Origin: Candidatus Eiseniibacteriota bacterium
GTDB lineage: Bacteria > Eisenbacteria > RBG-16-71-46
Direction of reading: 5' to 3'
NCBI GenBank assembly: GCA_038231135.1
Contig: JBBRLX010000006.1
Coordinates: 64,001-128,000 of the forward strand
Length of the DNA: 64,000 bases
Position numbers and translations under genes: made by a program. Positions 1-64,000 of the stretch are shown piece after piece. The stretch's first letter is position 1; the number at the start of each line of letters is the position of its first letter. The notes under the pieces are model-generated. The model made no database searches and had not been told where the DNA came from. It saw only the letters and a list, made by a program, of their open reading frames with translations.

Positions 1-2583
1 GCCGCCTTCGCGTTCGCGCAACTCCGCGCACTCCCGAATGGCCTGGGACATCTGTGTGAATTCCTGCTCGGTGCCCGCGGGATGGTGGCGGGGGTCGTCG
101 AAGTACGTCTGCGCCGCCGCCACCTGCTGCGGCGAGCAGCCCTGCACGATGCGCGGCAGCGCCACCGCGTAGCTCGCCGGCATGCGGGACGTGATCGCGT
201 CGTAGTTCGTCGCCAGCCACAGGAACAGGTCGTCGTCGAACCGGCCCGAATTCGCGATGCCCGTCGGAATGCGCAGACGCTCGCCGGCGTCGAGCGGGCC
301 GCGCATCGAGTAGTCGAGCGCGCGGTGCACCAGCGCCCGCGTGCCGAAGCTGCCGATCGCGTCGAGGAATCGCGCCCGCTCCTCGGGCGTCGCCGCCACT
401 TCGAAGCGTTGCGCATATTCCGAGAACAGCGTCGTGTCGCCGCGGATCGCGGCAATCTGCAGCGCCGCGTCCGCCACCGACGGGGCGATCGACTCGGGGG
501 ACTTGAGGAACGCCGCGGTCAGCGCCTCGCCCCGCGCCATCACGCCCGCGTCGTGGCCCTGGAATGCCAGGCGCCGCATCAACTCGGGCCGCAGCTCGCC
601 CACCGCCTCGGATTCACCCGGCCGCGGATTCGCGCCGATATGGTCGAGTGCCGGCGACAGCGTGGCGTGCACGTAGCCCGCGAACAGCGGCTCCGAGCCC
701 GGCAGCGAGAACGGCCGGCGCACGTGATCGAGCGCCGCCATCACCGCGGTCAGCACGTCGGCGTCGGGGTCGGCGCCGAAGCGCCGCACCGCAGCGAGGT
801 ACTCGCCGCCATGGATCACGCCGGCGTCGAGCAGCGCGATCAGGTTGTAGACGAACGCCACGCGCTCGCGGGGCGTGAGCAGCTGCTGGGACACCGCGCC
901 GATCGCGTCGAGCATCGTGTCGGGCACCTGCCAGCGGTAGTAGCCGCGCGCGTCGAGGTCGGGCAGCACCCAGCGCGTGCTGCGGCCGGTCGGCAGATCC
1001 ACCGACTGCGTGGCTTCGGTGAGGAACACGATTTCGGCGTGCAGCGTGGCGCCGTCCGAATACTTGATCGCCACCGGTACGTTCCAGCGCTGTGGGCCGG
1101 CGGCCGCGCCGTCGGTGCGGAGCCGCTGCTGGTGCAGCACCAGGCGACCGTTCTCGAACAGCTCGCAGCTCACGAGCGGCACGCCCGGCTGATCGAGAAA
1201 CGTGCGCATCGGCGCCGCCATGTCGCGACCGGACGCCTCGCCCAGCGACTTCCACAGGTCGCCCGCGGTGGCGGTCTTCCAGGCGTTGTCCCGCAGGTAG
1301 CGGCTCACGCCGTTCTGGAACACGTCGGTTCCGAGCCACTGCTCGAACATCCCGAGCACCGCCTGGCCCTTGTCGTAGGACAGGCCGTCGGCGAGGTCGC
1401 CGAGCTGGTCCGGCGCGTCGACGCGGCGCCGGATCGGGTGCGTGTTCGGCCGGGCGTCGGCTGCCATCGCCCGGTGCGCTCCCACGACGTCGCCCTGGCT
1501 GGTGCGGTACTCGGGGAACACCTGGTCCGAGATCCTGCCGCCCATCCACGACGCGAACGCCTCCGACAGCCACAGGTCGTCCCACCAGCGCATCGTCACC
1601 AGGTCGCCGAACCACATGTGGGCCAGTTCGTGCGCCATCACGCGCACCAGCTGGCGGCGCGGGCCGGGCAGCGCGTGGTCGGGATCGATGAGCAGCAGTT
1701 TGTCGTTGAACATGACGGCGCCCGGATTCTCCATGGCACCGTAGGCGTAGCCCGGCACCGCGATCACGTCGAGCTTGTCGAACGGATAGGCCTGACCGAA
1801 GTAGTCCTCGAGCGGTTTGAGCAGCGCCGGCACGACGCGCGCCGCCTGGCCGGTGAGGCGGGACTGCCCGGCGCACGTGATGATGCGTCCCGGCACCGAC
1901 AGGCCCGGAATCTCGACGGCCTCGAACGGCCCGGTCGCGAACGCGACGAGGTACGACGGCAGCGGTGGCGTGGTGCGGAACACCACGGCCTTCTGCTCGC
2001 CGACCGGCGTCTCCTTGTCGACCGCGGCGTTCGAGATCGCGAGCTGATCCTTGGGCAGGATCAGCGTGATCTGCCACGGGATCTTGAACTCGGGTTCATC
2101 CCAGCACGGGAATGCGCGGCGCGCGGCGGCCGGCTCGAACTGGGTGAACGCGTAGCTCCGGCCGTCCACCGTGAGCTTGTAGAACCCGGACCCGTCGGCG
2201 CCGAATCGCGCATCGAAGTCGAGCGCCAGCGTGCACGCGCCCGGTTCCAGCGCAGGCGACACGTGCGCCGTGACCATGCCGTCGCGTTCGGGGCCGAGCG
2301 TGATCGCGTACGCGTGCTTGTCCGAGCGCAGCGACGCCGCGGAGAAGCTCAGATCGCGGGCGTGGAACCGGAACGAGTCGGAGCGCTCCCGCACGTCGAG
2401 GTCGATGCGCACGGACCCGCGATAGCCGTCCTGCCCGGCGTCGACCGCGAGGCGGACTGCCTCCGCGGTGGGCACGACGCCGTGGCCGAGACGGGTATCG
2501 GTGGGACTCGCCGGCGCGCCGCGGGCGCTCGTCAGCGGCGCCAGCACGAGCGCGAGTGGCAGCAGGAAACCCCTGAGACGCAT
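1..2583 (-). CDS. M1 family zinc aminopeptidase with signal peptide; 3' end runs off the window
   Basis: Not in the ORF track because it is truncated. Read on the minus strand from ATG 2583 with a GAGGAG RBS: MRLRGFLLPLALVLAPL...TQFEPAAARRAFPCWDEP...GAMENPG...HELAHMWFGDLVTMRWWDDLWLSEAFA. Frame still open at position 1. Confidence 0.95.
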   Translation of the reverse strand, partial: MRLRGFLLPLALVLAPLTSARGAPASPTDTRLGHGVVPTAEAVRLAVDAGQDGYRGSVRIDLDVRERSDSFRFHARDLSFSAASLRSDKHAYAITLGPERDGMVTAHVSPALEPGACTLALDFDARFGADGSGFYKLTVDGRSYAFTQFEPAAARRAFPCWDEPEFKIPWQITLILPKDQLAISNAAVDKETPVGEQKAVVFRTTPPLPSYLVAFATGPFEAVEIPGLSVPGRIITCAGQSRLTGQAARVVPALLKPLEDYFGQAYPFDKLDVIAVPGYAYGAMENPGAVMFNDKLLLIDPDHALPGPRRQLVRVMAHELAHMWFGDLVTMRWWDDLWLSEAFASWMGGRISDQVFPEYRTSQGDVVGAHRAMAADARPNTHPIRRRVDAPDQLGDLADGLSYDKGQAVLGMFEQWLGTDVFQNGVSRYLRDNAWKTATAGDLWKSLGEASGRDMAAPMRTFLDQPGVPLVSCELFENGRLVLHQQRLRTDGAAAGPQRWNVPVAIKYSDGATLHAEIVFLTEATQSVDLPTGRSTRWVLPDLDARGYYRWQVPDTMLDAIGAVSQQLLTPRERVAFVYNLIALLDAGVIHGGEYLAAVRRFGADPDADVLTAVMAALDHVRRPFSLPGSEPLFAGYVHATLSPALDHIGANPRPGESEAVGELRPELMRRLAFQGHDAGVMARGEALTAAFLKSPESIAPSVADAALQIAAIRGDTTLFSEYAQRFEVAATPEERARFLDAIGSFGTRALVHRALDYSMRGPLDAGERLRIPTGIANSGRFDDDLFLWLATNYDAITSRMPASYAVALPRIVQGCSPQQVAAAQTYFDDPRHHPAGTEQEFTQMSQAIRECAELREREGG

Positions 2584-2663
2584 GCAGACCCTCCTCGTGC
2601 GGGGTTATCGGCCGGGAACGGGCCGAGAAACAGGGGTCTCGGGGCCGCAGCGGGCGGCGGCCG

Positions 2664-2693
2664 CGGTTCGCCCCCGCCCGCCACCCGCTCGTC
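2664..2693 (+). promoter_or_regulatory. Putative LytTR-family operator (imperfect 9-bp direct repeats, 21-bp period)
   Basis: CGGTTCGCC (2664-2672) and CCGCTCGTC (2685-2693) with a 12-bp spacer. They resemble the AlgR-type CCGTTCGTC site and lie upstream of the operon containing the LytS/LytTR genes. Confidence 0.5.
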
Positions 2694-2778
2694 ACGGACC
2701 GGACGGTCGCCCGGGGTCCGGTTGCTACGCTCGTGCGAGTCGAAGCGCCGGGACCACACTCTGCCAGGAGCCGTCCGT

Positions 2779-4557
2779 ATGCGTGCCAGCTGGAACGCCA
2801 CCGGCGTGCTGATCGCCGCCATCGCGCTGATCGTCGCCGCCATGTCGATCGCCGTCGTGCCCGTCATCGCCCGGGCCCAGACGTTCACCCGCATCACCGA
2901 TCCCGCGAACCCCATCGTGACCGAGATCGCCGAATCGGCCGGCGGCTCGTGGATCGACCTGAACGGCGACGGCCTGCTCGACCTGTTCATCGCCAAGGGC
3001 AATCTCTCGAACCAGAACGACGGGCTGTATCTCAATCGTGGAGCGTTCGTATTCCAGGCCGTCACGACCGGACCGGTCGTCGGCTCCGGCGGCTCGTCGA
3101 TCGGCGGCGCATGGGGCGACTGGAACGGCGACGGCAGGCCCGACCTGTTCGTCGCGAACCGCTCCTCGTTCGGCAATTTCCTGTTTCGCGGGCTGGGCGA
3201 CACGGCGTTCGTGAGCGACACGAGCGGCACCGTCACCACCGATCTCGCGAACAGCAACAGCGCCGCGTGGCTGGACCTCGACAACGACGGCGATCTGGAC
3301 CTGTACGTCGTGAATTTCCAGGGCGACGACTTCTTCTATCGCAACGCGGGCTCGCCCACCTGGGCGCTGTCGCGCGTGGTGCTGCCCACGATCGGCATCG
3401 GCGGCGAGTTCTCGATCCACGGCACCTGGGCGGACTTCGACAACGACGGCGATCTCGACCTGTTCGTCGCGAACGGCGGCCCGCAGAACGACGACCTGTA
3501 CGTGAACCAGGGCAACCTCACGTTCGTCCGGCGCTCCCTCAACGATGGCCTGTCGACCATCGGCGGCAGCTGGGGGGACTACGACAACGACGGCTACCTG
3601 GATCTGTTCGCGACGTCGAATCAGAACCAGCCGTCGGTGCTCTATCACAACGACGGACCGCCGAACTGGACGTTGACGCCGGTCTCCGCGAGCGTGTTTT
3701 CGGGACTCGCCGCCGCCGCGGTCGGGAGCGCGTGGGGCGACGTCGACAACGACGGCGACCTCGACCTGCTGGTGGCGTGCGACAACGGCCAGAACGAAGC
3801 GCTGTTCCTGAACGACTCGGAACACGGCACGTTCACCCGCGTGACGTCCGGTCCGCTGGTCGCGAGCGGCGGCAATTCGTTCGGGTGCTCGTTCGCCGAC
3901 ATCGATCGCGATGGTGACCTCGACGTGTTCGTCGCGAACCGGTCGAACCAGCAGAGCTTCCTGTTCCGCAACGACTCGCCGCCGGGCTCGTGGCTCGGCG
4001 TCCGGCTGCGCGGCCCCGCCTGGAATTCCGCCGGTGTCGGCGCGCGCGTGCGCGTGCTCGCGAGCCCGGCCGGCACGCCGCGCTGGCAGATGCAGCAGGT
4101 GCTGCCGAGCACCGGCTACAACAGCCAGAACCTGGAGCTGCATTTCGGGCTCGGGCAATCGACGGTCGTGGACAGCGTCGAGATACAGTGGCCGGACGGC
4201 ACGCTTCAGCGGCTCGCCGGAGTGGCCGGTGGGCAGGTGGTGGTGATCTCGGAGCATCCGACCGGCGGCGTGCCGACGGCGCCGGGCACGGCGGGACCGC
4301 GGCTCGCACTCGCGAGCGCCAATCCTGTGCGCGGGCCCGCGGATCTGGCGATCACGCTCGCGCTGGCCGGCAGCGTCTCGATCTCGATCGTCGACATCCA
4401 CGGGCGACTGCGCGGGACGCCCGAGGTGCGCTCCCTGCCGGCGGGACGGTCGACGCTGCGCCTCGCGGCGACCGCGGCGCTCGAGCCCGGGGTGTTCTGG
4501 GTGCGGGCGCGCGGTGCCGACGGGCAGAGCGCGCTGCGCGTGGCCGTGCTGCGCTGA
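2779..4557 (+). CDS. Secreted FG-GAP/VCBS beta-propeller protein with ASPIC-UnbV domain (CRTAC1-like) and FlgD/T9SS-like C-terminal domain
   Basis: ATG 2779 after AGGAG; signal peptide ending ARA-Q; seven DxDxDGxxD repeats; ASPIC-UnbV motif (GYNSQNLELHFGLG...IQWPDG); CTD NPVRG...DIHGR...PGVFWVR. The ORF-track start at 82 is an antisense artefact. Confidence 0.92.
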   Translation: MRASWNATGVLIAAIALIVAAMSIAVVPVIARAQTFTRITDPANPIVTEIAESAGGSWIDLNGDGLLDLFIAKGNLSNQNDGLYLNRGAFVFQAVTTGPVVGSGGSSIGGAWGDWNGDGRPDLFVANRSSFGNFLFRGLGDTAFVSDTSGTVTTDLANSNSAAWLDLDNDGDLDLYVVNFQGDDFFYRNAGSPTWALSRVVLPTIGIGGEFSIHGTWADFDNDGDLDLFVANGGPQNDDLYVNQGNLTFVRRSLNDGLSTIGGSWGDYDNDGYLDLFATSNQNQPSVLYHNDGPPNWTLTPVSASVFSGLAAAAVGSAWGDVDNDGDLDLLVACDNGQNEALFLNDSEHGTFTRVTSGPLVASGGNSFGCSFADIDRDGDLDVFVANRSNQQSFLFRNDSPPGSWLGVRLRGPAWNSAGVGARVRVLASPAGTPRWQMQQVLPSTGYNSQNLELHFGLGQSTVVDSVEIQWPDGTLQRLAGVAGGQVVVISEHPTGGVPTAPGTAGPRLALASANPVRGPADLAITLALAGSVSISIVDIHGRLRGTPEVRSLPAGRSTLRLAATAALEPGVFWVRARGADGQSALRVAVLR

Positions 4558-4584
4558 TGCAGGGTGTGCAGTAGCCTTTCCCGC

Positions 4585-5769
4585 ATGACGACCACGAAGC
4601 GGCACCACGAGCGGCGCCGGCTCGCCCTGGCGTGGGTGGCCGGATGGCTCGCGCTCGGCATCCTCGAGGTCAGCCAGAATCTGATGCAGGCGCGGGCCGT
4701 GGGGGTGAAACCGGACCTGCGCGGGGCCGTCGGGATTCCGGGGATCGAGATGCTGTTCTGGGCATTGATGACGCCGGCGGTCCTCTGGATCCACGCCCGC
4801 GCACCGTTGCGCCGGGGACGCCTCGCCGCGTCGGTGGCGAAGCACCTGGTCGCCTGCGTCGCGCTGTCGGTCCTCCAGTCCCTGATCTCCGGGCCGTTCA
4901 TCATCGCGCTCGGCTTGTTCAAGACCTGGCGCTGGTCCTACGCGCACCTGTTGTCCGGTATGGTGACCGGGAAACTGGTGCAGAATGTCCTCACCTACGC
5001 GGCGATCGTCGCCGTGGCTCACGGCTATCGGCTGTGGGACCGGGTCCGCGCCCACGAACTCGACGCGACGCGGCTCGAGGCCCGGCTCGCCGAAGCGCGC
5101 CTCGACGTGCTGCGCATGCAGCTCCAGCCGCACTTCCTGTTCAACACGCTGAACGCGGTGTCGAGCTTGATGCGCCACGACGTCGCCGCCGCCGACCGGG
5201 TGCTGACGCGGCTGTCCGATCTGCTGCGGCTCGCCATGGACCACAATGACGCGCGCGACGTGTCGCTGCGGGATGAGATCGAATTCCTGAGCGGCTACCT
5301 GGAGATCCAGAAGATCCGCTTCGGGGACCGCTTCCGCTTCGTCGTCACGATCGACCCGGCGGCGCTCGACCTGCGAATCCCCCCGCTGCTGCTGCAGCCA
5401 CTGGTCGAGAACGCGATCCGGCACGGCCTCAAGAATCGCGTCAAAGGCGGAGTGGTCGAAGTCGAGGCCCGTCTCGACCGGGGGCGGCTGATCGTGGAGG
5501 TTCGCGACAACGGCGTCGGCCTGGCAGCCGCGGCGGAATCCCGCGCGACGCCGTGGGCATCCGCGACGGCAAACGGCTCCGAAGCTACGGCCGCGTTTCC
5601 GGGGCGCCCTGCAGGGCGCGGCCTCGCGAATACCCGCGCGCGGCTCGCCTACTTCTATGGGCCCGCGCACCGGTTCGAGACGTCGTCGCCGCCGGCGGGG
5701 GGGACGGTGTTCCGGATCGAAGCGCCCGTCCAGCCCGCCGACGGCTCGGCCGCCGAGGCCAAAGCGTGA
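4585..5769 (+). CDS. LytS/YehU-type sensor histidine kinase
   Basis: TM N-terminus; LRMQLQPHFLFNTLN H-box; LQPLVENAIRHG; DNGVG; GRGLAN. Start at 4564 or 4585. Confidence 0.93.
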   Translation: MTTTKRHHERRRLALAWVAGWLALGILEVSQNLMQARAVGVKPDLRGAVGIPGIEMLFWALMTPAVLWIHARAPLRRGRLAASVAKHLVACVALSVLQSLISGPFIIALGLFKTWRWSYAHLLSGMVTGKLVQNVLTYAAIVAVAHGYRLWDRVRAHELDATRLEARLAEARLDVLRMQLQPHFLFNTLNAVSSLMRHDVAAADRVLTRLSDLLRLAMDHNDARDVSLRDEIEFLSGYLEIQKIRFGDRFRFVVTIDPAALDLRIPPLLLQPLVENAIRHGLKNRVKGGVVEVEARLDRGRLIVEVRDNGVGLAAAAESRATPWASATANGSEATAAFPGRPAGRGLANTRARLAYFYGPAHRFETSSPPAGGTVFRIEAPVQPADGSAAEAKA

Positions 5770-6599
5770 GCGAAGGCGCCGGCCGTCCGGACGCCGCCCC
5801 GGGCGAGGACGCCGCCGAGGCGCCGCGCATCCGGCTGCGCGTCCTGCTGATCGACGACGAAGCGCCGGCCCGCGACAAGCTGCGCTCGATGCTCGTCCGG
5901 GAACCGGATGTGGAGGTGGTGGGGGAATGCGCCACGGGCCTCGAGGCGCTGGAGTGGATCCGCCGCGACCGGCCGGATCTGGTGTTCCTCGACATCGAGA
6001 TGCCGCAACTCGATGGGCTATCGATGCTGACGGCTCTCGGATCGGAGAACGTGCCCGCCGTGGTGTTCGTGACCGCGTATGACCGCTACGCGATCGAGGC
6101 GTTCGAGGTCCATGCGCTGGATTACCTGCTCAAGCCGTTCGACCAGGATCGCCTCACTCGATCGCTGAGCCACGTGCGCCGCATCCTCGAGACCGCGCCG
6201 GGCGTGTTCGGAACGCGCGTGGCGGGATTGATCGACGCGCTGCGGCATGCCCCGGAGTTCGAGTTGCGGCTGGTCGTGAAGGACGGCGACCGCGTCACGT
6301 TCATCGAGGTCGGCGACATCGACTGGGTGCAGGCGGCCGGCAACTACGTCGAGATCCATGCGGGTCCGGAGCGGCACCTGCTGCGCGAGACGCTCAAGGC
6401 GCTCGAGGCGCGTCTGGACGGCCGGCGCTTCGTTCGCATCCATCGCTCGGCGCTCGTGAACCTCGACCGCATTCGCGACATGCGCGCCGGCGACCACGGC
6501 GAGTATCACATCACGCTCACCGATGGCCGGCGATTGAAGGCGGGCCGGGGCGCGAGCGCGCTGCTGAGGCAGCGGCTGGCGGGTCGCGAGTCGCGCTGA
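5766..6599 (+). CDS. LytTR-family response regulator
   Basis: REC domain (LIDDE, FLDIEMP, FVTAYD, DYLLKP) plus LytTR domain (AAGNYV, FVRIHRSALVN). GTG overlaps the kinase stop. Confidence 0.95.
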   Translation: MSEGAGRPDAAPGEDAAEAPRIRLRVLLIDDEAPARDKLRSMLVREPDVEVVGECATGLEALEWIRRDRPDLVFLDIEMPQLDGLSMLTALGSENVPAVVFVTAYDRYAIEAFEVHALDYLLKPFDQDRLTRSLSHVRRILETAPGVFGTRVAGLIDALRHAPEFELRLVVKDGDRVTFIEVGDIDWVQAAGNYVEIHAGPERHLLRETLKALEARLDGRRFVRIHRSALVNLDRIRDMRAGDHGEYHITLTDGRRLKAGRGASALLRQRLAGRESR

Positions 6600-6658
6600 C
6601 CGCGGCCGCGGGCGGGACCGCGCGATGCATTTCCGCGGCGAAGGGCTAAGCTGCCGCC

Positions 6659-8269
6659 GTGATCGAACTGCTCGTGCAGCAGCCTTTGCTGCTGCTGTTC
6701 CTGGTGCTGGCGCTCGGCTTCGCCCTCGGGCGGGTGTCGGTGCGCGGCGTCAGCGTGGGCGTGGCCGCCGTGCTGTTCGTCGGACTCGCGGTGGGCGCGC
6801 TCGACCCGCGGCTCCAGATCCCCGAGATCATTCAGCGCCTCGGTCTCGTGTTGTTCGTCTACACCGTCGGGTTGTCGACGGGCCCGGGGTTCGCCTCCGC
6901 GCTGCGCCGTGGCGGGGTTCGCGACGTGATCCTCGCCGTTCTGGCGCTGGCCGCCGGCGCCGGCCTGGCGCTCGCCGCCCAGCGCGCGTTGCACCTGAGC
7001 CCGGCGCTCACCGCGGGATTGTTCGCCGGCAGTCTCACGAACACCCCGGCGCTCGCCGCGGTGCTCGAGCGGATCGGCGCGGGTGTCGCCGCCGGCCCCG
7101 CCGGCCAGCCCGCGGCGCCGGTCGTGGCGTACGCGGTCAGCTATCCCATCGGCGTGCTGGGAACGCTGCTCGCGGTCGTGCTGGCGCGCCGCACGCTGTT
7201 CCGCGGCGTGCCACCCGAAACGCGGGAGCCGGTGGTCGTCGTCATCGCGCGCGTCACACGCGCCGAAGCGTGCCGGATGCCGCTCGGCGCGCTGGCGCGA
7301 TCCTCGGGCTGGCGCACGCGGTTCGGCCGCCTCGAACGTGACAGCCAGGTTCGCGTCGTCGACCCGCGCGAGCCGCTTCGCATCGGCGATCTCGTGAGCC
7401 TGGTCGGCCCCGTCGGCGAACTGCCCGAGGTGCTGGCCGCGCTGGGGGAGCGCTCGTCCGAGCGCATCGACCTCGATCGACGCGTGCTCGACTATCGCCG
7501 CATCTTCGTTTCGAACCCCGCCGTGCTCGAGCAGCGGGTCCGCGACCTCAAGGGGCTGGCGCGTCTGGGGGCGCGGATCACGCGGCTGCGGCGCGGCGAC
7601 GTGGACGTGCTGCCCACCGGCGGCACGATCCTTCAGCCGGGTGACCGCGTGCGCGTGCTCGCGCCGGTGGCGCGCATGCAGGAAGTTGCGCGCTACTTCG
7701 GGGATTCGTACCGCGAGCTGGCCGAGGTCGACGTGCTCACGTTCGGTCTCGGCGCCGGCCTGGGCCTGCTGCTGGGCATGGTCCCGCTGCCGCTGCCCGG
7801 CGGCTGGACGTTCCAACTCGGCATCGCCGGCGGGCCGCTGATCGCGGGGTTGCTGCTCGGCTGGATCGGGCGCAGCGGGCCCATCATCTGGGTGATGCCG
7901 TACGGCGCCAACCTCACGCTGCGGCAGATCGGGCTCGTGCTGTTCTTCGCCGGCGTGGGCACGCGCTCGGGCTGGGTGTTCGCCACCACGCTGCGCCAGA
8001 GCGGCGGGTTGCCGCTGCTCGTCGCCGGCGCGGTAATCACGTGCAGCGTGGCGTGGCTCACGCTATGGATCGGACGCGCGGTGTTCAAGATCCGCCCCGC
8101 GGTGCTCGAGGGCATGGTGTCGGGCATCCAGACCCAGCCCGCGGTGCTCGCATTCGCGAAACTGGGTTCGGATGACGACGGCCCGGACGTCGGGTATGCG
8201 TCGGTGTTCCCGGTCGCGACGATCGCGAAGATCGTGCTCGCGCAGTTGCTGCTGGGGTTTGGGAGGTAG
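6659..8269 (+). CDS. AspT/YidE/YbjL family antiporter with TrkA-C domains
   Basis: GLVLFVYTVGL, GSLTNTPALAA, GIAGGPLIAGL and SGIQTQPAVLAFA motifs around a central TrkA-C region. Confidence 0.92.
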   Translation: MIELLVQQPLLLLFLVLALGFALGRVSVRGVSVGVAAVLFVGLAVGALDPRLQIPEIIQRLGLVLFVYTVGLSTGPGFASALRRGGVRDVILAVLALAAGAGLALAAQRALHLSPALTAGLFAGSLTNTPALAAVLERIGAGVAAGPAGQPAAPVVAYAVSYPIGVLGTLLAVVLARRTLFRGVPPETREPVVVVIARVTRAEACRMPLGALARSSGWRTRFGRLERDSQVRVVDPREPLRIGDLVSLVGPVGELPEVLAALGERSSERIDLDRRVLDYRRIFVSNPAVLEQRVRDLKGLARLGARITRLRRGDVDVLPTGGTILQPGDRVRVLAPVARMQEVARYFGDSYRELAEVDVLTFGLGAGLGLLLGMVPLPLPGGWTFQLGIAGGPLIAGLLLGWIGRSGPIIWVMPYGANLTLRQIGLVLFFAGVGTRSGWVFATTLRQSGGLPLLVAGAVITCSVAWLTLWIGRAVFKIRPAVLEGMVSGIQTQPAVLAFAKLGSDDDGPDVGYASVFPVATIAKIVLAQLLLGFGR

Positions 8270-8318
8270 CGAGGCGCGAGACATCCGCGGGCATCATGCG
8301 TCGGACGCCTGACGCACT

Positions 8319-9332
8319 TCAGGCTCCGGGTTTGCGCCCGATCACGAGCGTCGCGGGATCGAAGTACTTCATTCGCTCGATCTCCACGAAGCCCGCCTCC
8401 GCGAGCCATTCCCCGTAGTTCGCGGCCGAACGCTCCACGTCGGGCGCTCTCAGCAGAACGTCCTGCATGCTGAACAGCAGCGGCATGAGGGGGCCGGTAT
8501 CATCGTCATCGAGCATCCAGCCGCTCAGCACCACGGCACCGCCGGCGGGCAGGTACTCGAAGACACGTCGCAGCAGTGCGCGATGGGCCGCGGCGCTCGA
8601 CATGGACAGGACGTTGGCCAGCAGGACGACGTCTGCGCCGACGGGAATCGTGCCCTCGACGAAGTCACCCTCCGCCACATCGATGCGCTCCCCGAGTCCG
8701 CTCTCGCGCACGAATGTCCGTGCGGCAGGGGCGATCGCCGGCCGTTCGAGGATGGTGGCGCACAGCCCGGAATAACGCCGGCAGAGCGCGATCGACATCG
8801 CGCCGGTGCCACCGCCCAGGTCGAGCAGGCGTCGGTGCGCGGACAGGTCGAAGGCTTTGCCGAGCGCGTCTCCCGCGAGCAGCGACAGGCGGTGCTGGCC
8901 GCGCAACTCGTCGCCGACCGGGGCGAACTCGCGCGAGGTCGAATCGTGCGGTGCCCCCGGCCGCCACGCTCGCAGACGGTGTGCGAACGCGGCCCACGCC
9001 GGCGAGGCGGATTCACGCTCGTAGTGGCGGAACACGTCGCCGAGATCGTCGGGTGCGCCGTGCACGAGGAAGCGTTGCGCTTCGGGAGCGTTGCGAAAGC
9101 CGGCGTCATCCCGAATCAGCAGACCGAGAGCCACGCACGCATGAAGCAGGCGGTCGACGGCCAGCGGATCGGCCCCGAGACTCGCCGCGATCTCGGCCGC
9201 CGTGCGCGGGCCTTCGGCGAGGAGCGTGGGAATCTTCAACTCGACCATCGCGAACAGGATCTTCGAGCGCTGGTAGCCCGCCGCGAGCTCCAGCAGCGCA
9301 GCAGGGGAGTAGGGTTCGTGCATGGGCCGCAT
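8319..9332 (-). CDS. SAM-dependent O-methyltransferase (Methyltransf_2 plus dimerisation domain)
   Basis: N-terminal wHTH dimerisation domain; LLDLGGGTG SAM motif; EGDF. Confidence 0.9.
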   Translation of the reverse strand: MRPMHEPYSPAALLELAAGYQRSKILFAMVELKIPTLLAEGPRTAAEIAASLGADPLAVDRLLHACVALGLLIRDDAGFRNAPEAQRFLVHGAPDDLGDVFRHYERESASPAWAAFAHRLRAWRPGAPHDSTSREFAPVGDELRGQHRLSLLAGDALGKAFDLSAHRRLLDLGGGTGAMSIALCRRYSGLCATILERPAIAPAARTFVRESGLGERIDVAEGDFVEGTIPVGADVVLLANVLSMSSAAAHRALLRRVFEYLPAGGAVVLSGWMLDDDDTGPLMPLLFSMQDVLLRAPDVERSAANYGEWLAEAGFVEIERMKYFDPATLVIGRKPGA

Positions 9333-9355
9333 TCTACCCGGACCTGCCCGCGCGC

Positions 9356-10159
9356 CTACCGCGTTCCGCCGGCCTCCAGGCGGAGGCGATGCGTCTCGGC
9401 CACCTCCCAGAACGTCTTCGGTTCGAGCGGCGGCGTCGCATGCCGGCGCTCGATCTCGGCCAGCGCGGCGAGACGCCGGGCGTCGAAGTTGGCGGACAGG
9501 TTCCCGCAGTCGGGCCAGATCCGCACCGTGATGACGACGCGAGGCAGGCGAGTGAAGGTCGTGGCTTTTGCGGCGCGCAGCAGCCAGTCCCAGTCGTCGG
9601 AGACATGCAGGCTCTCGTCGAACGGGCCGACGGTGTCGTAGAGCGAACGCCGGTGCATCATGCCGCCGGGGACGATGAAGTCGTCGCGGCGCAGCTCATC
9701 GAGGTCGAACGGCACCGCCAGCGTTCGGGTGCCGGCCTGCCGCCAGCATTCGTCAGTGCTCCCTCCGTTCGAAGGGATGCGCTCCATCCGACGGACCTCG
9801 GCGTCTCCGTAAGCCAGCCCCGTGGCCGCATGAGCGTCGAGCACGCCGACAAACCCTTCCAGGTGATTCGGATGCCACAGGTCGTCGTCGTCGAGGTAGG
9901 TGAGCAACTCCCCACCGGCGAGCGCCACGCCGCGGTTCCGCGTGGCGGCAACGCCGGCGTTGACGGGGCAATGGTGATAGCGCACCGGGAAGTCCGAACC
10001 GAAAGCGAAGTCCTCGACCAGCGCCCGCGAATCGGCGCCATGATCGTTGACCACGATCACCTCGAAGTCGCGGTAGGTCTGCGACGCGATCGAGCCGAGC
10101 GCTTCGAGCAGCAGCGCCTGGCGATCGAAGTGGCTGACGATGACGCTGACGCGTGGCAT
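9356..10159 (-). CDS. Glycosyltransferase family 2
   Basis: VSVIV...QTYRDFEVIVVND; NAGVAATRNRG; YLDDDD; SDDWDWLLR. Confidence 0.92.
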   Translation of the reverse strand: MPRVSVIVSHFDRQALLLEALGSIASQTYRDFEVIVVNDHGADSRALVEDFAFGSDFPVRYHHCPVNAGVAATRNRGVALAGGELLTYLDDDDLWHPNHLEGFVGVLDAHAATGLAYGDAEVRRMERIPSNGGSTDECWRQAGTRTLAVPFDLDELRRDDFIVPGGMMHRRSLYDTVGPFDESLHVSDDWDWLLRAAKATTFTRLPRVVITVRIWPDCGNLSANFDARRLAALAEIERRHATPPLEPKTFWEVAETHRLRLEAGGTR

Positions 10160-10277
10160 GGCGGCGGGCCCGTCGGAAGTGAAAGGGGATGGAGATGGTG
10201 ATGGCGCTCGAGAACCGAGATGACACTTGCGGCATGAGCCGCAAACCGACCGGCTAGGCTACAGTATCCGTCTGTGC

Positions 10278-10363
10278 GGAGGGATGGCCGAGTGGTTTAA
10301 GGCGCCGGTCTTGAAAACCGGAGGACGAAAGTCCCGTGGGTTCGAATCCTACTCCCTCCGCCA
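10278..10363 (+). tRNA. tRNA-Ser (anticodon TGA)
   Basis: GGAGGGA acceptor pairs with TCCCTCC; anticodon loop CTTGAAA; long variable arm; GGTTCGAATCC; encoded CCA. Confidence 0.97.
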
Positions 10364-10690
10364 CTCTCTCTCGGCGATTCGTGGGGCGCCCCAGGACCAA
10401 AGGCGAAGCCTGATCCCTCAACCCCTCGAGGAACCAGGCTCGCCTCCCCACCGTGGATCCGTGTCGCCTCCAACGAGCGGCTCTAAGTGGCGAGCGTCCT
10501 GAAGGGCGATCACAAGATCGGCAGGATATCTGTTGCTCTGGCTGGTGATGTCGTTTGCCCGATCACCGGCGAGCACAGTTAGATGCACGCGTGGGCAGTC
10601 GATTCATGGATTTCTTCGGGTCCTTCCGGCTTGGATCGGCGCGCGCAGCGTTCCTGGGTGACGCGGGTTCGGACGCGCGGAAATGCCCGT

Positions 10691-10719
10691 TTGGACGCGC
10701 GCGGCCGATCGGCTAAAGT
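10691..10719 (+). promoter_or_regulatory. Sigma70-type promoter for the tRNA-Ser(GCT)/tRNA-Arg operon
   Basis: TTGGAC-17 bp-TAAAGT about 95 bp upstream of tRNA-Ser(GCT). Confidence 0.55.
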
Positions 10720-10778
10720 GCTCCGTCGCAAGGCAGATGAGACTGCGGTTCGGTGCCCGCTCCAAGGTCCGTTTCACC

Positions 10779-10802
10779 GGGTTCGAATCCACTCCCTCCG
10801 CC
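10779..10802 (+). repeat. Direct repeat of the tRNA-Ser(TGA) 3' end (att-like scar or tRNA pseudogene)
   Basis: GGGTTCGAATCC-ACTCCCTCCGCC versus GGGTTCGAATCCTACTCCCTCCGCC at 10338-10362; one-base deletion. Confidence 0.85.
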
Positions 10803-10813
10803 GCACAGATTTT

Positions 10814-10905
10814 GGAGAGGTGGCCGAGTGGCTGAAGGCATCCGCCTGCTAAGCGGTTGATCGGGTAAAACTGATCCGGAGGTTCGAATCCTCTCCTCTC
10901 CGCCA
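10814..10905 (+). tRNA. tRNA-Ser (anticodon GCT)
   Basis: GGAGAGG/CCTCTCC acceptor; CTGCTAA anticodon loop; long variable arm; TTCGAATCC; CCA. Confidence 0.97.
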
Positions 10906-10957
10906 GACCCGTCGAACCTGCTCGGCCGCCCCCAGGCCCGCAGCCCCGTTTCAAGGC

Positions 10958-11034
10958 GCGCCCTTAGCTCAATTGGATAGAGCATCTGACTACGGATCAG
11001 AAGGTTGGGGGTTCAAATCCTCCAGGGCGCACCA
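10958..11034 (+). tRNA. tRNA-Arg (anticodon ACG)
   Basis: GCGCCCT/AGGGCGC acceptor; TCTGA-CTACGGA-TCAGA anticodon arm; GGTTCAAATCC; CCA. Confidence 0.97.
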
Positions 11035-11225
11035 CCTTGCGGGATGGGCTTGGGCCGCGTGCCCGTTTTCTTGCCCACTCACGTCCCTGAATCGCGGTCC
11101 GCTAGCTTCTCGACCGCGGCGCTGAGATCGGCCTCGGACACGATGCCTCGCAGTCACAGGCGCGACCACTGACAACGCAGGGCTCCGTTCCCGAAGTGGC
11201 AACGCTATCGGGGTGGCGTGGCGGA

Positions 11226-11404
11226 AGGGTGTTCATCACCCACGGCCGGAACACGGAGATCGTCCATCAACTCAAGGACATGCTCACCTATGCGGGGTTC
11301 ACACCCGTCGTCGCGATGGAGAACGAGACCGCTATCGGGGCGACAAGCTCGACTACGACTCAACGGTGAAGCTGTTGAAGGCGTGCAATGACTTTCGGTC
11401 ATAA
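11226..11404 (+). pseudogene. Remnant of a TIR-like nucleotide-binding protein (CAP12/Pycsar-type TIR family) with internal deletion and frameshift
   Basis: One frame reads RVFITHGRNTEIVHQLKDMLTYAGFTPVVAMENETA. It switches to RYRGDKLDYDSTVKLLKACNDFRS*. These match the start and end of this TIR domain; the core is missing. Confidence 0.75.
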
Positions 11405-11847
11405 CCTTCAGGGATGAGCTACTTGTGACTGAGGGCCGTCGAGTTGAGCGGACTTCCAACACCCGCGCAGAGTTGCCAGCAGCCACGAGGAAGAGCAGCG
11501 AGTCCAGACCGCAGCCTGCTCATCCCACAACATCATTCTCCAAGACGGGCGGCCGGCCGGCAAGTCGCTCGGCCAGTCGGGGGCCCCAGCCCGGGCGTGG
11601 ACCGGATCCGCCACCAACGTAGGATGCGGGAAGTCGTGAGCGGAAGCATGCCGGCAACGCCGCCTGCACCGCGCGAGCCGAGTGGTATGCTCCGCCACCG
11701 TGGCCTTCGATGATAATCTCCCGCACCCCTCCGGGAACTGGTCGCCGGCGAGGACCCGCCCGTTGCGCATCCGCCGCTGACGGGCGCACGCACTGTAGTC
11801 CGGATTCGGTGTCTTGCCGTTCAGGTCCAACTTACGGAGGGGACGTC

Positions 11848-12378
11848 ATGGTTGCTAGGCCGTTTTCGCACGTGCGTGTCTGGCTGTTGGGACTTGCCCT
11901 GGCGTCGTTGGCTCTGGCGGGGTGTGGAAAGGGCAAATCGAACCCCGCTGCGCCGCAGATGAATCTCAGCGCCGCGTTCAACGGCACGTGGATCGGCTCG
12001 TTGACAGGTCCGGACTCCACCCAGCAGTCGGGCTGGTCGCCACGGGATCGCGACTCCCTGTGGATCGTGTTCAGCGACACATCGATGACGTACTACATGG
12101 CTCCCGCTCAGGGCGCCGATTCATCGCTCTCGCCTCCCCCCGATACCTGCTTCATCAGCTACCCGGTGGCACTGAACTCGCTCGCGGACCCGGATGTGTC
12201 GTTCCGCGTCAACCTGTTCACCCGGCTGCATCTCTCGCCGGCCGTGCCATTCGACGGCGTGCGCAACGGCACCACGCTCACGGGTACCATGGCGATCCCC
12301 GGAGACTCGCTCGGCGGCCACTGGTCGGCGGTGTTTTGTTCGACCTGCCCGGACACGGCGAAGGCGTGCGGCCCCTGA
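11848..12378 (+). CDS. Hypothetical lipoprotein
   Basis: GGAGG RBS, ATG 11848, lipobox LAG-C, beta-rich mature region. Confidence 0.7.
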   Translation: MVARPFSHVRVWLLGLALASLALAGCGKGKSNPAAPQMNLSAAFNGTWIGSLTGPDSTQQSGWSPRDRDSLWIVFSDTSMTYYMAPAQGADSSLSPPPDTCFISYPVALNSLADPDVSFRVNLFTRLHLSPAVPFDGVRNGTTLTGTMAIPGDSLGGHWSAVFCSTCPDTAKACGP

Positions 12379-12467
12379 ATTTCAGGGGCACGACTCCCGG
12401 AGCCCCCGCCGCACGCACCATCCCGGCGACCCACAATATCCGCCCGGTTCATTCGTCTACAACGCCG

Positions 12468-12551
12468 GTCGCGAACCAGGACGACGAGCTGCTGCACCTG
12501 GAGGATCTGTTGCCGTCACCCGATGCAGGGCTTGAGGCGCTCTACGCCCGC
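12468..12551 (+). pseudogene. Short fragment of an ECF sigma factor (linker before region 4)
   Basis: VANQDDELLHLEDLLPSPDAGLEALYAR matches the LEDLLPSPDAGPEAxYAR motif of an ECF sigma-70 subfamily; no region 2 or 4 around it. Confidence 0.55.
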
Positions 12552-12576
12552 GGCCGCAACCACCGCGAGGCTTGAA

Positions 12577-12984
12577 ATGCCACGCATCATTGGAATCATG
12601 TCGTTTCTTCTCGTCGTAGCTGTAACGTCGGGCGCCTGCCACAAATACTCAACTGCTCCCCGCAACCACTATCCGACGATGTCATCCCTGACCGTTGCGC
12701 CTCCCGAGATTGGACCTGCTGATTCCGCCGTTGTGACCTGCATCGCAAGTGATCCCGACGGCGATACCCTGGTTTACGATTGGGACACGGACCTTCGCCT
12801 TCGCATCAAGGGCAATGATCCAGGCGATCCGACCAAATCCAATACCTTCAACAACTCAGAGACCTTTTACCCGGACGCCAATTATCATCCAACCCGCCTG
12901 GACTCCGTCGCAATCGTCGTCACAGCTCGTGATGGTCGTGGCGGCGCGGTCGCACGCCCAATCTATCTCCTCGTTCACCCGTAG
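12577..12984 (+). CDS. Hypothetical lipoprotein with Ig-like domain
   Basis: Signal peptide ending SGA-C; ASDPDGDTLVYDW and ARDGRGG motifs of Ig-like repeats; visibly lower GC. Confidence 0.72.
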   Translation: MPRIIGIMSFLLVVAVTSGACHKYSTAPRNHYPTMSSLTVAPPEIGPADSAVVTCIASDPDGDTLVYDWDTDLRLRIKGNDPGDPTKSNTFNNSETFYPDANYHPTRLDSVAIVVTARDGRGGAVARPIYLLVHP

Positions 12985-13320
12985 TATCTCACCTTTCGGA
13001 CACTGTCGGAGGCTGTGACTCGTACATCGTGGCCTACGACTGGGAGCGTGACCTGCCGATCGCGAAGCTGCATCAGGAGGAAGCCGACGCTTTCCACATC
13101 CTGCGCGTTCGCCCATCGAGGTCATCAATGACGTGTTCCTCGCGCCGGAGGGTACTTCGTGACGCACTGGTCTGTATGACGCACCCTGCCCGCGAATCCG
13201 ATCACGCGATCTCCTGCGTCCGCCGATGACGTGAGTTGAGACCGGGACCGCGGAGCTCGACGAGCCCCGCGGTGGAAGACGTAGGCCATGCCGGGATCGC
13301 CTTCAACCCTCCGGAATCCC

Positions 13321-16300
13321 ATGTCGGCCACGGCATCACCCACAGCGCTCCGACGTTCGATCGAGCTGCTCGCCACGGCTGCGGCCTACTACGTCGTGGG
13401 CCGGCTGTCGCTGCTGCTTGCCATTCCGCCGGGCTATGCCACCGCCGTGTGGCCCGCCGCGGGCCTCGCGCTCGCCGCCGTGCTGCTGCTCGGCTTCCGC
13501 GTGTGGCCCGCCGTTCTGCTGGGTTCGTTCCTGGTCAACGTTCCCACGTCGTTCGCCGCAGCGTCGTTCGCCGCGATGTTCCGGTCGCTGCCGGTCCCGC
13601 TCGCCATATCGGCTGGCGCCACGCTGCAGGCGTTGCTGGGGGCGGCTCTGATCCGACGCTTCATAGGGACTTCCGATCCCCTTGCACACCGCCCGATCCG
13701 ATTCCTGCTGTTCGGCGGTCCCATCGCCAGCGTCGTAAGCGCCTCGATCGGCGTGAGCACGCTGTTCGCGGCCGGCCTGCTGACCCGGGATTCCCTGTTG
13801 TTCAGCTGGACGACGTGGTGGGTCGGAGACTGCATCGGAACGGTCCTGTTCGCGCCGCTCGTGTTCCAGTTGCAATGGGATTCGCGGCGCGCGTGGATCC
13901 GCCGGCAGTTGTGGGTGTCGCTGCCGCTGCTACTCACGTCGGCGATCGTCGTGCTGCTGTTCTTTCAGACGAGCTCATGGGAGCAGCGGCGTATCCAGCA
14001 GGAGTTCCAGCGGCGCACCGGCAATGTCGCGATCGCGTTCCGGAGCCGCCTCGACCGCTATCTGGACGTGATGCATTCGATCGAAAGCCTCTACGCCGCC
14101 TCGGCGAGCGTGTCCCAGGCGCAATTCCATGCGTTCGTGAGTCCGATTTTCGGCCGAACCCCCGGAATCGTGGTGCTGGGGTGGGACGTCTGGGTTCCAG
14201 ATGTGGAGCGATCCAGGTTCGAGAGCGAAGTGCGCGCCACCGGGTTGCCGGGTTTCGCGATCCGCGAACTCGACGCCCATGGCGCGCTGATCCCGGCGCG
14301 CCGGCGTGGCGACTACGTCGTAGCGCGCTACATCGAGCCCCGGGGCAACGAATCGGCCCTGGGGTACGACGTCGCCAGCGAACGGGCCCGATTCAGGTCG
14401 CTCTCCGCCGCGCGCGATCGAGGTCGTACGGTTGCCAGCCCGCTGCTGCGGCTGGTGCAGCAGACCGACCGGCGTTACGGCCTGCTCGTATTCCAACCGA
14501 TCTATCGTGGCGGCCTCGCGCCCGCGACGCCGGCAGAGCGCCGGGCGCGGTTGCGTGGATTCATCGTGGGAGCGTTCCTCGTTGGCGATATCGTTACCGC
14601 GGCCCTGCACGACGTGGATCACTCCGGCATCGACGTGTCGCTGGACGACGTGTCCGACGCGAACACCACCCGCCTGTTCCCTTCCGACGCCGAGAGCGCG
14701 ATCGCACCGCTCGGGGCGACGGCGCGGCCGCTGTCCGTGACCAGCACGCTGATCGTGGCGGGCCGGCGCTGGAGTCTCACCCAATCGCAGACCTATGGCG
14801 CCGCCGACGAGGACCGCTCGTGGCAGCCGTGGCTGGTGCTCGCCTGCGGTCTCCTGTTCACGAGCCTGCTGGGGGCGCTGCTGATCATGTCGAGCACGCG
14901 CGCCATGCGCACGGAGGCGCTGATCGCATTGCGGACCATCGAACTCGAGCGCGAGGTCGCGGAGCGGAGGCGCGCGGAGGCGGCGGTGCGGGAAGCCAAC
15001 GGGGTGCTGAACGCGGTGCTGGATGGCACCACCGACCTGGTGTTCGTCAAGGATCTCGACGGTCGCTACGAACTCGCGAACCGCGCCCTGTGCGAATTGC
15101 TGCAGCGGCCGAAGCAGGAGGTGCTGGGGCGCATGTCGACGGAGCTGCTCGGCGCCGAGGTGGGTGACGCCATGGCCGCGGAGGACTCGGAAGTCCTGGA
15201 ATCGGACAAGACCCGTACGTTCGAGAGCTCCATGGACCTGCCGGGCGGTCGGCGTTACTACCTGACGACCAAGGGCGTGCTCAGGGACGCCTACGGCAAG
15301 CCACGCGCGGTGTTCGGAATTGCGCACGACATCACCGGTCGGCGTCTGGCCGAAGACCAGCGCGCCCGCCAGAACGCGGAGCAGCTCGAGGTCAAGGACC
15401 AGTTCTTCTCGCACGTCTCGCACGAGCTCGGGTCACCGATCGCGACGGTGTACCAGTTCGTCACCATCCTGCAGGACGGCCTCGCGGGCGAACTCAACGC
15501 GGAACAGCACGACTACCTGCAGATCGTGCGTCGCAACACCATGCAGCTCAAGACCATGATCGGCGACCTGCTCGAGGTGACCCGCGCGCAGACCGGCAAG
15601 CTGTCGGTGCGCCCGCAATGCCTGCAGCTCGGCCCGATTCTCGAGGAAACGGTCACCACGTATCGCGGGACCGCCGGTCTGCGTGAGATCGGCCTGTCGG
15701 CGGACTTCGAACCGGAGTTGCCCGAAGTGCTCGCGGATCCGGCGCGGGTGCGCCAGATCCTGACCAACCTGCTGGACAACGCTCTCAAGTTCACGCCCGC
15801 AGGCGGGAGCATTCGCGTGCAGGCCCGCAGCGTGTCCGAGGCGTTCGTCGAACTGTCGGTGTTCGATGACGGCTGCGGCATCCCCGCGGCCGATCAGTCC
15901 CGGATCTTCGAACACCTGTTCCAGTCCGCGAACTCCGTGAAGCAGAGCCGGCATGGCCTGGGGCTCGGACTGTACATCTGCCGCGATCTGGTGAATCGGC
16001 AGGGCGGGGAGATCTCGGTCGAGAGCGAGGTCGGGGCCGGCGCGACCTTCAGGGTCACGTTCCCCACGGTGTCCTTGCGCCGGACGCTGGAAGCGATGCT
16101 CGGACCGGACACCGCCGTCGGACCGCTGTCGCTGATCACGGTGGAGTTCGAAGGTGTGGGGTCCGATGTACGTGCCGAGGCGATCGAAGCGGCCCGCGAG
16201 GCGATGGAACGCAGCATCGTGCCGAGCATCGACGTGTTGCTACCATGGCGCCGAACCGGTGCAGGCTCCGAGACTTCCCATGTCATCGCGCGCTGCGATG

Positions 16301-16500
16301 TCGCCGGGTCGCTGGTGATGGCGCGGCGCCTCGAGTCGCAACTGGCGCGCTGTTCGACGTTGGCGCAGGATCAAGTGTCGTGGCGTATCACTCAGGAGAC
16401 TCTGTCGTTCACGGATGTTCGAGCGACGGTGGACCTCGCCACGCTGACCGAGACCCTGGAGTCGCGGCTGCGTGGGGATTCGAACCGGAAGGCGGCCTGA
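13321..16500 (+). CDS. MASE1-CHASE-PAS sensor histidine kinase with degenerate GGDEF-like C-terminus
   Basis: MASE1 (VWPAAG, WWVGD); CHASE (IEPRGNESALGYD); PAS; HisKA (VSHELGSP); HATPase (NLLDNALKFT, DDGCGI, GLGLGL). Start at 13288 or 13321. Confidence 0.92.
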   Translation: MSATASPTALRRSIELLATAAAYYVVGRLSLLLAIPPGYATAVWPAAGLALAAVLLLGFRVWPAVLLGSFLVNVPTSFAAASFAAMFRSLPVPLAISAGATLQALLGAALIRRFIGTSDPLAHRPIRFLLFGGPIASVVSASIGVSTLFAAGLLTRDSLLFSWTTWWVGDCIGTVLFAPLVFQLQWDSRRAWIRRQLWVSLPLLLTSAIVVLLFFQTSSWEQRRIQQEFQRRTGNVAIAFRSRLDRYLDVMHSIESLYAASASVSQAQFHAFVSPIFGRTPGIVVLGWDVWVPDVERSRFESEVRATGLPGFAIRELDAHGALIPARRRGDYVVARYIEPRGNESALGYDVASERARFRSLSAARDRGRTVASPLLRLVQQTDRRYGLLVFQPIYRGGLAPATPAERRARLRGFIVGAFLVGDIVTAALHDVDHSGIDVSLDDVSDANTTRLFPSDAESAIAPLGATARPLSVTSTLIVAGRRWSLTQSQTYGAADEDRSWQPWLVLACGLLFTSLLGALLIMSSTRAMRTEALIALRTIELEREVAERRRAEAAVREANGVLNAVLDGTTDLVFVKDLDGRYELANRALCELLQRPKQEVLGRMSTELLGAEVGDAMAAEDSEVLESDKTRTFESSMDLPGGRRYYLTTKGVLRDAYGKPRAVFGIAHDITGRRLAEDQRARQNAEQLEVKDQFFSHVSHELGSPIATVYQFVTILQDGLAGELNAEQHDYLQIVRRNTMQLKTMIGDLLEVTRAQTGKLSVRPQCLQLGPILEETVTTYRGTAGLREIGLSADFEPELPEVLADPARVRQILTNLLDNALKFTPAGGSIRVQARSVSEAFVELSVFDDGCGIPAADQSRIFEHLFQSANSVKQSRHGLGLGLYICRDLVNRQGGEISVESEVGAGATFRVTFPTVSLRRTLEAMLGPDTAVGPLSLITVEFEGVGSDVRAEAIEAAREAMERSIVPSIDVLLPWRRTGAGSETSHVIARCDVAGSLVMARRLESQLARCSTLAQDQVSWRITQETLSFTDVRATVDLATLTETLESRLRGDSNRKAA

Positions 16501-16501
16501 C

Positions 16502-16882
16502 ATGGCGGGAAAGAAGCTGCTGATCATCGACGACGACGCGGACTTGCTTAGAGCGCTCAGCGTGCGCTTGAGAGCCAGCGGGTATCAGGTGTCGCAGGCC
16601 GGAGACGGCACTCAGGCCATCAGCGCCGCCCGGCGGGATGTCCCGGATCTGATCCTGCTCGACATCGGACTGCCGGGAGGTGATGGCTACGTCGTTCTGG
16701 AGCGCCTGCGCGGGCTGAACACGCTGTCGTCGATCCCGGTGATCGTGCTGAGCGCCAAGGACCCCGCGGTCCATCGCCCGAGGGTGCTCAAGGCGGGCGC
16801 GATTTCCTTCCACGAGAAGACGGAAGACAGTGCCGTGCTGCTGGCGGACATCCGGCGCCTGCTGGGCGAGGATGCCGCGTAG
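16502..16882 (+). CDS. Single-domain response regulator
   Basis: LLIIDDD, LLDIGLPGGDG and VLSA receiver motifs; starts directly after the kinase stop. Confidence 0.92.
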   Translation: MAGKKLLIIDDDADLLRALSVRLRASGYQVSQAGDGTQAISAARRDVPDLILLDIGLPGGDGYVVLERLRGLNTLSSIPVIVLSAKDPAVHRPRVLKAGAISFHEKTEDSAVLLADIRRLLGEDAA

Positions 16883-16927
16883 TCTTCCCGGGTTCGAGTC
16901 CCGGCCAAAACGTGTACATTGAGCGCC

Positions 16928-17659
16928 ATGCGCCGCGTACTTCGACGGATCCTGGCTCCCCTGGCGATGCTCGCCCTCGCGACCGTCACCGCGCTCGCCG
17001 CGAGCCGTGCGGGGAAGGCGCTCGATGCGATCGCGGTGAGTCCCGAGTTCGCCCACCGTCCGGTCGATCGCATCGCGATGCTGCCGATCGCCACGTACGA
17101 CAACAGCCTCGAGGCGGAGAAGACGATCGAGCAGGCGTTCGGTCAGGCGTTCAAGAATTCGGGCTATCGCTGGCTCTCGGCCAGCGGTGTCCGTGACCTG
17201 CTGCGCTCGCGCGCCAGTGGCGGCGACTCGCTGGTGAACGCATTCCGCGGCCGGTTCCTCACGAGCGGCCGCGTCGATTCCACCGACGCCGTGCTGCTGT
17301 GTTCGTGGTTCCGGACGGGTGCCGTGATCGGCGTGCGCGTCGACCAGTGGGACCGGCAGGAAGTGGAGCCGAACCAGACCGGCAGGCCGTACACGCAGAT
17401 CGCGGCGAAGGCGACGCTGGTCGACGCCGCCGGCCGGGTGCTGTGGTCCATTTCGGGCAGCCAGCGCGGCGAGGGCACGTACAACGATCCGAATGCCACG
17501 GTCGCCGGCGTCACGTCGGGCGGGCTCGACTTCAAGCCGATCACCGCGCAGGCGGGTGCGCCGTCGTTCGCCGAGGTCGCGCTCGCGCTGTTCACGCGCT
17601 GGGCGCTCGAGCTGCCGGCGCGGGCGGCGCCGGATTCCGCCGCGGCGCCGCCGCGGTAA
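16928..17659 (+). CDS. Exported hypothetical protein (CsgG/TolB-N-like alpha/beta fold possible)
   Basis: Signal-peptide-like N-terminus; RIAMLP...LVDAAGRVLWS pattern; host-like codon usage. Confidence 0.65.
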   Translation: MRRVLRRILAPLAMLALATVTALAASRAGKALDAIAVSPEFAHRPVDRIAMLPIATYDNSLEAEKTIEQAFGQAFKNSGYRWLSASGVRDLLRSRASGGDSLVNAFRGRFLTSGRVDSTDAVLLCSWFRTGAVIGVRVDQWDRQEVEPNQTGRPYTQIAAKATLVDAAGRVLWSISGSQRGEGTYNDPNATVAGVTSGGLDFKPITAQAGAPSFAEVALALFTRWALELPARAAPDSAAAPPR

Positions 17660-17681
17660 CGAGGTGCGTTCCGGCCCCGGC

Positions 17682-18173
17682 ATGCTGATTCGCGACGACG
17701 AAGCCGGCATGCGCGCTGCGCTGGGCCAGGCGGAGCTGTCGGCCGAACGCGACGAAGTGCCGGTGGGCTGCGTGATCGTTCACGACGGCATCATCGTCGG
17801 CCGCGGGCACAACCTCACCGAGAGCCTGCAGGACGCCACGGCGCACGCGGAGATCGTCGCGATCGGCGCGGCGTCGAGCACGCTGGGCTCGTGGCGCCTC
17901 ACGGACTGCTCGCTGTACGTGACGCTCGAGCCGTGCGCGATGTGCGCGGGCGCCATGATCCTCGCGCGCATCGGACGCCTGGTGTACGGCGCGACCGATC
18001 CCAAGGCGGGCGCGTGCGGATCGGTGCTCGACGTGATCCACGAGCCGCGGCTCAATCATCGCGTGCGGGTCACCGCGGGCACGCTGGAGTTCGACTGCGG
18101 CGAGATCCTGCGCGAGTTCTTCCGCCGCAAGCGTGGCGGCGCCACGCCGCGCATGGACCCCGGGCAGGGCTGA
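17682..18173 (+). CDS. tadA: tRNA-specific adenosine-34 deaminase
   Basis: EVPVGCVIV, DATAHAE, LYVTLEPCAMCAGA, DPKAGACGS, LNHR and FF.RKR motifs. Confidence 0.95.
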   Translation: MLIRDDEAGMRAALGQAELSAERDEVPVGCVIVHDGIIVGRGHNLTESLQDATAHAEIVAIGAASSTLGSWRLTDCSLYVTLEPCAMCAGAMILARIGRLVYGATDPKAGACGSVLDVIHEPRLNHRVRVTAGTLEFDCGEILREFFRRKRGGATPRMDPGQG

Positions 18174-18348
18174 GCCAGTGGCCGGCGGGACGCGGGTCGA
18201 GATCGTGCACACGGGCTGGGAGCACCTGCTCGATCGCGGTCCCGAGGCACGCAACGGTTACGACACCGGCCGGGGCGCCGTGCTCCCAGAATTTCACGAA
18301 GCTCTGCGCGGGAGGCACGCGATGATCGCGGCCGGGTGTCCGAAATAG
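18172..18348 (+). pseudogene. 3' remnant of an SRPBCC/AHSA1 domain gene
   Basis: EPVAGGTRVEIVHTGWEHL...EARNGYDTGRGAVL matches the SRPBCC C-terminal strand and helix. The usual GW is GR, and the 5' part is absent. Confidence 0.65.
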
Positions 18349-18534
18349 TTTGCACTTTGTCCGCGCCGCTTTGCTACGCTTGATGTGCAGGACACGGGGC
18401 GCCCACGAGTCCCCGCCGGCGTGATGCCGGGAAGCGCCCCGGGTGAGGTCACGCCGTCCTAACGGACGGACGCGCCGCCACCCGGCGAGGCATGCGGCGC
18501 GCCTCAAGGCCCGCCCCGCCCGTGAGAGGTCGCC

Positions 18535-19680
18535 ATGCGCCACGCGCACTGCGACGTCCGTCATCCGGTGCTGTGCATCGTTCCGCCGCACATCCTCGAG
18601 CACCTCGCGCGCCAGGCCGATCCCGAGCTGCGCGCGATCGCCCGGGCCGCACTCCAGACGCTGCTCGCCACCGAGCGCCTGCGAAGCCGCCGCGAGTCGC
18701 TCGCCGGCATTGCGCCGCCCACGGCGCCCGCCGCAGCCGAACATCGCACGATCTACGACGCGCGCCACGGCGAGTCGCTGCCGGGGCGCGAGCGGCGCGC
18801 CGAAGGCGAGGCGCCGGTGGACGACGTTTCGGCGAACGAGGCCTACGACGGCCTCGGCGCCACCTACGAACTGTTCAGCGACGCGTTCCAGCGCCGTTCG
18901 ATCGACGGCCGGGGCGGGCGGCTCGACGCGTCGATCCACTACCGGCGGCGATTCAACAACGCGTTCTGGGACGGCGGGCAGATGGTGTTCGGCGACGGAG
19001 ATGGCGTGATCTTCCAGCGGTTCACGCGGTGCGTGGACGTGATCGGGCACGAGCTCGCGCACGGAGTCACCCAGTGCGAGGCGGCGCTCGAGTATCACGA
19101 CCAGCCGGGCGCCCTGAACGAGCACTTCTCGGACGTGTTCGGCTCGCTCGTGAAGCAGTTCCGGAACGGCGACACCGCGGATACGGCCGACTGGCTGATC
19201 GGCGCGGGCCTGTTTGAGCCCGGCGTTCACGGCGCAGCCCTGCGCTCGATGAAGGCGCCAGGCACGGCGTACGACGATCCGCGCATCGGCCGCGATCCCC
19301 AGCCGGCGCACATGCGCGACTACGACGACACGTTCGACGACAGCGGCGGCGTGCACGTGAATTCGGGGATCCCGAATCATGCGTTCCAGCTCGCCGCGAC
19401 GGCGCTCGGCGGGCATGCGTGGGAGCGGGCCGGCGTCGCGTGGTACCTGGCGCTCACGGATCGTCTCGACGCGACGGCGCAGTTCACGGACGCCGCCGAA
19501 GCGACGGTGGAAGCGGCGGGAGAGCTGTTCGGCGCGGCGGCGGCGGACGCGGTGCGGGCGGCGTGGACGGCGGTCGGCGTTCCCAGTCATGCGAGCCGGC
19601 GTACGCGGCCGCGGAGGCGGATGCATGAACATTCGGGTGGTGCGGAGCGGCGGGCTCGCCGGACTCCGAAGGCAACGTGA
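18535..19680 (+). CDS. M4 metallopeptidase (protealysin-like)
   Basis: CIVPPHIL propeptide motif; NNAFWDG; VIGHELAHGV; GALNEHFSD; GGVHVNSGIPNHAF. Confidence 0.95.
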   Translation: MRHAHCDVRHPVLCIVPPHILEHLARQADPELRAIARAALQTLLATERLRSRRESLAGIAPPTAPAAAEHRTIYDARHGESLPGRERRAEGEAPVDDVSANEAYDGLGATYELFSDAFQRRSIDGRGGRLDASIHYRRRFNNAFWDGGQMVFGDGDGVIFQRFTRCVDVIGHELAHGVTQCEAALEYHDQPGALNEHFSDVFGSLVKQFRNGDTADTADWLIGAGLFEPGVHGAALRSMKAPGTAYDDPRIGRDPQPAHMRDYDDTFDDSGGVHVNSGIPNHAFQLAATALGGHAWERAGVAWYLALTDRLDATAQFTDAAEATVEAAGELFGAAAADAVRAAWTAVGVPSHASRRTRPRRRMHEHSGGAERRARRTPKAT

Positions 19681-19930
19681 GCTCGACTCAGGCGGGCTGA
19701 GCGGAGGGGAGCGCGCGCGGCTCGAGGGTCTCGTCGACGCGGCGCGATTCTTCGAGCTGCCACACACGCTCACGCGCGGCACTCCTGACATGATCCGGTA
19801 TCGCGTCACCGTCGAGCGGGCCGGCGCGGTCCACGAGGTCGAGGTCGACGACGACCTCGCGGATTCCGCGCTGCTCGCGCTGATCGAAATCGTGCTCGAT
19901 GAACCGGGAGACCCTCACCACCGGCCGTGA
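19625..19930 (+). CDS. Protealysin inhibitor (emfourin-like)
   Basis: MNIRVVRSGGLAG...FFELP...PDMIRYRVTVE; canonical position after a protealysin-like gene. Confidence 0.88.
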   Translation: MNIRVVRSGGLAGLRRQRELDSGGLSGGERARLEGLVDAARFFELPHTLTRGTPDMIRYRVTVERAGAVHEVEVDDDLADSALLALIEIVLDEPGDPHHRP

Positions 19931-19951
19931 CGGCTGGCCTAGGGAGGTAGC

Positions 19952-21052
19952 ATGAGTCAGTTCTTCGTCGCAAATGGCAGACGGGTGGGCGCGGACGCGT
20001 CGGCAGCGCGTTTGCCAACCGCCATGGCGGCGGTGGCGGCGCCGGCGGACGCTCCCGCCCCTGCGGAATCGCCGGCGCTGGCGGACGCACCGGGATACAG
20101 CCCGATCGGCATTGGGCAGCCGCTGAGCCTCGAAATCCTCACCGCCTACGTGGGCGACCTGCCCGCGCGATTCGGCGTCGCGGGGCGCCCCGACGTGCTG
20201 ATCGCGTCGGGGGTGCGCACGCCGGTGACGTTCGACGCCGCGCCCCGCGCGATCCACGCGATCGTGCCGCGGGTGGCGGACGGCACCCGGCTCGAGCCGT
20301 CGGCGGTGCTGCCGGGCTCGCCGGTGGTCTACGCCACGCGCGCGCTCACCGCGGGCACGCTGCTGGTGTCGTTCGAGATCGCGGCCGGCACCATCGACCG
20401 GCGCTCGATCGAACGCGTCGCCGCGCTGTTCCCGCTGGCGGCCGGACTGCCGGTGTTTGCGCCGGCGTCCATGATGCTGCTCGCGGCCGGTCGCATCCTC
20501 ACGATGGGGTCGGGGCTGCTGGCGGCGTTACTGCGGCGCGAGCCGTGCCTGAGCGCCGATCTCGACCTGCGCTTCGACACCCCCGGCATGCCGACGGTCG
20601 CAGCGGGAATGGCGGCGGTGTGCAACGACGCGGACGCCGCGGAGCTCGCGAACTGCGAACTGCGCGTGCGCGGAGCCGGCGCGGAGCAGCAGATTGTGCT
20701 CGCGCATGCCGGCGGGGGGGCTGAGTACCGCGGGCGCGCGCCCTACCTGATCGTGAGCCTCGACGGCCGCCCGCGGCCCGAGCTCGACGACTTCGCCCGC
20801 ACCTACGCGACGGCCGCCATGCTGGAAAAATTCTACCGCAAGGATCCGTCGGCCGAGGTGATCGCGCTGCTTGCCGCGGCGCTCGAACTCTACAGCGATC
20901 TCGGGTTCCGCGAGCGCGCGCAGGCGCTGGTGCGCGACATGGAGGCGATGCGCGATCGCACGCTGCCCGAATATGCGGCGGCGCGGCGCATGTACGACGC
21001 GTGCCGGGCGAACATCCACGCCGAGCCGCTGCGGCTGCCGGAGGTCGCCTGA
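19952..21052 (+). CDS. Hypothetical protein
   Basis: GGGAGG RBS; 366-aa ORF with host-like codon usage; no family recognised. Confidence 0.75.
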   Translation: MSQFFVANGRRVGADASAARLPTAMAAVAAPADAPAPAESPALADAPGYSPIGIGQPLSLEILTAYVGDLPARFGVAGRPDVLIASGVRTPVTFDAAPRAIHAIVPRVADGTRLEPSAVLPGSPVVYATRALTAGTLLVSFEIAAGTIDRRSIERVAALFPLAAGLPVFAPASMMLLAAGRILTMGSGLLAALLRREPCLSADLDLRFDTPGMPTVAAGMAAVCNDADAAELANCELRVRGAGAEQQIVLAHAGGGAEYRGRAPYLIVSLDGRPRPELDDFARTYATAAMLEKFYRKDPSAEVIALLAAALELYSDLGFRERAQALVRDMEAMRDRTLPEYAAARRMYDACRANIHAEPLRLPEVA

Positions 21053-21066
21053 GCCGGTGAGCCGGA

Positions 21067-21094
21067 CCGGGGCACCGGGTGTCCGGCGCCCCGG
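21067..21094 (+). terminator. Stem-loop after the protease operon
   Basis: CCGGGGCACCGG-GTGT-CCGGCGCCCCGG (one mismatch), followed by an AT-richer tract. Confidence 0.45.
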
Positions 21095-21204
21095 AATCAC
21101 TCATTCATTTTGCCCGGCCACCCGCCGATATCTGCACTATCGGGCGCACCCTCCCCTTGGGGTAAGTGTCCGCGCATGCCATCCGTACCCGCGAGAAACC
21201 GCCC

Positions 21205-23256
21205 ATGTACCCACCCCACAGTCAGTTCCGTTCCCGAGGACGGCCTGGCACGGCGCTGTATGGCCTGCGCGTCGCGGCCGTGACTTTCGTGCTATGCGCA
21301 GGACTCGCAGCCGCGGTGCGCGCCCAGACCGCGGTTCCGTATTACGCCCATACCGGCGACAGCAATGGCCAGCCGGGCGACGTGCTCGGGAGCACACTGC
21401 GCCGCAGCCTCACCGCGCCGTCCGCCGAGGGTCGCTGGGGGGATCTGCCGCAATACGGCCGCGACCTGTTCCTGCCGGGGGCCAACGCGTTCGCCCCGCC
21501 CGAGAGCGGTCCCGTCGATCCGCAGTACGTGCTCGGGCCGGGCGACGAGATCACCGTGTTCATATCGGGGTTGTCGGACACCAGCTACGCGCTCGGGATC
21601 AACCGCGAGGGCAAGGTGTTCCTGCCGCGTGTCGGCAGCACCTACCTGTGGGGGCTGTCGTATGCCGACGCCGAGAGTCTGATCGTGTCGCGCGTCGGCA
21701 GCGTGCTCCGCAACGCCAAGGTTCAGGTGTCGATGGGCCGCATGCGCACGATCGACATCTTCGTGCTCGGCCAGGTGCGCTCACCCGGCAAGCGCACGCT
21801 GTCGGGCCTCGCGACCACGTTCCACGCGCTGATCGCCGCCGGCGGGCCCACCGAACTCGGCAGCCTGCGCGACGTGCGCGTGCTGCGGTCGAACCGGGAA
21901 GTGGCGCGCTTCGACTGCTATCCGTTCCTGCTCGAGGGCGACCGATCGAACGACGTGCGCCTCGAGTCGGGCGACGTGGTGTTCGTGGGCGCCGCGCGGC
22001 CGCGCGCCGGCATCCAGGGCGCGGTGGCGCATCCCGCGGTGTACGAGATGGACGAGCCGTTCACGCTGCGCCGGCTGCTGAAGCTCGCCGGCGGCGCGAC
22101 GCCGTTCGCCGACCTCGCGCGCATCCAGATCGAACGCGTCGACGCCAACGGCGGCTTCCGGCTCCAGGATCTGCCGCTCGACCACGGCCACGGCGTCGAT
22201 CCCGACTCGCTGCTGCTGTCGGACTACGACCTCGTGACGGTGCTGGCGTTGAACGAGCGCGTGAAGAATTACGTGACGCTCGATGGCTTCGTGCGGCACC
22301 CCGGGTCCTACGAGCTGGCGCCGAACATGAAGCTGTCGACGCTCGTGGCGCGCGACCAGTTGCTGCCCGAGGCCGCGCTCGATCGCGCGGAGCTGAGGCG
22401 CCTGAACCCGGTGACGTTCGCCGTCGAAGTGCATCCATTCAGTCTGACCGACGTGCTCGCCGGCCGCACCGACATGCCGCTGCAGTCGCTCGACGCCGTG
22501 ACCGTGTTCTCGAGTGCGCGCATGCCGCGCACGATCGTGATGGAAGGCGAGCTGGCGCGCCCCGGAGCCTACACGCTGACGCCGGGCGAGCGGCTGTCGT
22601 CGGTGATCGCGCGCGCGGGCGGGCTGACCCCGATGGCGTCGCTGCGGGCCGCGGTGTTCACGCGCGCCAGCGCCGCCGCCACCGAACGCAAGGCCAGCCA
22701 GGACTTCCTGATGCGCCAGCAGGTCGAGATCGCCCGCCAGCGCGCGGACCTGGCGGCGCAGGGTGACAGCGTCAATGCCGCCGCGGTGGCGACGGCACAG
22801 ATGCAACTGCTCGCAGCGCTCGAGAAGAGCGCCAAGCCCGGCCGGGTGGTGCTCAATCTCGACGACCGGGGGCGCTGGCAGAACACGGTGCGCGATCCGG
22901 AGCTCGAGGACGGCGACCGGCTGTTCGTGCCCGAACACCCGACCACGGTCGCGGTGATCGGCAGCGTCAAGAACCCGGGCACGCTGCTCGCGCGTCCCGG
23001 CGCCTCGTCGGGCGACTACATGCGCGAGTCCGGCGGTGCGTCGCGCGAGGCCGACCTGGGCCGCAGTTACGTGCTGCGCGCGAACGGCTCGGCGCTCCGC
23101 TACCGGCCCGGCCTCAGGCTCGATGCCGGCGACGCGGTGGTGATCACGCCGCGCGGCGCCGGTACTTCGCTCGGCAAGGTTGCCGGCGCGGGCACCCGCT
23201 GGCTGCTCGACATCTCGGTGGCCGCGGCCCTCATCCTCGCCGCCACGAAGCGGTGA
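21205..23256 (+). CDS. Polysaccharide export protein with multiple SLBB domains (Wza/KpsD-like)
   Basis: YGRDLF...YVLGPGDEI Poly_export motif; repeated G.V..PG.Y SLBB units. Confidence 0.9.
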   Translation: MYPPHSQFRSRGRPGTALYGLRVAAVTFVLCAGLAAAVRAQTAVPYYAHTGDSNGQPGDVLGSTLRRSLTAPSAEGRWGDLPQYGRDLFLPGANAFAPPESGPVDPQYVLGPGDEITVFISGLSDTSYALGINREGKVFLPRVGSTYLWGLSYADAESLIVSRVGSVLRNAKVQVSMGRMRTIDIFVLGQVRSPGKRTLSGLATTFHALIAAGGPTELGSLRDVRVLRSNREVARFDCYPFLLEGDRSNDVRLESGDVVFVGAARPRAGIQGAVAHPAVYEMDEPFTLRRLLKLAGGATPFADLARIQIERVDANGGFRLQDLPLDHGHGVDPDSLLLSDYDLVTVLALNERVKNYVTLDGFVRHPGSYELAPNMKLSTLVARDQLLPEAALDRAELRRLNPVTFAVEVHPFSLTDVLAGRTDMPLQSLDAVTVFSSARMPRTIVMEGELARPGAYTLTPGERLSSVIARAGGLTPMASLRAAVFTRASAAATERKASQDFLMRQQVEIARQRADLAAQGDSVNAAAVATAQMQLLAALEKSAKPGRVVLNLDDRGRWQNTVRDPELEDGDRLFVPEHPTTVAVIGSVKNPGTLLARPGASSGDYMRESGGASREADLGRSYVLRANGSALRYRPGLRLDAGDAVVITPRGAGTSLGKVAGAGTRWLLDISVAAALILAATKR

Positions 23257-24419
23257 CACCGGTGACGGACGCCCCGATGTTGCGATTCGACCTGCCGAAG
23301 ATCGCGCGGCTGGCGTGGCAACGGCGGGGCTGGCTGCTGCGGGTGAATCTCGCCGTGGCCGCGCTCGCGGTCGCCTTGGTGCTGCTGCTGCCACGCTGGT
23401 ACACCGCCTCGGTCACGCTGGTGCCCGGCTCGGACGGCTCATGGCTCGACCTGAGCGGCACCGGGGTCGGGCTCGGCAGCGCAATGTCGATGACGCTGGG
23501 TGCGCAGCCGACGCCCCAGGATCAGCTGCGCATGGTGATCAAGAGCCGAGCGCTCGCGGACTCGCTGATCCGCACCAGCCGGCTGCAGCAGCTGTGGCAC
23601 GAGAAGCAGCTGCGGCACGCCCGCGAAAAGCTCGCCGACTATACGACGGTGTCGACGCCCAAGGAGGGCCAGGTCGAGGTCGAGGTCGAAGCGCGCACGC
23701 CCCAGCTCGCGCTCGAGCTGGCGCAGAGCTATGCGAAATTCGCCGGCATGGAGACCGTGCGGCTCAAGACCAGCCTCGCCGCCCAGCGGCGCATGTATCT
23801 GGGGCAGCGGCTCGACGAGGTCGAGCGCGAGCTGGACCTGGCCGGCCAGCGGGTGCGCGCGTTCGAAGAGCTGCACCGCACGGTGAGTCTTCCCGATCAG
23901 GCGCGCGCCACGCTCGACGCCGAAGGCGCGCTGCAGGCGCAGGTGGCATTGCTCGAGACGGAGCTCGCGGCCACGCGCCGGTTCTTCACCGACAACTCGG
24001 CCGAGGTGCAGACGCTGCGCGACCGTGTGGACGAGCTGAAGCGCCAGACGCGCCGGATCGAGAACGGCGGCCAGGACGCGCTGCCCGGCAACGGTGTGCT
24101 GCCGGCGCTCAAGCAGGAGTACCTGAGGCTCACGCGCGAGCAGGCGAGTCTCGGCTCCGTCGCCGAGTTGCTGGGGCGGTTCTACGAGCAGGCGCGCGTC
24201 GAGGAATCGAACCCGGTGCCCACGTTCTCGATCCTGGACGCACCCGAGCTGCCGGAGCGGCCCTCGCGGCCGGCGCGCGGCATCACCATCGCGCTGACCT
24301 GCATGGTGGCGTTCGCCGCCTCGCTCGGCTATCTCGTGTGGCGTGAAGCACGCGCCGGCGCCGCGCCGGCACAGGAGTCCGCCGCCCCCGGAACGGACAT
24401 TTCGCGAGCCGCCGCTTGA
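23253..24419 (+). CDS. Wzz/GumC-like chain-length determinant (no kinase domain)
   Basis: TM-PRWYTASVTL; coiled coil; ILDAPELPERPSRP before the second TM. Confidence 0.88.
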   Translation: MTPVTDAPMLRFDLPKIARLAWQRRGWLLRVNLAVAALAVALVLLLPRWYTASVTLVPGSDGSWLDLSGTGVGLGSAMSMTLGAQPTPQDQLRMVIKSRALADSLIRTSRLQQLWHEKQLRHAREKLADYTTVSTPKEGQVEVEVEARTPQLALELAQSYAKFAGMETVRLKTSLAAQRRMYLGQRLDEVERELDLAGQRVRAFEELHRTVSLPDQARATLDAEGALQAQVALLETELAATRRFFTDNSAEVQTLRDRVDELKRQTRRIENGGQDALPGNGVLPALKQEYLRLTREQASLGSVAELLGRFYEQARVEESNPVPTFSILDAPELPERPSRPARGITIALTCMVAFAASLGYLVWREARAGAAPAQESAAPGTDISRAAA

Positions 24420-25537
24420 AACACCGCGCGCGCGTCCTGTTCGAGCCGCATCTCGACCCGGCCGTGGCCACCGGCGCGCGGGACGCGATGGCGCTGTGGG
24501 TCGCGGGCGTGCTGTGGCTCGTGGTGTGCGGCGTCGTGGCGCGCCTGGACTTGACGGAACTGATGCCGGCGGCGCTCGGCGGCGCGCTGGTCCTCGCGAT
24601 CAGCGGACGCTTCCTGCTGAGTCTTGGCTGGTTCCCCGTGGCCACCGCGCTCGCGATCCTGGTCGATCCGCTGCTCGCGCAGTCCGGTGCGCGCCGCGGC
24701 AGCCTCGCGCATCTCGATCTCGTGGTGCTGGCGGTGCTCACGCTGACGGTGTCGCGGGTGATCACCGGCGGCGCGGGACGCATTCCCCGGATCCTGCGGC
24801 AGCCCTCGCTGCACCTGATCCTGGGCGCGCTGATCGTCGCCATCGCCGCGGCATCGACCGCGCACAACGGGATCGCCGAAGCCCGCGCCGTGGCCCGCGG
24901 GCTGACCGCATTCGCGGTCGGGGCGGTGATCTTCGCGCGCGCGCCGCGCGCGTCGCGGCTGTGGAGCGCGGCGGCGGTCGTGGCGTCGGCGATCATCGTG
25001 GCCGCGGCGATTGCGCTGACGGTGCACGGGATCCCGGGGCTCGCGGTGCTCGCGGTCGCGGCGGAGCGCGGCTGGCAGGCGCCCCGGGCGCTGATGCATA
25101 CGCTGCTGTTCGTGGCGCCGGTTACGATGGGATTCGCGCTCGACCGCTCGCGGCCCGTCGAGCGCGGCGGCCTGCTCGCAGTCGGCATCGCGGCACTCGC
25201 GACCGCCGAGGCGTTCGTGATCGCTCGCGGTGGCACGTGGCCGGTGTTCGCGCCGAACTTCGACCCGATTCACCTCGCCCTGCCGTATGCGCTGCTCGCC
25301 GTGGCCGTGACCGGCGCCATCGTCGTGAGCGCCGCACGTCCGCGCGAGCGCGGTTGCTGGACCGGTCTCGCGCTCGGGTTCTCGAGCCTGTTGATTGCGG
25401 ACGTGCCCTCGGCGTCGCTGTCCGCCGTGCCCGTGCTGCTGCTGAGCGCCGCCGCATTGGGCGCCGTCTCGACCGCTCTCGATCGCGAGGATCTGAGCAT
25501 GGCGGAGGATGACGTGCCGGTGGCAGAGGCGGCATGA
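24416..25537 (+). CDS. Polytopic membrane protein, possibly a divergent Wzy/O-antigen ligase
   Basis: About 10 hydrophobic segments; overlaps both neighbours in the polysaccharide operon; TTG start. Confidence 0.6.
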   Translation: MKHRARVLFEPHLDPAVATGARDAMALWVAGVLWLVVCGVVARLDLTELMPAALGGALVLAISGRFLLSLGWFPVATALAILVDPLLAQSGARRGSLAHLDLVVLAVLTLTVSRVITGGAGRIPRILRQPSLHLILGALIVAIAAASTAHNGIAEARAVARGLTAFAVGAVIFARAPRASRLWSAAAVVASAIIVAAAIALTVHGIPGLAVLAVAAERGWQAPRALMHTLLFVAPVTMGFALDRSRPVERGGLLAVGIAALATAEAFVIARGGTWPVFAPNFDPIHLALPYALLAVAVTGAIVVSAARPRERGCWTGLALGFSSLLIADVPSASLSAVPVLLLSAAALGAVSTALDREDLSMAEDDVPVAEAA

Positions 25538-26460
25538 GTGAGCCGCGCGTCTCGGTCGTGATCGTGAGCTATCGTTCACGCGAATCGCTCGCCGAATGCC
25601 TGCCTGCACTCCAGGCGTGCCGCGGGCGCGTGCCGCTCGAGGTGATCGTGGTGGACAACGCGTCCGGTGACGGCACCGAGGAATGGGTGCGCGCCACGCA
25701 TCCGTGGGTGCGGGTCATTGCCGCCGGCGCCAACGAAGGCTATTCGCGCGGGATCAATCGCGGCGTCGCCGTCGCCACCGGCGACGCGTTCCTGATCCTC
25801 AATCCGGATTGCATCGTGACGCCCGGCAGCCTCGAGAGCCTGCTGGCCGCGACCGGGCAGCGCGCCGATCTCGCGGCAGCGGCGCCGGCGCTGGCCGACG
25901 AACACGGCCGGGTGATGCGGTCCTGCGGCCGGTTCCCGTCCCTGTGGACGCTGGTGTGCGACCATCTCGGCCCGGTGCGATGGTTCCCCAACTCGCACGC
26001 GTTCGGCGGATACAAGTACGGAGAACGGTCCATGGCGTCGCTGGGCGATGTCGACTGGGCCTCGGGAGCAGCATTGCTGGTGCCGCGCACCGCATGGGAG
26101 CGCACCGGGCCGTTCGACGGCAACATCTTCATGTACATGGAAGAAGTCGACTGGTGCCGCCGCGCCGCGACCGCCGGATTGCGGGTGCAGTACGTGCCCG
26201 CGGCGACGATCGTTCATTACGGGCAGCGCTCGTCCTCGCTGGTGCCGGGCGCGACCTACCTGCACAACCTGCGGGCGCGGGTGTACTACTTCCGCAAGCA
26301 CCACGGGCGGCTCGCGGCGGGGTGCGCGCAACTGGTGCTGATCGCGAGTCTGCTCGGCAAGTGGAGCGTGACCGCGCTGCGCGGCGGGCTCGGGCACGCG
26401 CACGTGTATGCGCTCGGCCTCCGGGCCGTGTGGGAACCGCCGCAGGAGCGACCGATATGA
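25534..26460 (+). CDS. Glycosyltransferase family 2 (WbbL-like)
   Basis: VIVVDNASGDGT, NEGYSRGIN, ILNPD, WASGAALL and FMYMEEVDWC motifs. Confidence 0.93.
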   Translation: MSEPRVSVVIVSYRSRESLAECLPALQACRGRVPLEVIVVDNASGDGTEEWVRATHPWVRVIAAGANEGYSRGINRGVAVATGDAFLILNPDCIVTPGSLESLLAATGQRADLAAAAPALADEHGRVMRSCGRFPSLWTLVCDHLGPVRWFPNSHAFGGYKYGERSMASLGDVDWASGAALLVPRTAWERTGPFDGNIFMYMEEVDWCRRAATAGLRVQYVPAATIVHYGQRSSSLVPGATYLHNLRARVYYFRKHHGRLAAGCAQLVLIASLLGKWSVTALRGGLGHAHVYALGLRAVWEPPQERPI

Positions 26461-27497
26461 GACTGCGCCTGGGAGTCGTCGCCGCGTTGTTGCTGACGTT
26501 CGCATCGGAGCCGCAGGTCTCGCTGGGCGCCGCCGCCGCGGGCACGGTGCGCGCCGCGTACTGCTACGGCTACATGAGCCCGTCGCACGTCGATTCGCTC
26601 GCGGCTCACGGGTTCACGCGCGCGATCGTCCACACCATCTCCGACTCGATCGACGCCCGTAGCGTCACCGAGTTCCGCGGCTTCGCCCTCAGGTCCGCGG
26701 CGACCGGCCTCGAGTTCGTGCCCGAGTGGCTGTTCCAGTCGGATTCCCGGCTGGCCTTGAGGCCCGCGGCGCGCCGCTACACCTGGGGGCGCGGCACGAT
26801 CGAGGCGGCGGTGCCGTGTCCGCTCGATTCCGTCTACTGGCAGCGCGCGGTGTTCGACGCGGCCGACAGCGTGCTCGCCGCGGTGCCGGGCGTGGCGCGC
26901 GTGGCGGTGGACCTCGAGTTGTACCGCGACTCGCGCCATCACTACGACGCCGGGCCGTGCCGCTGCGCGGCGTGCCTGAGCGAATACCTGGTCGCCACGC
27001 CGGCGCTCGCCGGCCGTGATCCTTCGCGGCTGGGCGGACTCGCGGGCTGGGAGGAATCGCGCGTGGCCGCGTTTCTCAGGCCGATGCTGCGGCAGTTCGC
27101 GCGGCGGCATCCGGGCGTGCGGCTCGAGGTGTTCGACCTCGACCTCGACTCGTTCGTCCACCGGGCGCTGGGGCGCGCGCTGGCGCGCACCGCCGTGCCG
27201 ACCACCGACTACACCGAGCGCACGTACAGCACCGGCAGCGGCTCGCTGCAGGCTGCGCGCGACCGGCTGCGAAGCATCGGTCTCGCCGCCACGCCGCTCG
27301 TCGGCGGGCTGTGGCTCAAGCGGTATTCACCCGCGGCGCTGGTCGTCGCGATGCATGCGATCGAGCACGCCGCCGATGGCGTGTTCCTGTTCACCACCTA
27401 CAGCCTCGTGGTCGACGCGTCGAAGCTCACCGGCGGCTACGCGCTGCAGGGTGATGCGCGCGACTACTGGAACGCGCTCGGGAGCGACAGCCCATGA
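26457..27497 (+). CDS. Exported protein, putative glycoside-hydrolase-like TIM barrel
   Basis: ATG overlaps the GT2 stop; signal peptide; PCPLDSVYW, AVDLELY and CRCAAC motifs. Confidence 0.65.
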   Translation: MRLRLGVVAALLLTFASEPQVSLGAAAAGTVRAAYCYGYMSPSHVDSLAAHGFTRAIVHTISDSIDARSVTEFRGFALRSAATGLEFVPEWLFQSDSRLALRPAARRYTWGRGTIEAAVPCPLDSVYWQRAVFDAADSVLAAVPGVARVAVDLELYRDSRHHYDAGPCRCAACLSEYLVATPALAGRDPSRLGGLAGWEESRVAAFLRPMLRQFARRHPGVRLEVFDLDLDSFVHRALGRALARTAVPTTDYTERTYSTGSGSLQAARDRLRSIGLAATPLVGGLWLKRYSPAALVVAMHAIEHAADGVFLFTTYSLVVDASKLTGGYALQGDARDYWNALGSDSP

Positions 27498-28705
27498 CCC
27501 AACCGAATCACTCAGGCATCGAGCGCCGCACCGGCCAGGAGCCGCCGATCCGCATGCTGCACGTCATCACGCGGCTGGTCCGCGGCGGCGCCGACGAGAA
27601 CACGCTGCACACCGTGCGGAGTCTCGATCCGCGCCGCTACGTCGTCGATCTGGCGGTCGGCGACGGCTCGGACGAATCGCTGCTGACGGAGTTCGATCCC
27701 GGGCGCATCCACCGGCTGCCGGAATTGACCCGCAACCCGAATCCGTTCAAGGACGTCGCCGCGCTGGTGCGGATGGCGCTGCTCATCCGCCACGGCGACT
27801 ACCGGATCGTGCACACCCATACCGCGAAGGCCGGGTTCCTCGGGCGGCTCGCGGCGGCGCTGGCGGGCACGCCGATCATCGTGCACACCGTGCACGGCAC
27901 CACGTTCCCGGACCACCTGTCGGCGCCGATGCGCGCGTTCTACGTGCTGCTCGAGCGCATCGCCGGGCGCTTCACGCACCAGTTCATCACCGTCGGCGAG
28001 GACATGCGCGCCATCTACGTGAACGCCGGCATCGGGGACGCCGCGAGCTACGAGACGATCTACTCGGGCATGCCGCTGCAGGAGTTTCTCGACGCCGGCG
28101 CGATGGACGACGCGGAACGTGCGGAACTGCGCGCCACGCTCGGCTACGGCCCCGGCCTTCAGCTCGTCGTGGTGGCCGCCCGGCTCGAATCGCGCAAGGG
28201 CCACAGCTACCTGTTCGACGCCGTCGCGCTCATCCGCGAGCGGCATCCCGACCTGCGGGTGCTGGTGCTCGGCGAGGGTCCGCTGCGCCGCGAGCTGGAG
28301 GCGCGCACGCGCGAGCTCGGCATCGACGGCGTGGTGCGGTTCTTCGGCCACCGAATGGATTTCGCGCGGGTGCTCGCGGCCTGCGACATCTCGGTACTCA
28401 CGTCGTTGTGGGAGGGCCTGCCGCGGGTGCTCGTCCAGTCCGCGGCCGCCGGCCGGCCGATCGTGACGTTCGACGTCGAGGGCGCGTGGGAGGTGGTCCG
28501 CGAAGGCGTGAACGGGCTGATCGTCCCGTCGAAGGACGTGGCGACGCTGGCGTCGCGGCTCGACCGGCTGCTCACCGACCGCGAATGGGCGCGCGCACTC
28601 GGCGCCGCGGGCCCGGCGCGCGTGACCGACCAGTGGACCGTGGAGGCGATGATCGACCGGCTGGATCGCACCTACCAGGAACTGAACGACACCCACGCCG
28701 CGTGA
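27494..28705 (+). CDS. Glycosyltransferase family 4
   Basis: HVITRLVRGGA, VHTHTAKAG, ARLESRKGH and TSLWEGLPRVL motifs. Confidence 0.94.
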   Translation: MTQPNHSGIERRTGQEPPIRMLHVITRLVRGGADENTLHTVRSLDPRRYVVDLAVGDGSDESLLTEFDPGRIHRLPELTRNPNPFKDVAALVRMALLIRHGDYRIVHTHTAKAGFLGRLAAALAGTPIIVHTVHGTTFPDHLSAPMRAFYVLLERIAGRFTHQFITVGEDMRAIYVNAGIGDAASYETIYSGMPLQEFLDAGAMDDAERAELRATLGYGPGLQLVVVAARLESRKGHSYLFDAVALIRERHPDLRVLVLGEGPLRRELEARTRELGIDGVVRFFGHRMDFARVLAACDISVLTSLWEGLPRVLVQSAAAGRPIVTFDVEGAWEVVREGVNGLIVPSKDVATLASRLDRLLTDREWARALGAAGPARVTDQWTVEAMIDRLDRTYQELNDTHAA

Positions 28706-28766
28706 GCGGCAGCGGACTTTAGGCGCGGCAGGCCAGGCGCCACGGGACCCCAGGGAAGGCGAAGAC

Positions 28767-29945
28767 ATGAACGTTTGGGTGGTGGGCTTCGTGGTGGCGC
28801 TTGCCGCGACGCTCAGTGCGACCCAGTTCGTGCGGGTTACGGCGCTCCTGCTGAGCGCCGTCGACCGTCCGGGAGGCCGCCGCGTGCACCTGCGACCGAC
28901 CGCGCGGCTCGGCGGCCTCGGGATCTTCTGGGGATTCGCGAGCGCGCTGCTGCTCGTGATCTACGGCAACCCGTCGTGGAAGCCGATACTCGCCGGGCGC
29001 GAGCTCGAGCTGCTGGGGCTGCTCGGCGGCTCCGGCCTGCTGCTGATCCTCGGGCTCATCGACGACGTCCGCGGGCTGGGGCCCAAGATCAAGGTCGCCG
29101 TGCAGGTCGTCGCCGCCATCCTGCTGTGGAGCGCGGGCTGGCGCGTGGAGCAGATAGGCATCCCCGGCCTGGGATCGATCGCGGTCGGGAACCTGAGCCT
29201 GCCGCTCACCGTTTGCTGGATGGTGTTCGTGACGAACGCGTTCAACCTCATCGACGGCCTCGACGGGCTCGCGTGCGGCGTCGCCATGACGATCGCGATC
29301 GCGGTGGTGTGCATGCCCGGCGCCGACACCGGCTGCGTGCTGCTCGCGGTCACGGCGCTGTCCGGCGCGCTGCTGGGATTCCTGTGGTTCAACTTCAACC
29401 CGGCGCTGATCTTCATGGGGGACTCGGGCAGCCTGTTCGTGGGATTCGTGCTGTCGGCGGTGACGCTGCGCGCCGGCAGTCACATGCCGGGCGCGTTCCC
29501 GCTGGTGCCGGTGCTGCTGCTCGCGCTGCCAATCGCGGACGCGGCGGCGGCGATCGTGCGGCGGTCCACGAGCGCGATTCGCGATGTGCGCGCGGGCGGG
29601 TCGCTGATGCGGGCCGCGGCGGCGCGGGTGTTCACCGCCGACCGGGGGCATCTGCATCACGTCCTGATCCTGGCCGGATTCACGACGCGCCGGGCGGTCC
29701 TGATGCTGTGGACCGCCTCCGGCTCGTTCACCGTGGCGGCGTGGGTGGTCGCGGCCGGCGGCCCGTGGGGCTTCGTGCTCGCCGCGGCGCTGGGCGTCAT
29801 GTGGGGCGCCACGTTCCTCGGCTACAGCCGCAGCGTCGCGTCGGGTTTGCCGGCGCTCGGGCCACCCGCATCCGTGATCGCCGCGGCCGGCGCCGCCACC
29901 ACCGCCACGCCCGACGCAGGAGCCTCGGACGATGTCGCGGCCTGA
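28767..29945 (+). CDS. MraY/WecA-family undecaprenyl-phosphate sugar-1-phosphate transferase
   Basis: DRPGGRRVH..PTARLGG, LIDD, NAFNLIDGLDGLA, FNFNPALIFMGDSG and DRGHLHH motifs. Confidence 0.94.
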   Translation: MNVWVVGFVVALAATLSATQFVRVTALLLSAVDRPGGRRVHLRPTARLGGLGIFWGFASALLLVIYGNPSWKPILAGRELELLGLLGGSGLLLILGLIDDVRGLGPKIKVAVQVVAAILLWSAGWRVEQIGIPGLGSIAVGNLSLPLTVCWMVFVTNAFNLIDGLDGLACGVAMTIAIAVVCMPGADTGCVLLAVTALSGALLGFLWFNFNPALIFMGDSGSLFVGFVLSAVTLRAGSHMPGAFPLVPVLLLALPIADAAAAIVRRSTSAIRDVRAGGSLMRAAAARVFTADRGHLHHVLILAGFTTRRAVLMLWTASGSFTVAAWVVAAGGPWGFVLAAALGVMWGATFLGYSRSVASGLPALGPPASVIAAAGAATTATPDAGASDDVAA

Positions 29946-31185
29946 TCCGCCACGCCTGTCGGTGGTGCGGGGCGGCGCCCGGCCGACGCGCGCGCCGGGC
30001 ATCGTCGATGCCGCGGTGCCACACGCGGACGATACTCGCGCCGGCCGGGGCGTCGTGCTGATCGTGATCAACGATCTCGTCACGGGCGGCGCGCAGCGCG
30101 TCGCGCTGCAGCAGGCCTCGTGGCTGTCCGCAGCGGGCTGGGATGCGCGGCTCGTCAGCCTCGAGCGCCTGACGCGGGGACCGCTCGCCGGGGAAGCCCG
30201 CGCCGCGGGGCTGCCGGTGCACCTGCTGCGCACGCCGCACGAGCCCGAGGCGCTGGGTGTGGTGCGGCTCGACCGCCTGATCGGGGCCTCGCGCCCGGTG
30301 GTCGTGCACACGCATCTCGCGATCGCCGGCGTGGTGGGCCGGGTCTGCGCCTGGCATCACGGCGTGCCGCGGCTGATGAGCACGCTGCACAATCTCACGG
30401 ACTGGGAGGAGCGCTCGCGCGATCCGCTACGGCTGCTCGATCGCCGCACGCTGCGCTGGTGCGACGCGGTCATCGCCTCCAGCGAGGCGATCCGCACCGC
30501 GATGGCGCATCACGACCCCGCACTCGCGGCGCGGGCGCGCGTGATCCACAACGGCGTCGACGCCGCGGCGTTCGCGGGGGGCGATCCCGCGGTGCGCGCG
30601 GCGACGCGGGCGCGGCTCGGGTACCCGGTGGACGCGTGCGTCGTGGGTGCGGTCGCGCGACTCGAACGCCGCAAGGGCATCGACGTGCTGGTGACGGCAT
30701 TTGCCGGCGCCCGCGCTGCGCGGCCGGAGCTGCGGCTGCTGCTGGTGGGCGACGGGCCCGAGCGCGCCGCACTCGGCGCCGCGGCGGCGGAACTCGGCGT
30801 CGCCGGTGACGTGCGGTTCGCCGGCGACTGCGGCGACGTGCGCCCGCTGCTCGCTGCCATGGACGTGTTCGCCGCGCCCTCGCGCACCGAAGGCCTGGGA
30901 CTCGCGCTGATCGAGGCGCTGGCGGCCGGGCTGCCGGCCGTGGCGTCGCACGTCGGCGGCATCCCGGAAGTGGTGGGCGACGCCGGCTGCGCGTGGCTGC
31001 TGCCGGCGGGCGACGTCGAGCAATGGAGCGCGGCGCTCGTGCGCATCGCCGCCGACCCGGCGGCACGGGCGGCGATGTCGGCGGCGGCGCCGGCGCGGGC
31101 GCGCAAGTTCTCGATCGATGCGAGCCGCGACGCGCTGACCGCGCTGTACGACGAATTCGCGCCGCCGGTGCGGATGGCGGCGTGA
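29932..31185 (+). CDS. Glycosyltransferase family 4
   Basis: GGAQRV, VVHTHL, IHNGVD, ARLERRKG and SRTEGLGLALIEA motifs. Confidence 0.93.
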   Translation: MSRPDPPRLSVVRGGARPTRAPGIVDAAVPHADDTRAGRGVVLIVINDLVTGGAQRVALQQASWLSAAGWDARLVSLERLTRGPLAGEARAAGLPVHLLRTPHEPEALGVVRLDRLIGASRPVVVHTHLAIAGVVGRVCAWHHGVPRLMSTLHNLTDWEERSRDPLRLLDRRTLRWCDAVIASSEAIRTAMAHHDPALAARARVIHNGVDAAAFAGGDPAVRAATRARLGYPVDACVVGAVARLERRKGIDVLVTAFAGARAARPELRLLLVGDGPERAALGAAAAELGVAGDVRFAGDCGDVRPLLAAMDVFAAPSRTEGLGLALIEALAAGLPAVASHVGGIPEVVGDAGCAWLLPAGDVEQWSAALVRIAADPAARAAMSAAAPARARKFSIDASRDALTALYDEFAPPVRMAA

Positions 31186-32630
31186 CGGGCACCGCAATCC
31201 GCGCCGCGCCGCGCGTCACGCCGGCGCTGCTCGGCCTGGTCGCGCTGCCGGTGGCGATCATCATCGCCGCGATCGCGCTCGGCGCGCCGCCGCCGGCCGT
31301 CGCGGCCGCGCTGGCGCTGGCGATCGCTCTCGGGGTGGTGGCGCGTCCGCTGCGGCGTGCGGGACTCGCGAGCGCATGGATGGTGCTGCTGCCGTTCACG
31401 ATCCTCGCCGGCGAGGTCACGGCGATCTCGCTGGGCGGCCAGAGCGGGCGGATCCTGTGGGCGGACCTGTGGGTCGGACTCGGCCTGCTCGTGCTGCTGG
31501 TGCGCGGCCGGTTCGTGCTCGACGTGCCGCGCGCGCCGCTGCTGGTCGCGACGCTGCCGTTCCTGGCGTGGTGCACGCTCGGGCTGCCGCTCGCGCGCGA
31601 TCCGCTCACCGCGATCGCCGAGCTCAAGGAGTGGGTCGTCGCACTCGCGGCCGGGGCGTGCGCGGTGCGCTGGGTGACCACCCGCATGCGTGCGCGCGTG
31701 CTGCTCGGCGCGACCGTGCTCACGGGCGTCGTGCTCACCGTCCTGATGGCCCATGTCGCGCTGCACGACCCGCGCGGATTCGCGATCGCCGTGCTCACCA
31801 AGAACGTGGATCTGCCGTGGGGGAAGTCGAACTACCTGGCCGGCCTGCTGCTGCTCGGATTCCCGGTGGCGCTCGGTCTGATGGGCTCGGCCGCGGGCGT
31901 GCGGGAGGGTGCCATGTGGCTCGCCGCCGCGGTCGTGATCGCGCTCGGGCTCGCGCTGTCGGCGTCGAAGGGCGCCGTGCTCGCCGTGGCGCTGGCGTGC
32001 GCCGCGATGTTCCTGGGCCCATGGGGACGCGGTTCCCGGGCATGGCCGCGCGTCGTCATGCTCGTGGTGTTCGGGCTGGTCGCCGCGCTGTTCACGACCG
32101 GCCCGTTGCGCGCGGCGCTCGAATACCGGATGCAGGCGAGCGCGCTCGACTACTCGGGCAGCGAGCGCATGCTGCTCTACCGGCTCGCGATCGACGAGGG
32201 CCTGCGCCATCCGCTGCTCGGCATCGGCATCAACAACTTCTCGGTGGCGTCGCACTCGCTGCACGGGCTCGACACCGTGCCGCACAACCTCGAGCTGGGA
32301 TTCTTCGCCGAACTGGGCGTGCCGGGACTGGCGCTCGCGCTGGCCTGGTGCGCGGCCCTGCTCGGCACCGCGTTCGGCGCGGTGCGCGCGAGCCGCACGG
32401 CGCGCGACCGCACGCTGGCGCTGGGCGTGGCGGCCGCCGTGGTCGCGGCGCTGCTCCACAATCAGGTCGAATCGACGCTCTATGGCGAGCAGTTCAAGCT
32501 GCTGCTGTTCGGCGTGGCGGCCGCGGCGTGGCGGCTGTCGTTGCAGGATGCGCCGGGTGTCGTTGCGGGATGCACGGGTGAAAACCCCATGCCACCCGGC
32601 GAATCGTGCGCGATGCACGAAACCCCGTGA
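31182..32630 (+). CDS. O-antigen ligase/Wzy_C family protein
   Basis: Multi-TM; SNYLAG; SASKGA; R...HPLLGIG...PHNLELGFFAELG Wzy_C motif. Confidence 0.9.
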   Translation: MTGTAIRAAPRVTPALLGLVALPVAIIIAAIALGAPPPAVAAALALAIALGVVARPLRRAGLASAWMVLLPFTILAGEVTAISLGGQSGRILWADLWVGLGLLVLLVRGRFVLDVPRAPLLVATLPFLAWCTLGLPLARDPLTAIAELKEWVVALAAGACAVRWVTTRMRARVLLGATVLTGVVLTVLMAHVALHDPRGFAIAVLTKNVDLPWGKSNYLAGLLLLGFPVALGLMGSAAGVREGAMWLAAAVVIALGLALSASKGAVLAVALACAAMFLGPWGRGSRAWPRVVMLVVFGLVAALFTTGPLRAALEYRMQASALDYSGSERMLLYRLAIDEGLRHPLLGIGINNFSVASHSLHGLDTVPHNLELGFFAELGVPGLALALAWCAALLGTAFGAVRASRTARDRTLALGVAAAVVAALLHNQVESTLYGEQFKLLLFGVAAAAWRLSLQDAPGVVAGCTGENPMPPGESCAMHETP

Positions 32631-32820
32631 TTCCTGTGGAATTCCTGGGTGCCCGCCCGGGCGCCCGTTAGAATTGGAGCAGCATCCGCGCGCGGCACAG
32701 TGGTTTCCGTCGGGTCGCGCACTCCTTCAGGAATGAGCCCTCCGCAGGTTCCGGGAGGGAACGCCCAGGCAGGCCAACGGCAGAGCGCGTCCACCGACGC
32801 AGCGAGCCCGCGGCACTCGC

Positions 32821-33831
32821 GTGCATCGTCGAAGTGGTTCCACCGCCTCCCTCATGCTGCTCGGAATCCTGATCACCTCCATGCTCCAGCCCGCGCGGGC
32901 CCGCGCGTTCACGCCGGACGCCGCCGTGCGCGTCGCCATGCGCGCCGCGGACGCGCTGCCTCAGGGGGCATGGGATCCCGCGATGGACGGCGCCGTGCAG
33001 GCCGCAATGTCGCAGCGGGTGGCCGCCGAGGATGCCGACCCCGAGAGCTGGCTGCCGCTGCATCGCTACGCGGCCCCGGCCGCCGGCGACATCACGCTGG
33101 CCGGCACGCTGGCCGCCGACGCGCCCCACGCGTTCGCCGGCGCCGTGGCGTCGCTGTCGGATGCGTTCGCGAGCGGCGATCGCAACCGCTGGCCGCAGGC
33201 GCTGGAGCGGCTGGCGGCGTACGCGTGCGACCTCGCCGATCCCTACCAGAATTCGGCGCTCGATCTCGACGAGGCCCCGGGTGGCCGTGCCCGGTTCGGT
33301 GACCTGCTCGCCCCCGAATCCACACCGGCCGTGACCGCCCGCGCGGAATCGCTGGCGCCCGGACGGGCGCTCGCCGAGGCGGTCGCCATGGCCCGCGGCA
33401 GCGCCGCGCTGCGCGACACGCTCGAGCGTCTCGCCGCGACCGGGGACAGCACCGCAATGGACCGGCTGCAGCACGACCGGCTCGACGCGGCGACGCTGCT
33501 GGCGCGGCGCGCGGTCGTGGCCGCCTGGCGCGCCACGGCGGCGCTGCCCGATCCGGGCACGATGCCGCTGCATGTGTCGCCCAATCCGGTCCGCGGACAC
33601 ATGACGCTGACGTTGTCGTTCGTGGTACCCCGCTCCGGAGCCGCCCGCTTCGAGCTGTTCGATCTCGCCGGCCGCCGCGCCGTAGCGCGGGACTTAGGCC
33701 GCCTGGCGGCGGGCGCCCACGTGATCGACCTCGACGACGTCGCCGGCGCCGAGCGTCCGGGGCTCTACTTCGCCCGGATCACGACCCCCGCTGGCATCGC
33801 CACCGCGCGGGTCGTCCTCGCCACGCGCTGA
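32821..33831 (+). CDS. Secreted protein with degenerate S1-P1 nuclease/Zn-phospholipase C-like domain and FlgD/T9SS-like CTD
   Basis: Signal ending ARA-F; helical domain; CTD SPNPVRG...FDLAGRR...PGLYFAR. Confidence 0.7.
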   Translation: MHRRSGSTASLMLLGILITSMLQPARARAFTPDAAVRVAMRAADALPQGAWDPAMDGAVQAAMSQRVAAEDADPESWLPLHRYAAPAAGDITLAGTLAADAPHAFAGAVASLSDAFASGDRNRWPQALERLAAYACDLADPYQNSALDLDEAPGGRARFGDLLAPESTPAVTARAESLAPGRALAEAVAMARGSAALRDTLERLAATGDSTAMDRLQHDRLDAATLLARRAVVAAWRATAALPDPGTMPLHVSPNPVRGHMTLTLSFVVPRSGAARFELFDLAGRRAVARDLGRLAAGAHVIDLDDVAGAERPGLYFARITTPAGIATARVVLATR

Positions 33832-34312
33832 ACGACCCCGAACCCGGGGTTCGTCCGCAGGTCATCCCATCTTCAACTCGCGCGGCCGCAATTCGATGCC
33901 GCCCGGGACCGCCACTCGAACCAGCTCCGCCGCATCGCCATGCTCATGCGTGCATCGAAAGATGTGCGGCGGCAGAGAGGGAGTAGAACGGCTCACCGCC
34001 AACTCGATCACCTTCTGGTCTCGTGAGGATTGGGTCGGAGTGGCTTACTGAGGGGGAGTCGATTCCGGCGGTTCCACGGATCGAGAGGGTGACCTACGTG
34101 CGGACGCTCTTCGAGGCGACTCGGGGAGCGTCTTCGCTTGGGTGGTGCTTCTTACAGCCGGGGTCGGCAAACATTGCCAAGCCGCAGGTAGATTTTGACC
34201 CAACCCGGTCCGCTGGCCCCGACTGGCGTGGCTTTGAGTCGATGGCACGCGAGATGCCCGTCCCGGGGGCGAGGCCCGGCGAACGGTGTCGCGCCTCCTT
34301 CCAGGAGACGTC

Positions 34313-34474
34313 ATGATCGTCAAGGATCCCGTGTGCGGACAGGAAATCGAGAGCTCCTCCAACGAGGGCCACTCGGAGTACGACGGGCACTCGTATTTCT
34401 TCTGCTCGGACAACTGCAAGACCATGTTCGAGCTGGATCCGCAGCGCTGCATCGTCGCGGCCTACTCCAGGTAG
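34313..34474 (+). CDS. YHS domain protein
   Basis: AGGAG RBS; KDPVCG...YDGHSYFFCS..C...F..DP. Confidence 0.88.
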   Translation: MIVKDPVCGQEIESSSNEGHSEYDGHSYFFCSDNCKTMFELDPQRCIVAAYSR

Positions 34475-34583
34475 CCGCTTCGCTCCCGGGCCGCGCCGGG
34501 GTCACAGACGGCCGGCATCCGTGCAGGCGCGCGCAACGATGCCCCCGGGAATTCCCTCAACAGATGACCAGGCGTAGGGAGGA

Positions 34584-35129
34584 ATGACCATGCGCGATGT
34601 CGAGATCGAACGCGAGGCCGCGCAGCGTCGTCGTCAGGCCGCCGAACGCTACCGGCCGCCGACCATCCACGTGCTGCTGGTGGCGGAGTCGCCTCCCGCG
34701 TTACTGTCACGGCACTTCTATTTCGAGGACGTGGACCATCACGATGGTCTGTTCTGGGACATCGTGAAGGCCGTCACCGGCGGTCTGATGACGGATCGGC
34801 GGGAGAAGCCCCAATACCTCGCGGAATTGATGGCGATGGGTGTATTCCTCGTCGACCTCAAGGAGGATCCCGCCGATTGCACCCCGCTCGACCAATGCGT
34901 CGAAGCCTTGATCGTCCGCTGCCTGGCGCTCGCCCCGCGGAAGATCATCATCATCAAGCCCGAGGTGTTCGACCTCGCGTTCCTGCCGCTGAGGAATGCC
35001 GGTCTGCCGGTGGTGAATCGGCGCATTCCGTTTCCCGGCACCGGGCGGCAGCTGCAGTTCGCGAGCGCGTTCGCGGCCGCGCTCGAGCATCATCCCCCGC
35101 ATTCGCCCGAGGACCTCGAGCTGCCCTAG
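34584..35129 (+). CDS. Hypothetical protein, possibly uracil-DNA glycosylase-like superfamily
   Basis: GGAGG RBS; YRP...LLVAESPP...FYFE and IPFPG.G.Q motifs. Confidence 0.65.
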   Translation: MTMRDVEIEREAAQRRRQAAERYRPPTIHVLLVAESPPALLSRHFYFEDVDHHDGLFWDIVKAVTGGLMTDRREKPQYLAELMAMGVFLVDLKEDPADCTPLDQCVEALIVRCLALAPRKIIIIKPEVFDLAFLPLRNAGLPVVNRRIPFPGTGRQLQFASAFAAALEHHPPHSPEDLELP

Positions 35130-35190
35130 CGCACGTCGGGTCGGCGGCGGATCCATCGCCCGGCCCGGCGACCCGCTGCGGGGAGGCGCG

Positions 35191-36150
35191 ATGAGGCTCG
35201 GGGTGTGCGCGCAGGCGCTCCAACATTTGCCGTTCGCCGACGGCGTGCAGCGTGCCCGCGACCTCGGATTCCACGCCATGGAGCTGCCGGTTCACGCCGG
35301 AAATCCGTGGGTGGACCTCGCGGCGTCGCTGGCAGGCCGGTCCGAAGACGTGCTGCTGCCGTTTCGCGCCGCCGGCCTCGACATCTCCGCGCTGTCGAAC
35401 CACACCGAGGGCCAGTTGCTGCTGGGCCCGCATGGCGTCGACACCGACCAGGTGTTCCGCGGCGACGCCGCGGCGAAGTCGGAGTTCGCGCGCAACCGGC
35501 TGATCCTCACCGCCGAGCTCGCCCGCCGGCTGGGCGTGGGAGTGGTGTGCGGATTCACCGGCTGCGAGGACTACTCACGCTGGTTCCCATACCCGCTCGC
35601 GGATGGTTACGAGCGCATGGTCCCCGAGTTTCGCGAACGGCTGCTGCCGGTGCTCGACGCGTTCGAGCAGCGCGGGGTGCGGTTCGCGATCGAGTGCCAT
35701 CCGAAGCAGTTCGCCTACAACCTCGAGACTGCGCAGCTGGCGCTCGCGGCGGTGGATCACCATCCCGCGCTGGCGTTCAACCTGGATCCCGCGAACCTGC
35801 TGATCGCCGGCACCGACCCCGTGGTGTTCGTCGCCGAGCTCGGCGACCGCATCGCCCACGTCCACGCCAAGGACGGCGAGAGCGTCGCGCACAATGCCGG
35901 ACGCTCGGGATTGCTGGCGCACGGCGCGTGGGGGCGGCGCGACCGCGGTTTCCGGTTCCGCATCCCCGGCTGGGGCGACGTGCCGTGGCGGCGCCTGCTC
36001 ACCGAGTTGCAGCTCGCGGGCTACGATGGCGTGGTCGCGCTCGAGCACGAGGACCCGGCGTTCTCGCCGATGGAGGGGCTGGAGCGTGGCGCCGAATTCC
36101 TGGAGCCGCTGCTGTTCCGGGATCCGAAGCCGCGGGATACGTGGTGGTGA
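35191..36150 (+). CDS. Sugar phosphate isomerase/epimerase (AP_endonuc_2 TIM barrel)
   Basis: ISALSNH, FAIECHP, FNLDP, HVHAKD, FRIPGWGDVPW and LEHED motifs. Confidence 0.92.
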   Translation: MRLGVCAQALQHLPFADGVQRARDLGFHAMELPVHAGNPWVDLAASLAGRSEDVLLPFRAAGLDISALSNHTEGQLLLGPHGVDTDQVFRGDAAAKSEFARNRLILTAELARRLGVGVVCGFTGCEDYSRWFPYPLADGYERMVPEFRERLLPVLDAFEQRGVRFAIECHPKQFAYNLETAQLALAAVDHHPALAFNLDPANLLIAGTDPVVFVAELGDRIAHVHAKDGESVAHNAGRSGLLAHGAWGRRDRGFRFRIPGWGDVPWRRLLTELQLAGYDGVVALEHEDPAFSPMEGLERGAEFLEPLLFRDPKPRDTWW

Positions 36151-36221
36151 GCACCGCGGGTTCCAGAACGGACCGGTGTCTGGAGCTTGCCTGGTCATCA
36201 GGGTGCGGCACAGTGCCGTCG

Positions 36222-36704
36222 TCAGCGCAGCTGCGGCAGTGGCATATCCATCGACCACACGATCGCCATTCCCGCGAGGCCGCCGGCCAGGCAGGCCAGC
36301 CAGAACCGCTTGACCCCCTTGGGATTGCTTAGCCGCGGGTCGAAGACAACGAGGTTCGCACGGAGGAACTCGGCACCACCGCGAAGGAATAGCCAGTAGG
36401 TACCGAGCATCCACACGACGAATATCGATGCGTACCACGCCAGGACCCAGGGGTTGCCGTCTCCAGGCCGGAAGTAATACCAGAGGGACGGGACGTGCCC
36501 GAAGACCATGCCCAGACCCATGACGATCCAGGGGATGTTGGCGTAGGTGAGGTACCCGCGTGCAAGGATGTCGTAGCCGTTCGCCAGCGCGGGATCACCC
36601 TGGATTCGCTCCTGCGCCTGATTCCGAAACCCGGCGATGCTGACCCCGGTCGTGACGATGCATATGAGCCAGAAGTATCGCGAGAAGAGTTCGAACGCGG
36701 TCAC
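36222..36704 (-). CDS. Hypothetical membrane protein (about 4 TM)
   Basis: GGAGG RBS upstream of GTG; hydrophobic aromatic-rich helices. Confidence 0.72.
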   Translation of the reverse strand: MTAFELFSRYFWLICIVTTGVSIAGFRNQAQERIQGDPALANGYDILARGYLTYANIPWIVMGLGMVFGHVPSLWYYFRPGDGNPWVLAWYASIFVVWMLGTYWLFLRGGAEFLRANLVVFDPRLSNPKGVKRFWLACLAGGLAGMAIVWSMDMPLPQLR

Positions 36705-36916
36705 GGCAAATCACCCTCCGCCCCGTTGGCAACCATTCCGGCGCGATCGTGAATGCTGATTCATCGGCAGGGTTGCGCGACGACTCCCGTGAAAACGACC
36801 GGCCCATGGAAATCAGGGGCGCTCCGGCAGCGGGGCAGATCGAAGACCTTCGATTACAGGACGCGCAGATCCGGGCAGAGTTGAGAGAGTTGCCCAGGTT
36901 CAGCGGACGCGGCAGC

Positions 36917-39900
36917 CTACTGCCCCGTCAGCACCACGCGTCCCGTCCGGACGCCTTCGCGCGCCTCGAGCCGGTAGAAGTACAGCCCCGGCCGCAGGCT
37001 CAGGCCCCGGTCGTCGGTCAAATCGATGCCGAGGTGATGCTCGCCCGGATCGAGTTGCGCTTCGTCCAGCAGGCGCCGTATGCGGCGGCCCGAGGTGTCG
37101 TACAGATCGGCGCGGACGGATTCGCGCGCGGTCGTGGTGAAGTGCAGCGTGGCGTGTCCATAGACGGGGTTCGGCGTCATGCGAGCGCCGAACACCAGCC
37201 CGCCGGGGGTAATCGCGGTGGTGACGTCGTCACCCGCCCTGCCCATGGCGAGCGCCGATGAGTTCGCGACCACGTTGATTCCCACGTCGTCGACGAGGAA
37301 CGTCTCGCCGGCGACGACCGGGGCGTCGAGCACCTGCATGTCGAGAGTGTTGTTTGCGCCACCGGTGACGACGTCGACGCTCACGAACTGCCACACCGGC
37401 GACAGCGTCACGGCGGCGGACTGGATCGTGGTGCCGACCTGGACGCCGGCGGGCGTGTACTCGCGAACCTTGATGCGCACCTGCCCCGTGTTGGACGGCG
37501 AGCGTACCCAGGCGGCGAACCGGTAGCGGGTCCCTGCCACGGGGATCGACATGATCCAGTTGGGGCTGTCGTTGAGACCCATGGAGGCGGTGCCGGTAGT
37601 GGTGGCGCCCCGGACTTGCACGGCGAAGCTGTCGACGCGCCCGCCCGCGACCCGGGTGGTCGTGGCGCTGCCGGCGCCGTTCCAGCCGTTCAGATTGGTC
37701 TCGAATGTCGGATTGCCGCACAGGTTGCGGTCGGCAGGCGGAATCACGCCCTGCCCGGGGCTCACGGTGATCGCGAGCGTCGCCGAGCCGGACATGGCGT
37801 TCACCGCCGTGAACGTCACGGAGTAAGGAGTCGAGCGCGACGCTCCGCCCAGCGGCGTCCACGTCAGCGTGCCTCCGGTGCGCGTGGCGTTGGGCGTGAA
37901 CTCGGCGTCGTTGCCGGCGGGCAGACCCGTCAGGCCGGCCGTCAGCGAGGCGATCGCGTCGGAGTCGGGATCGGCGGCCGCAATGACCACCGTCAGCGTC
38001 TGGCCCTCGGCCACGCTGGCCGTGGCCGGCGACGTCACCACCGGCGACCGGTCGACGTTCGCGACGGTGATGGACGTGGTGGCGGATCCGGACTGCGTGT
38101 TCGACGCGGTGAACGTCACCGTGTAGGGGGTGGCGCGGCCGTCGAACCAGCCGGGGGTCCATGTGAGCGTGCCCTGGGTGTGCGCGGCGTTGGTCACGAA
38201 CGACGCGTTGTTGCCGGCGGGCAGTCCCGATACGGCGAGTGACGTGATCGCCTGGCTGTCGGGATCGCTCGCGGTCACGGTCACGGTGAGCTGGCCGTTC
38301 TCGGTCGCGGTCGCCGTGGGCGGTGCGAGCACGACGGGCAACTGGTCCGCGCCCGGCAGCAGGGTGATCGAGACGTCGTCGGTCTGGAACACCTCGCCGG
38401 CGGCGACCGGGTAGTCGCTCAGTTCGAGATCGATCGTCGAGCCGGCCTTGAGCGTTACGAAGTCGACGGACATCAACTGCCACGCAGCCGTCAACGGAAT
38501 CGCATTCGAGTACACCACAGCGCCCTGCAGCACGCTGTTCGAATACTCGCGCAACTTGAGCTTGGTACTGCCATGACTCGACGCCGACCGCACCCAGGCG
38601 CTGAAGCGGTACCGCGAGCCTGCCGCGGGCGACGACGCCACCCAGTTGGGCTGATCGCCGATGCCGAACGTGGCGGTGGCGGCCGCAGGAGACCGCATTT
38701 CGAGCGCCCAGCCGCCGTCATGGCCGCCGGCGACGCGCGCCAGCGTGGCGCTCGCGGTGGACTGCCAGCCGGCGATGTCGGTCTCGAACGACGGGTTCGC
38801 GCACAGGTTGGGCGGCGGCGGCGCGGCCTGAACGGTGATCGCGGTCACGGCCGAGCCGGTGAGCGCATTCGCAGCGCCGAAGCTGACAGGCCAGGGGCCG
38901 GGGCCATCGTAGTAGGCAGGCGTCCAGGTGAACGTGCCGGACTTCTGGTCGGAGGCCGGCGTGAACGTGGCAGCGGCTCCCGCGGGCAACGCGCCGAGGT
39001 TCGCGGCGAGCGACGTGATCGCGTCGCCATCGGCGTCGGCCGCCGTCACCGTGATGGACAGTGGCTGGCCCTGAACGACGGTGGCCGTGGCGGGAGCCGT
39101 CACCACCGGCGCGCGGTCGACATTCGCGACCGAAATCGTGATGGAGGCGGTCGCGATCAGCGCGTTGGCGGCCGTGAACGTCACGACATAGGGGCCGGGC
39201 GCGTCCGCGAACGACGGCGTCCACGTCAGGCTGCCGGCGGTGTTCGAGGCGTTGGGTACGAACGTGGCGTTGTTGCCGGCGGGCAGGCCGGCGAGCGCCG
39301 CAGTCAGCGAGGTGAGAGCGTCGCCGTCGGGATCCGACGCGGACACGGTCACCGTCAGCGGCTGGTTCTCGGTCGCGGTTACGCCGGCCGGCACGGTCAG
39401 CACCGGCGCGCGATCGGCGGGGGTCACGCTGATATCGGTGACGGCCGAGCCGCTGAGTGCGTTGGCGGCGGTGAACGTCACGGTGTAGGGCCGGGCGCTG
39501 TCCGCCAGCGTCGGGGTCCACGTGAGCGTGCCGGTCTTGTGCGAGGCGCTCACGACGAACACCGCGTCGTTGCCGGCCGGCAGCGCCGACAGGTCCGCGG
39601 TCAGCGTGGCGATCGGGTCGAGGTTGGGATCGGCCGCCGTCACGCTGAGCGTGAGCTTCTGGCCCTGGACGACCGACGCGGTCGCCGGCGCCGTCACCGA
39701 CGGCGGCGCGTCCACATTGGTGATGGTGATCGAGGTCTGTGCCGAAGCGCTCAGGCCATTCGCCGCGGTGAACGTCACGACGTAGGGGCCGGAGCCGTCG
39801 GTGGGACCCGGCGTCCACGTCAAGGTCGCTCGGGTGTTGTCGGCGTTCGGGGTGAACGTGGCGCCTCCCGCGGAGGGCAGCGTGCCCAGATCGACGCCGA

Positions 39901-42421
39901 GCGAACCAATCGCGTCGCTGTCGGGATCCGAGGCGTGGACCACGATCGTCAGCGGCTGGCCCTGCGTGGCCGCGGCCGTCGCGGGCGCGGTCACCACCGG
40001 CGCGCGGTCGGAGTTCAGCACCTGAACCGACACCGTGGCCGAACCGCTCAGCGCATTCGCGGCGCGGAACGTGATGGCATAGGGGCCGGGCGCGTCGGTG
40101 AACGACGGGGTCCAGGTCAGTGTTCCCGCGGTGTGCGACGGGTTCGAGCTGAACGAAGCGGTGTTCCCGGCCGGCAGCCCGTCGAGCACGGCGGTGAGCG
40201 ACGCGATCGCCTCGCCGTCGGGGTCGGCGGCGGAGACATCGATCCTGAGCGGCTGGTTCTCGGTGACGGTCACCGTCGCAGGCGCGGTGACGGCAGGCGC
40301 CCGATCGGCTGCGGCCACGGTGATCGACGTCGCGCCGGACCCCGATAGCGCGTTCGACGCCGTGAACGTCACCGTGTAGGGACCGGGCCCGTCGGACAAT
40401 GTGGGAGTCCAGCTCAGCGTGCCCCCCGTCTGCGACGGGTTCGGCGTAAAGACCGCGGTGTTCGCGGCCGGCAGCCCGGACAGATTCGCGGTCAGTGACG
40501 CGATGGCGTCGCCGTCCACGTCGGACGCGGTCACGGCGACGCTGATCGGAGCGCCCTGCGTGCCGCTCGTGCTCGCGGGCGCGGCGACGGTGGGCGCGCG
40601 GTCCACGTGCACGACCGAGATCGTCGTGGCCGTGGTGCCCGACAGTCCATTCGCGGCGGTGAACGTGACGGTGTAGGGCCCGGGTGCGGATCCGAACGCC
40701 GGTGTCCAGGTGAACGTGCCCGACGTGGCATCCGCGGACGAACCGAACGTCGCGTGGTGCCCCGCAGGCAGGCCCGCGAGGTTGGCCGTCAGCGTGCTGA
40801 TGGGCTGGGCGTCCGATGCGGACACGGCGAACACCAGCGGCTGGTTCTCGCTCACGGACATGCTCTGCGGCGCGACGACCACCGGCGGCAGATCGCTGCC
40901 CACCGCATGCTCGAACGGCCCGCGATCCATGTACGTCACGGGACCGATGCCGGCATTCGGGACCGACGGATCGTCCGCGCGCGGATTGCCGTCCGCGTCG
41001 AACGCGGGCCAGTACGGCAGCCCGGACATGCCGTTGTCGATTGCCGCCGAGCCCCCCAGCAGATGGAAGTCGCCGATCGCGGGGTTCGCGAACCGCGGAT
41101 TCGCCTCGAGCGTGTGAACGTCCTTGCCGCTGGCGGCGGTGTAGGCCGACACCGAGCTGTACAGCGTCTTCACGTACTTGACGGGATAGTGGCCCCATTC
41201 GGAGTTCCAGAACAGGTTGTAGTCCGACTGGAACCCGACCGCGGACGTCCCGTCGACCCACAGGTTGAACTCGGTCGTCGTGAAGCCGTTGTCGACCGCG
41301 ATGCAGTCATAGAGCTGGTTGTTAGGCGACGAGCCTTCGATCGACCAGCCGTCCTTGTAGTTCTTGTACGCCAGGTCTCCGATGTACAGGTTGCCGACCG
41401 CGCCCAGGTTGTCGTAGCCGTGGTCGCCGTTGTTCCACGAGTAGTTGCCGAGGCAGATGTTGTAGTTGGCGCCGGTGTAGAGATTGAGGCCGGTGTCCTG
41501 GTTGTGATGCAGGTTGTTGTTCTCGAACCGGTTCCCCACGCCGTGCGACAGATAGATGCCGTTCGCGGCGCGCTCACGCGGACGCCAGTTGCCCCACGAC
41601 TCCAAGTTGCGCACGACGGAGCTGTCGCAGGAGGTCAGGTAGACGCCGTGATCCGCGTTGAGCCACGCTCGGGAGTTCTGGATCAATTCGTAGGACGAGT
41701 TCACGATCGAGATGCCGTACTTGCCGCAATATGAGATCGCGAGACTCGCCAGCGTGCAGTGGTTCGCCGCGGCCGACAGGTAGATCGACTTGTCCTCGGT
41801 GCGCGTGATCGTGAAGCCCTGCAGCGTGACCCACGAGCGCGCCGGCAACAGGAATGCCGAGAGGCGCTTGCCCACCATCAACTGCTGCGCCCCGGGGTTG
41901 CCGCCACCCACGTTCACGTACAGGCCGGTGCCGCTCACCCACGTGCAGGAGTTCGCGGGGATCGTCGTCGGCGAGACGAACGTCGAGTCGAGCAGCCGGG
42001 CGCCGTTCGCGAACACCTGCACCGGGCTCCAGTTGACGGTCGATGCGAGCCACACGTCGCCCGCGACCTGCGTCCAGCGGCTCGGCGAGCCGAAGTCGTC
42101 GGCGCCGTCGATCACCGTCGCCGGGCTCTCCGCCAGCACGGTGTACGGGCTGGCCGCCGTTCCGGAACTCTTGATCGTCACCTGTTCACGATAAACGCCG
42201 GCCTTCACCAGGATTGTGGTGCCGGCGGCCTGGCGCGCGGTCACCGCCGCTGCGATCGTCCGGTAGGGAAGTGCCGCGGTGCCGGGATTCGCGTCGTTGG
42301 CGGACGGGTTCGGGCCGTCCACGTAGTACGTGTCCGCGGCGACGCGTCCCGCCGCCCACAGCATCAAGGCCAGCGTGACGACGACAATCTTGGATGTAGT
42401 GCGCGATAGGCGCAGGAACAC
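36917..42421 (-). CDS. Giant secreted protein: right-handed beta-helix, 9 cadherin/Ig-like repeats, 2 CBM4/9-like modules, FlgD/T9SS-like CTD
   Basis: Likely GTG start at 42421 after AGGAG; signal ending VAA-D; TYYVD...D.NPGT...PYRTI; Asn-rich beta-helix; DRAP(V)VTAP...DxDGD repeats; NLC.NP.FE modules; CTD TPNPV...DTSGRR...PGLYFYRL. Confidence 0.92.
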   Translation of the reverse strand: MFLRLSRTTSKIVVVTLALMLWAAGRVAADTYYVDGPNPSANDANPGTAALPYRTIAAAVTARQAAGTTILVKAGVYREQVTIKSSGTAASPYTVLAESPATVIDGADDFGSPSRWTQVAGDVWLASTVNWSPVQVFANGARLLDSTFVSPTTIPANSCTWVSGTGLYVNVGGGNPGAQQLMVGKRLSAFLLPARSWVTLQGFTITRTEDKSIYLSAAANHCTLASLAISYCGKYGISIVNSSYELIQNSRAWLNADHGVYLTSCDSSVVRNLESWGNWRPRERAANGIYLSHGVGNRFENNNLHHNQDTGLNLYTGANYNICLGNYSWNNGDHGYDNLGAVGNLYIGDLAYKNYKDGWSIEGSSPNNQLYDCIAVDNGFTTTEFNLWVDGTSAVGFQSDYNLFWNSEWGHYPVKYVKTLYSSVSAYTAASGKDVHTLEANPRFANPAIGDFHLLGGSAAIDNGMSGLPYWPAFDADGNPRADDPSVPNAGIGPVTYMDRGPFEHAVGSDLPPVVVAPQSMSVSENQPLVFAVSASDAQPISTLTANLAGLPAGHHATFGSSADATSGTFTWTPAFGSAPGPYTVTFTAANGLSGTTATTISVVHVDRAPTVAAPASTSGTQGAPISVAVTASDVDGDAIASLTANLSGLPAANTAVFTPNPSQTGGTLSWTPTLSDGPGPYTVTFTASNALSGSGATSITVAAADRAPAVTAPATVTVTENQPLRIDVSAADPDGEAIASLTAVLDGLPAGNTASFSSNPSHTAGTLTWTPSFTDAPGPYAITFRAANALSGSATVSVQVLNSDRAPVVTAPATAAATQGQPLTIVVHASDPDSDAIGSLGVDLGTLPSAGGATFTPNADNTRATLTWTPGPTDGSGPYVVTFTAANGLSASAQTSITITNVDAPPSVTAPATASVVQGQKLTLSVTAADPNLDPIATLTADLSALPAGNDAVFVVSASHKTGTLTWTPTLADSARPYTVTFTAANALSGSAVTDISVTPADRAPVLTVPAGVTATENQPLTVTVSASDPDGDALTSLTAALAGLPAGNNATFVPNASNTAGSLTWTPSFADAPGPYVVTFTAANALIATASITISVANVDRAPVVTAPATATVVQGQPLSITVTAADADGDAITSLAANLGALPAGAAATFTPASDQKSGTFTWTPAYYDGPGPWPVSFGAANALTGSAVTAITVQAAPPPPNLCANPSFETDIAGWQSTASATLARVAGGHDGGWALEMRSPAAATATFGIGDQPNWVASSPAAGSRYRFSAWVRSASSHGSTKLKLREYSNSVLQGAVVYSNAIPLTAAWQLMSVDFVTLKAGSTIDLELSDYPVAAGEVFQTDDVSITLLPGADQLPVVLAPPTATATENGQLTVTVTASDPDSQAITSLAVSGLPAGNNASFVTNAAHTQGTLTWTPGWFDGRATPYTVTFTASNTQSGSATTSITVANVDRSPVVTSPATASVAEGQTLTVVIAAADPDSDAIASLTAGLTGLPAGNDAEFTPNATRTGGTLTWTPLGGASRSTPYSVTFTAVNAMSGSATLAITVSPGQGVIPPADRNLCGNPTFETNLNGWNGAGSATTTRVAGGRVDSFAVQVRGATTTGTASMGLNDSPNWIMSIPVAGTRYRFAAWVRSPSNTGQVRIKVREYTPAGVQVGTTIQSAAVTLSPVWQFVSVDVVTGGANNTLDMQVLDAPVVAGETFLVDDVGINVVANSSALAMGRAGDDVTTAITPGGLVFGARMTPNPVYGHATLHFTTTARESVRADLYDTSGRRIRRLLDEAQLDPGEHHLGIDLTDDRGLSLRPGLYFYRLEAREGVRTGRVVLTGQ

Positions 42422-42988
42422 GTCCACGCTCCTGAGGCACCGTCCATGGCACGGTGAACTTTGGATGGGAATACAAAACGGCACGCGCGGCGTTGCCCTG
42501 TAGTTGAACAAAGCGGTCGCCGCGTTCGATACCTGCGAGGTCTCTACAAAGCCGTCAACGCAACTTCCGTACCCTGGGGTCCGGACCGCGGACGCGACGG
42601 CTGCCAAGCAATTTGCCCGGGTTTCCTCTCGGGAAACCTTTGGAAATCCGGAGGAATCGTCGAGATTCACGACAATTGCGCTGGGTAGTCATGCGATTTG
42701 AGTGCAGTCTGGCCAGGGTTCAATTGGGTCTGTGGCAGTTCGCCACAGTCGCATCCGGAGTCCCCCGGATCGGCGGGGGAGGGAGTCCACCCCGGCTGGG
42801 GGAATTCACCCGTCGCTTGCGCCATGAGGCACGGGTCCCGTACCGCGATGACGCGCGCCGGCCGCGGCTCACGGGACAAATCGGGCCGTGGAGTGATGTA
42901 TGATCGTGTCCGAATCGGAAGCATAATCGTGACCCCTCGAGCGCCAGCGCGAGCCGGGCGATCATGGCCGCTGGGAGCTCCCACATTC

Positions 42989-44353
42989 ATGCCGGTGCAT
43001 TTCGCTGAAGACGATGCCGGTGCGGCGCCGCGGCGGTTCGCGCAACGCGTAATGCTGCTCGGGGTCGTGGTGGTGTCGGCGCTCGCACTCGCGATCCCGC
43101 GATTCCACAACGACACGGCCGGCCCCGGTCCCGATCTGCGGGGCATCCAGGTCGCACCCGCGCCCGTGGGGACGCTCGGTAGGATGGCCCCCGACAGCGC
43201 CGTCGTGATCGTCTATGGCGACAGCCGCACCGGGCATCGGGTGCTGACGCAACGATCGGGCGCCCGGATGCTGTACGAGGCGGCGCAATCGCATCGTCCG
43301 TCGATGTGGCTCGCCGGGCTCGAGAATCTGCCGGCGACGGCGCTCGAGGTCGTGTACCCGGACTTCATGGGTTTGCGCGACGTGTGGTCCACGTTCGTCA
43401 GCCATCGATTCACAGGCGGCAATCAGCCGGGCGTGCTCCGCGCGCTCGAGGCCAACACAGCGGTCGATTTGATCGTGAACACCGGCGACCTGGTGGAGGA
43501 CGGCCGGCAGCACGTGCAGTGGGAGGAGTTCGCCGGGTCCCATGCGGCGTTGCGCAACCTCGCGCCGTTCGTCGCCGCCCCCGGCAACCACGAGGCGCTG
43601 TGGAAGGCCGCGGCGCGGCGGAACTGGGACGCGATCATGGGGCCGCCGCGCGCGCCATTCAGCTACTGGTCGTCCGTGGCCCTCGGTCGGCTGGCGCGGT
43701 TCGTCATCCTCGACAGCAACCTGTTCACGGATCCTCACGACCACTATCCGCCGGCGCTCGAGCAGGCGCTCGTCGACGAACAGCTCGCGTGGGCCGACTC
43801 CATGCTCGCCGGTCCCGAGCGGTTCAAGTTCGTGGTGCTGCATCATCCGCTGGTCACATCGGGGCACCACTGGGACGAATGGACATCGCAGGACGAGCAC
43901 CCGGCCCAGGACCGCCGCATCCAGCTGCTCGAGATCCTGAGGCGCCGCCACGTCACCGCGGTGCTCGCGGGCCACGAACACCTGTTTCAGCGGAGCTGGA
44001 TCTCGGAGCCCGGCGGCGGCGGATTGTGGCACATCACCACCGGCGGTGGGGGATCGCCGCTGCACTATGTGACCGACGACGATCGCCGGCGGGCCCGGAC
44101 GCAGTCGCTGCCGGACTCGGCGGCGATCGGCGAGATGTTCCCCGAGCAGTCGGTCTACCACTATTGCCGGCTCGTGCTGCGGCCGGATCCCGCGCCCGGC
44201 ATGGCGGCCGCCGAGTTGCGCATCTACCGGGTCGACAGCGCCGGCGCGGCACGGTTGATCGACACCGTGGATCTCGCGTCGCCGCCGGGCGGGCCGGCGG
44301 TGAGCGCCGCCGATCATTCCCCTTTACGCAGGCGGAGTCCGGGCCTACCGTAA
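42989..44353 (+). CDS. Exported calcineurin-like metallophosphoesterase (purple acid phosphatase-like)
   Basis: GDSR, NTGDLV, GNHE, LHHP and GHEH motifs plus an N-terminal hydrophobic segment. Start uncertain. Confidence 0.88.
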   Translation: MPVHFAEDDAGAAPRRFAQRVMLLGVVVVSALALAIPRFHNDTAGPGPDLRGIQVAPAPVGTLGRMAPDSAVVIVYGDSRTGHRVLTQRSGARMLYEAAQSHRPSMWLAGLENLPATALEVVYPDFMGLRDVWSTFVSHRFTGGNQPGVLRALEANTAVDLIVNTGDLVEDGRQHVQWEEFAGSHAALRNLAPFVAAPGNHEALWKAAARRNWDAIMGPPRAPFSYWSSVALGRLARFVILDSNLFTDPHDHYPPALEQALVDEQLAWADSMLAGPERFKFVVLHHPLVTSGHHWDEWTSQDEHPAQDRRIQLLEILRRRHVTAVLAGHEHLFQRSWISEPGGGGLWHITTGGGGSPLHYVTDDDRRRARTQSLPDSAAIGEMFPEQSVYHYCRLVLRPDPAPGMAAAELRIYRVDSAGAARLIDTVDLASPPGGPAVSAADHSPLRRRSPGLP

Positions 44354-44371
44354 TGGGAGTGGTGCGCCGCC

Positions 44372-45163
44372 ATGGCGCGCCGATCGGGTGCAGGGCCGGA
44401 CCGGGTCCCACGTTCCTCGACCGGGTTCGGAGTGGCAGTGACCGCACGCATCCCATTGTTCGAATTCATGCCGTACGGAGCACCCGAGCTGCATGAGGCG
44501 TCGCACCGCCACATGTTCCGCGCGCTGGCCGCCGCGAGTCTCGTGTGGGTCTTTGTGTTCGCGGCGGGCGTGATGACCGGCGCCCTGCCCGCGCCGGCGA
44601 CTCGTTTCGTGACACCGACGGTCGAAGTGCTGCTCGCTCCACCGCCGCCCATGCTGCCGCCACCGCCGGCCCGGACCCAGCCGATCGCGCCCGCGACCTT
44701 GTCGCGTGCGCACGGCGCCATCATCCCGGTGATCGACGAGCCGCCACCGCCGCCTTTGGCTCCGGACTGGCCGGGTGGCATCCGCGATGCGCAGGGCCTG
44801 CTGGGCGGCGAAGCCGGCGACGCGCCGCCCGTCACCGATCGCGGCGTCGTGGCCGAGCCGCCGCTGCCGAATCTTGGCGACAAGGTGCGCACCGACGAGC
44901 TGCCGGTCCTCGTCACCCTCAACCAGCCCGAGTATCCGGACATCGCGCGCGAAGCCGGCGTAGAGGGTCTCGTCGTCGTCCACGTGCTCGTCGGCCGGGA
45001 CGGTCGCGTGATCGACGCGCGGCTCGACGCGAAATTCTCGGTGCCGATGCTCGACGCCACGGCGCTGGCGTCCGCGCGCAAGCTGGTGTTCCAGCCCGCG
45101 ATCGTGGACCACCATCCGGTGGCGGTGTGGGTCGAAATGCCGTACCGGTTTCACCTGCATTGA
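44372..45163 (+). CDS. Energy transducer TonB-like protein
   Basis: TM anchor; Pro-rich linker; PEYPDIAREAGVEGLV...DGRV...F.PA TonB_C domain. Confidence 0.88.
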   Translation: MARRSGAGPDRVPRSSTGFGVAVTARIPLFEFMPYGAPELHEASHRHMFRALAAASLVWVFVFAAGVMTGALPAPATRFVTPTVEVLLAPPPPMLPPPPARTQPIAPATLSRAHGAIIPVIDEPPPPPLAPDWPGGIRDAQGLLGGEAGDAPPVTDRGVVAEPPLPNLGDKVRTDELPVLVTLNQPEYPDIAREAGVEGLVVVHVLVGRDGRVIDARLDAKFSVPMLDATALASARKLVFQPAIVDHHPVAVWVEMPYRFHLH

Positions 45164-45165
45164 GT

Positions 45166-45203
45166 GACCGCCGGCCGCGCGACCCCTTCGCGCGGCCGCG
45201 GTC
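45166..45203 (+). terminator. GC-rich stem-loop after the TonB-like gene
   Basis: CGGCCGCGCGA-CCCCT-TCGCGCGGCCG perfect 11-bp stem, extendable by GACCG/CGGTC; no U-tract. Confidence 0.5.
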
Positions 45204-45395
45204 CCGGAGCGTCCGACCCGGGTGCGGCAGGGGTTCGATGCCGCTGCACATCGTGTCGGGCGCGTTCGCCATCCCGTCCCACAACACTCCCGGTTGAAGT
45301 TTCTTCCACTCGGGAAACGCTGGTTGGGATGCGGCTCGCGCCGTCCCTCATCGCCAAGTTCTTAAGGCGAAGCGACTTAATAACTCCCACCGACG

Positions 45396-45412
45396 CTGGC
45401 ACCAAAGTCGCC
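45396..45412 (+). promoter_or_regulatory. Candidate sigma54 (-24/-12) promoter
   Basis: CTGGCACCAAAGTCGC has GG-N10-GC spacing with a TGGCAC core, about 115 bp upstream of ATG 45526. Confidence 0.45.
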
Positions 45413-45525
45413 TAGACCATGCCGACTGCAATCACCGCAGCATGGTCGAACCCATGCCACCGGCCGGAAGTTCGCGTCGTTAACAGCCAGACACGACCGA
45501 CTTCACATCGAACGGACAAACTGCC

Positions 45526-46908
45526 ATGAATGCCATCGCACTCGCGATCCTGCTGCTGTCCGTGTCCGTGTCCCCCGTCGGCGCTGCCGCGCCTGCGGAT
45601 TCGGACCGAGTGTCCGACCGCGCGAGCGCACCGCCGATTGCGGAGAACGCGGACAGCCTCGCAGCGTCCTATGCAGCGCCCTGGAATCCGCCGCGGCCCC
45701 TGCTCGCGCGCCGGCCGTGGGAGCGGGCGATGCTGTTGCCCGGGCGCATCATTTCGCTGCCGCTATCGGGCCTGGGATACCTCACGCGGCGCTCCATGCT
45801 CGTGATCGAGGACAGCGGCCGGGTGCCGATGGGCCCGCAGCCGCCGCGCGCGAAGCACTCGCCGTCCGTGGCGGTCGGATTGTCCCACTTCGGCGATCGC
45901 ACGGGCGTAGGGCTGTCGCTGGAGCTGCGCACCCCGGAGCCGCGCCGCGAGTTCGTGCCACGATTCGGCGTCCAGTACTCAGCCACGACGCATTTTTATA
46001 ACCGCACGCAGGCCACGCTGACGAGCGGCCCCGCGAGCCTTCAGTATGCATATGAGTGGCGCCCGCAGGAGCAATTCCATGGCATCGGTCTCGAGAGCGC
46101 CGAGGACAGCCTGTCCGACTATGCCATCGAGTTCGAGACGGCGCGCGCGGGACTCACCAGAGCCTGGGGCCGGGACCCGGATCGCAATCAGCCCCGGCTG
46201 ACCCTCAATGCGTGGGGCGGCCCGCGCAGCGCCCTCACCAGCACCGGCCGCGACGCCAGGCAGGTGCCGTTCGACCGCCGCTTCCCCGGGCTGGCCGGGC
46301 TCACGCTCGGACGGCGCGTCGAGCACCTGACCTACGGCGCCGCGATCAAGCTCGACGAACGTCGGGGCGCTCCCCACTGGAGCCGCGGCGGCGCGCTGAC
46401 GCTGGCGGCGGAGAACTTCACGGACCCGGTGCGCGCGCTGGCGCTCCACGATGCCGCCGCGACCGGAGCGGGGTTCCGCCGCTTCACCGGCCAGCTCGAC
46501 GTGGGCACCTCGTTCATGCGCGACCCGCGCTCCCTGCGGCTGATGGCGAAGGTCGTCGATCAGCAGGTCGACGCGCGCGCGGACCGGTTCCTGGTGGCCG
46601 ATCTGGCCACGCTCGGCGGCCGCGACGGACTGCTGGGTTACTCGCCAGGACGGTTTCGTGACAAGGACCTGCTGCTCACGCGGCTGACGTATGTGTTCCC
46701 GCTCGCGCGGCGGTTCGAAGTCGATCTGCATTCTGAGTTCGGCGGGGTCTATGGCGACGTGTGGCACGACGTCCGGATCGGCGGGCTCAAACACTCGTTC
46801 GGCATGTCACTGAGGGGACGCGGGGATCGCACTGCGCGCGGGGCGGTCGGATTCGACATCAGCCCCGAATCGATCCGGATCAACTACACACTGGGGGTGC
46901 CGGAATGA
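45526..46908 (+). CDS. Omp85/BamA-TamA-like outer membrane beta-barrel protein (no obvious POTRA)
   Basis: Signal peptide; amphipathic strands; LGGRDGLLGYSPGRFRD (cf. LGG...LRGY...RF loop-6 motif); terminal INYTLG strand. Confidence 0.78.
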   Translation: MNAIALAILLLSVSVSPVGAAAPADSDRVSDRASAPPIAENADSLAASYAAPWNPPRPLLARRPWERAMLLPGRIISLPLSGLGYLTRRSMLVIEDSGRVPMGPQPPRAKHSPSVAVGLSHFGDRTGVGLSLELRTPEPRREFVPRFGVQYSATTHFYNRTQATLTSGPASLQYAYEWRPQEQFHGIGLESAEDSLSDYAIEFETARAGLTRAWGRDPDRNQPRLTLNAWGGPRSALTSTGRDARQVPFDRRFPGLAGLTLGRRVEHLTYGAAIKLDERRGAPHWSRGGALTLAAENFTDPVRALALHDAAATGAGFRRFTGQLDVGTSFMRDPRSLRLMAKVVDQQVDARADRFLVADLATLGGRDGLLGYSPGRFRDKDLLLTRLTYVFPLARRFEVDLHSEFGGVYGDVWHDVRIGGLKHSFGMSLRGRGDRTARGAVGFDISPESIRINYTLGVPE

Positions 46909-48299
46909 GCCGCTCGATCGCAGGCGTGATGCTGGCAGTGCTCCTCGCCGGCACGGGTGCCGCGGGCGCGATCGCACGGGCGGCCGATACGACGAAGGAG
47001 CACGCCACGGCACCGGGCGCCGCGGCCGCGCGTGATTCGGGCTCGGCCAGGCATGCCGGCCCCGAGCCACATCCCTATTCCTATGCCTACGACATACTCG
47101 ACAACAGTTTCGTGCGACCGGCCACCCGGGTGCTCGACGTGGCACTGCTGGCGCGCAAGCTGACCGGCAATCTCCGCGAGGCGGCGAACATCGACGACCA
47201 GGACCAGGTGCGGCTGCCGAGCACCTGGTGGCAGCCGCGCCTGGGGTTCCGCCCGGTGACGGTCGCGCAGATGCTCACCGGCCCGGGGCCCGGCACCGGT
47301 CCCGCCCCCGGCAAGTGGACGGTGACGAAGGCCAAGGACCAGGGCGTGACGCCGGGATTCCAGATCGAGGATTCACACGGGGACAAGTTCCTGCTCAAAT
47401 TCGATCCCGTGGGATGGCCCGACCTCGCGTCCGGCGCCGCCGTGATCGGCAGCCGCCTCATGTGGGCGGCCGGCTACAACGTGCCCGACGACGCGATCGG
47501 GCAGTTCCGCCCCGAGGATCTCGAGATCAAGCGGGGCGCGACCTACACCGACGCCAACCGCCGCAAACAGCCGATCAACGACGCGTACATCCAGCAACTC
47601 CTCGCGCGGGTCGCGCGTCAGCAGGACGGCAGCTACCGCTGCATCGCGAGCCGGATGCTCGATGGCAAGCCGCTCGGGCCGTTCGAATATCATGGCCGCC
47701 AGCGCGACGATCCCGAGGACCGGATTCCGCACGAGCTGCGGCGTGAGCTGCGGGGGCTGTGGACGGTGTGCGCGTGGCTCAATCACGCGGACAGCCGCGG
47801 CCCGAATACGCTCGACATGTGGGTCACCGATCACGGCCGGTCGTTCGTACGCCACAACCTGATCGACTTCAGCGCCATCCTCGGCGCCGGTGCGACCGGC
47901 AAGCGGGCGTACGCCACCGGGACGGAGTACTATGTCGACTTCGGCGTGATGCGCCGGGAGTTGACGACCCTGGGGCTGCGGCCCTTCGCCTGGGAATCCT
48001 CGGTGGATCCAAACATGAAGGCAGTCGGGTTCGTGGAGTCCGCGACGTTCGATCCCGTCGGGTGGCGGCCCGACTATCCCAACCCCGCGTTCGACGCGCG
48101 CACCGAGCGCGACATTCGCTGGGGCGCCCGGATCGTGGCGGGCTTCACGGATGACCACATTCGTGCCGCCGTCGACGCCGCGAAGTATTCCGATCCGCGT
48201 GCGGCCGCGTACATCACCCGCGTGCTGATCGAGCGCCGCGACAAGCTGGTGCGGCGGTGGCTCGGCGCGGAGGCCGCTCGACTGCAGGCTGGCCGATGA
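46905..48299 (+). CDS. Exported atypical protein-kinase-like fold protein
   Basis: ATG overlaps the barrel-gene stop; signal peptide; GVTPGF...FLLKFD; WLNHADSRGPN (HxDxxxxN); LIDF. Confidence 0.75.
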   Translation: MSRSIAGVMLAVLLAGTGAAGAIARAADTTKEHATAPGAAAARDSGSARHAGPEPHPYSYAYDILDNSFVRPATRVLDVALLARKLTGNLREAANIDDQDQVRLPSTWWQPRLGFRPVTVAQMLTGPGPGTGPAPGKWTVTKAKDQGVTPGFQIEDSHGDKFLLKFDPVGWPDLASGAAVIGSRLMWAAGYNVPDDAIGQFRPEDLEIKRGATYTDANRRKQPINDAYIQQLLARVARQQDGSYRCIASRMLDGKPLGPFEYHGRQRDDPEDRIPHELRRELRGLWTVCAWLNHADSRGPNTLDMWVTDHGRSFVRHNLIDFSAILGAGATGKRAYATGTEYYVDFGVMRRELTTLGLRPFAWESSVDPNMKAVGFVESATFDPVGWRPDYPNPAFDARTERDIRWGARIVAGFTDDHIRAAVDAAKYSDPRAAAYITRVLIERRDKLVRRWLGAEAARLQAGR

Positions 48300-49831
48300 G
48301 GCGAGCCGCCACCGTCGCGATGCTGCTGATGCTGGTGGATGGGTGTTCGCATATGGGCCGGCTGCGGTATCAGCCGCAGACGGTATCGCCCACGCTCACG
48401 CACAAGGCCGGCGAGGCGCCGCCGGCGAATCCCGCGGCCATGCAGCTCCAGCCGCTGTTCGGCGACACGCTGATCGGGCTCGTGCCCGGCACGGCGGATT
48501 CCTCGCGGCGCTACCTGGGCCGGCTGCACACCGGATTCACCGCCGACACGCTCAACCTCATGCTGTTCGGAGACAATCGCCCCGGCTGGCGCGCGTCGCG
48601 GCTGAGCACCGAATACACCGCGCTACGGGAGATGTTTTCGCCGAACCTCGCGAAGATTGGCCGCGGGCTCGTGACGATTCCGTGGGCGCTGGTGAAGGGG
48701 CTCTATCCGGACCTGGCGCTGATCCGCGACATTCCCGACCGCCTTCGCAAGGCTCCGACCGCGGGTCGCGAACGGCAGGTGGTGAGCGCGATGCTGGCCA
48801 AGATCGATTCGCTGCAGGCGCACGGCCAGTCGGTGGCGGCGGTGCTCAACACCGGCGACCTGGTGTACGACGGCCGTTACCCGTCGACGTGGGAGCGGTT
48901 CCTGCGCATTACCCGCCCGCTGTCGTCGCGGGTGCCCTACTTCCCGGTGGCCGGCAACCACGAGCGTACGGACACCGAGGACGGCCGCGAGAACTGGCGC
49001 ACCGCGACCGGGCTGCCCGTCGGCGGCGACCGGCTCTACTACTGCTTCGACACCGCGGACGGCTGGCTGCGCGTCATTGCGCTCGATTCGAATCCGATCG
49101 TCGATCCCGGCAACCTCTGGACCCGCGAGGTGCAGATCAAGTATTCCGCCGAGGAGTTCGCGTGGCTGACGGAGCGCGTGAAGGAGCATCGTGGCCCGGT
49201 GATCGTGTTCATGCACCACCCGCCATTCTCGGCCGGCTTCCATCGCGTCGAATGGCAGCGCGACTCGGTGCTGTCGAAGCGCCGCGAGACCATGGTGGAG
49301 GACCTGCACAAGTCCGGCATCTCGATCATCGCCGGCGGCCACGAACACGCGTACGAACGCGCCCTGCTGCGGTGGCCGGACGCGGTGCTGATCGCGATCG
49401 TCTCCGGGGGCGCCGGCGCCCCGCTCTACCCGCTGCCGCCACGGGCGGAGGCCGCGCGGGTGATGAGCGAATACCACGTCGCGGGCTCGACGGTGCAGCC
49501 GGCAGACGTGTTCACCGCCCAGGCATTCCACTTCATCCATCTGCGGTTCTGGTTCGGCGGCGGCGAGTTCTACACCTACGCCGTGGATGACAAGGCGAAG
49601 GCCACGCTGATCGACAAGGTGCAGATCGACCTGTCGCGCTACGGCACGCCCAAGATCGACCAGTTCAAAATTCCGATCCCGCCGGCGAAGGGCCAGACGA
49701 GCGCGTCCGAGGCCACGGAGGAGAAGAAGAACCAGACCGTCCACCCGGTGACGAAGGCGGATTCGACCGCGAGCAAGCGTCTGCTGTCGAAACCGGCGCC
49801 CGCCAGGAAGACGACCAGGCGCAAACCCTGA
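48296..49831 (+). CDS. Lipoprotein-like calcineurin-type metallophosphoesterase
   Basis: MRRAATVAMLLMLVDG-C; GDNR, NTGDLV, GNHE, MHHP and GHEH motifs. Confidence 0.9.
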   Translation: MRRAATVAMLLMLVDGCSHMGRLRYQPQTVSPTLTHKAGEAPPANPAAMQLQPLFGDTLIGLVPGTADSSRRYLGRLHTGFTADTLNLMLFGDNRPGWRASRLSTEYTALREMFSPNLAKIGRGLVTIPWALVKGLYPDLALIRDIPDRLRKAPTAGRERQVVSAMLAKIDSLQAHGQSVAAVLNTGDLVYDGRYPSTWERFLRITRPLSSRVPYFPVAGNHERTDTEDGRENWRTATGLPVGGDRLYYCFDTADGWLRVIALDSNPIVDPGNLWTREVQIKYSAEEFAWLTERVKEHRGPVIVFMHHPPFSAGFHRVEWQRDSVLSKRRETMVEDLHKSGISIIAGGHEHAYERALLRWPDAVLIAIVSGGAGAPLYPLPPRAEAARVMSEYHVAGSTVQPADVFTAQAFHFIHLRFWFGGGEFYTYAVDDKAKATLIDKVQIDLSRYGTPKIDQFKIPIPPAKGQTSASEATEEKKNQTVHPVTKADSTASKRLLSKPAPARKTTRRKP

Positions 49832-49872
49832 GCCCGCACGGCATCGTGTCGTCCGGCCGCGGAGGAACGGTC

Positions 49873-51273
49873 ATGAACTCGACAGTGACGGAAGCCACGC
49901 CGGACCCGGTCGCCAGGCGCCCGCTCGACCGGTTCCTCGGCATCTTCGCCGACGTTCGTGGCGGGGAGGCCGGCACCGCGCTGTTGCTGATGCTCAACAT
50001 CTTCCTGCTGCTCGCGGCTTACTACCTGCTCAAGACGATCCGCGAGCCGCTGATCCTCACCGTCGCCGGCGGCGCCGAGGTCAAGAGCTACGCCGCGGCG
50101 GCGATGGCGGCGTTGCTGATCGTGGTCGTGCCGATCTACAGCGCGGTGGCGTCGCGGGTGTCGCGCGTGAAGCTCATCAACGGCGTGACGCTGTTCTTTA
50201 TCGCCTGCCTGATCGCGTTCTTCGCCCTCAGCCGTGCCGGCATCGAGATCGGCATCCCGTTCTTCATCTGGGTGGGCATCTTCAACCTGATGGTGATCGC
50301 CCAGATGTGGGCGTATGCGAACGACGTCTACACCGTCGACCAGGGCAAACGGCTGTTCGCGATCGTCGGATTCGGCGCGTCGCTGGGTGCGATCGCGGGG
50401 TCGTTCGTCACCGGGCAACTGGTGAAGCAGTACGGTCCGTACCCGTTCATGCTCGGCGCCGCCGCGCTGCTCGGCGTGTGCATGCTGCTCACGAACTGGG
50501 TGAACATGCGCGAGCGTCGCGCCCGCGGCGGCGCCCCGACTACCGCGGGTGACCGAGGCGCGACGGAGAACGCCGCGACGGAGAACGCCCCGGCGGCCGG
50601 TGCGGACGGCGCCGTGAAGGGCCGCAGCGGCTTCGCGCTGGTGTTCTCCGACCGTTACCTGCTGCTCATCGCGGTGCTCATGACGGTGTACAACCTCGTG
50701 AACACGAACGGCGAGTACATCCTCGGCAAGACCGTGGTGAACCTGTACACCGCGGCCCACGGCGCCGCGGCTGCGGGGGGCCTCAACGAGAAGAAGGTGA
50801 TCGGCGAGTTCTACGGCAACTTCTTCACGCTCGTGAACATCCTCTCCGCGCTGGTGCAGGCGTTCGTCGTGTCGCGGGTGCTCAAGAAGTTCGGCGTGCG
50901 CGTCGCGCTGCTGGTGCTGCCGATCGTGGCACTGGGCGGCTACGCCACGATGGCATTCATTCCGGTGCTGTGGCTGATCCGCTCCGTCAAGCTGGCGGAG
51001 AACTCGATCGACTATTCGTTGCAGAGCACGACGCGCAACGCCCTCTATCTCCCCACGAGCCGCGAGGCCAAGTACAAGGCGAAGCAGGCCAACGACACGT
51101 TCTTCGTGCGGCTCGGCGACGTCATCTCCGCCGGAGTGGTGTTCGCCGGCACGACCTGGCTGGGATTCGCGCCGCCGCAGTTCGCGCTGGTGAACGTCGG
51201 GCTGATCGTCGTGTGGCTGGTGCTGGCGGTCGCGATCGGCAGGCGGTTCCGCAGCATGGCCGGCACGGCCTGA
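49873..51273 (+). CDS. NTT/TLC (Npt1/Npt2, ATP:ADP antiporter family) nucleotide transporter
   Basis: GGAGG RBS; YYLLKTIRE; WAYANDVY...QGKRLF; KLAENSIDYSL; LYLPTSREAKYKAK..DTFFVRLGD. Confidence 0.93.
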   Translation: MNSTVTEATPDPVARRPLDRFLGIFADVRGGEAGTALLLMLNIFLLLAAYYLLKTIREPLILTVAGGAEVKSYAAAAMAALLIVVVPIYSAVASRVSRVKLINGVTLFFIACLIAFFALSRAGIEIGIPFFIWVGIFNLMVIAQMWAYANDVYTVDQGKRLFAIVGFGASLGAIAGSFVTGQLVKQYGPYPFMLGAAALLGVCMLLTNWVNMRERRARGGAPTTAGDRGATENAATENAPAAGADGAVKGRSGFALVFSDRYLLLIAVLMTVYNLVNTNGEYILGKTVVNLYTAAHGAAAAGGLNEKKVIGEFYGNFFTLVNILSALVQAFVVSRVLKKFGVRVALLVLPIVALGGYATMAFIPVLWLIRSVKLAENSIDYSLQSTTRNALYLPTSREAKYKAKQANDTFFVRLGDVISAGVVFAGTTWLGFAPPQFALVNVGLIVVWLVLAVAIGRRFRSMAGTA

Positions 51274-51337
51274 CGACATCGGTGGCCCGGTCCGGCGTGA
51301 TGCATCCCGCGCCGGCGCCTGGGGCGAGGGAGGCACG

Positions 51338-54055
51338 CTGAAGTTCCTGAACAAGTTCATCCGCCGCCTCGGCCTCGAGCGCGGCGAGGCCACGACGCTC
51401 GGCTTGATGGGCGTGCTCGTGGCCACGCTGATGTGCGCCTACACCATCGCCAAGGTCGTGCGCGACGCGCTGTTCATCACCGAATTCGGCGCGCTCAAGC
51501 TGCCGTATGGCTACATCGGCGTGGCGCTCGCCTCGGCCGGCTTCGTGTGGCTCGAGGGTCAGGTGGCCAGCCGGTTCACGCGCGTCGGCGCCTCGCGCTT
51601 CAACCAGTACGCGGCGATCGCGGTCAGCGCCGCGGCCGCGGCGGCGTTCCCACACGCGCCGCATCGCATCACCGGCGTGTTCTACGTGTGGACCGGCAGC
51701 CAGGCGATGATGCTGCTGCCGCACTTCTGGGTGCTCGCGCTCGACGTGTGGGACTCACGGCGGGCACGGCGGGTGTTCCCGATTCTCGGCGGCTTCGGGC
51801 TGCTCGGCGGCCTGGCCGGCGGCGCGTTCGCGGGCTGGGCGCAGCCGTTCGTGCACCGCATGGGCCTGCTGTGGGTGCTGTTCGGCCTGCTCGTGATCGC
51901 GCACGTGCTCACGCGGTTCGTCGAGGTCCATCGTGCCCACATGCCGGGGCCGGCGGATGCGGTGTCGGCGCTGTCGAGATGGGAGATCATCCGGCGGTCC
52001 AAGTACATCCGGATCTTCGCCGTCGGTCTCGCGCTGTCGGTGATCGTGTCCACGCTGGTCGATTTCCAGTTCAAGCTCTACCTGCAGCACGCCTATCCCG
52101 ATTCGCGCTCGCTCACCCAGTTCCTCGGCCGGTTCTACGTGGGATTGAACGCCGCCGCATTGCTGTTCCAGTTCGGCGTGGCGGGGTGGCTGATGCAACG
52201 GTTCGGACTCGCGGCGTCGACGGGTCTCCAGCCCACCGCGGTCATGGTGTTCGCCACCTGGGCCGCGATCAGCAGCGGCTGGTGGATCGTGATCGCGATG
52301 CGGTGGGTGCAGGGGGTGGTGTTCCAGACCCTCGGCAAGCCCGCGGCGGAGATCTACTACGCGGCCATCCGGCCGATCGAGCGGCGCTCCATCAAGCCCG
52401 CGATCGACACGCTGGTGGAGCGCTGGTCCGATGCCCTGGTGGGCGTGGTACTGGTGGTGGTGCTGCACGCGCTCAAGGCCCCGATGCCGGTGATCGCGAT
52501 CGGCACCGTGGCGCTGTGTGCGATCTGGCTGCTCGTGCTGCTGCGGTTGAACCGGTACTACGGCAAGGCGTTCCAGAACATCCTCAGCGCGCGCTGGATC
52601 GAGCCCGAAGCTTCTCCGGAATCGTTCAAGATTCCATCCGCGCGGCGGGCGCTCCGCGCGGCTCTGCAGTCGCCCGACGAGGCCCAGGTGGTGCTGGCGC
52701 TCAAGCTCAGCCGCAACGCGCGGGATGCCGGCACCGCCGCCGCCGTGCGCGCGTGCCTGGGGCATGCCTCGCCGGGCGTGCAACTGGCCGCCGTCGAGGC
52801 GATGGAGGCGCTGCGACTACGCGATGCCGATGGCGTGATCGAAGGGTTCCTGGGCGCCCGCTACGATCGTCTGCGCCGCGCGGCCGTCAGCTACCTGCTG
52901 TCGCGCAGCAGTCAGCCGGCGGAGCTCGCCGGCCGCCTGCTCGAAGGCGACGACGCGGCGCTGCGCCAGCACGTGCTGGATGTCATGAGCGAGCGCCCGC
53001 AGGAAGCCGAAGGCTGGGTGGCGCCGCAATGGATCGATGCGCGGATCGCCGCCGGCACGCCCGAGGATCTACTGCTGGCGGCGCGGGCGCTCGGCACGAC
53101 CGCCGCGGCCGGGGCGGTGCCCAAGCTGCGCCTGCTGCTGGCGCACGACGACCTCGAGGTCCGGCGCGCGACGTTGCAGGCCGCGGCCCGGCGGCCGCGG
53201 CCCCAGCTGCTCGAGATGCTGCTGCCCCTGCTGCTCGTGCCCGAGCTGAACTACGAGGCGCTCGATGCCGTGGCCGCGATCGGCGACCCCGCGGTGCCCG
53301 CGCTGCAGAAGATGCTCGAGGCCGCTCCGGACTCGCCGTGGCAGCCGATCGCGGCGCGCACGCTGGCGCGCATCGCCACATCCCGCGCCGCGGGCGTGCT
53401 GCAGAAGCTCGCGCGCAGCGGCGATCCGGGCATGCGCCAGGTCGGGTTGGAGTCGCTGGCCCGCATCCGCCTGCGCTCGGGCCAGCCGATGATCCCCCGC
53501 GGCCTCGCGCACCGGTTGTTTCTACGCGAGCTGGGTGACTATCGCGCCTGCCTCGAGCCCACGATCACGCTCGATGCCGTGCCCGCGGCGGAAGTCCGGC
53601 TGCTGTCCGAGAGCTACTGGGAGTCGTCGGAGCTGGCGCTCACGCGTGCGATCGACGCGCTCGCCTGCTGGTACGATCCACGCCCGCTGTTCGGCGTGAT
53701 CGGGCGGCTGACGTCGAAGGACGCCCGGCAGGCGGCGCCCGCGCTCGAATACCTGGGGCACGTGCTGCCGAGAAGCGTGTTCCGATCGGTGAGCCGGATC
53801 TTCGAGACTCAGGCGAGGGAGGACCCCGCCGGTCCGCCCGACGACGCGGCTGTCGCGGCCTGCATCCGGTCGGCGTGGGGCAGCGCCGATGCCTGGTTGC
53901 GCGCCTGCGCCGTGCGCGCGTCCCGCGCGATCCCGGGATTCGACACCGGGCTGTTCGCGGGCGGCGACGAGCATCCCGTGGTGCGTGCGGAGCTCGAGGC
54001 GCTCGCGCACGGCGGTCGCCGTGGAACGGCGCTGCCGGCCGGGGCGGCCGCATGA
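51338..54055 (+). CDS. NTT-family transporter fused to HEAT repeats
   Basis: KVVRDALF, FWVLALDVWDSRRARRVF, LVDFQFK and IKPAIDTLVER motifs, then an alpha-solenoid. Likely CTG start at 51338 after GGGAGG. Confidence 0.9.
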   Translation: MKFLNKFIRRLGLERGEATTLGLMGVLVATLMCAYTIAKVVRDALFITEFGALKLPYGYIGVALASAGFVWLEGQVASRFTRVGASRFNQYAAIAVSAAAAAAFPHAPHRITGVFYVWTGSQAMMLLPHFWVLALDVWDSRRARRVFPILGGFGLLGGLAGGAFAGWAQPFVHRMGLLWVLFGLLVIAHVLTRFVEVHRAHMPGPADAVSALSRWEIIRRSKYIRIFAVGLALSVIVSTLVDFQFKLYLQHAYPDSRSLTQFLGRFYVGLNAAALLFQFGVAGWLMQRFGLAASTGLQPTAVMVFATWAAISSGWWIVIAMRWVQGVVFQTLGKPAAEIYYAAIRPIERRSIKPAIDTLVERWSDALVGVVLVVVLHALKAPMPVIAIGTVALCAIWLLVLLRLNRYYGKAFQNILSARWIEPEASPESFKIPSARRALRAALQSPDEAQVVLALKLSRNARDAGTAAAVRACLGHASPGVQLAAVEAMEALRLRDADGVIEGFLGARYDRLRRAAVSYLLSRSSQPAELAGRLLEGDDAALRQHVLDVMSERPQEAEGWVAPQWIDARIAAGTPEDLLLAARALGTTAAAGAVPKLRLLLAHDDLEVRRATLQAAARRPRPQLLEMLLPLLLVPELNYEALDAVAAIGDPAVPALQKMLEAAPDSPWQPIAARTLARIATSRAAGVLQKLARSGDPGMRQVGLESLARIRLRSGQPMIPRGLAHRLFLRELGDYRACLEPTITLDAVPAAEVRLLSESYWESSELALTRAIDALACWYDPRPLFGVIGRLTSKDARQAAPALEYLGHVLPRSVFRSVSRIFETQAREDPAGPPDDAAVAACIRSAWGSADAWLRACAVRASRAIPGFDTGLFAGGDEHPVVRAELEALAHGGRRGTALPAGAAA

Positions 54056-54747
54056 TCACTCCCGTCGAGCGCGTGCTGATCCTGAAGGGCGCCGATCTGC
54101 TCAAGGACGTCGGTCCGCGCCACCTGCTGCGGCTCGCCGACGTCGCGCGCGAGATCCCGCTGACCAAGGGGGACACGATCTATCGCGAGGACGACCCCGC
54201 CGACGCGCTCTATCTCGTGGTCGAGGGCCGGGTGCGCATCACCGCCGGCGACCGCACGACGTCGGAGGTCGGTCCCGGCGAGGCGTTCGGCACCTGGGCG
54301 CTGGTCGACGATTCGAGCCGCGGGCAGCAGGCGGAGTGCCTCGAGGACGGCATCGCGCTCGCGCTCGGCCGGGACGAGTTCTACGAAGTGGCGGCGGGCG
54401 ATCTGACACTGCTCCAGCAGGTCGTGCGCGTGCTCGCCAAGCGATTGCGCGCGATGGTCTCGGACCGGCCTGGTGAGGCGCGGGTCGAGGGCGAAGGCAT
54501 CGAAAAGCCCGAGGCGAAGGTCGAGGCGGAGCAGGCAGCGGCCGGTGCAGCACCCGCGCCGCAGGGAACGGCCGCTGCGGGTGCGGCGCCCGGGCCCGCG
54601 GTGCCCGTGACGCCGGGTGCCGCGCTGGCGGCGGCGGCGCTCGGCCAGACGGTTCCCGAGGGCGCGTCTCCGGTCGCGGCGGCGCCCGCCGGCTCGAAGG
54701 ATGCGATCGATGAAGCCTACGACCGTCCGAACCCGGACCCGCTGTAG
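54052..54747 (+). CDS. Cyclic nucleotide-binding domain protein
   Basis: ITPVERVLILKGADLL; IYREDD...LYLVVEGRV; GEAFGTWAL; ATGA overlap with the NTT-HEAT gene. Confidence 0.9.
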   Translation: MITPVERVLILKGADLLKDVGPRHLLRLADVAREIPLTKGDTIYREDDPADALYLVVEGRVRITAGDRTTSEVGPGEAFGTWALVDDSSRGQQAECLEDGIALALGRDEFYEVAAGDLTLLQQVVRVLAKRLRAMVSDRPGEARVEGEGIEKPEAKVEAEQAAAGAAPAPQGTAAAGAAPGPAVPVTPGAALAAAALGQTVPEGASPVAAAPAGSKDAIDEAYDRPNPDPL

Positions 54748-54915
54748 ATGCCACGTGCCTGCGATTCGCATCGGAGCCATGACGTGGTATCGCGGCGGCC
54801 CCGCGGCACTTGATTCCGCGGCCGGTCCGGGTCCACCCTTGGTGGGCTGCCGTGCGCTGCCGATGGAATGATCGAACGCCGTGAACCCCCACCCTAAGCT
54901 GGAGTCCCCCACGTC

Positions 54916-56817
54916 GTGAAGACCGGTTCGCAGGATCCGAACGAACTCTTCCGCGCCCTCGTCGACGGGGTGCGGGACTACGCGATCTTCATTCTGGATC
55001 CCGCGGGCAACATCGTCACCTGGAACACCGGCGCGGAACGCATCAAGGGCTACCTCGCCCACGAGATCATCGGCAAGCACTTTTCGGTGTTCTACCCGCC
55101 CGATGCGCTGGCGGCCGACTGGCCGGCGACCGAACTGCGCGCCGCCACCAGCGAGGGCCGGTTCGAGGACGAGAACTGGCGCATTCGAAAGGACGGGACG
55201 CGGTTCTGGGCGAACGTCATCATCACCGCGATCCGCAATCCGGCGGGCGAGCTCATTGGGTTTTCCAAGATCACGCGCGACCTGACCGAGCGGATGGAGT
55301 CCGTCGCGGCGCTGCGCGACACGGAGTCGCGGTATCGTGGAATGTTCGAGGGCTCGCGGGACGGGGTGCTGATCGTGAACGCCGTCACGCACCAGATCAT
55401 CGACGCCAATCCGGCAATCGCCGTGCTGCTCGGCCGGTCGCGCGAGGAACTGCTCGGCAAGCTGCCGTGGGAGATCGGCCTGTTCCGTGACGAGGACGCG
55501 AACCGGACGGCTCAGCGCATGATGCTCGAGCAGGGCTATGTCCGGCACGACGACGTGGTCCTGTCGCGCGGCGATTCCGATCTCGAAGTCGAGCTGCAGG
55601 GCAACCGCTACGAAGTGGCGGGGCAGCCGGCGATCCAGTACAACGTGCGCGACATCCGCGAGCGCCGCCAGCTGGAGCGCGCCCTGCGGCAGACCGAGTC
55701 AATGGCCGAGGTCAATCGCCGCAAGGACGAGTTCCTCGCGCTGCTGTCGCACGAGCTGCGCAATCCGCTGTCGGCGATCACGAATGCGGTCGAGCTCCAG
55801 CGTATGCAGCCGGAAGCGGGCGGCGTGCCGGGGCAGATCCGCGCGATCATCGAGCGCCAGGTGGGCCGGCTGACGAGCATGGTCGAGGATCTGCTCGAGG
55901 TGTCGCGCATCGCGACGGGACGCCATCGGCTCAATCTCGAGTCCGTGGAGGGACGCGAGCTCGTGGAGCACGCCGTCGAGACCGTGCGCCCCCTGCGGGA
56001 GCAGAAGAATCACACACTGGCGCTGAAGTTGTCCGACGCTCCGATATGGCTCGACGCGGATCCGGTCCGGGTGGAACAGGTCGCGGTGAATCTGCTGACG
56101 AACGCCGTCAAGTACACCCCGACCGGCGGCCACATCGAGGTGTGCTTCGAGATCGAGGACGGCAAAGCGGTGCTGCGGGTGAAGGACAACGGCGTCGGGA
56201 TCACCGCCGATCTGCTGCCGCACATCTTCGAATTGTTCACCCAGGCCGATCGCACCCTGCACCGCTCCGAAGGCGGACTCGGCGTGGGGCTCACCGTCGT
56301 GCAGCGCGTGGTACAGCTCCACGGGGGAACGGTCGAGGCGAACAGCGCCGGCCTGAATCAGGGGGCGGAATTCATCGTGCGCCTGCCGGTCTCGAGCCCG
56401 CAGCACGGCGAGAGGCCGGAGGCCGATCGCGCGTCCGCCACCGGCAGGCGGCGCCTGCGCGTGGTGGTTGTGGACGACAACCGCGATTCCGCGGATACCA
56501 TCGCGATGCTGCTGGAGGGCTCGGGACGCGACGTCCGGGTCGAGTACACGGGGCCGGACGGGCTCGAGACCGTGCGGTCGTTCCGGCCCGATGCCGTGCT
56601 GCTCGACATCGGATTGCCCGGCCTCGACGGCTACGAGGTGGCGCGCGCGATCCGGCGGGACCCGGAGCTGAGCGGGGTCAAGCTCATCGCCGTGAGCGGC
56701 TACGGTCAGGAATCCGATCGCCGGCGGTCGAAGGACGCCGGGTTCGACGTGCACATGGTGAAGCCCGTCGAACCGCAGACGATCGAAGATGCGCTGAACG
56801 CGGTGACCGGGACCTAG
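54916..56817 (+). CDS. PAS-PAS hybrid histidine kinase/response regulator
   Basis: PAS (WNTGAERIKGY, RKDGTRFWA); SHELRNPL; NLLTNAVKYT; GGLGVGL; REC (VVDDN, LLDIGLP). Confidence 0.95.
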   Translation: MKTGSQDPNELFRALVDGVRDYAIFILDPAGNIVTWNTGAERIKGYLAHEIIGKHFSVFYPPDALAADWPATELRAATSEGRFEDENWRIRKDGTRFWANVIITAIRNPAGELIGFSKITRDLTERMESVAALRDTESRYRGMFEGSRDGVLIVNAVTHQIIDANPAIAVLLGRSREELLGKLPWEIGLFRDEDANRTAQRMMLEQGYVRHDDVVLSRGDSDLEVELQGNRYEVAGQPAIQYNVRDIRERRQLERALRQTESMAEVNRRKDEFLALLSHELRNPLSAITNAVELQRMQPEAGGVPGQIRAIIERQVGRLTSMVEDLLEVSRIATGRHRLNLESVEGRELVEHAVETVRPLREQKNHTLALKLSDAPIWLDADPVRVEQVAVNLLTNAVKYTPTGGHIEVCFEIEDGKAVLRVKDNGVGITADLLPHIFELFTQADRTLHRSEGGLGVGLTVVQRVVQLHGGTVEANSAGLNQGAEFIVRLPVSSPQHGERPEADRASATGRRRLRVVVVDDNRDSADTIAMLLEGSGRDVRVEYTGPDGLETVRSFRPDAVLLDIGLPGLDGYEVARAIRRDPELSGVKLIAVSGYGQESDRRRSKDAGFDVHMVKPVEPQTIEDALNAVTGT

Positions 56818-57043
56818 AACCTGACGTCCGGCGCAGCGTCCGGAGCGCGATCGCGAACGAACCCGGTACCCGGCGCGACTTTCGTCCCCCGGTTCCCCGC
56901 GCCCATGCCCCCGCGTCGCCGCACTCGGCCCAGTTATTCCCGGCATGACATCCCCGTGAGACGTGGATGGTGCCATGCGACCTCGCCGCGCAGCATGCTG
57001 GAACCGCGACGCCACCGGTCGCCGCACGATGGAGCCGAATTTC

Positions 57044-59374
57044 ATGACCTCTCGATTCGTTCCGGTTCGCACCCGACTGCTGACGAGCTCCGCCGCTCCG
57101 CCGCTCATGCGAATGTTGCACGCGCGGTGCGGCGCGCGGACCCTGGTGCTGGCGGTCGCGCTCGCCGCCGCCGTTCCGGGATCCGCCGCGCTCGCCGCGG
57201 CGCCCCAGCCCGGGCCGCCGATCACGATCCAGCGCATCCACGGACCGATCACCGTGGATGGCGACCTGTCCGAGCCCGCGTGGCAGGGCCTGCCCGCGAT
57301 CACCCAGTGGTACGAGACGCGGGTCGGCGACAACGTCGAGCCGCAGGTGAAGAACGTCGCGTACCTCGCGTACGACGACAAGTACTTCTACGCCGGGTTC
57401 GTGTTCGACGATCCCGCCCCGGCCGCGATCCGCGCGCCGATCGGCGATCACGACGTCGTGCCGTCGTCGACCGACTACGCCGGCGTGATCATCGACAGCC
57501 GGAACGACGGCAAGACCGCGCAGATGTTCCTCGCGAACCCCCACGGTGTTCAGTACGACGCGATCAGCAGCGACGTCTCGGGCGAGGACAACTCGCCGGA
57601 CTTCTTCTGGGACGCGGCCGGCAAGGTCACGGCGACCGGCTGGTCGCTCGAGATCCGGATTCCGTTCTCGTCGCTGCGTTATGGCGACGTCGCGCAGCCC
57701 ACGTGGGGCATCCTGCTCTATCGCAATTATCCGCGTGACCGCCGCTATCAGTTCTTCAACGCCCGGCTGCCCCGCGATGTGAACTGCTTCATATGCAACT
57801 CGAGCAAGCTGAACGGCCTCGCGAACCTGCCGCACGGCGAGCATCTGGTCGTGGCGCCGTTCGCGACCGCGGCGCGCAACAGCGCGCCCGGCGGGGACCT
57901 CGGCAGTCCGCTCGAGGACGAGAACATCAGGACGGACGCGGGCGTGGACGTGAAATGGAATCCGCTGGCGAACACCGCGATCGACGCCACGATCAATCCC
58001 GACTTCTCGCAGGTCGAATCGGACGCCGCTCAGATCACCGCGAACGAGCGGTTTGCGCTGTTCTTCTCGGAGAAGCGGCCGTTCTTCCTCGAAGGGGTGG
58101 ATCTGCTCGCGACGCCGATGCAGGCGGTGTACACGCGCACGATCACGTCGCCCCACGCCGGCCTGCGCGCCACGGGCAAGTTCGGTTCGACCGCGTACAC
58201 CGCGCTCGTCACCGAGGACCGCGGCGGCGGCCTCGTGATCCTGCCCGGACCCGAGGGGTCGGACTTCGCGCTCCAGGACTTCAAGTCGCGCGTCGGGGTG
58301 GCGCGGGTCCGGCAGGACTACGGCAACTCGTTCGGCAGCTTCCTCGTGACCGGGCGCGACATCGACGGCGGCGGGCACAACGTGGTGTTCGGACCCGACG
58401 GCCAGTGGCGCCCGCGGCCGTCCGATTCGTTTACCGGCCAGGCGCTGTGGAGCGACAGCCGCACCCCCAACCGGCCCGATCTCGCGGCCGAGTGGGACCG
58501 CCGGCAACTGCAGGATCACGCGGTCACGCTGCAGTGGTCGCACAGCACGCCCCATCCCGACTGGTTCTTCCAGTTGCAGGACATCGGCAGGAATTTCCGC
58601 GCCGACGAGGGGTTCATGCCGAACGTCGGCTATCGCGAGGCGTTCCTCGACGGCGGCTATACGATCCGCCCCAAGGACCAGTTCCTGTCGCGAGTCCGCG
58701 TGTTCACGACGGACTACTTCGACGGCGACGCGAACGGCGGGCTGCTCAACCGCCGGATTGCGGTGGGCTTTGGCGCGGACGGCAAGCTGAACAGCTTCGT
58801 CCGGCTCGAGCTCAATCGCGACGACATTCGCGTGGGGAACCAGGTGCTCGACCGGTTCCGGCCGCGGCTCTACATGGAATCGAGCCCTGGCCGCATCCTC
58901 AACTTCCTGTCGCTCGACACCTATGCAGGACAGGAGATCGACTTCGCGAACGGCCGCAAGGCGCGCGGCCTGACGCTGATCGGCAGCCTGTCGCTGCGGC
59001 CCGGCGACCACCTGGAGCTGCGCGGCGACGCCAGCCGCCGGTTCGTGAACGTGAACGCGAACGGCGTGTCCGGCCGGCTGTTCACCGCCGAGGTCGAGCG
59101 CGTGCGCGCGACATGGTCGCTCAATTCACGGTCATTCGTGAGATTGATCGGCCAGTACGTCCAGACGCGCCGCGACACCGCGCTCTACACGGTCACGACC
59201 GGAGCGAAGGACGCCGACCTCAGCGCGTCCGGGCTGTTCGCATTCAAGCTCGACTGGCAGACGGTGTTCTACGTGGGGTACGGCGACAACCACACGTTCC
59301 TCGAGACGACGGACCGCCTCGAGCCATCGGCGCGGCAGTGGTTCACGAAGGTGTCGTACGCGTGGCAGCAATGA
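57044..59374 (+). CDS. CBM9-like plus DUF5916-like outer membrane protein
   Basis: ITVDGDLSEPAW; EIRIPFSSLRY; TINPDFSQVESD; LFFSEKRPFFLEG; C-terminal KVSYAW strand. Start uncertain (56963-57107). Confidence 0.9.
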   Translation: MTSRFVPVRTRLLTSSAAPPLMRMLHARCGARTLVLAVALAAAVPGSAALAAAPQPGPPITIQRIHGPITVDGDLSEPAWQGLPAITQWYETRVGDNVEPQVKNVAYLAYDDKYFYAGFVFDDPAPAAIRAPIGDHDVVPSSTDYAGVIIDSRNDGKTAQMFLANPHGVQYDAISSDVSGEDNSPDFFWDAAGKVTATGWSLEIRIPFSSLRYGDVAQPTWGILLYRNYPRDRRYQFFNARLPRDVNCFICNSSKLNGLANLPHGEHLVVAPFATAARNSAPGGDLGSPLEDENIRTDAGVDVKWNPLANTAIDATINPDFSQVESDAAQITANERFALFFSEKRPFFLEGVDLLATPMQAVYTRTITSPHAGLRATGKFGSTAYTALVTEDRGGGLVILPGPEGSDFALQDFKSRVGVARVRQDYGNSFGSFLVTGRDIDGGGHNVVFGPDGQWRPRPSDSFTGQALWSDSRTPNRPDLAAEWDRRQLQDHAVTLQWSHSTPHPDWFFQLQDIGRNFRADEGFMPNVGYREAFLDGGYTIRPKDQFLSRVRVFTTDYFDGDANGGLLNRRIAVGFGADGKLNSFVRLELNRDDIRVGNQVLDRFRPRLYMESSPGRILNFLSLDTYAGQEIDFANGRKARGLTLIGSLSLRPGDHLELRGDASRRFVNVNANGVSGRLFTAEVERVRATWSLNSRSFVRLIGQYVQTRRDTALYTVTTGAKDADLSASGLFAFKLDWQTVFYVGYGDNHTFLETTDRLEPSARQWFTKVSYAWQQ

Positions 59375-59411
59375 CGCGACGGCGCCGGCGCGCGCCGAAT
59401 TCGGACGCGGC

Positions 59412-60083
59412 CTACTTCCGCCGCTCCCAGCGGCGGGTCAATTCGCGCATCAGCGAATCCCGCGCACGGTCCGGTGTGACGAGCGTCATGCCGTCGTATT
59501 TGAAATCGTGCACGGCGCGATAGCCCCCGCTGGAATCGCGCGCGACGACGGCCATGAACGGGTTGACCGCACGATAGTGCGGTTCCACGTGACTCCAGCC
59601 CCGCGGCATCACGGTTCCCGGATACGGGACCAGGTTCACCATCGTGACGCGGCTCTCCTCGTCGCTCGAGATCCTGACGTGGATGTGCGGCGGTCCCTCG
59701 GCGACTCCGGGCAGCACGGAGTGGATGAAGAATTCGCCGCGCGCGCTGGTGCGCAGCACGCCCGCCAGGCGGGGGATGTCCGCGGGATCACCGGGGCGCG
59801 CGTAGTTGCCCTGAGCGTCGGCGTGATAGACGTACATCCTCGCGTGACCCAGCGGCGTCCGTCCATCCACGTCGTAGACCCGTCCCGAGAGCACGAATCG
59901 CGGGCCCGGCTCGCCGGGTGCCAGGTCCACGCGGTCGCCGGTGGGCTCGCGGTTCCACGGCAGAACGTAGCCGGTAGACCCGGGTGCCCGTTTCCACGGC
60001 GGCACGTAGGGCGCGGGCTTCAGCGACATGATCGCGACGGCGAGCCCCAACCATGCGAACGTACGGATCCAGTGACGCGTCAC
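59412..60083 (-). CDS. Exported intradiol ring-cleavage dioxygenase-like protein
   Basis: EPG...LSGRVYD, YHADAQGNY, LRTSARGEF and PPHIH motifs. Confidence 0.78.
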   Translation of the reverse strand: MTRHWIRTFAWLGLAVAIMSLKPAPYVPPWKRAPGSTGYVLPWNREPTGDRVDLAPGEPGPRFVLSGRVYDVDGRTPLGHARMYVYHADAQGNYARPGDPADIPRLAGVLRTSARGEFFIHSVLPGVAEGPPHIHVRISSDEESRVTMVNLVPYPGTVMPRGWSHVEPHYRAVNPFMAVVARDSSGGYRAVHDFKYDGMTLVTPDRARDSLMRELTRRWERRK

Positions 60084-60111
60084 GGCGGCCTCCCGGACTC
60101 GAGAGTGGGGC

Positions 60112-60498
60112 TCAGTAGCTCGGATAGCTCTTCTCCTCCAGGAGCTCCGAGCCGAGTACGACGTTCAGTTCGCGCTTGATCGCGGCGCGGCGGTCGTTCG
60201 TGCGGTAGACCGAGCGCGCCAGCTCGATGAACTCGGCGTCGAACGCCTGGGCCGCTTCCTTGAGGCGGATGCGGTCCTCGATGTCCCACAGCGCCTCGTT
60301 CACCACCCGGAGCTGCGCGGTCAGCGCGCTCACGTCGCGGCCCGCCAGCGGCGACGCGCTCCACGTGGCACGCAACAACTCCAGCTCGCGGCGCACGTTG
60401 GAGAGCCGGGATTCGGCGGTGATGCGCTCGGACTTGATCTCGAGGATCGAGAGCTTGTCGAGGAATTCGCCGGGGGACGTCCGAACGCTGAGCAGCAT
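60112..60498 (-). CDS. DUF6165-like protein
   Basis: SPGEFLDKLSILEIK...VNEALWDIEDRIR...FIELARSVYRTND.R...EEKSY. Confidence 0.88.
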   Translation of the reverse strand: MLLSVRTSPGEFLDKLSILEIKSERITAESRLSNVRRELELLRATWSASPLAGRDVSALTAQLRVVNEALWDIEDRIRLKEAAQAFDAEFIELARSVYRTNDRRAAIKRELNVVLGSELLEEKSYPSY

Positions 60499-60640
60499 TG
60501 TGGGAATCTCCGCGTGGACGATGGTGGCGCTCCGCGGATGCGATCTGCGCCGGCGGGGCGCACGCCGTCCGGAGCCGGTCCACACCGCCACGGGTGACTC
60601 TACGCGGCGGTACGCGTGCGGCGCCAGCGCCCGGCCGGCC

Positions 60641-60667
60641 CGGCTCGCACGGCTCGCCCGGCTCGCA
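60641..60667. repeat. Short tandem repeat, 3 x CGGCTCGC(A/C)
   Basis: CGGCTCGCA CGGCTCGCC CGGCTCGCA in a divergent intergenic region. Confidence 0.6.
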
Positions 60668-60804
60668 GCGGCGATCCCGGGTGGGTGGCGGGGTGCGCGC
60701 GGTGAAATACTCGGGGTACACTTGCCGGGAATCCCGGCCCGGGATCGATCGCGAAGTGAGTTCGTGCAGGACTTCCCATGGGGCGATGGCACTCTGCCAC
60801 TCCG

Positions 60805-62790
60805 ATGACGAACGACGGCCGCCTGTCAGCACTCGAGAGTGAGATCCTGCGTTTGCGCGAGGACAACGCGCGCCTGGCGGCGCAGCTCGCCGCGGTCGCC
60901 GGTCCGGCCGCGGCTCAGGCGCCCCTGGACTTCCGCGTAATCGCCGATGCCATTCCGATTCCGGTGGTCATCAGCCGGCTCTCGGACGGCCAGCTGGTGC
61001 ACACCAATACACTCATGACCCGGATGTTCGGGCTGTCGCGGGAGGAATTCCTCCGCCATCGGTCGGTGAATTTCTATGGGAATCCCGCCGACCGCCAGAG
61101 GTTTATCGAGGCGCTGACCAGCTCGCCGCTGCCGATTCACTTCGAGATCGAGGCGCCGCCGCTGCCCGGAATGCCGGCCTGGGTCGGCTTGACCGCGCAG
61201 CAGATCGTGTTCGATGGCGGGCCCGCCATCTTCGTGTGCATGATCGACATCACCACGCGCAAGCAGGCCGAGCAGGCACTGCGCGCGTCGGAGGAGCTGT
61301 ATCACGCCCTGTTCGACTCCAGCCCGTTCCCGACGTTCATGGTGGACGTGCAGAGCTGGGCGTTCCTCGCGGTCAACGACGCCACCTGCCGCCACTACGG
61401 CTACGCGCGCGAGGAGCTGCTACAGAAGACCATTCGCGACATCCGCGCTGCGGGCGACGAGGCCATCCTGCAGAGCCAGGTTGAGGCATCGCTGCGTGAG
61501 CAGGGCCCGATGACCCACAAGGCCCGGCATCTCCGCAAGGACGGCACCATCCTCCAGGTCGAAGTCACGGCGCGCCCGGTGATGTTCCGCGACCGGATGG
61601 TGTGGATCTCGACCATCCACGATGTGACGGACCGCATGCTGCTCGAGAGCCAGCTTCAGCAGTCCCAGAAGCTCGAGAGCGTGGCGCGGCTGGCCGGCGG
61701 CATCGCGCACGACTTCAACAACCTGCTCACCGCGATCCTGGGATACACGGAATTGCTGGAACATCGGTTCCGGTCCCAGCCGGACGCGGTCGCCGATCTG
61801 GGCGAGATCCGCACGGCCGGCATGCACGCCCGGGAGCTGACGCAGCAGCTGCTCGCGTTCGCCAGGCGTCAGAGCGGTGATCCGCGCGTGATCGACCTCT
61901 CCCGGCTGCTGCTCGATCGTATGTCGCTGCTGTGCCGGCTCGCCGGGGAGGGCATCGAGGTGACCGAGCAGCTGGCGCCCGATCTGTGGTCGATAACGGC
62001 CGATCCCGGGCAGTTCGAACAGGTGCTGATCAACCTGGTGCTGAACGCGCGGGACGCGATGGGTGGGCGCGGCACCCTGACGCTCGTCGCCACGAACCGG
62101 ACGCTCGACGACCATCAAGCGTCGTTGCGACCGCGCCTCACTCCCGGGGACTACGTGCTGCTCGAGATCCGCGACACGGGCGGCGGCATGTCGCCCGAGG
62201 TGCTGTCGCACGTGTTCGAGCCGTTCTTCTCGACGAAGGCCGACGGCGCCGGCACCGGCCTCGGTCTCGCCGCGGTATACGGGATCATGACCCAGGGCGG
62301 TGGTGATGTCTGGGTGGGGAGCGAGGTCGGCGTCGGAACGAGCTTCACGCTGGCGTTCCCGCGCGCCCAGGGCCCGGTGGCCGACGTGCGGCCGGCGGCA
62401 CCCGTGGAGTCCCCGCGCGGCACCGAGACCATCCTGCTGGTCGAGGACAACGCGGCGCTGCGATCGCTCACGTCCCGCATGCTCGAGGAGGCGGGCTATC
62501 GCGTCACGACGGCCGAAAGCGGGCCCGATGCGATCGAGTTGGCCGCGCGGGCGTCCGGGCGGTTCCGGCTGCTGATCACGGACGTGGTCATGCCGCACAT
62601 GAGCGGCAAGGCGCTGGCCGAACGCCTCACGGCGGAGGATCCCCACCTGTGTGTGCTGTTCGTGTCGGGGTTCTCGCTCGACATACTCGGCCGACACGGC
62701 GTCACCGGCGGATCCGGGCAGTTCCTCGCCAAACCGTTCACGGAGACGATGCTGCTGAGCAAGGTGCGGGAATTGCTCGACGTGAACTGA
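60805..62790 (+). CDS. PAS-PAS hybrid histidine kinase (CckA-like architecture)
   Basis: QKLESVARLAGGIAHDFNNLL; NLVLNARDAM; GTGLGL; REC (LLVEDN, TDVVMP, KPF). Confidence 0.95.
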   Translation: MTNDGRLSALESEILRLREDNARLAAQLAAVAGPAAAQAPLDFRVIADAIPIPVVISRLSDGQLVHTNTLMTRMFGLSREEFLRHRSVNFYGNPADRQRFIEALTSSPLPIHFEIEAPPLPGMPAWVGLTAQQIVFDGGPAIFVCMIDITTRKQAEQALRASEELYHALFDSSPFPTFMVDVQSWAFLAVNDATCRHYGYAREELLQKTIRDIRAAGDEAILQSQVEASLREQGPMTHKARHLRKDGTILQVEVTARPVMFRDRMVWISTIHDVTDRMLLESQLQQSQKLESVARLAGGIAHDFNNLLTAILGYTELLEHRFRSQPDAVADLGEIRTAGMHARELTQQLLAFARRQSGDPRVIDLSRLLLDRMSLLCRLAGEGIEVTEQLAPDLWSITADPGQFEQVLINLVLNARDAMGGRGTLTLVATNRTLDDHQASLRPRLTPGDYVLLEIRDTGGGMSPEVLSHVFEPFFSTKADGAGTGLGLAAVYGIMTQGGGDVWVGSEVGVGTSFTLAFPRAQGPVADVRPAAPVESPRGTETILLVEDNAALRSLTSRMLEEAGYRVTTAESGPDAIELAARASGRFRLLITDVVMPHMSGKALAERLTAEDPHLCVLFVSGFSLDILGRHGVTGGSGQFLAKPFTETMLLSKVRELLDVN

Positions 62791-62809
62791 GACGCACTCG
62801 GGGTTTCCG

Positions 62810-63556
62810 CTAGCGCGGCCCGCCGTAATGCCGGATCGCTTCCTCCGCGTGCGGACGGCCGCTCGCACGCAGGATGCGAACGTATTCGTTCACGTCGTAC
62901 GGCACCCGGCGAAAGTCGAGGCTCACCCGCGCGCCCTCGACCTCCAGCACGGCGTACTCGGCCCAGGGATCGATGCGGAGCTCACCCGGCGATGCGTCGT
63001 GCCGGTAGGCGATGCCGATGCTGCCGGGGTTGAAATGCGTCGAGTCCCCGAAGCGCCGCGCGAACTGCAGATGCACGTGGCCGCCGGCCATGAAGTCGGC
63101 CGCGCACGGGGCGAACGCTCGCTCGAACGCCTCACGCGGGGTGTCGGGCAGCAGGATCTCGTCGAACGATGCGGGTGAGCCGTGGTAGCCGACGAACGAG
63201 CGGCCGCCGCAGTCGAGCGCCACCATGGGCACGAACCCTGAGATGAATTCGCGATCGGCCGCGGTCAGCCGGGACAGCGACCACACGCGCACGTCCTCGA
63301 GGATCGCGCGCTGCTGCGGCGTCCTGGGCTCGGCACCGGTGTCGATTCCCGAGAACAGCCATGCGTCCGCATTGCCCATCACCACGGGGCACGCGAGCGA
63401 CCGCAGCCGCTCGACGACTTCGGCGGGCTGGGCACCGCTCTGGACGGTGTCGCCGAGGCAGACCACCCGGTCGGCGGGCCGGCGCCCGAGGTCGGCGAGC
63501 ACGGCGTCCAGAGCGGTGGCGTTGCCATGAATGTCGGACAGGACCGCGAGGCGCAT
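62810..63556 (-). CDS. YfcE/Metallophos_2 family phosphoesterase
   Basis: MRLAVLSDIHGN, CLGD, GNAD, HGSP, GHVH and NPGSIG motifs. Confidence 0.92.
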   Translation of the reverse strand: MRLAVLSDIHGNATALDAVLADLGRRPADRVVCLGDTVQSGAQPAEVVERLRSLACPVVMGNADAWLFSGIDTGAEPRTPQQRAILEDVRVWSLSRLTAADREFISGFVPMVALDCGGRSFVGYHGSPASFDEILLPDTPREAFERAFAPCAADFMAGGHVHLQFARRFGDSTHFNPGSIGIAYRHDASPGELRIDPWAEYAVLEVEGARVSLDFRRVPYDVNEYVRILRASGRPHAEEAIRHYGGPR

Positions 63557-63582
63557 CGGGTGTCGTTGAGTCCTTGAGGGGA

Positions 63583-64000
63583 TCAGTTCTTGAAGAGCAG
63601 CGGATTGCGGGCCAGGAACACTCCGGCCTGGAGCCGGTCCGCGAGCCCGAGCTTCGCCAGCACGTGCCCGACGTGCTTCTTCACCGTGGGTTCGCTGATC
63701 TCGAGCGAACTCGAGATCTCCTTGTTGGACTGACCCTCCGCGATCAACGCCGCCACCTGCAGCTCGCGGTCGGAGAACAACGGCCGGCGCCCGCCTGGCT
63801 GACCGCTGTCGCGGCCCGTCGCGGACAGCATGCCCGAGGCGGTCGTCGGGTCGTACCACGCCTGTCCGCCCGCCACGGCGCGAACGGCGCGGAACAGATC
63901 CTCGGGGTCGGCGCTGCGTCGCAGCGTCGCCATGGCGCCCTGACTCGCCGCGAGCTGCAGACAATCGATGCCGACCGGGCAGGTGCCGAGCGGGATCCCG
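63583..64000 (-). CDS. LuxR/NarL-type transcription regulator; 5' end outside the window
   Basis: FSDRELQV...GQSNKEI...ISEPTVKKHV HTH; frame open to the window end. Confidence 0.9.
   Translation of the reverse strand, partial: GIPLGTCPVGIDCLQLAASQGAMATLRRSADPEDLFRAVRAVAGGQAWYDPTTASGMLSATGRDSGQPGGRRPLFSDRELQVAALIAEGQSNKEISSSLEISEPTVKKHVGHVLAKLGLADRLQAGVFLARNPLLFKN

What the first reader, a model, noticed from the sequence alone, without database searches (positions are those of the whole stretch)
42989..54747. Candidate extracytoplasmic phosphorylation / nucleotide-trafficking system built around NTT translocases
Seen: eight co-oriented genes, namely exported phosphoesterase, TonB-C, Omp85-like barrel, exported kinase-fold protein, lipoprotein phosphoesterase, NTT, NTT-HEAT and cNMP-binding protein. 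Barrel, kinase and phosphoesterase are chained by ATGA overlaps, as are NTT-HEAT and cNMP. Known: NTTs exchange ATP/ADP in Chlamydia, Rickettsia and plastids, and NTT-HEAT(-cNMP) homologues of unclear role exist in free-living bacteria. Inference: a periplasmic kinase has no ATP supply, so the NTT may export ATP and reimport ADP to fuel it. The phosphoesterases would then reverse the reaction, the barrel export or display substrate, and HEAT/cNMP gate the transporter. The alternative is a nucleotide scavenging and uptake pathway. I know of no characterised system with this composition.
Basis: partly seen in the sequence, partly recalled or inferred. Interest (0 to 1): 0.9.

Follow-up and report, generated by a model that had tools for sequence, protein, structure and literature searches.

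The report
Exported kinase operon with nucleotide carriers
Many uncultured bacteria keep, in one gene row, an outer-membrane barrel, a predicted exported kinase, a predicted exported phosphatase and two relatives of ATP/ADP carriers, which likely ship ATP out of the cytoplasm to run phosphorylation in the cell envelope, a compartment long assumed to have no ATP supply of its own.

Summary
The eight genes are real, but TonB-C is a passenger (1 of 117 related loci). The core is barrel plus kinase (barrel directly upstream in 113 of 116). The kinase model (pLDDT 93) matches CtkA, Fam20C, PI4KII and CotH (Z 12-14). Catalytic residues are conserved, and signal-like N-termini occur in 118 of 120 homologues. 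In 151 genomes of the host phylum, all 75 with an intact kinase also carry an NTT. The 8 kinase genomes without an NTT carry only catalytically dead copies (one family). In a 121-genome Acidobacteriota sample, 2 of 3 NTT-less kinase genomes are degenerate and 1 is a true exception. Both window NTTs have Asp at the lysine that binds ATP's gamma-phosphate; a published Lys-to-Glu mutant shifts affinity toward ADP-in/ATP-out, but the NAD carrier PamNTT4 also has Asp. Against: a second kinase-like family fused to phosphoesterase and barrel occurs in 40 of 101 genomes of another phylum, only 2 with an NTT. cAMP gating is doubtful. Substrate and transport direction are untested. The scan noted this system five times on other DNA. 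Best reading: NTT-fuelled envelope phosphorylation (0.55).

The parts
42989..44353 (+). Gene A: purple-acid-phosphatase-like metallophosphoesterase with an N-terminal signal or anchor; a second phosphoesterase subtype of the system (start codon uncertain)
   Evidence: PF00149; metal motifs D78, D167, N200/H201, H285/H286, H329/H331 region; 40-48% identical to the phosphoesterases that directly follow the kinase in 5 related loci, but 26% to E
44372..45163 (+). Gene B: TonB-C energy-transducer protein; passenger, not part of the conserved system
   Evidence: PF03544; present in 1 of 117 related loci, there on the opposite strand; paralogues on four other contigs of the genome
45526..46908 (+). 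Gene C: Omp85-family outer-membrane barrel without POTRA domains; core partner of the kinase
   Evidence: Family profile hits BamA/TamA, best E 1.4e-13; loop-6 Arg kept in 81 of 108 homologues but Leu370 here; directly upstream of the kinase in 113 of 116 loci
46905..48299 (+). Gene D: predicted exported atypical kinase of the CtkA/Fam20/PI4KII/CotH/HipA fold group; uncatalogued family
   Evidence: AlphaFold pLDDT 93, pTM 0.89; VIA Z 14.1 CtkA, 13.2 Fam20C, 12.2 PI4KII-alpha, 12.1 CotH; K165 127, D296 126, N301 123, D321 125 of 129; 2522 relatives at the 50% level
48296..49831 (+). Gene E: purple-acid-phosphatase-like metallophosphoesterase, probably a lipoprotein
   Evidence: PF00149; metal ligands invariant in 26 aligned; best solved relatives are purple acid phosphatases, E 3e-17; signal-like N-terminus in 47 of 51 neighbours
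49873..51273 (+). Gene F: stand-alone NTT/TLC-family carrier of a non-canonical type
   Evidence: PF03219; profile hits Chlamydia and Arabidopsis NTT1 structures, E 7e-29 and 9e-21; Asp416 at the AtNTT1 K527 position in 44 of 51, Lys in 7
51338..54055 (+). Gene G: NTT-HEAT fusion (CTG start inferred)
   Evidence: PF03219 plus PF13646; Asp at the K527-equivalent position in 29 of 46; architecture described in PMC5381601
54052..54747 (+). Gene H: cNMP-binding-fold protein with a degenerate cassette (Thr81 for Glu; Arg90 kept) and a low-complexity tail
   Evidence: PF00027; alignment of 29; fused to NTT-HEAT in L093, L100 and L204

Best explanation
The operon likely encodes an envelope phosphorylation cycle: a predicted exported kinase, likely docked on a POTRA-less Omp85 barrel, would phosphorylate an envelope substrate with ATP that the NTT pair likely exports in exchange for ADP, and predicted exported phosphoesterases would reverse the mark. 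Shown: the gene set, its conservation, the kinase-type model and catalytic residues, and the link between an intact kinase and NTT presence. Inferred: periplasmic location, barrel-kinase contact, transported substrate and direction. My guess for the substrate is something held at or passing through the barrel (an envelope protein or a lipid/glycan head group; the fold neighbours act on all three). The HEAT and cNMP-like parts probably regulate the carrier through protein contact rather than cAMP. TonB-C is not a member.
For: Barrel directly upstream in 113 of 116 loci; NTT in 69, phosphoesterase in 51, HEAT in 46, cNMP in 30 of 117; all five partners in 18. A second barrel-kinase plus NTT-HEAT-cNMP locus exists in the same genome in another arrangement. 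Kinase fold and residues. Export signals 118 of 120 against 9 of 72 controls. Host phylum, 151 genomes: both 75, kinase only 8, NTT only 9, neither 59. Best kinase in the 75: 72 keep K, D, N/Q, D and 3 are cut by contig ends with visible residues intact. All 8 NTT-less genomes hold only copies lacking K165, D296 and N301, still beside a barrel. Acidobacteriota sample: NTT in 20 of 23 kinase genomes against 31 of 98 others; 2 of the 3 exceptions are degenerate. F-type NTTs also sit beside two other exported kinase-like families (L204, L207). PamNTT1 K446E: Km for ADP-in/ATP-out falls from 1401 to 29 uM and for ATP-in/ADP-out rises from 8.6 to 552 uM (PMC2606016 Table 1); F and G carry Asp there.
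Against: No transport or kinase assay exists. The same Asp is in the NAD carrier PamNTT4 and other free-living NTTs, and K446E also lowers Vmax for that exchange from 5.5 to 1.6, so the residue does not fix substrate or direction; 7 of 51 kinase-linked NTTs keep Lys. AtNTT1 E245 is Gly in 44 of 51. G239, a kinase locus on a 5.3-Mb contig, has an intact kinase and no NTT by three queries. The 8 dead copies are all from one family, perhaps one event. Four NTT-bearing Acidobacteriota best hits lack the beta-3 Lys. A second kinase-like family fused to a barrel occurs in 40 of 101 genomes of the G155 phylum, only 2 of which have an NTT. NTTs occur without this kinase (13 of 13 chosen loci; at least five beside inositol-phosphate synthase). 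The window kinase has Ala179 where 110 of 129 have Glu/Asp.
Confidence: 0.55

Rival explanations
1. Flux-sensing signal relay: the barrel-kinase pair senses an outside cue, and the NTT-HEAT-cNMP unit is mainly a transceptor that reports nucleotide turnover in the envelope to cytoplasmic two-component, SpoIIE or Ser/Thr kinase partners. ATP still crosses, but the product is a signal.
For: A cluster of receiver, histidine-kinase and SpoIIE genes lies in 39 of the 122 surveyed stretches and a Ser/Thr-kinase cluster in up to 21 (before duplicates were dropped). A receiver gene directly follows the cNMP gene in L042, L053, L066 and L104. Dead kinases sit next to a response-regulator gene in L145-L149 (REC-HD_5 confirmed for L145). 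The window has a PAS-histidine kinase 169 bp after H.
Against: These families are abundant in such genomes and I ran no background control. Orientation and type vary from locus to locus. No fusion to an output domain was seen.
Confidence: 0.17
2. Scavenging: the barrel admits nucleotides, NAD or phosphorylated solutes, the phosphoesterases trim them, the NTTs import the product, and the kinase uses ambient ATP to trap or tag a solute.
For: F shares the Arg-x-x-Asp motif with PamNTT4, an NAD carrier (PMC5381601). The best solved relative of E's family is a diphosphonucleotide phosphatase. NTTs occur without the kinase. Lig E is a precedent for an exported enzyme thought to use outside ATP (bioRxiv 10.64898/2026.03.22.713542). 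The fused second family runs without NTT.
Against: It does not explain why NTT loss tracks kinase death. The phosphoesterase is the more dispensable part (51 of 117). Measured outside ATP was 25 nM in that preprint, below Lig E's Km. Omp85 barrels are not known as solute pores (recalled).
Confidence: 0.15
3. Secreted effector: the barrel exports or displays the kinase (two-partner or PlpD-like), which acts on neighbouring cells; the NTTs serve a separate, co-regulated purpose such as taking nucleotides from prey or hosts.
For: The nearest folds include CtkA, MavQ, HipA and HipT. Barrel and kinase are always paired and are fused in the second family. Heinz and Lithgow raise translocation for patatin- and metallo-Omp85.
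Against: The barrel has no POTRA domain. Many kinases carry a lipobox (31 of 118). The family is well conserved across phyla rather than fast-diverging, and no immunity-like small gene recurs. Dead copies are kept beside the barrel.
Confidence: 0.08

Closest known systems
NTT-HEAT(-cNBD) fusions of free-living bacteria (Major, Embley and Williams 2017, PMC5381601; read parts 1-3 of 4 of the text, supplement parts 1-2 and one search)
   Same: G and H have exactly this architecture and adjacency; function stated there as unknown.
   Different: The parts I read do not mention barrel, kinase or phosphoesterase neighbours and think in terms of uptake or inter-cell ATP transfer.
Class I ATP/ADP+Pi exchangers AtNTT1, PamNTT1, CpNTT1 (PMC2606016 passages and part of Results; PMC3306366 passages; PDB 9j3n, 9j3j)
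   Same: Same family and fold by profile match; conserved basic residues in TM1 and the C-terminal half.
   Different: K527/K446 is Asp and E245 is Gly in F; hosts are free-living; proposed direction is outward.
Fam20C/Fam20B secretory-pathway kinases, CotH, CtkA, PI4KII
   Same: Same fold group (Z 12-14) with K, D-x4-N and DF motifs; Fam20C works outside the cytosol on ATP brought in by a carrier (SLC35B1/AXER, recalled).
   Different: 8-12% identity; TM-scores 0.24-0.38 over the query; bacterial, barrel-paired, substrate unknown.
'noNterm' Omp85 and 'Metallo' Omp85 subfamilies (Heinz and Lithgow 2014, PMC4104836; passages only)
   Same: C is a POTRA-less Omp85. The roughly 1250-aa proteins found here join PF00149-like, kinase-like and barrel domains and match the 'Metallo' description by size and content (my inference).
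   Different: That paper treats the metallo domain as a protease and has no occurrence of 'kinase' in its main text. Its middle kinase-like family shows only weak profile similarity to D (probability 11%).
[quoted passage not shown]
   Same: Exported enzyme that needs ATP; the ATP source is called an outstanding question.
   Different: No dedicated carrier; thought to use outside ATP.

Membership tests
NTT/TLC (AAA) family | PF03219 above the curated cut-off and profile match to solved NTT1 | tested here: met
   F 62 bits, G 29 bits against cut-off 21; E 7e-29 to 9j3n. TIGR00769 cut-off not reached, 55 against 387.
Class I ATP/ADP+Pi exchanger | Lys at AtNTT1 K527 / PamNTT1 K446 | tested here: not met
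   An offset of 84 places K155, E245 and K527 on chain K71, E161 and K443 of 9j3j; K443 aligns to Asp416 of F (44 of 51 Asp, 7 Lys) and Asp in G.
Class I ATP/ADP+Pi exchanger | Glu at AtNTT1 E245 | tested here: not met
   Gly135 in F; Gly 44, Asp 7 of 51.
Class I ATP/ADP+Pi exchanger | Lys at AtNTT1 K155 | tested here: inconclusive
   F Lys71 (42 of 51) aligns to the matching Lys in 9j3n but one turn away in 9j3j.
Class I ATP/ADP+Pi exchanger | Measured ATP/ADP counter-exchange | not testable with these tools
   Needs a transport assay.
PamNTT4-like NAD carriers | Placement in the PamNTT4 clade | not tested
   Shared short motifs seen by eye in the paper's supplement; no tree with reference NTTs was built.
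NTT-HEAT(-cNBD) fusions | NTT fused to HEAT repeats, followed by a cNBD gene | tested here: met
cAMP/cGMP-binding domain | Phosphate-binding cassette Glu and Arg (motif recalled) | tested here: not met
   H has Thr81 and Arg90; 6 of 29 keep Glu, none keeps both.
Atypical kinases of the CtkA/Fam20/PI4KII/CotH/HipA group | Kinase-like bilobal fold | tested here: met
   Fourteen rows at Z 10.0-14.1 are all of this group; next row Z 7.3.
Atypical kinases of the CtkA/Fam20/PI4KII/CotH/HipA group | Beta-3 Lys, catalytic Asp, Mg-binding Asn and Asp | tested here: met
   K165, D296, N301, D321 in D and in 123-127 of 129; roles assigned from motif spacing and secondary structure, not from a superposed alignment.
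Fam20C, CotH or HipA as named families | Pfam or sequence-level membership | tested here: not met
   No Pfam or NCBIfam hit; no PDB sequence hit below E 0.09 with the profile; Atlas neighbours Fam20C 0.84 and HipA_2 0.83 are leads only.
Omp85 superfamily, noNterm type | BamA/TamA-like barrel with loop-6 RG(F/Y) motif and no POTRA | tested here: met
   460 aa in all. The window copy has Leu for the loop-6 Arg.
Omp85 superfamily, noNterm type | 16-stranded barrel in a model | tested here: inconclusive
   Job sent had not returned.
Calcineurin-like / purple-acid-phosphatase-like phosphoesterases | D, GD, GNH, H and GHxH metal ligands | tested here: met

The most novel reading that the evidence does not exclude
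Diverse free-living diderm bacteria run a dedicated periplasmic ATP economy: NTT carriers, the family parasites use to steal ATP, work in reverse to feed Fam20C-like exported kinases docked on an Omp85 barrel, a bacterial counterpart of ER/Golgi lumenal phosphorylation. Where the kinase dies the carriers are lost.
Probability: 0.5. Interest if true: 0.93.

Novelty: categorically new. Interest (0 to 1): 0.82.

Why it matters
How ATP would cross the bacterial inner membrane outward is stated as unknown in a 2020 review, which adds that Gram-negative bacteria were not known to encode an ATP-ADP translocase homologue (PMC7432876, passages). This operon names candidate exporters and the enzyme that would consume the ATP, and makes the question testable with standard NTT assays. 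It would also give a role to NTT-HEAT-cNBD proteins and to POTRA-less and 'Metallo' Omp85 barrels, and suggest the ancestral job of the carriers that parasites and plastids use. The dead-kinase lineages supply natural negative controls.

Tried and rejected
TonB-C as a member: rejected (1 of 117). D as a named kinase family: no Pfam, NCBIfam or PDB sequence hit. Longer fused forms of D: one hit with an unrelated extension among 7999 candidates of 1069-3050 aa, weak evidence. Homology of D to the barrel-fused second family or to the L204 kinase: profile probabilities 11%, 1.5% and 0.9%, not shown. Reading Asp416 as proof of reversed transport: rejected as proof because PamNTT4 shares it. Promoter and terminator scan: 0 and 4 sites, equal to shuffles. 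RNA runs: no RNA holder listed. The barrel model had not returned. Literature: no paper held two of 'periplasmic kinase', 'ATP ADP translocase', 'periplasmic ATP', 'secreted kinase'; none held all of 'Omp85', 'kinase domain', 'nucleotide transporter', 'operon'; 'NTT-HEAT' appeared in three of the 15 listed papers (30 held a term); the NTT1 cryo-EM paper was not found. The library lacks most subscription journals, so absence from print is not established. PPK2 as a phosphate donor link: only 8 of 117 loci, left as a lead.

Full report
Observation. The eight ORFs, their order and the three ATGA overlaps are as described. Pfam supports the labels for A, B, E, F, G and H; C and D have no family hit. 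A 362-bp gap splits A-B from C-H. The closest named relatives of D are mostly labelled Ca. Eisenbacteria. The genome holds a second barrel-kinase pair divergent from an NTT-HEAT-cNMP pair on contig C12, and a lone paralogue of E at the start of contig C16.

The kinase. D belongs to a large uncatalogued family: 2522 representatives at E up to 0.001. An AlphaFold model from 129 sequences (pLDDT 93) matches CtkA (Z 14.1, rmsd 3.9, 225 aligned), Fam20C (13.2), Hydra Fam20 (12.9), PI4KII-alpha (12.2), CotH (12.1), actin-fragmin kinase (11.8) and HipA (10.8), with a drop to 7.3 for the next group. Foldseek ranks Fam20 first, with weak E-values near 3e-4. K165, D296, N301 and D321 are kept in 127, 126, 123 and 125 of 129; H276, R280 and R283 are invariant. 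The window copy has Ala179 where most have Glu or Asp. A simple hydrophobicity rule finds a signal-like N-terminus in 118 of 120 homologues (31 with a lipobox) and 47 of 51 phosphoesterases, against 9 of 72 in control families. This is a heuristic that picks the best of several starts, not SignalP.

Neighbourhood. I surveyed the best 80 of at least 569 loci across GTDB (titles include Acidobacteriota, Zixiibacteriota, Calditrichia, Ignavibacteria, Latescibacterota, KSB1, Marinimicrobia, Gemmatimonadota) and 40 loci that I chose for long contigs from the host phylum. Three were duplicates and were dropped. Of 117: barrel 114, any NTT 69, stand-alone NTT 54, phosphoesterase 51, HEAT 46, cNMP 30, PPK2 8, TonB 1; all five partners 18; barrel directly upstream 113 of 116. 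Among the 74 loci of at least 19 kb, NTT 44. Order varies but barrel-kinase-phosphoesterase-NTT-NTT/HEAT-cNMP recurs in distant phyla. Gene A resembles the phosphoesterase subtype that follows the kinase in five loci (40-48%), so it plausibly belongs; TonB does not.

A natural experiment. In 151 genomes of the host phylum, 83 have the kinase and 84 an NTT: both 75, kinase only 8, NTT only 9, neither 59. I checked a top-scoring kinase copy in all 75: 72 keep K, D, N or Q, D, and 3 are cut by contig ends with the visible residues intact. All 8 NTT-less genomes (87-97% complete, one family) hold only copies that lack K165, D296 and N301; these still follow a barrel and 7 keep the H-x3-R-x2-R patch. 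Four genomes of that family have both a live and a dead copy, and have NTTs. A second NTT query was also empty for 7 of the 8 (no positive control in those calls), and PF03219 was empty for the eighth with two positive controls ringing. In 121 genomes of the phylum of G152 (Acidobacteriota by the locus title), 23 have a strong kinase match; 20 have an NTT against 31 of the other 98. Two of the three exceptions are degenerate (G183, G199); G239 is intact and has no NTT. Four of the 20 lack the beta-3 Lys in their best copy. Kin are not independent, so this is about two or three events, not dozens. One row in each sample (G015, G203) is an unpublished genome; dropping it changes no conclusion.

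The carriers. F and G are NTT-family by Pfam and by profile match to solved NTT1. Mapping the AtNTT1 residues of PMC3306366 on chain 9j3j gives one offset that fits K155, E245 and K527 together. K527, conserved in all ATP/ADP exchangers according to PMC2606016, is Asp in F (44 of 51; Lys in 7, which also have Asp at the E245 site) and in G (29 of 46). They therefore fail the class I test. In PamNTT1 an acidic residue here abolishes Pi transport and moves affinity toward ADP-in/ATP-out, at lower Vmax. That suits a kinase fuel line, where phosphate stays on the substrate. But PamNTT4, an NAD carrier, and other free-living NTTs show the same Asp, so it is compatible, not diagnostic. H lacks the cassette Glu and no member of 29 keeps both Glu and Arg, so cyclic-nucleotide gating is doubtful.

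Other kinases, and the counter-case. F-type NTTs far from family D sit in L204 beside a signal-bearing PI3/4-kinase-like gene (weak Pfam, E 0.004), a signal-bearing phosphoesterase and NTT-HEAT-cNMP, and in L207 beside a single protein with signal, kinase-like domain and barrel (barrel probability 85.5%). At least five others sit beside inositol-phosphate synthase with no kinase seen. The L207 kinase-like domain occurs in 40 of 101 genomes of the phylum of G155 (locus titled Rhodothermales). Of 20 loci chosen from 49 matches, favouring long ORFs, 17 hold phosphoesterase, kinase-like and barrel domains in one ORF of about 1250 aa (phosphoesterase scores weak, 18-38 bits), with conserved catalytic-type motifs. 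This fusion argues that the three activities work together at the outer membrane. It also cuts against the fuelling model as a general rule: none of the 20 has an NTT nearby and only 2 of the 40 genomes have one. Either that family has another donor or carrier, or exported kinases can run without one.

Comparison and verdict. The parts are known separately: NTT-HEAT-cNBD (PMC5381601), noNterm and Metallo Omp85 (PMC4104836), Fam20/CotH-type kinases (PMC12189002, passages). I found no paper on the combination, within a library that lacks most subscription journals. It works most like lumenal Fam20C fed by an ATP/ADP exchanger, without being a member of either family. Five earlier notes of this scan reach a similar reading on other DNA; they are not independent evidence, and my reading was set before I saw them. 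Confidence in NTT-fuelled envelope phosphorylation 0.55; interest 0.82.

Noticed in passing
G000:C12:79800-85800 (L001 9774-16021): Second copy of the system in the same genome: barrel-kinase divergent from NTT-HEAT and cNMP, without stand-alone NTT or phosphoesterase; a Ser/Thr kinase-TPR gene lies 1.4 kb beyond.
   Followed up: yes
G000:C16:168-1805 (L003): A 64%-identical paralogue of phosphoesterase E at a contig start, followed by a 2852-aa gene; its upstream context is cut off.
   Followed up: partly
L145-L149, L154-L160: A clade of barrel-paired pseudokinases; in L145-L149 a response-regulator gene (REC-HD_5 in L145) converges on the kinase gene.
   Followed up: partly
L236-L250, L254, L255: Roughly 1250-aa phosphoesterase-Omp85 proteins hide an unannotated kinase-like middle domain; no NTT nearby.
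   Followed up: partly
L205, L206, L208, L211, L214: F-type NTT genes beside myo-inositol-1-phosphate synthase and, in several, a cis-prenyltransferase; a different conserved context, perhaps lipid head-group synthesis.
   Followed up: no
L041, L050, L087, L094, L128, L140, L144, L151: Polyphosphate kinase 2 near the operon in 8 of 117 loci.
   Followed up: no
L042, L046, L053, L096, L107, L116, L124: A second NTT subtype with Lys at the K527 site and Asp at the E245 site is linked to the same kinase family.
   Followed up: partly
L197-L202, L221-L223: Shorter (about 350-420 aa) distant relatives of the kinase in Acidobacteriota, without Pfam hits and without a barrel in the fetched flanks.
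   Followed up: no
window 36917-42670 (-): 1917-aa secreted protein with beta-helix, many Ig-like repeats, two CBM_4_9 domains and an FlgD/T9SS-like tail, divergent from gene A.
   Followed up: no
window 54916-56817 (+) and 56963-59374 (+): PAS-PAS histidine kinase-receiver hybrid 169 bp after H, then a DUF5916 protein.
   Followed up: no
window about 10200-11000: ORF translations there read like tRNA sequence and GC dips to 0.635, suggesting tRNA genes; not scanned.
   Followed up: no
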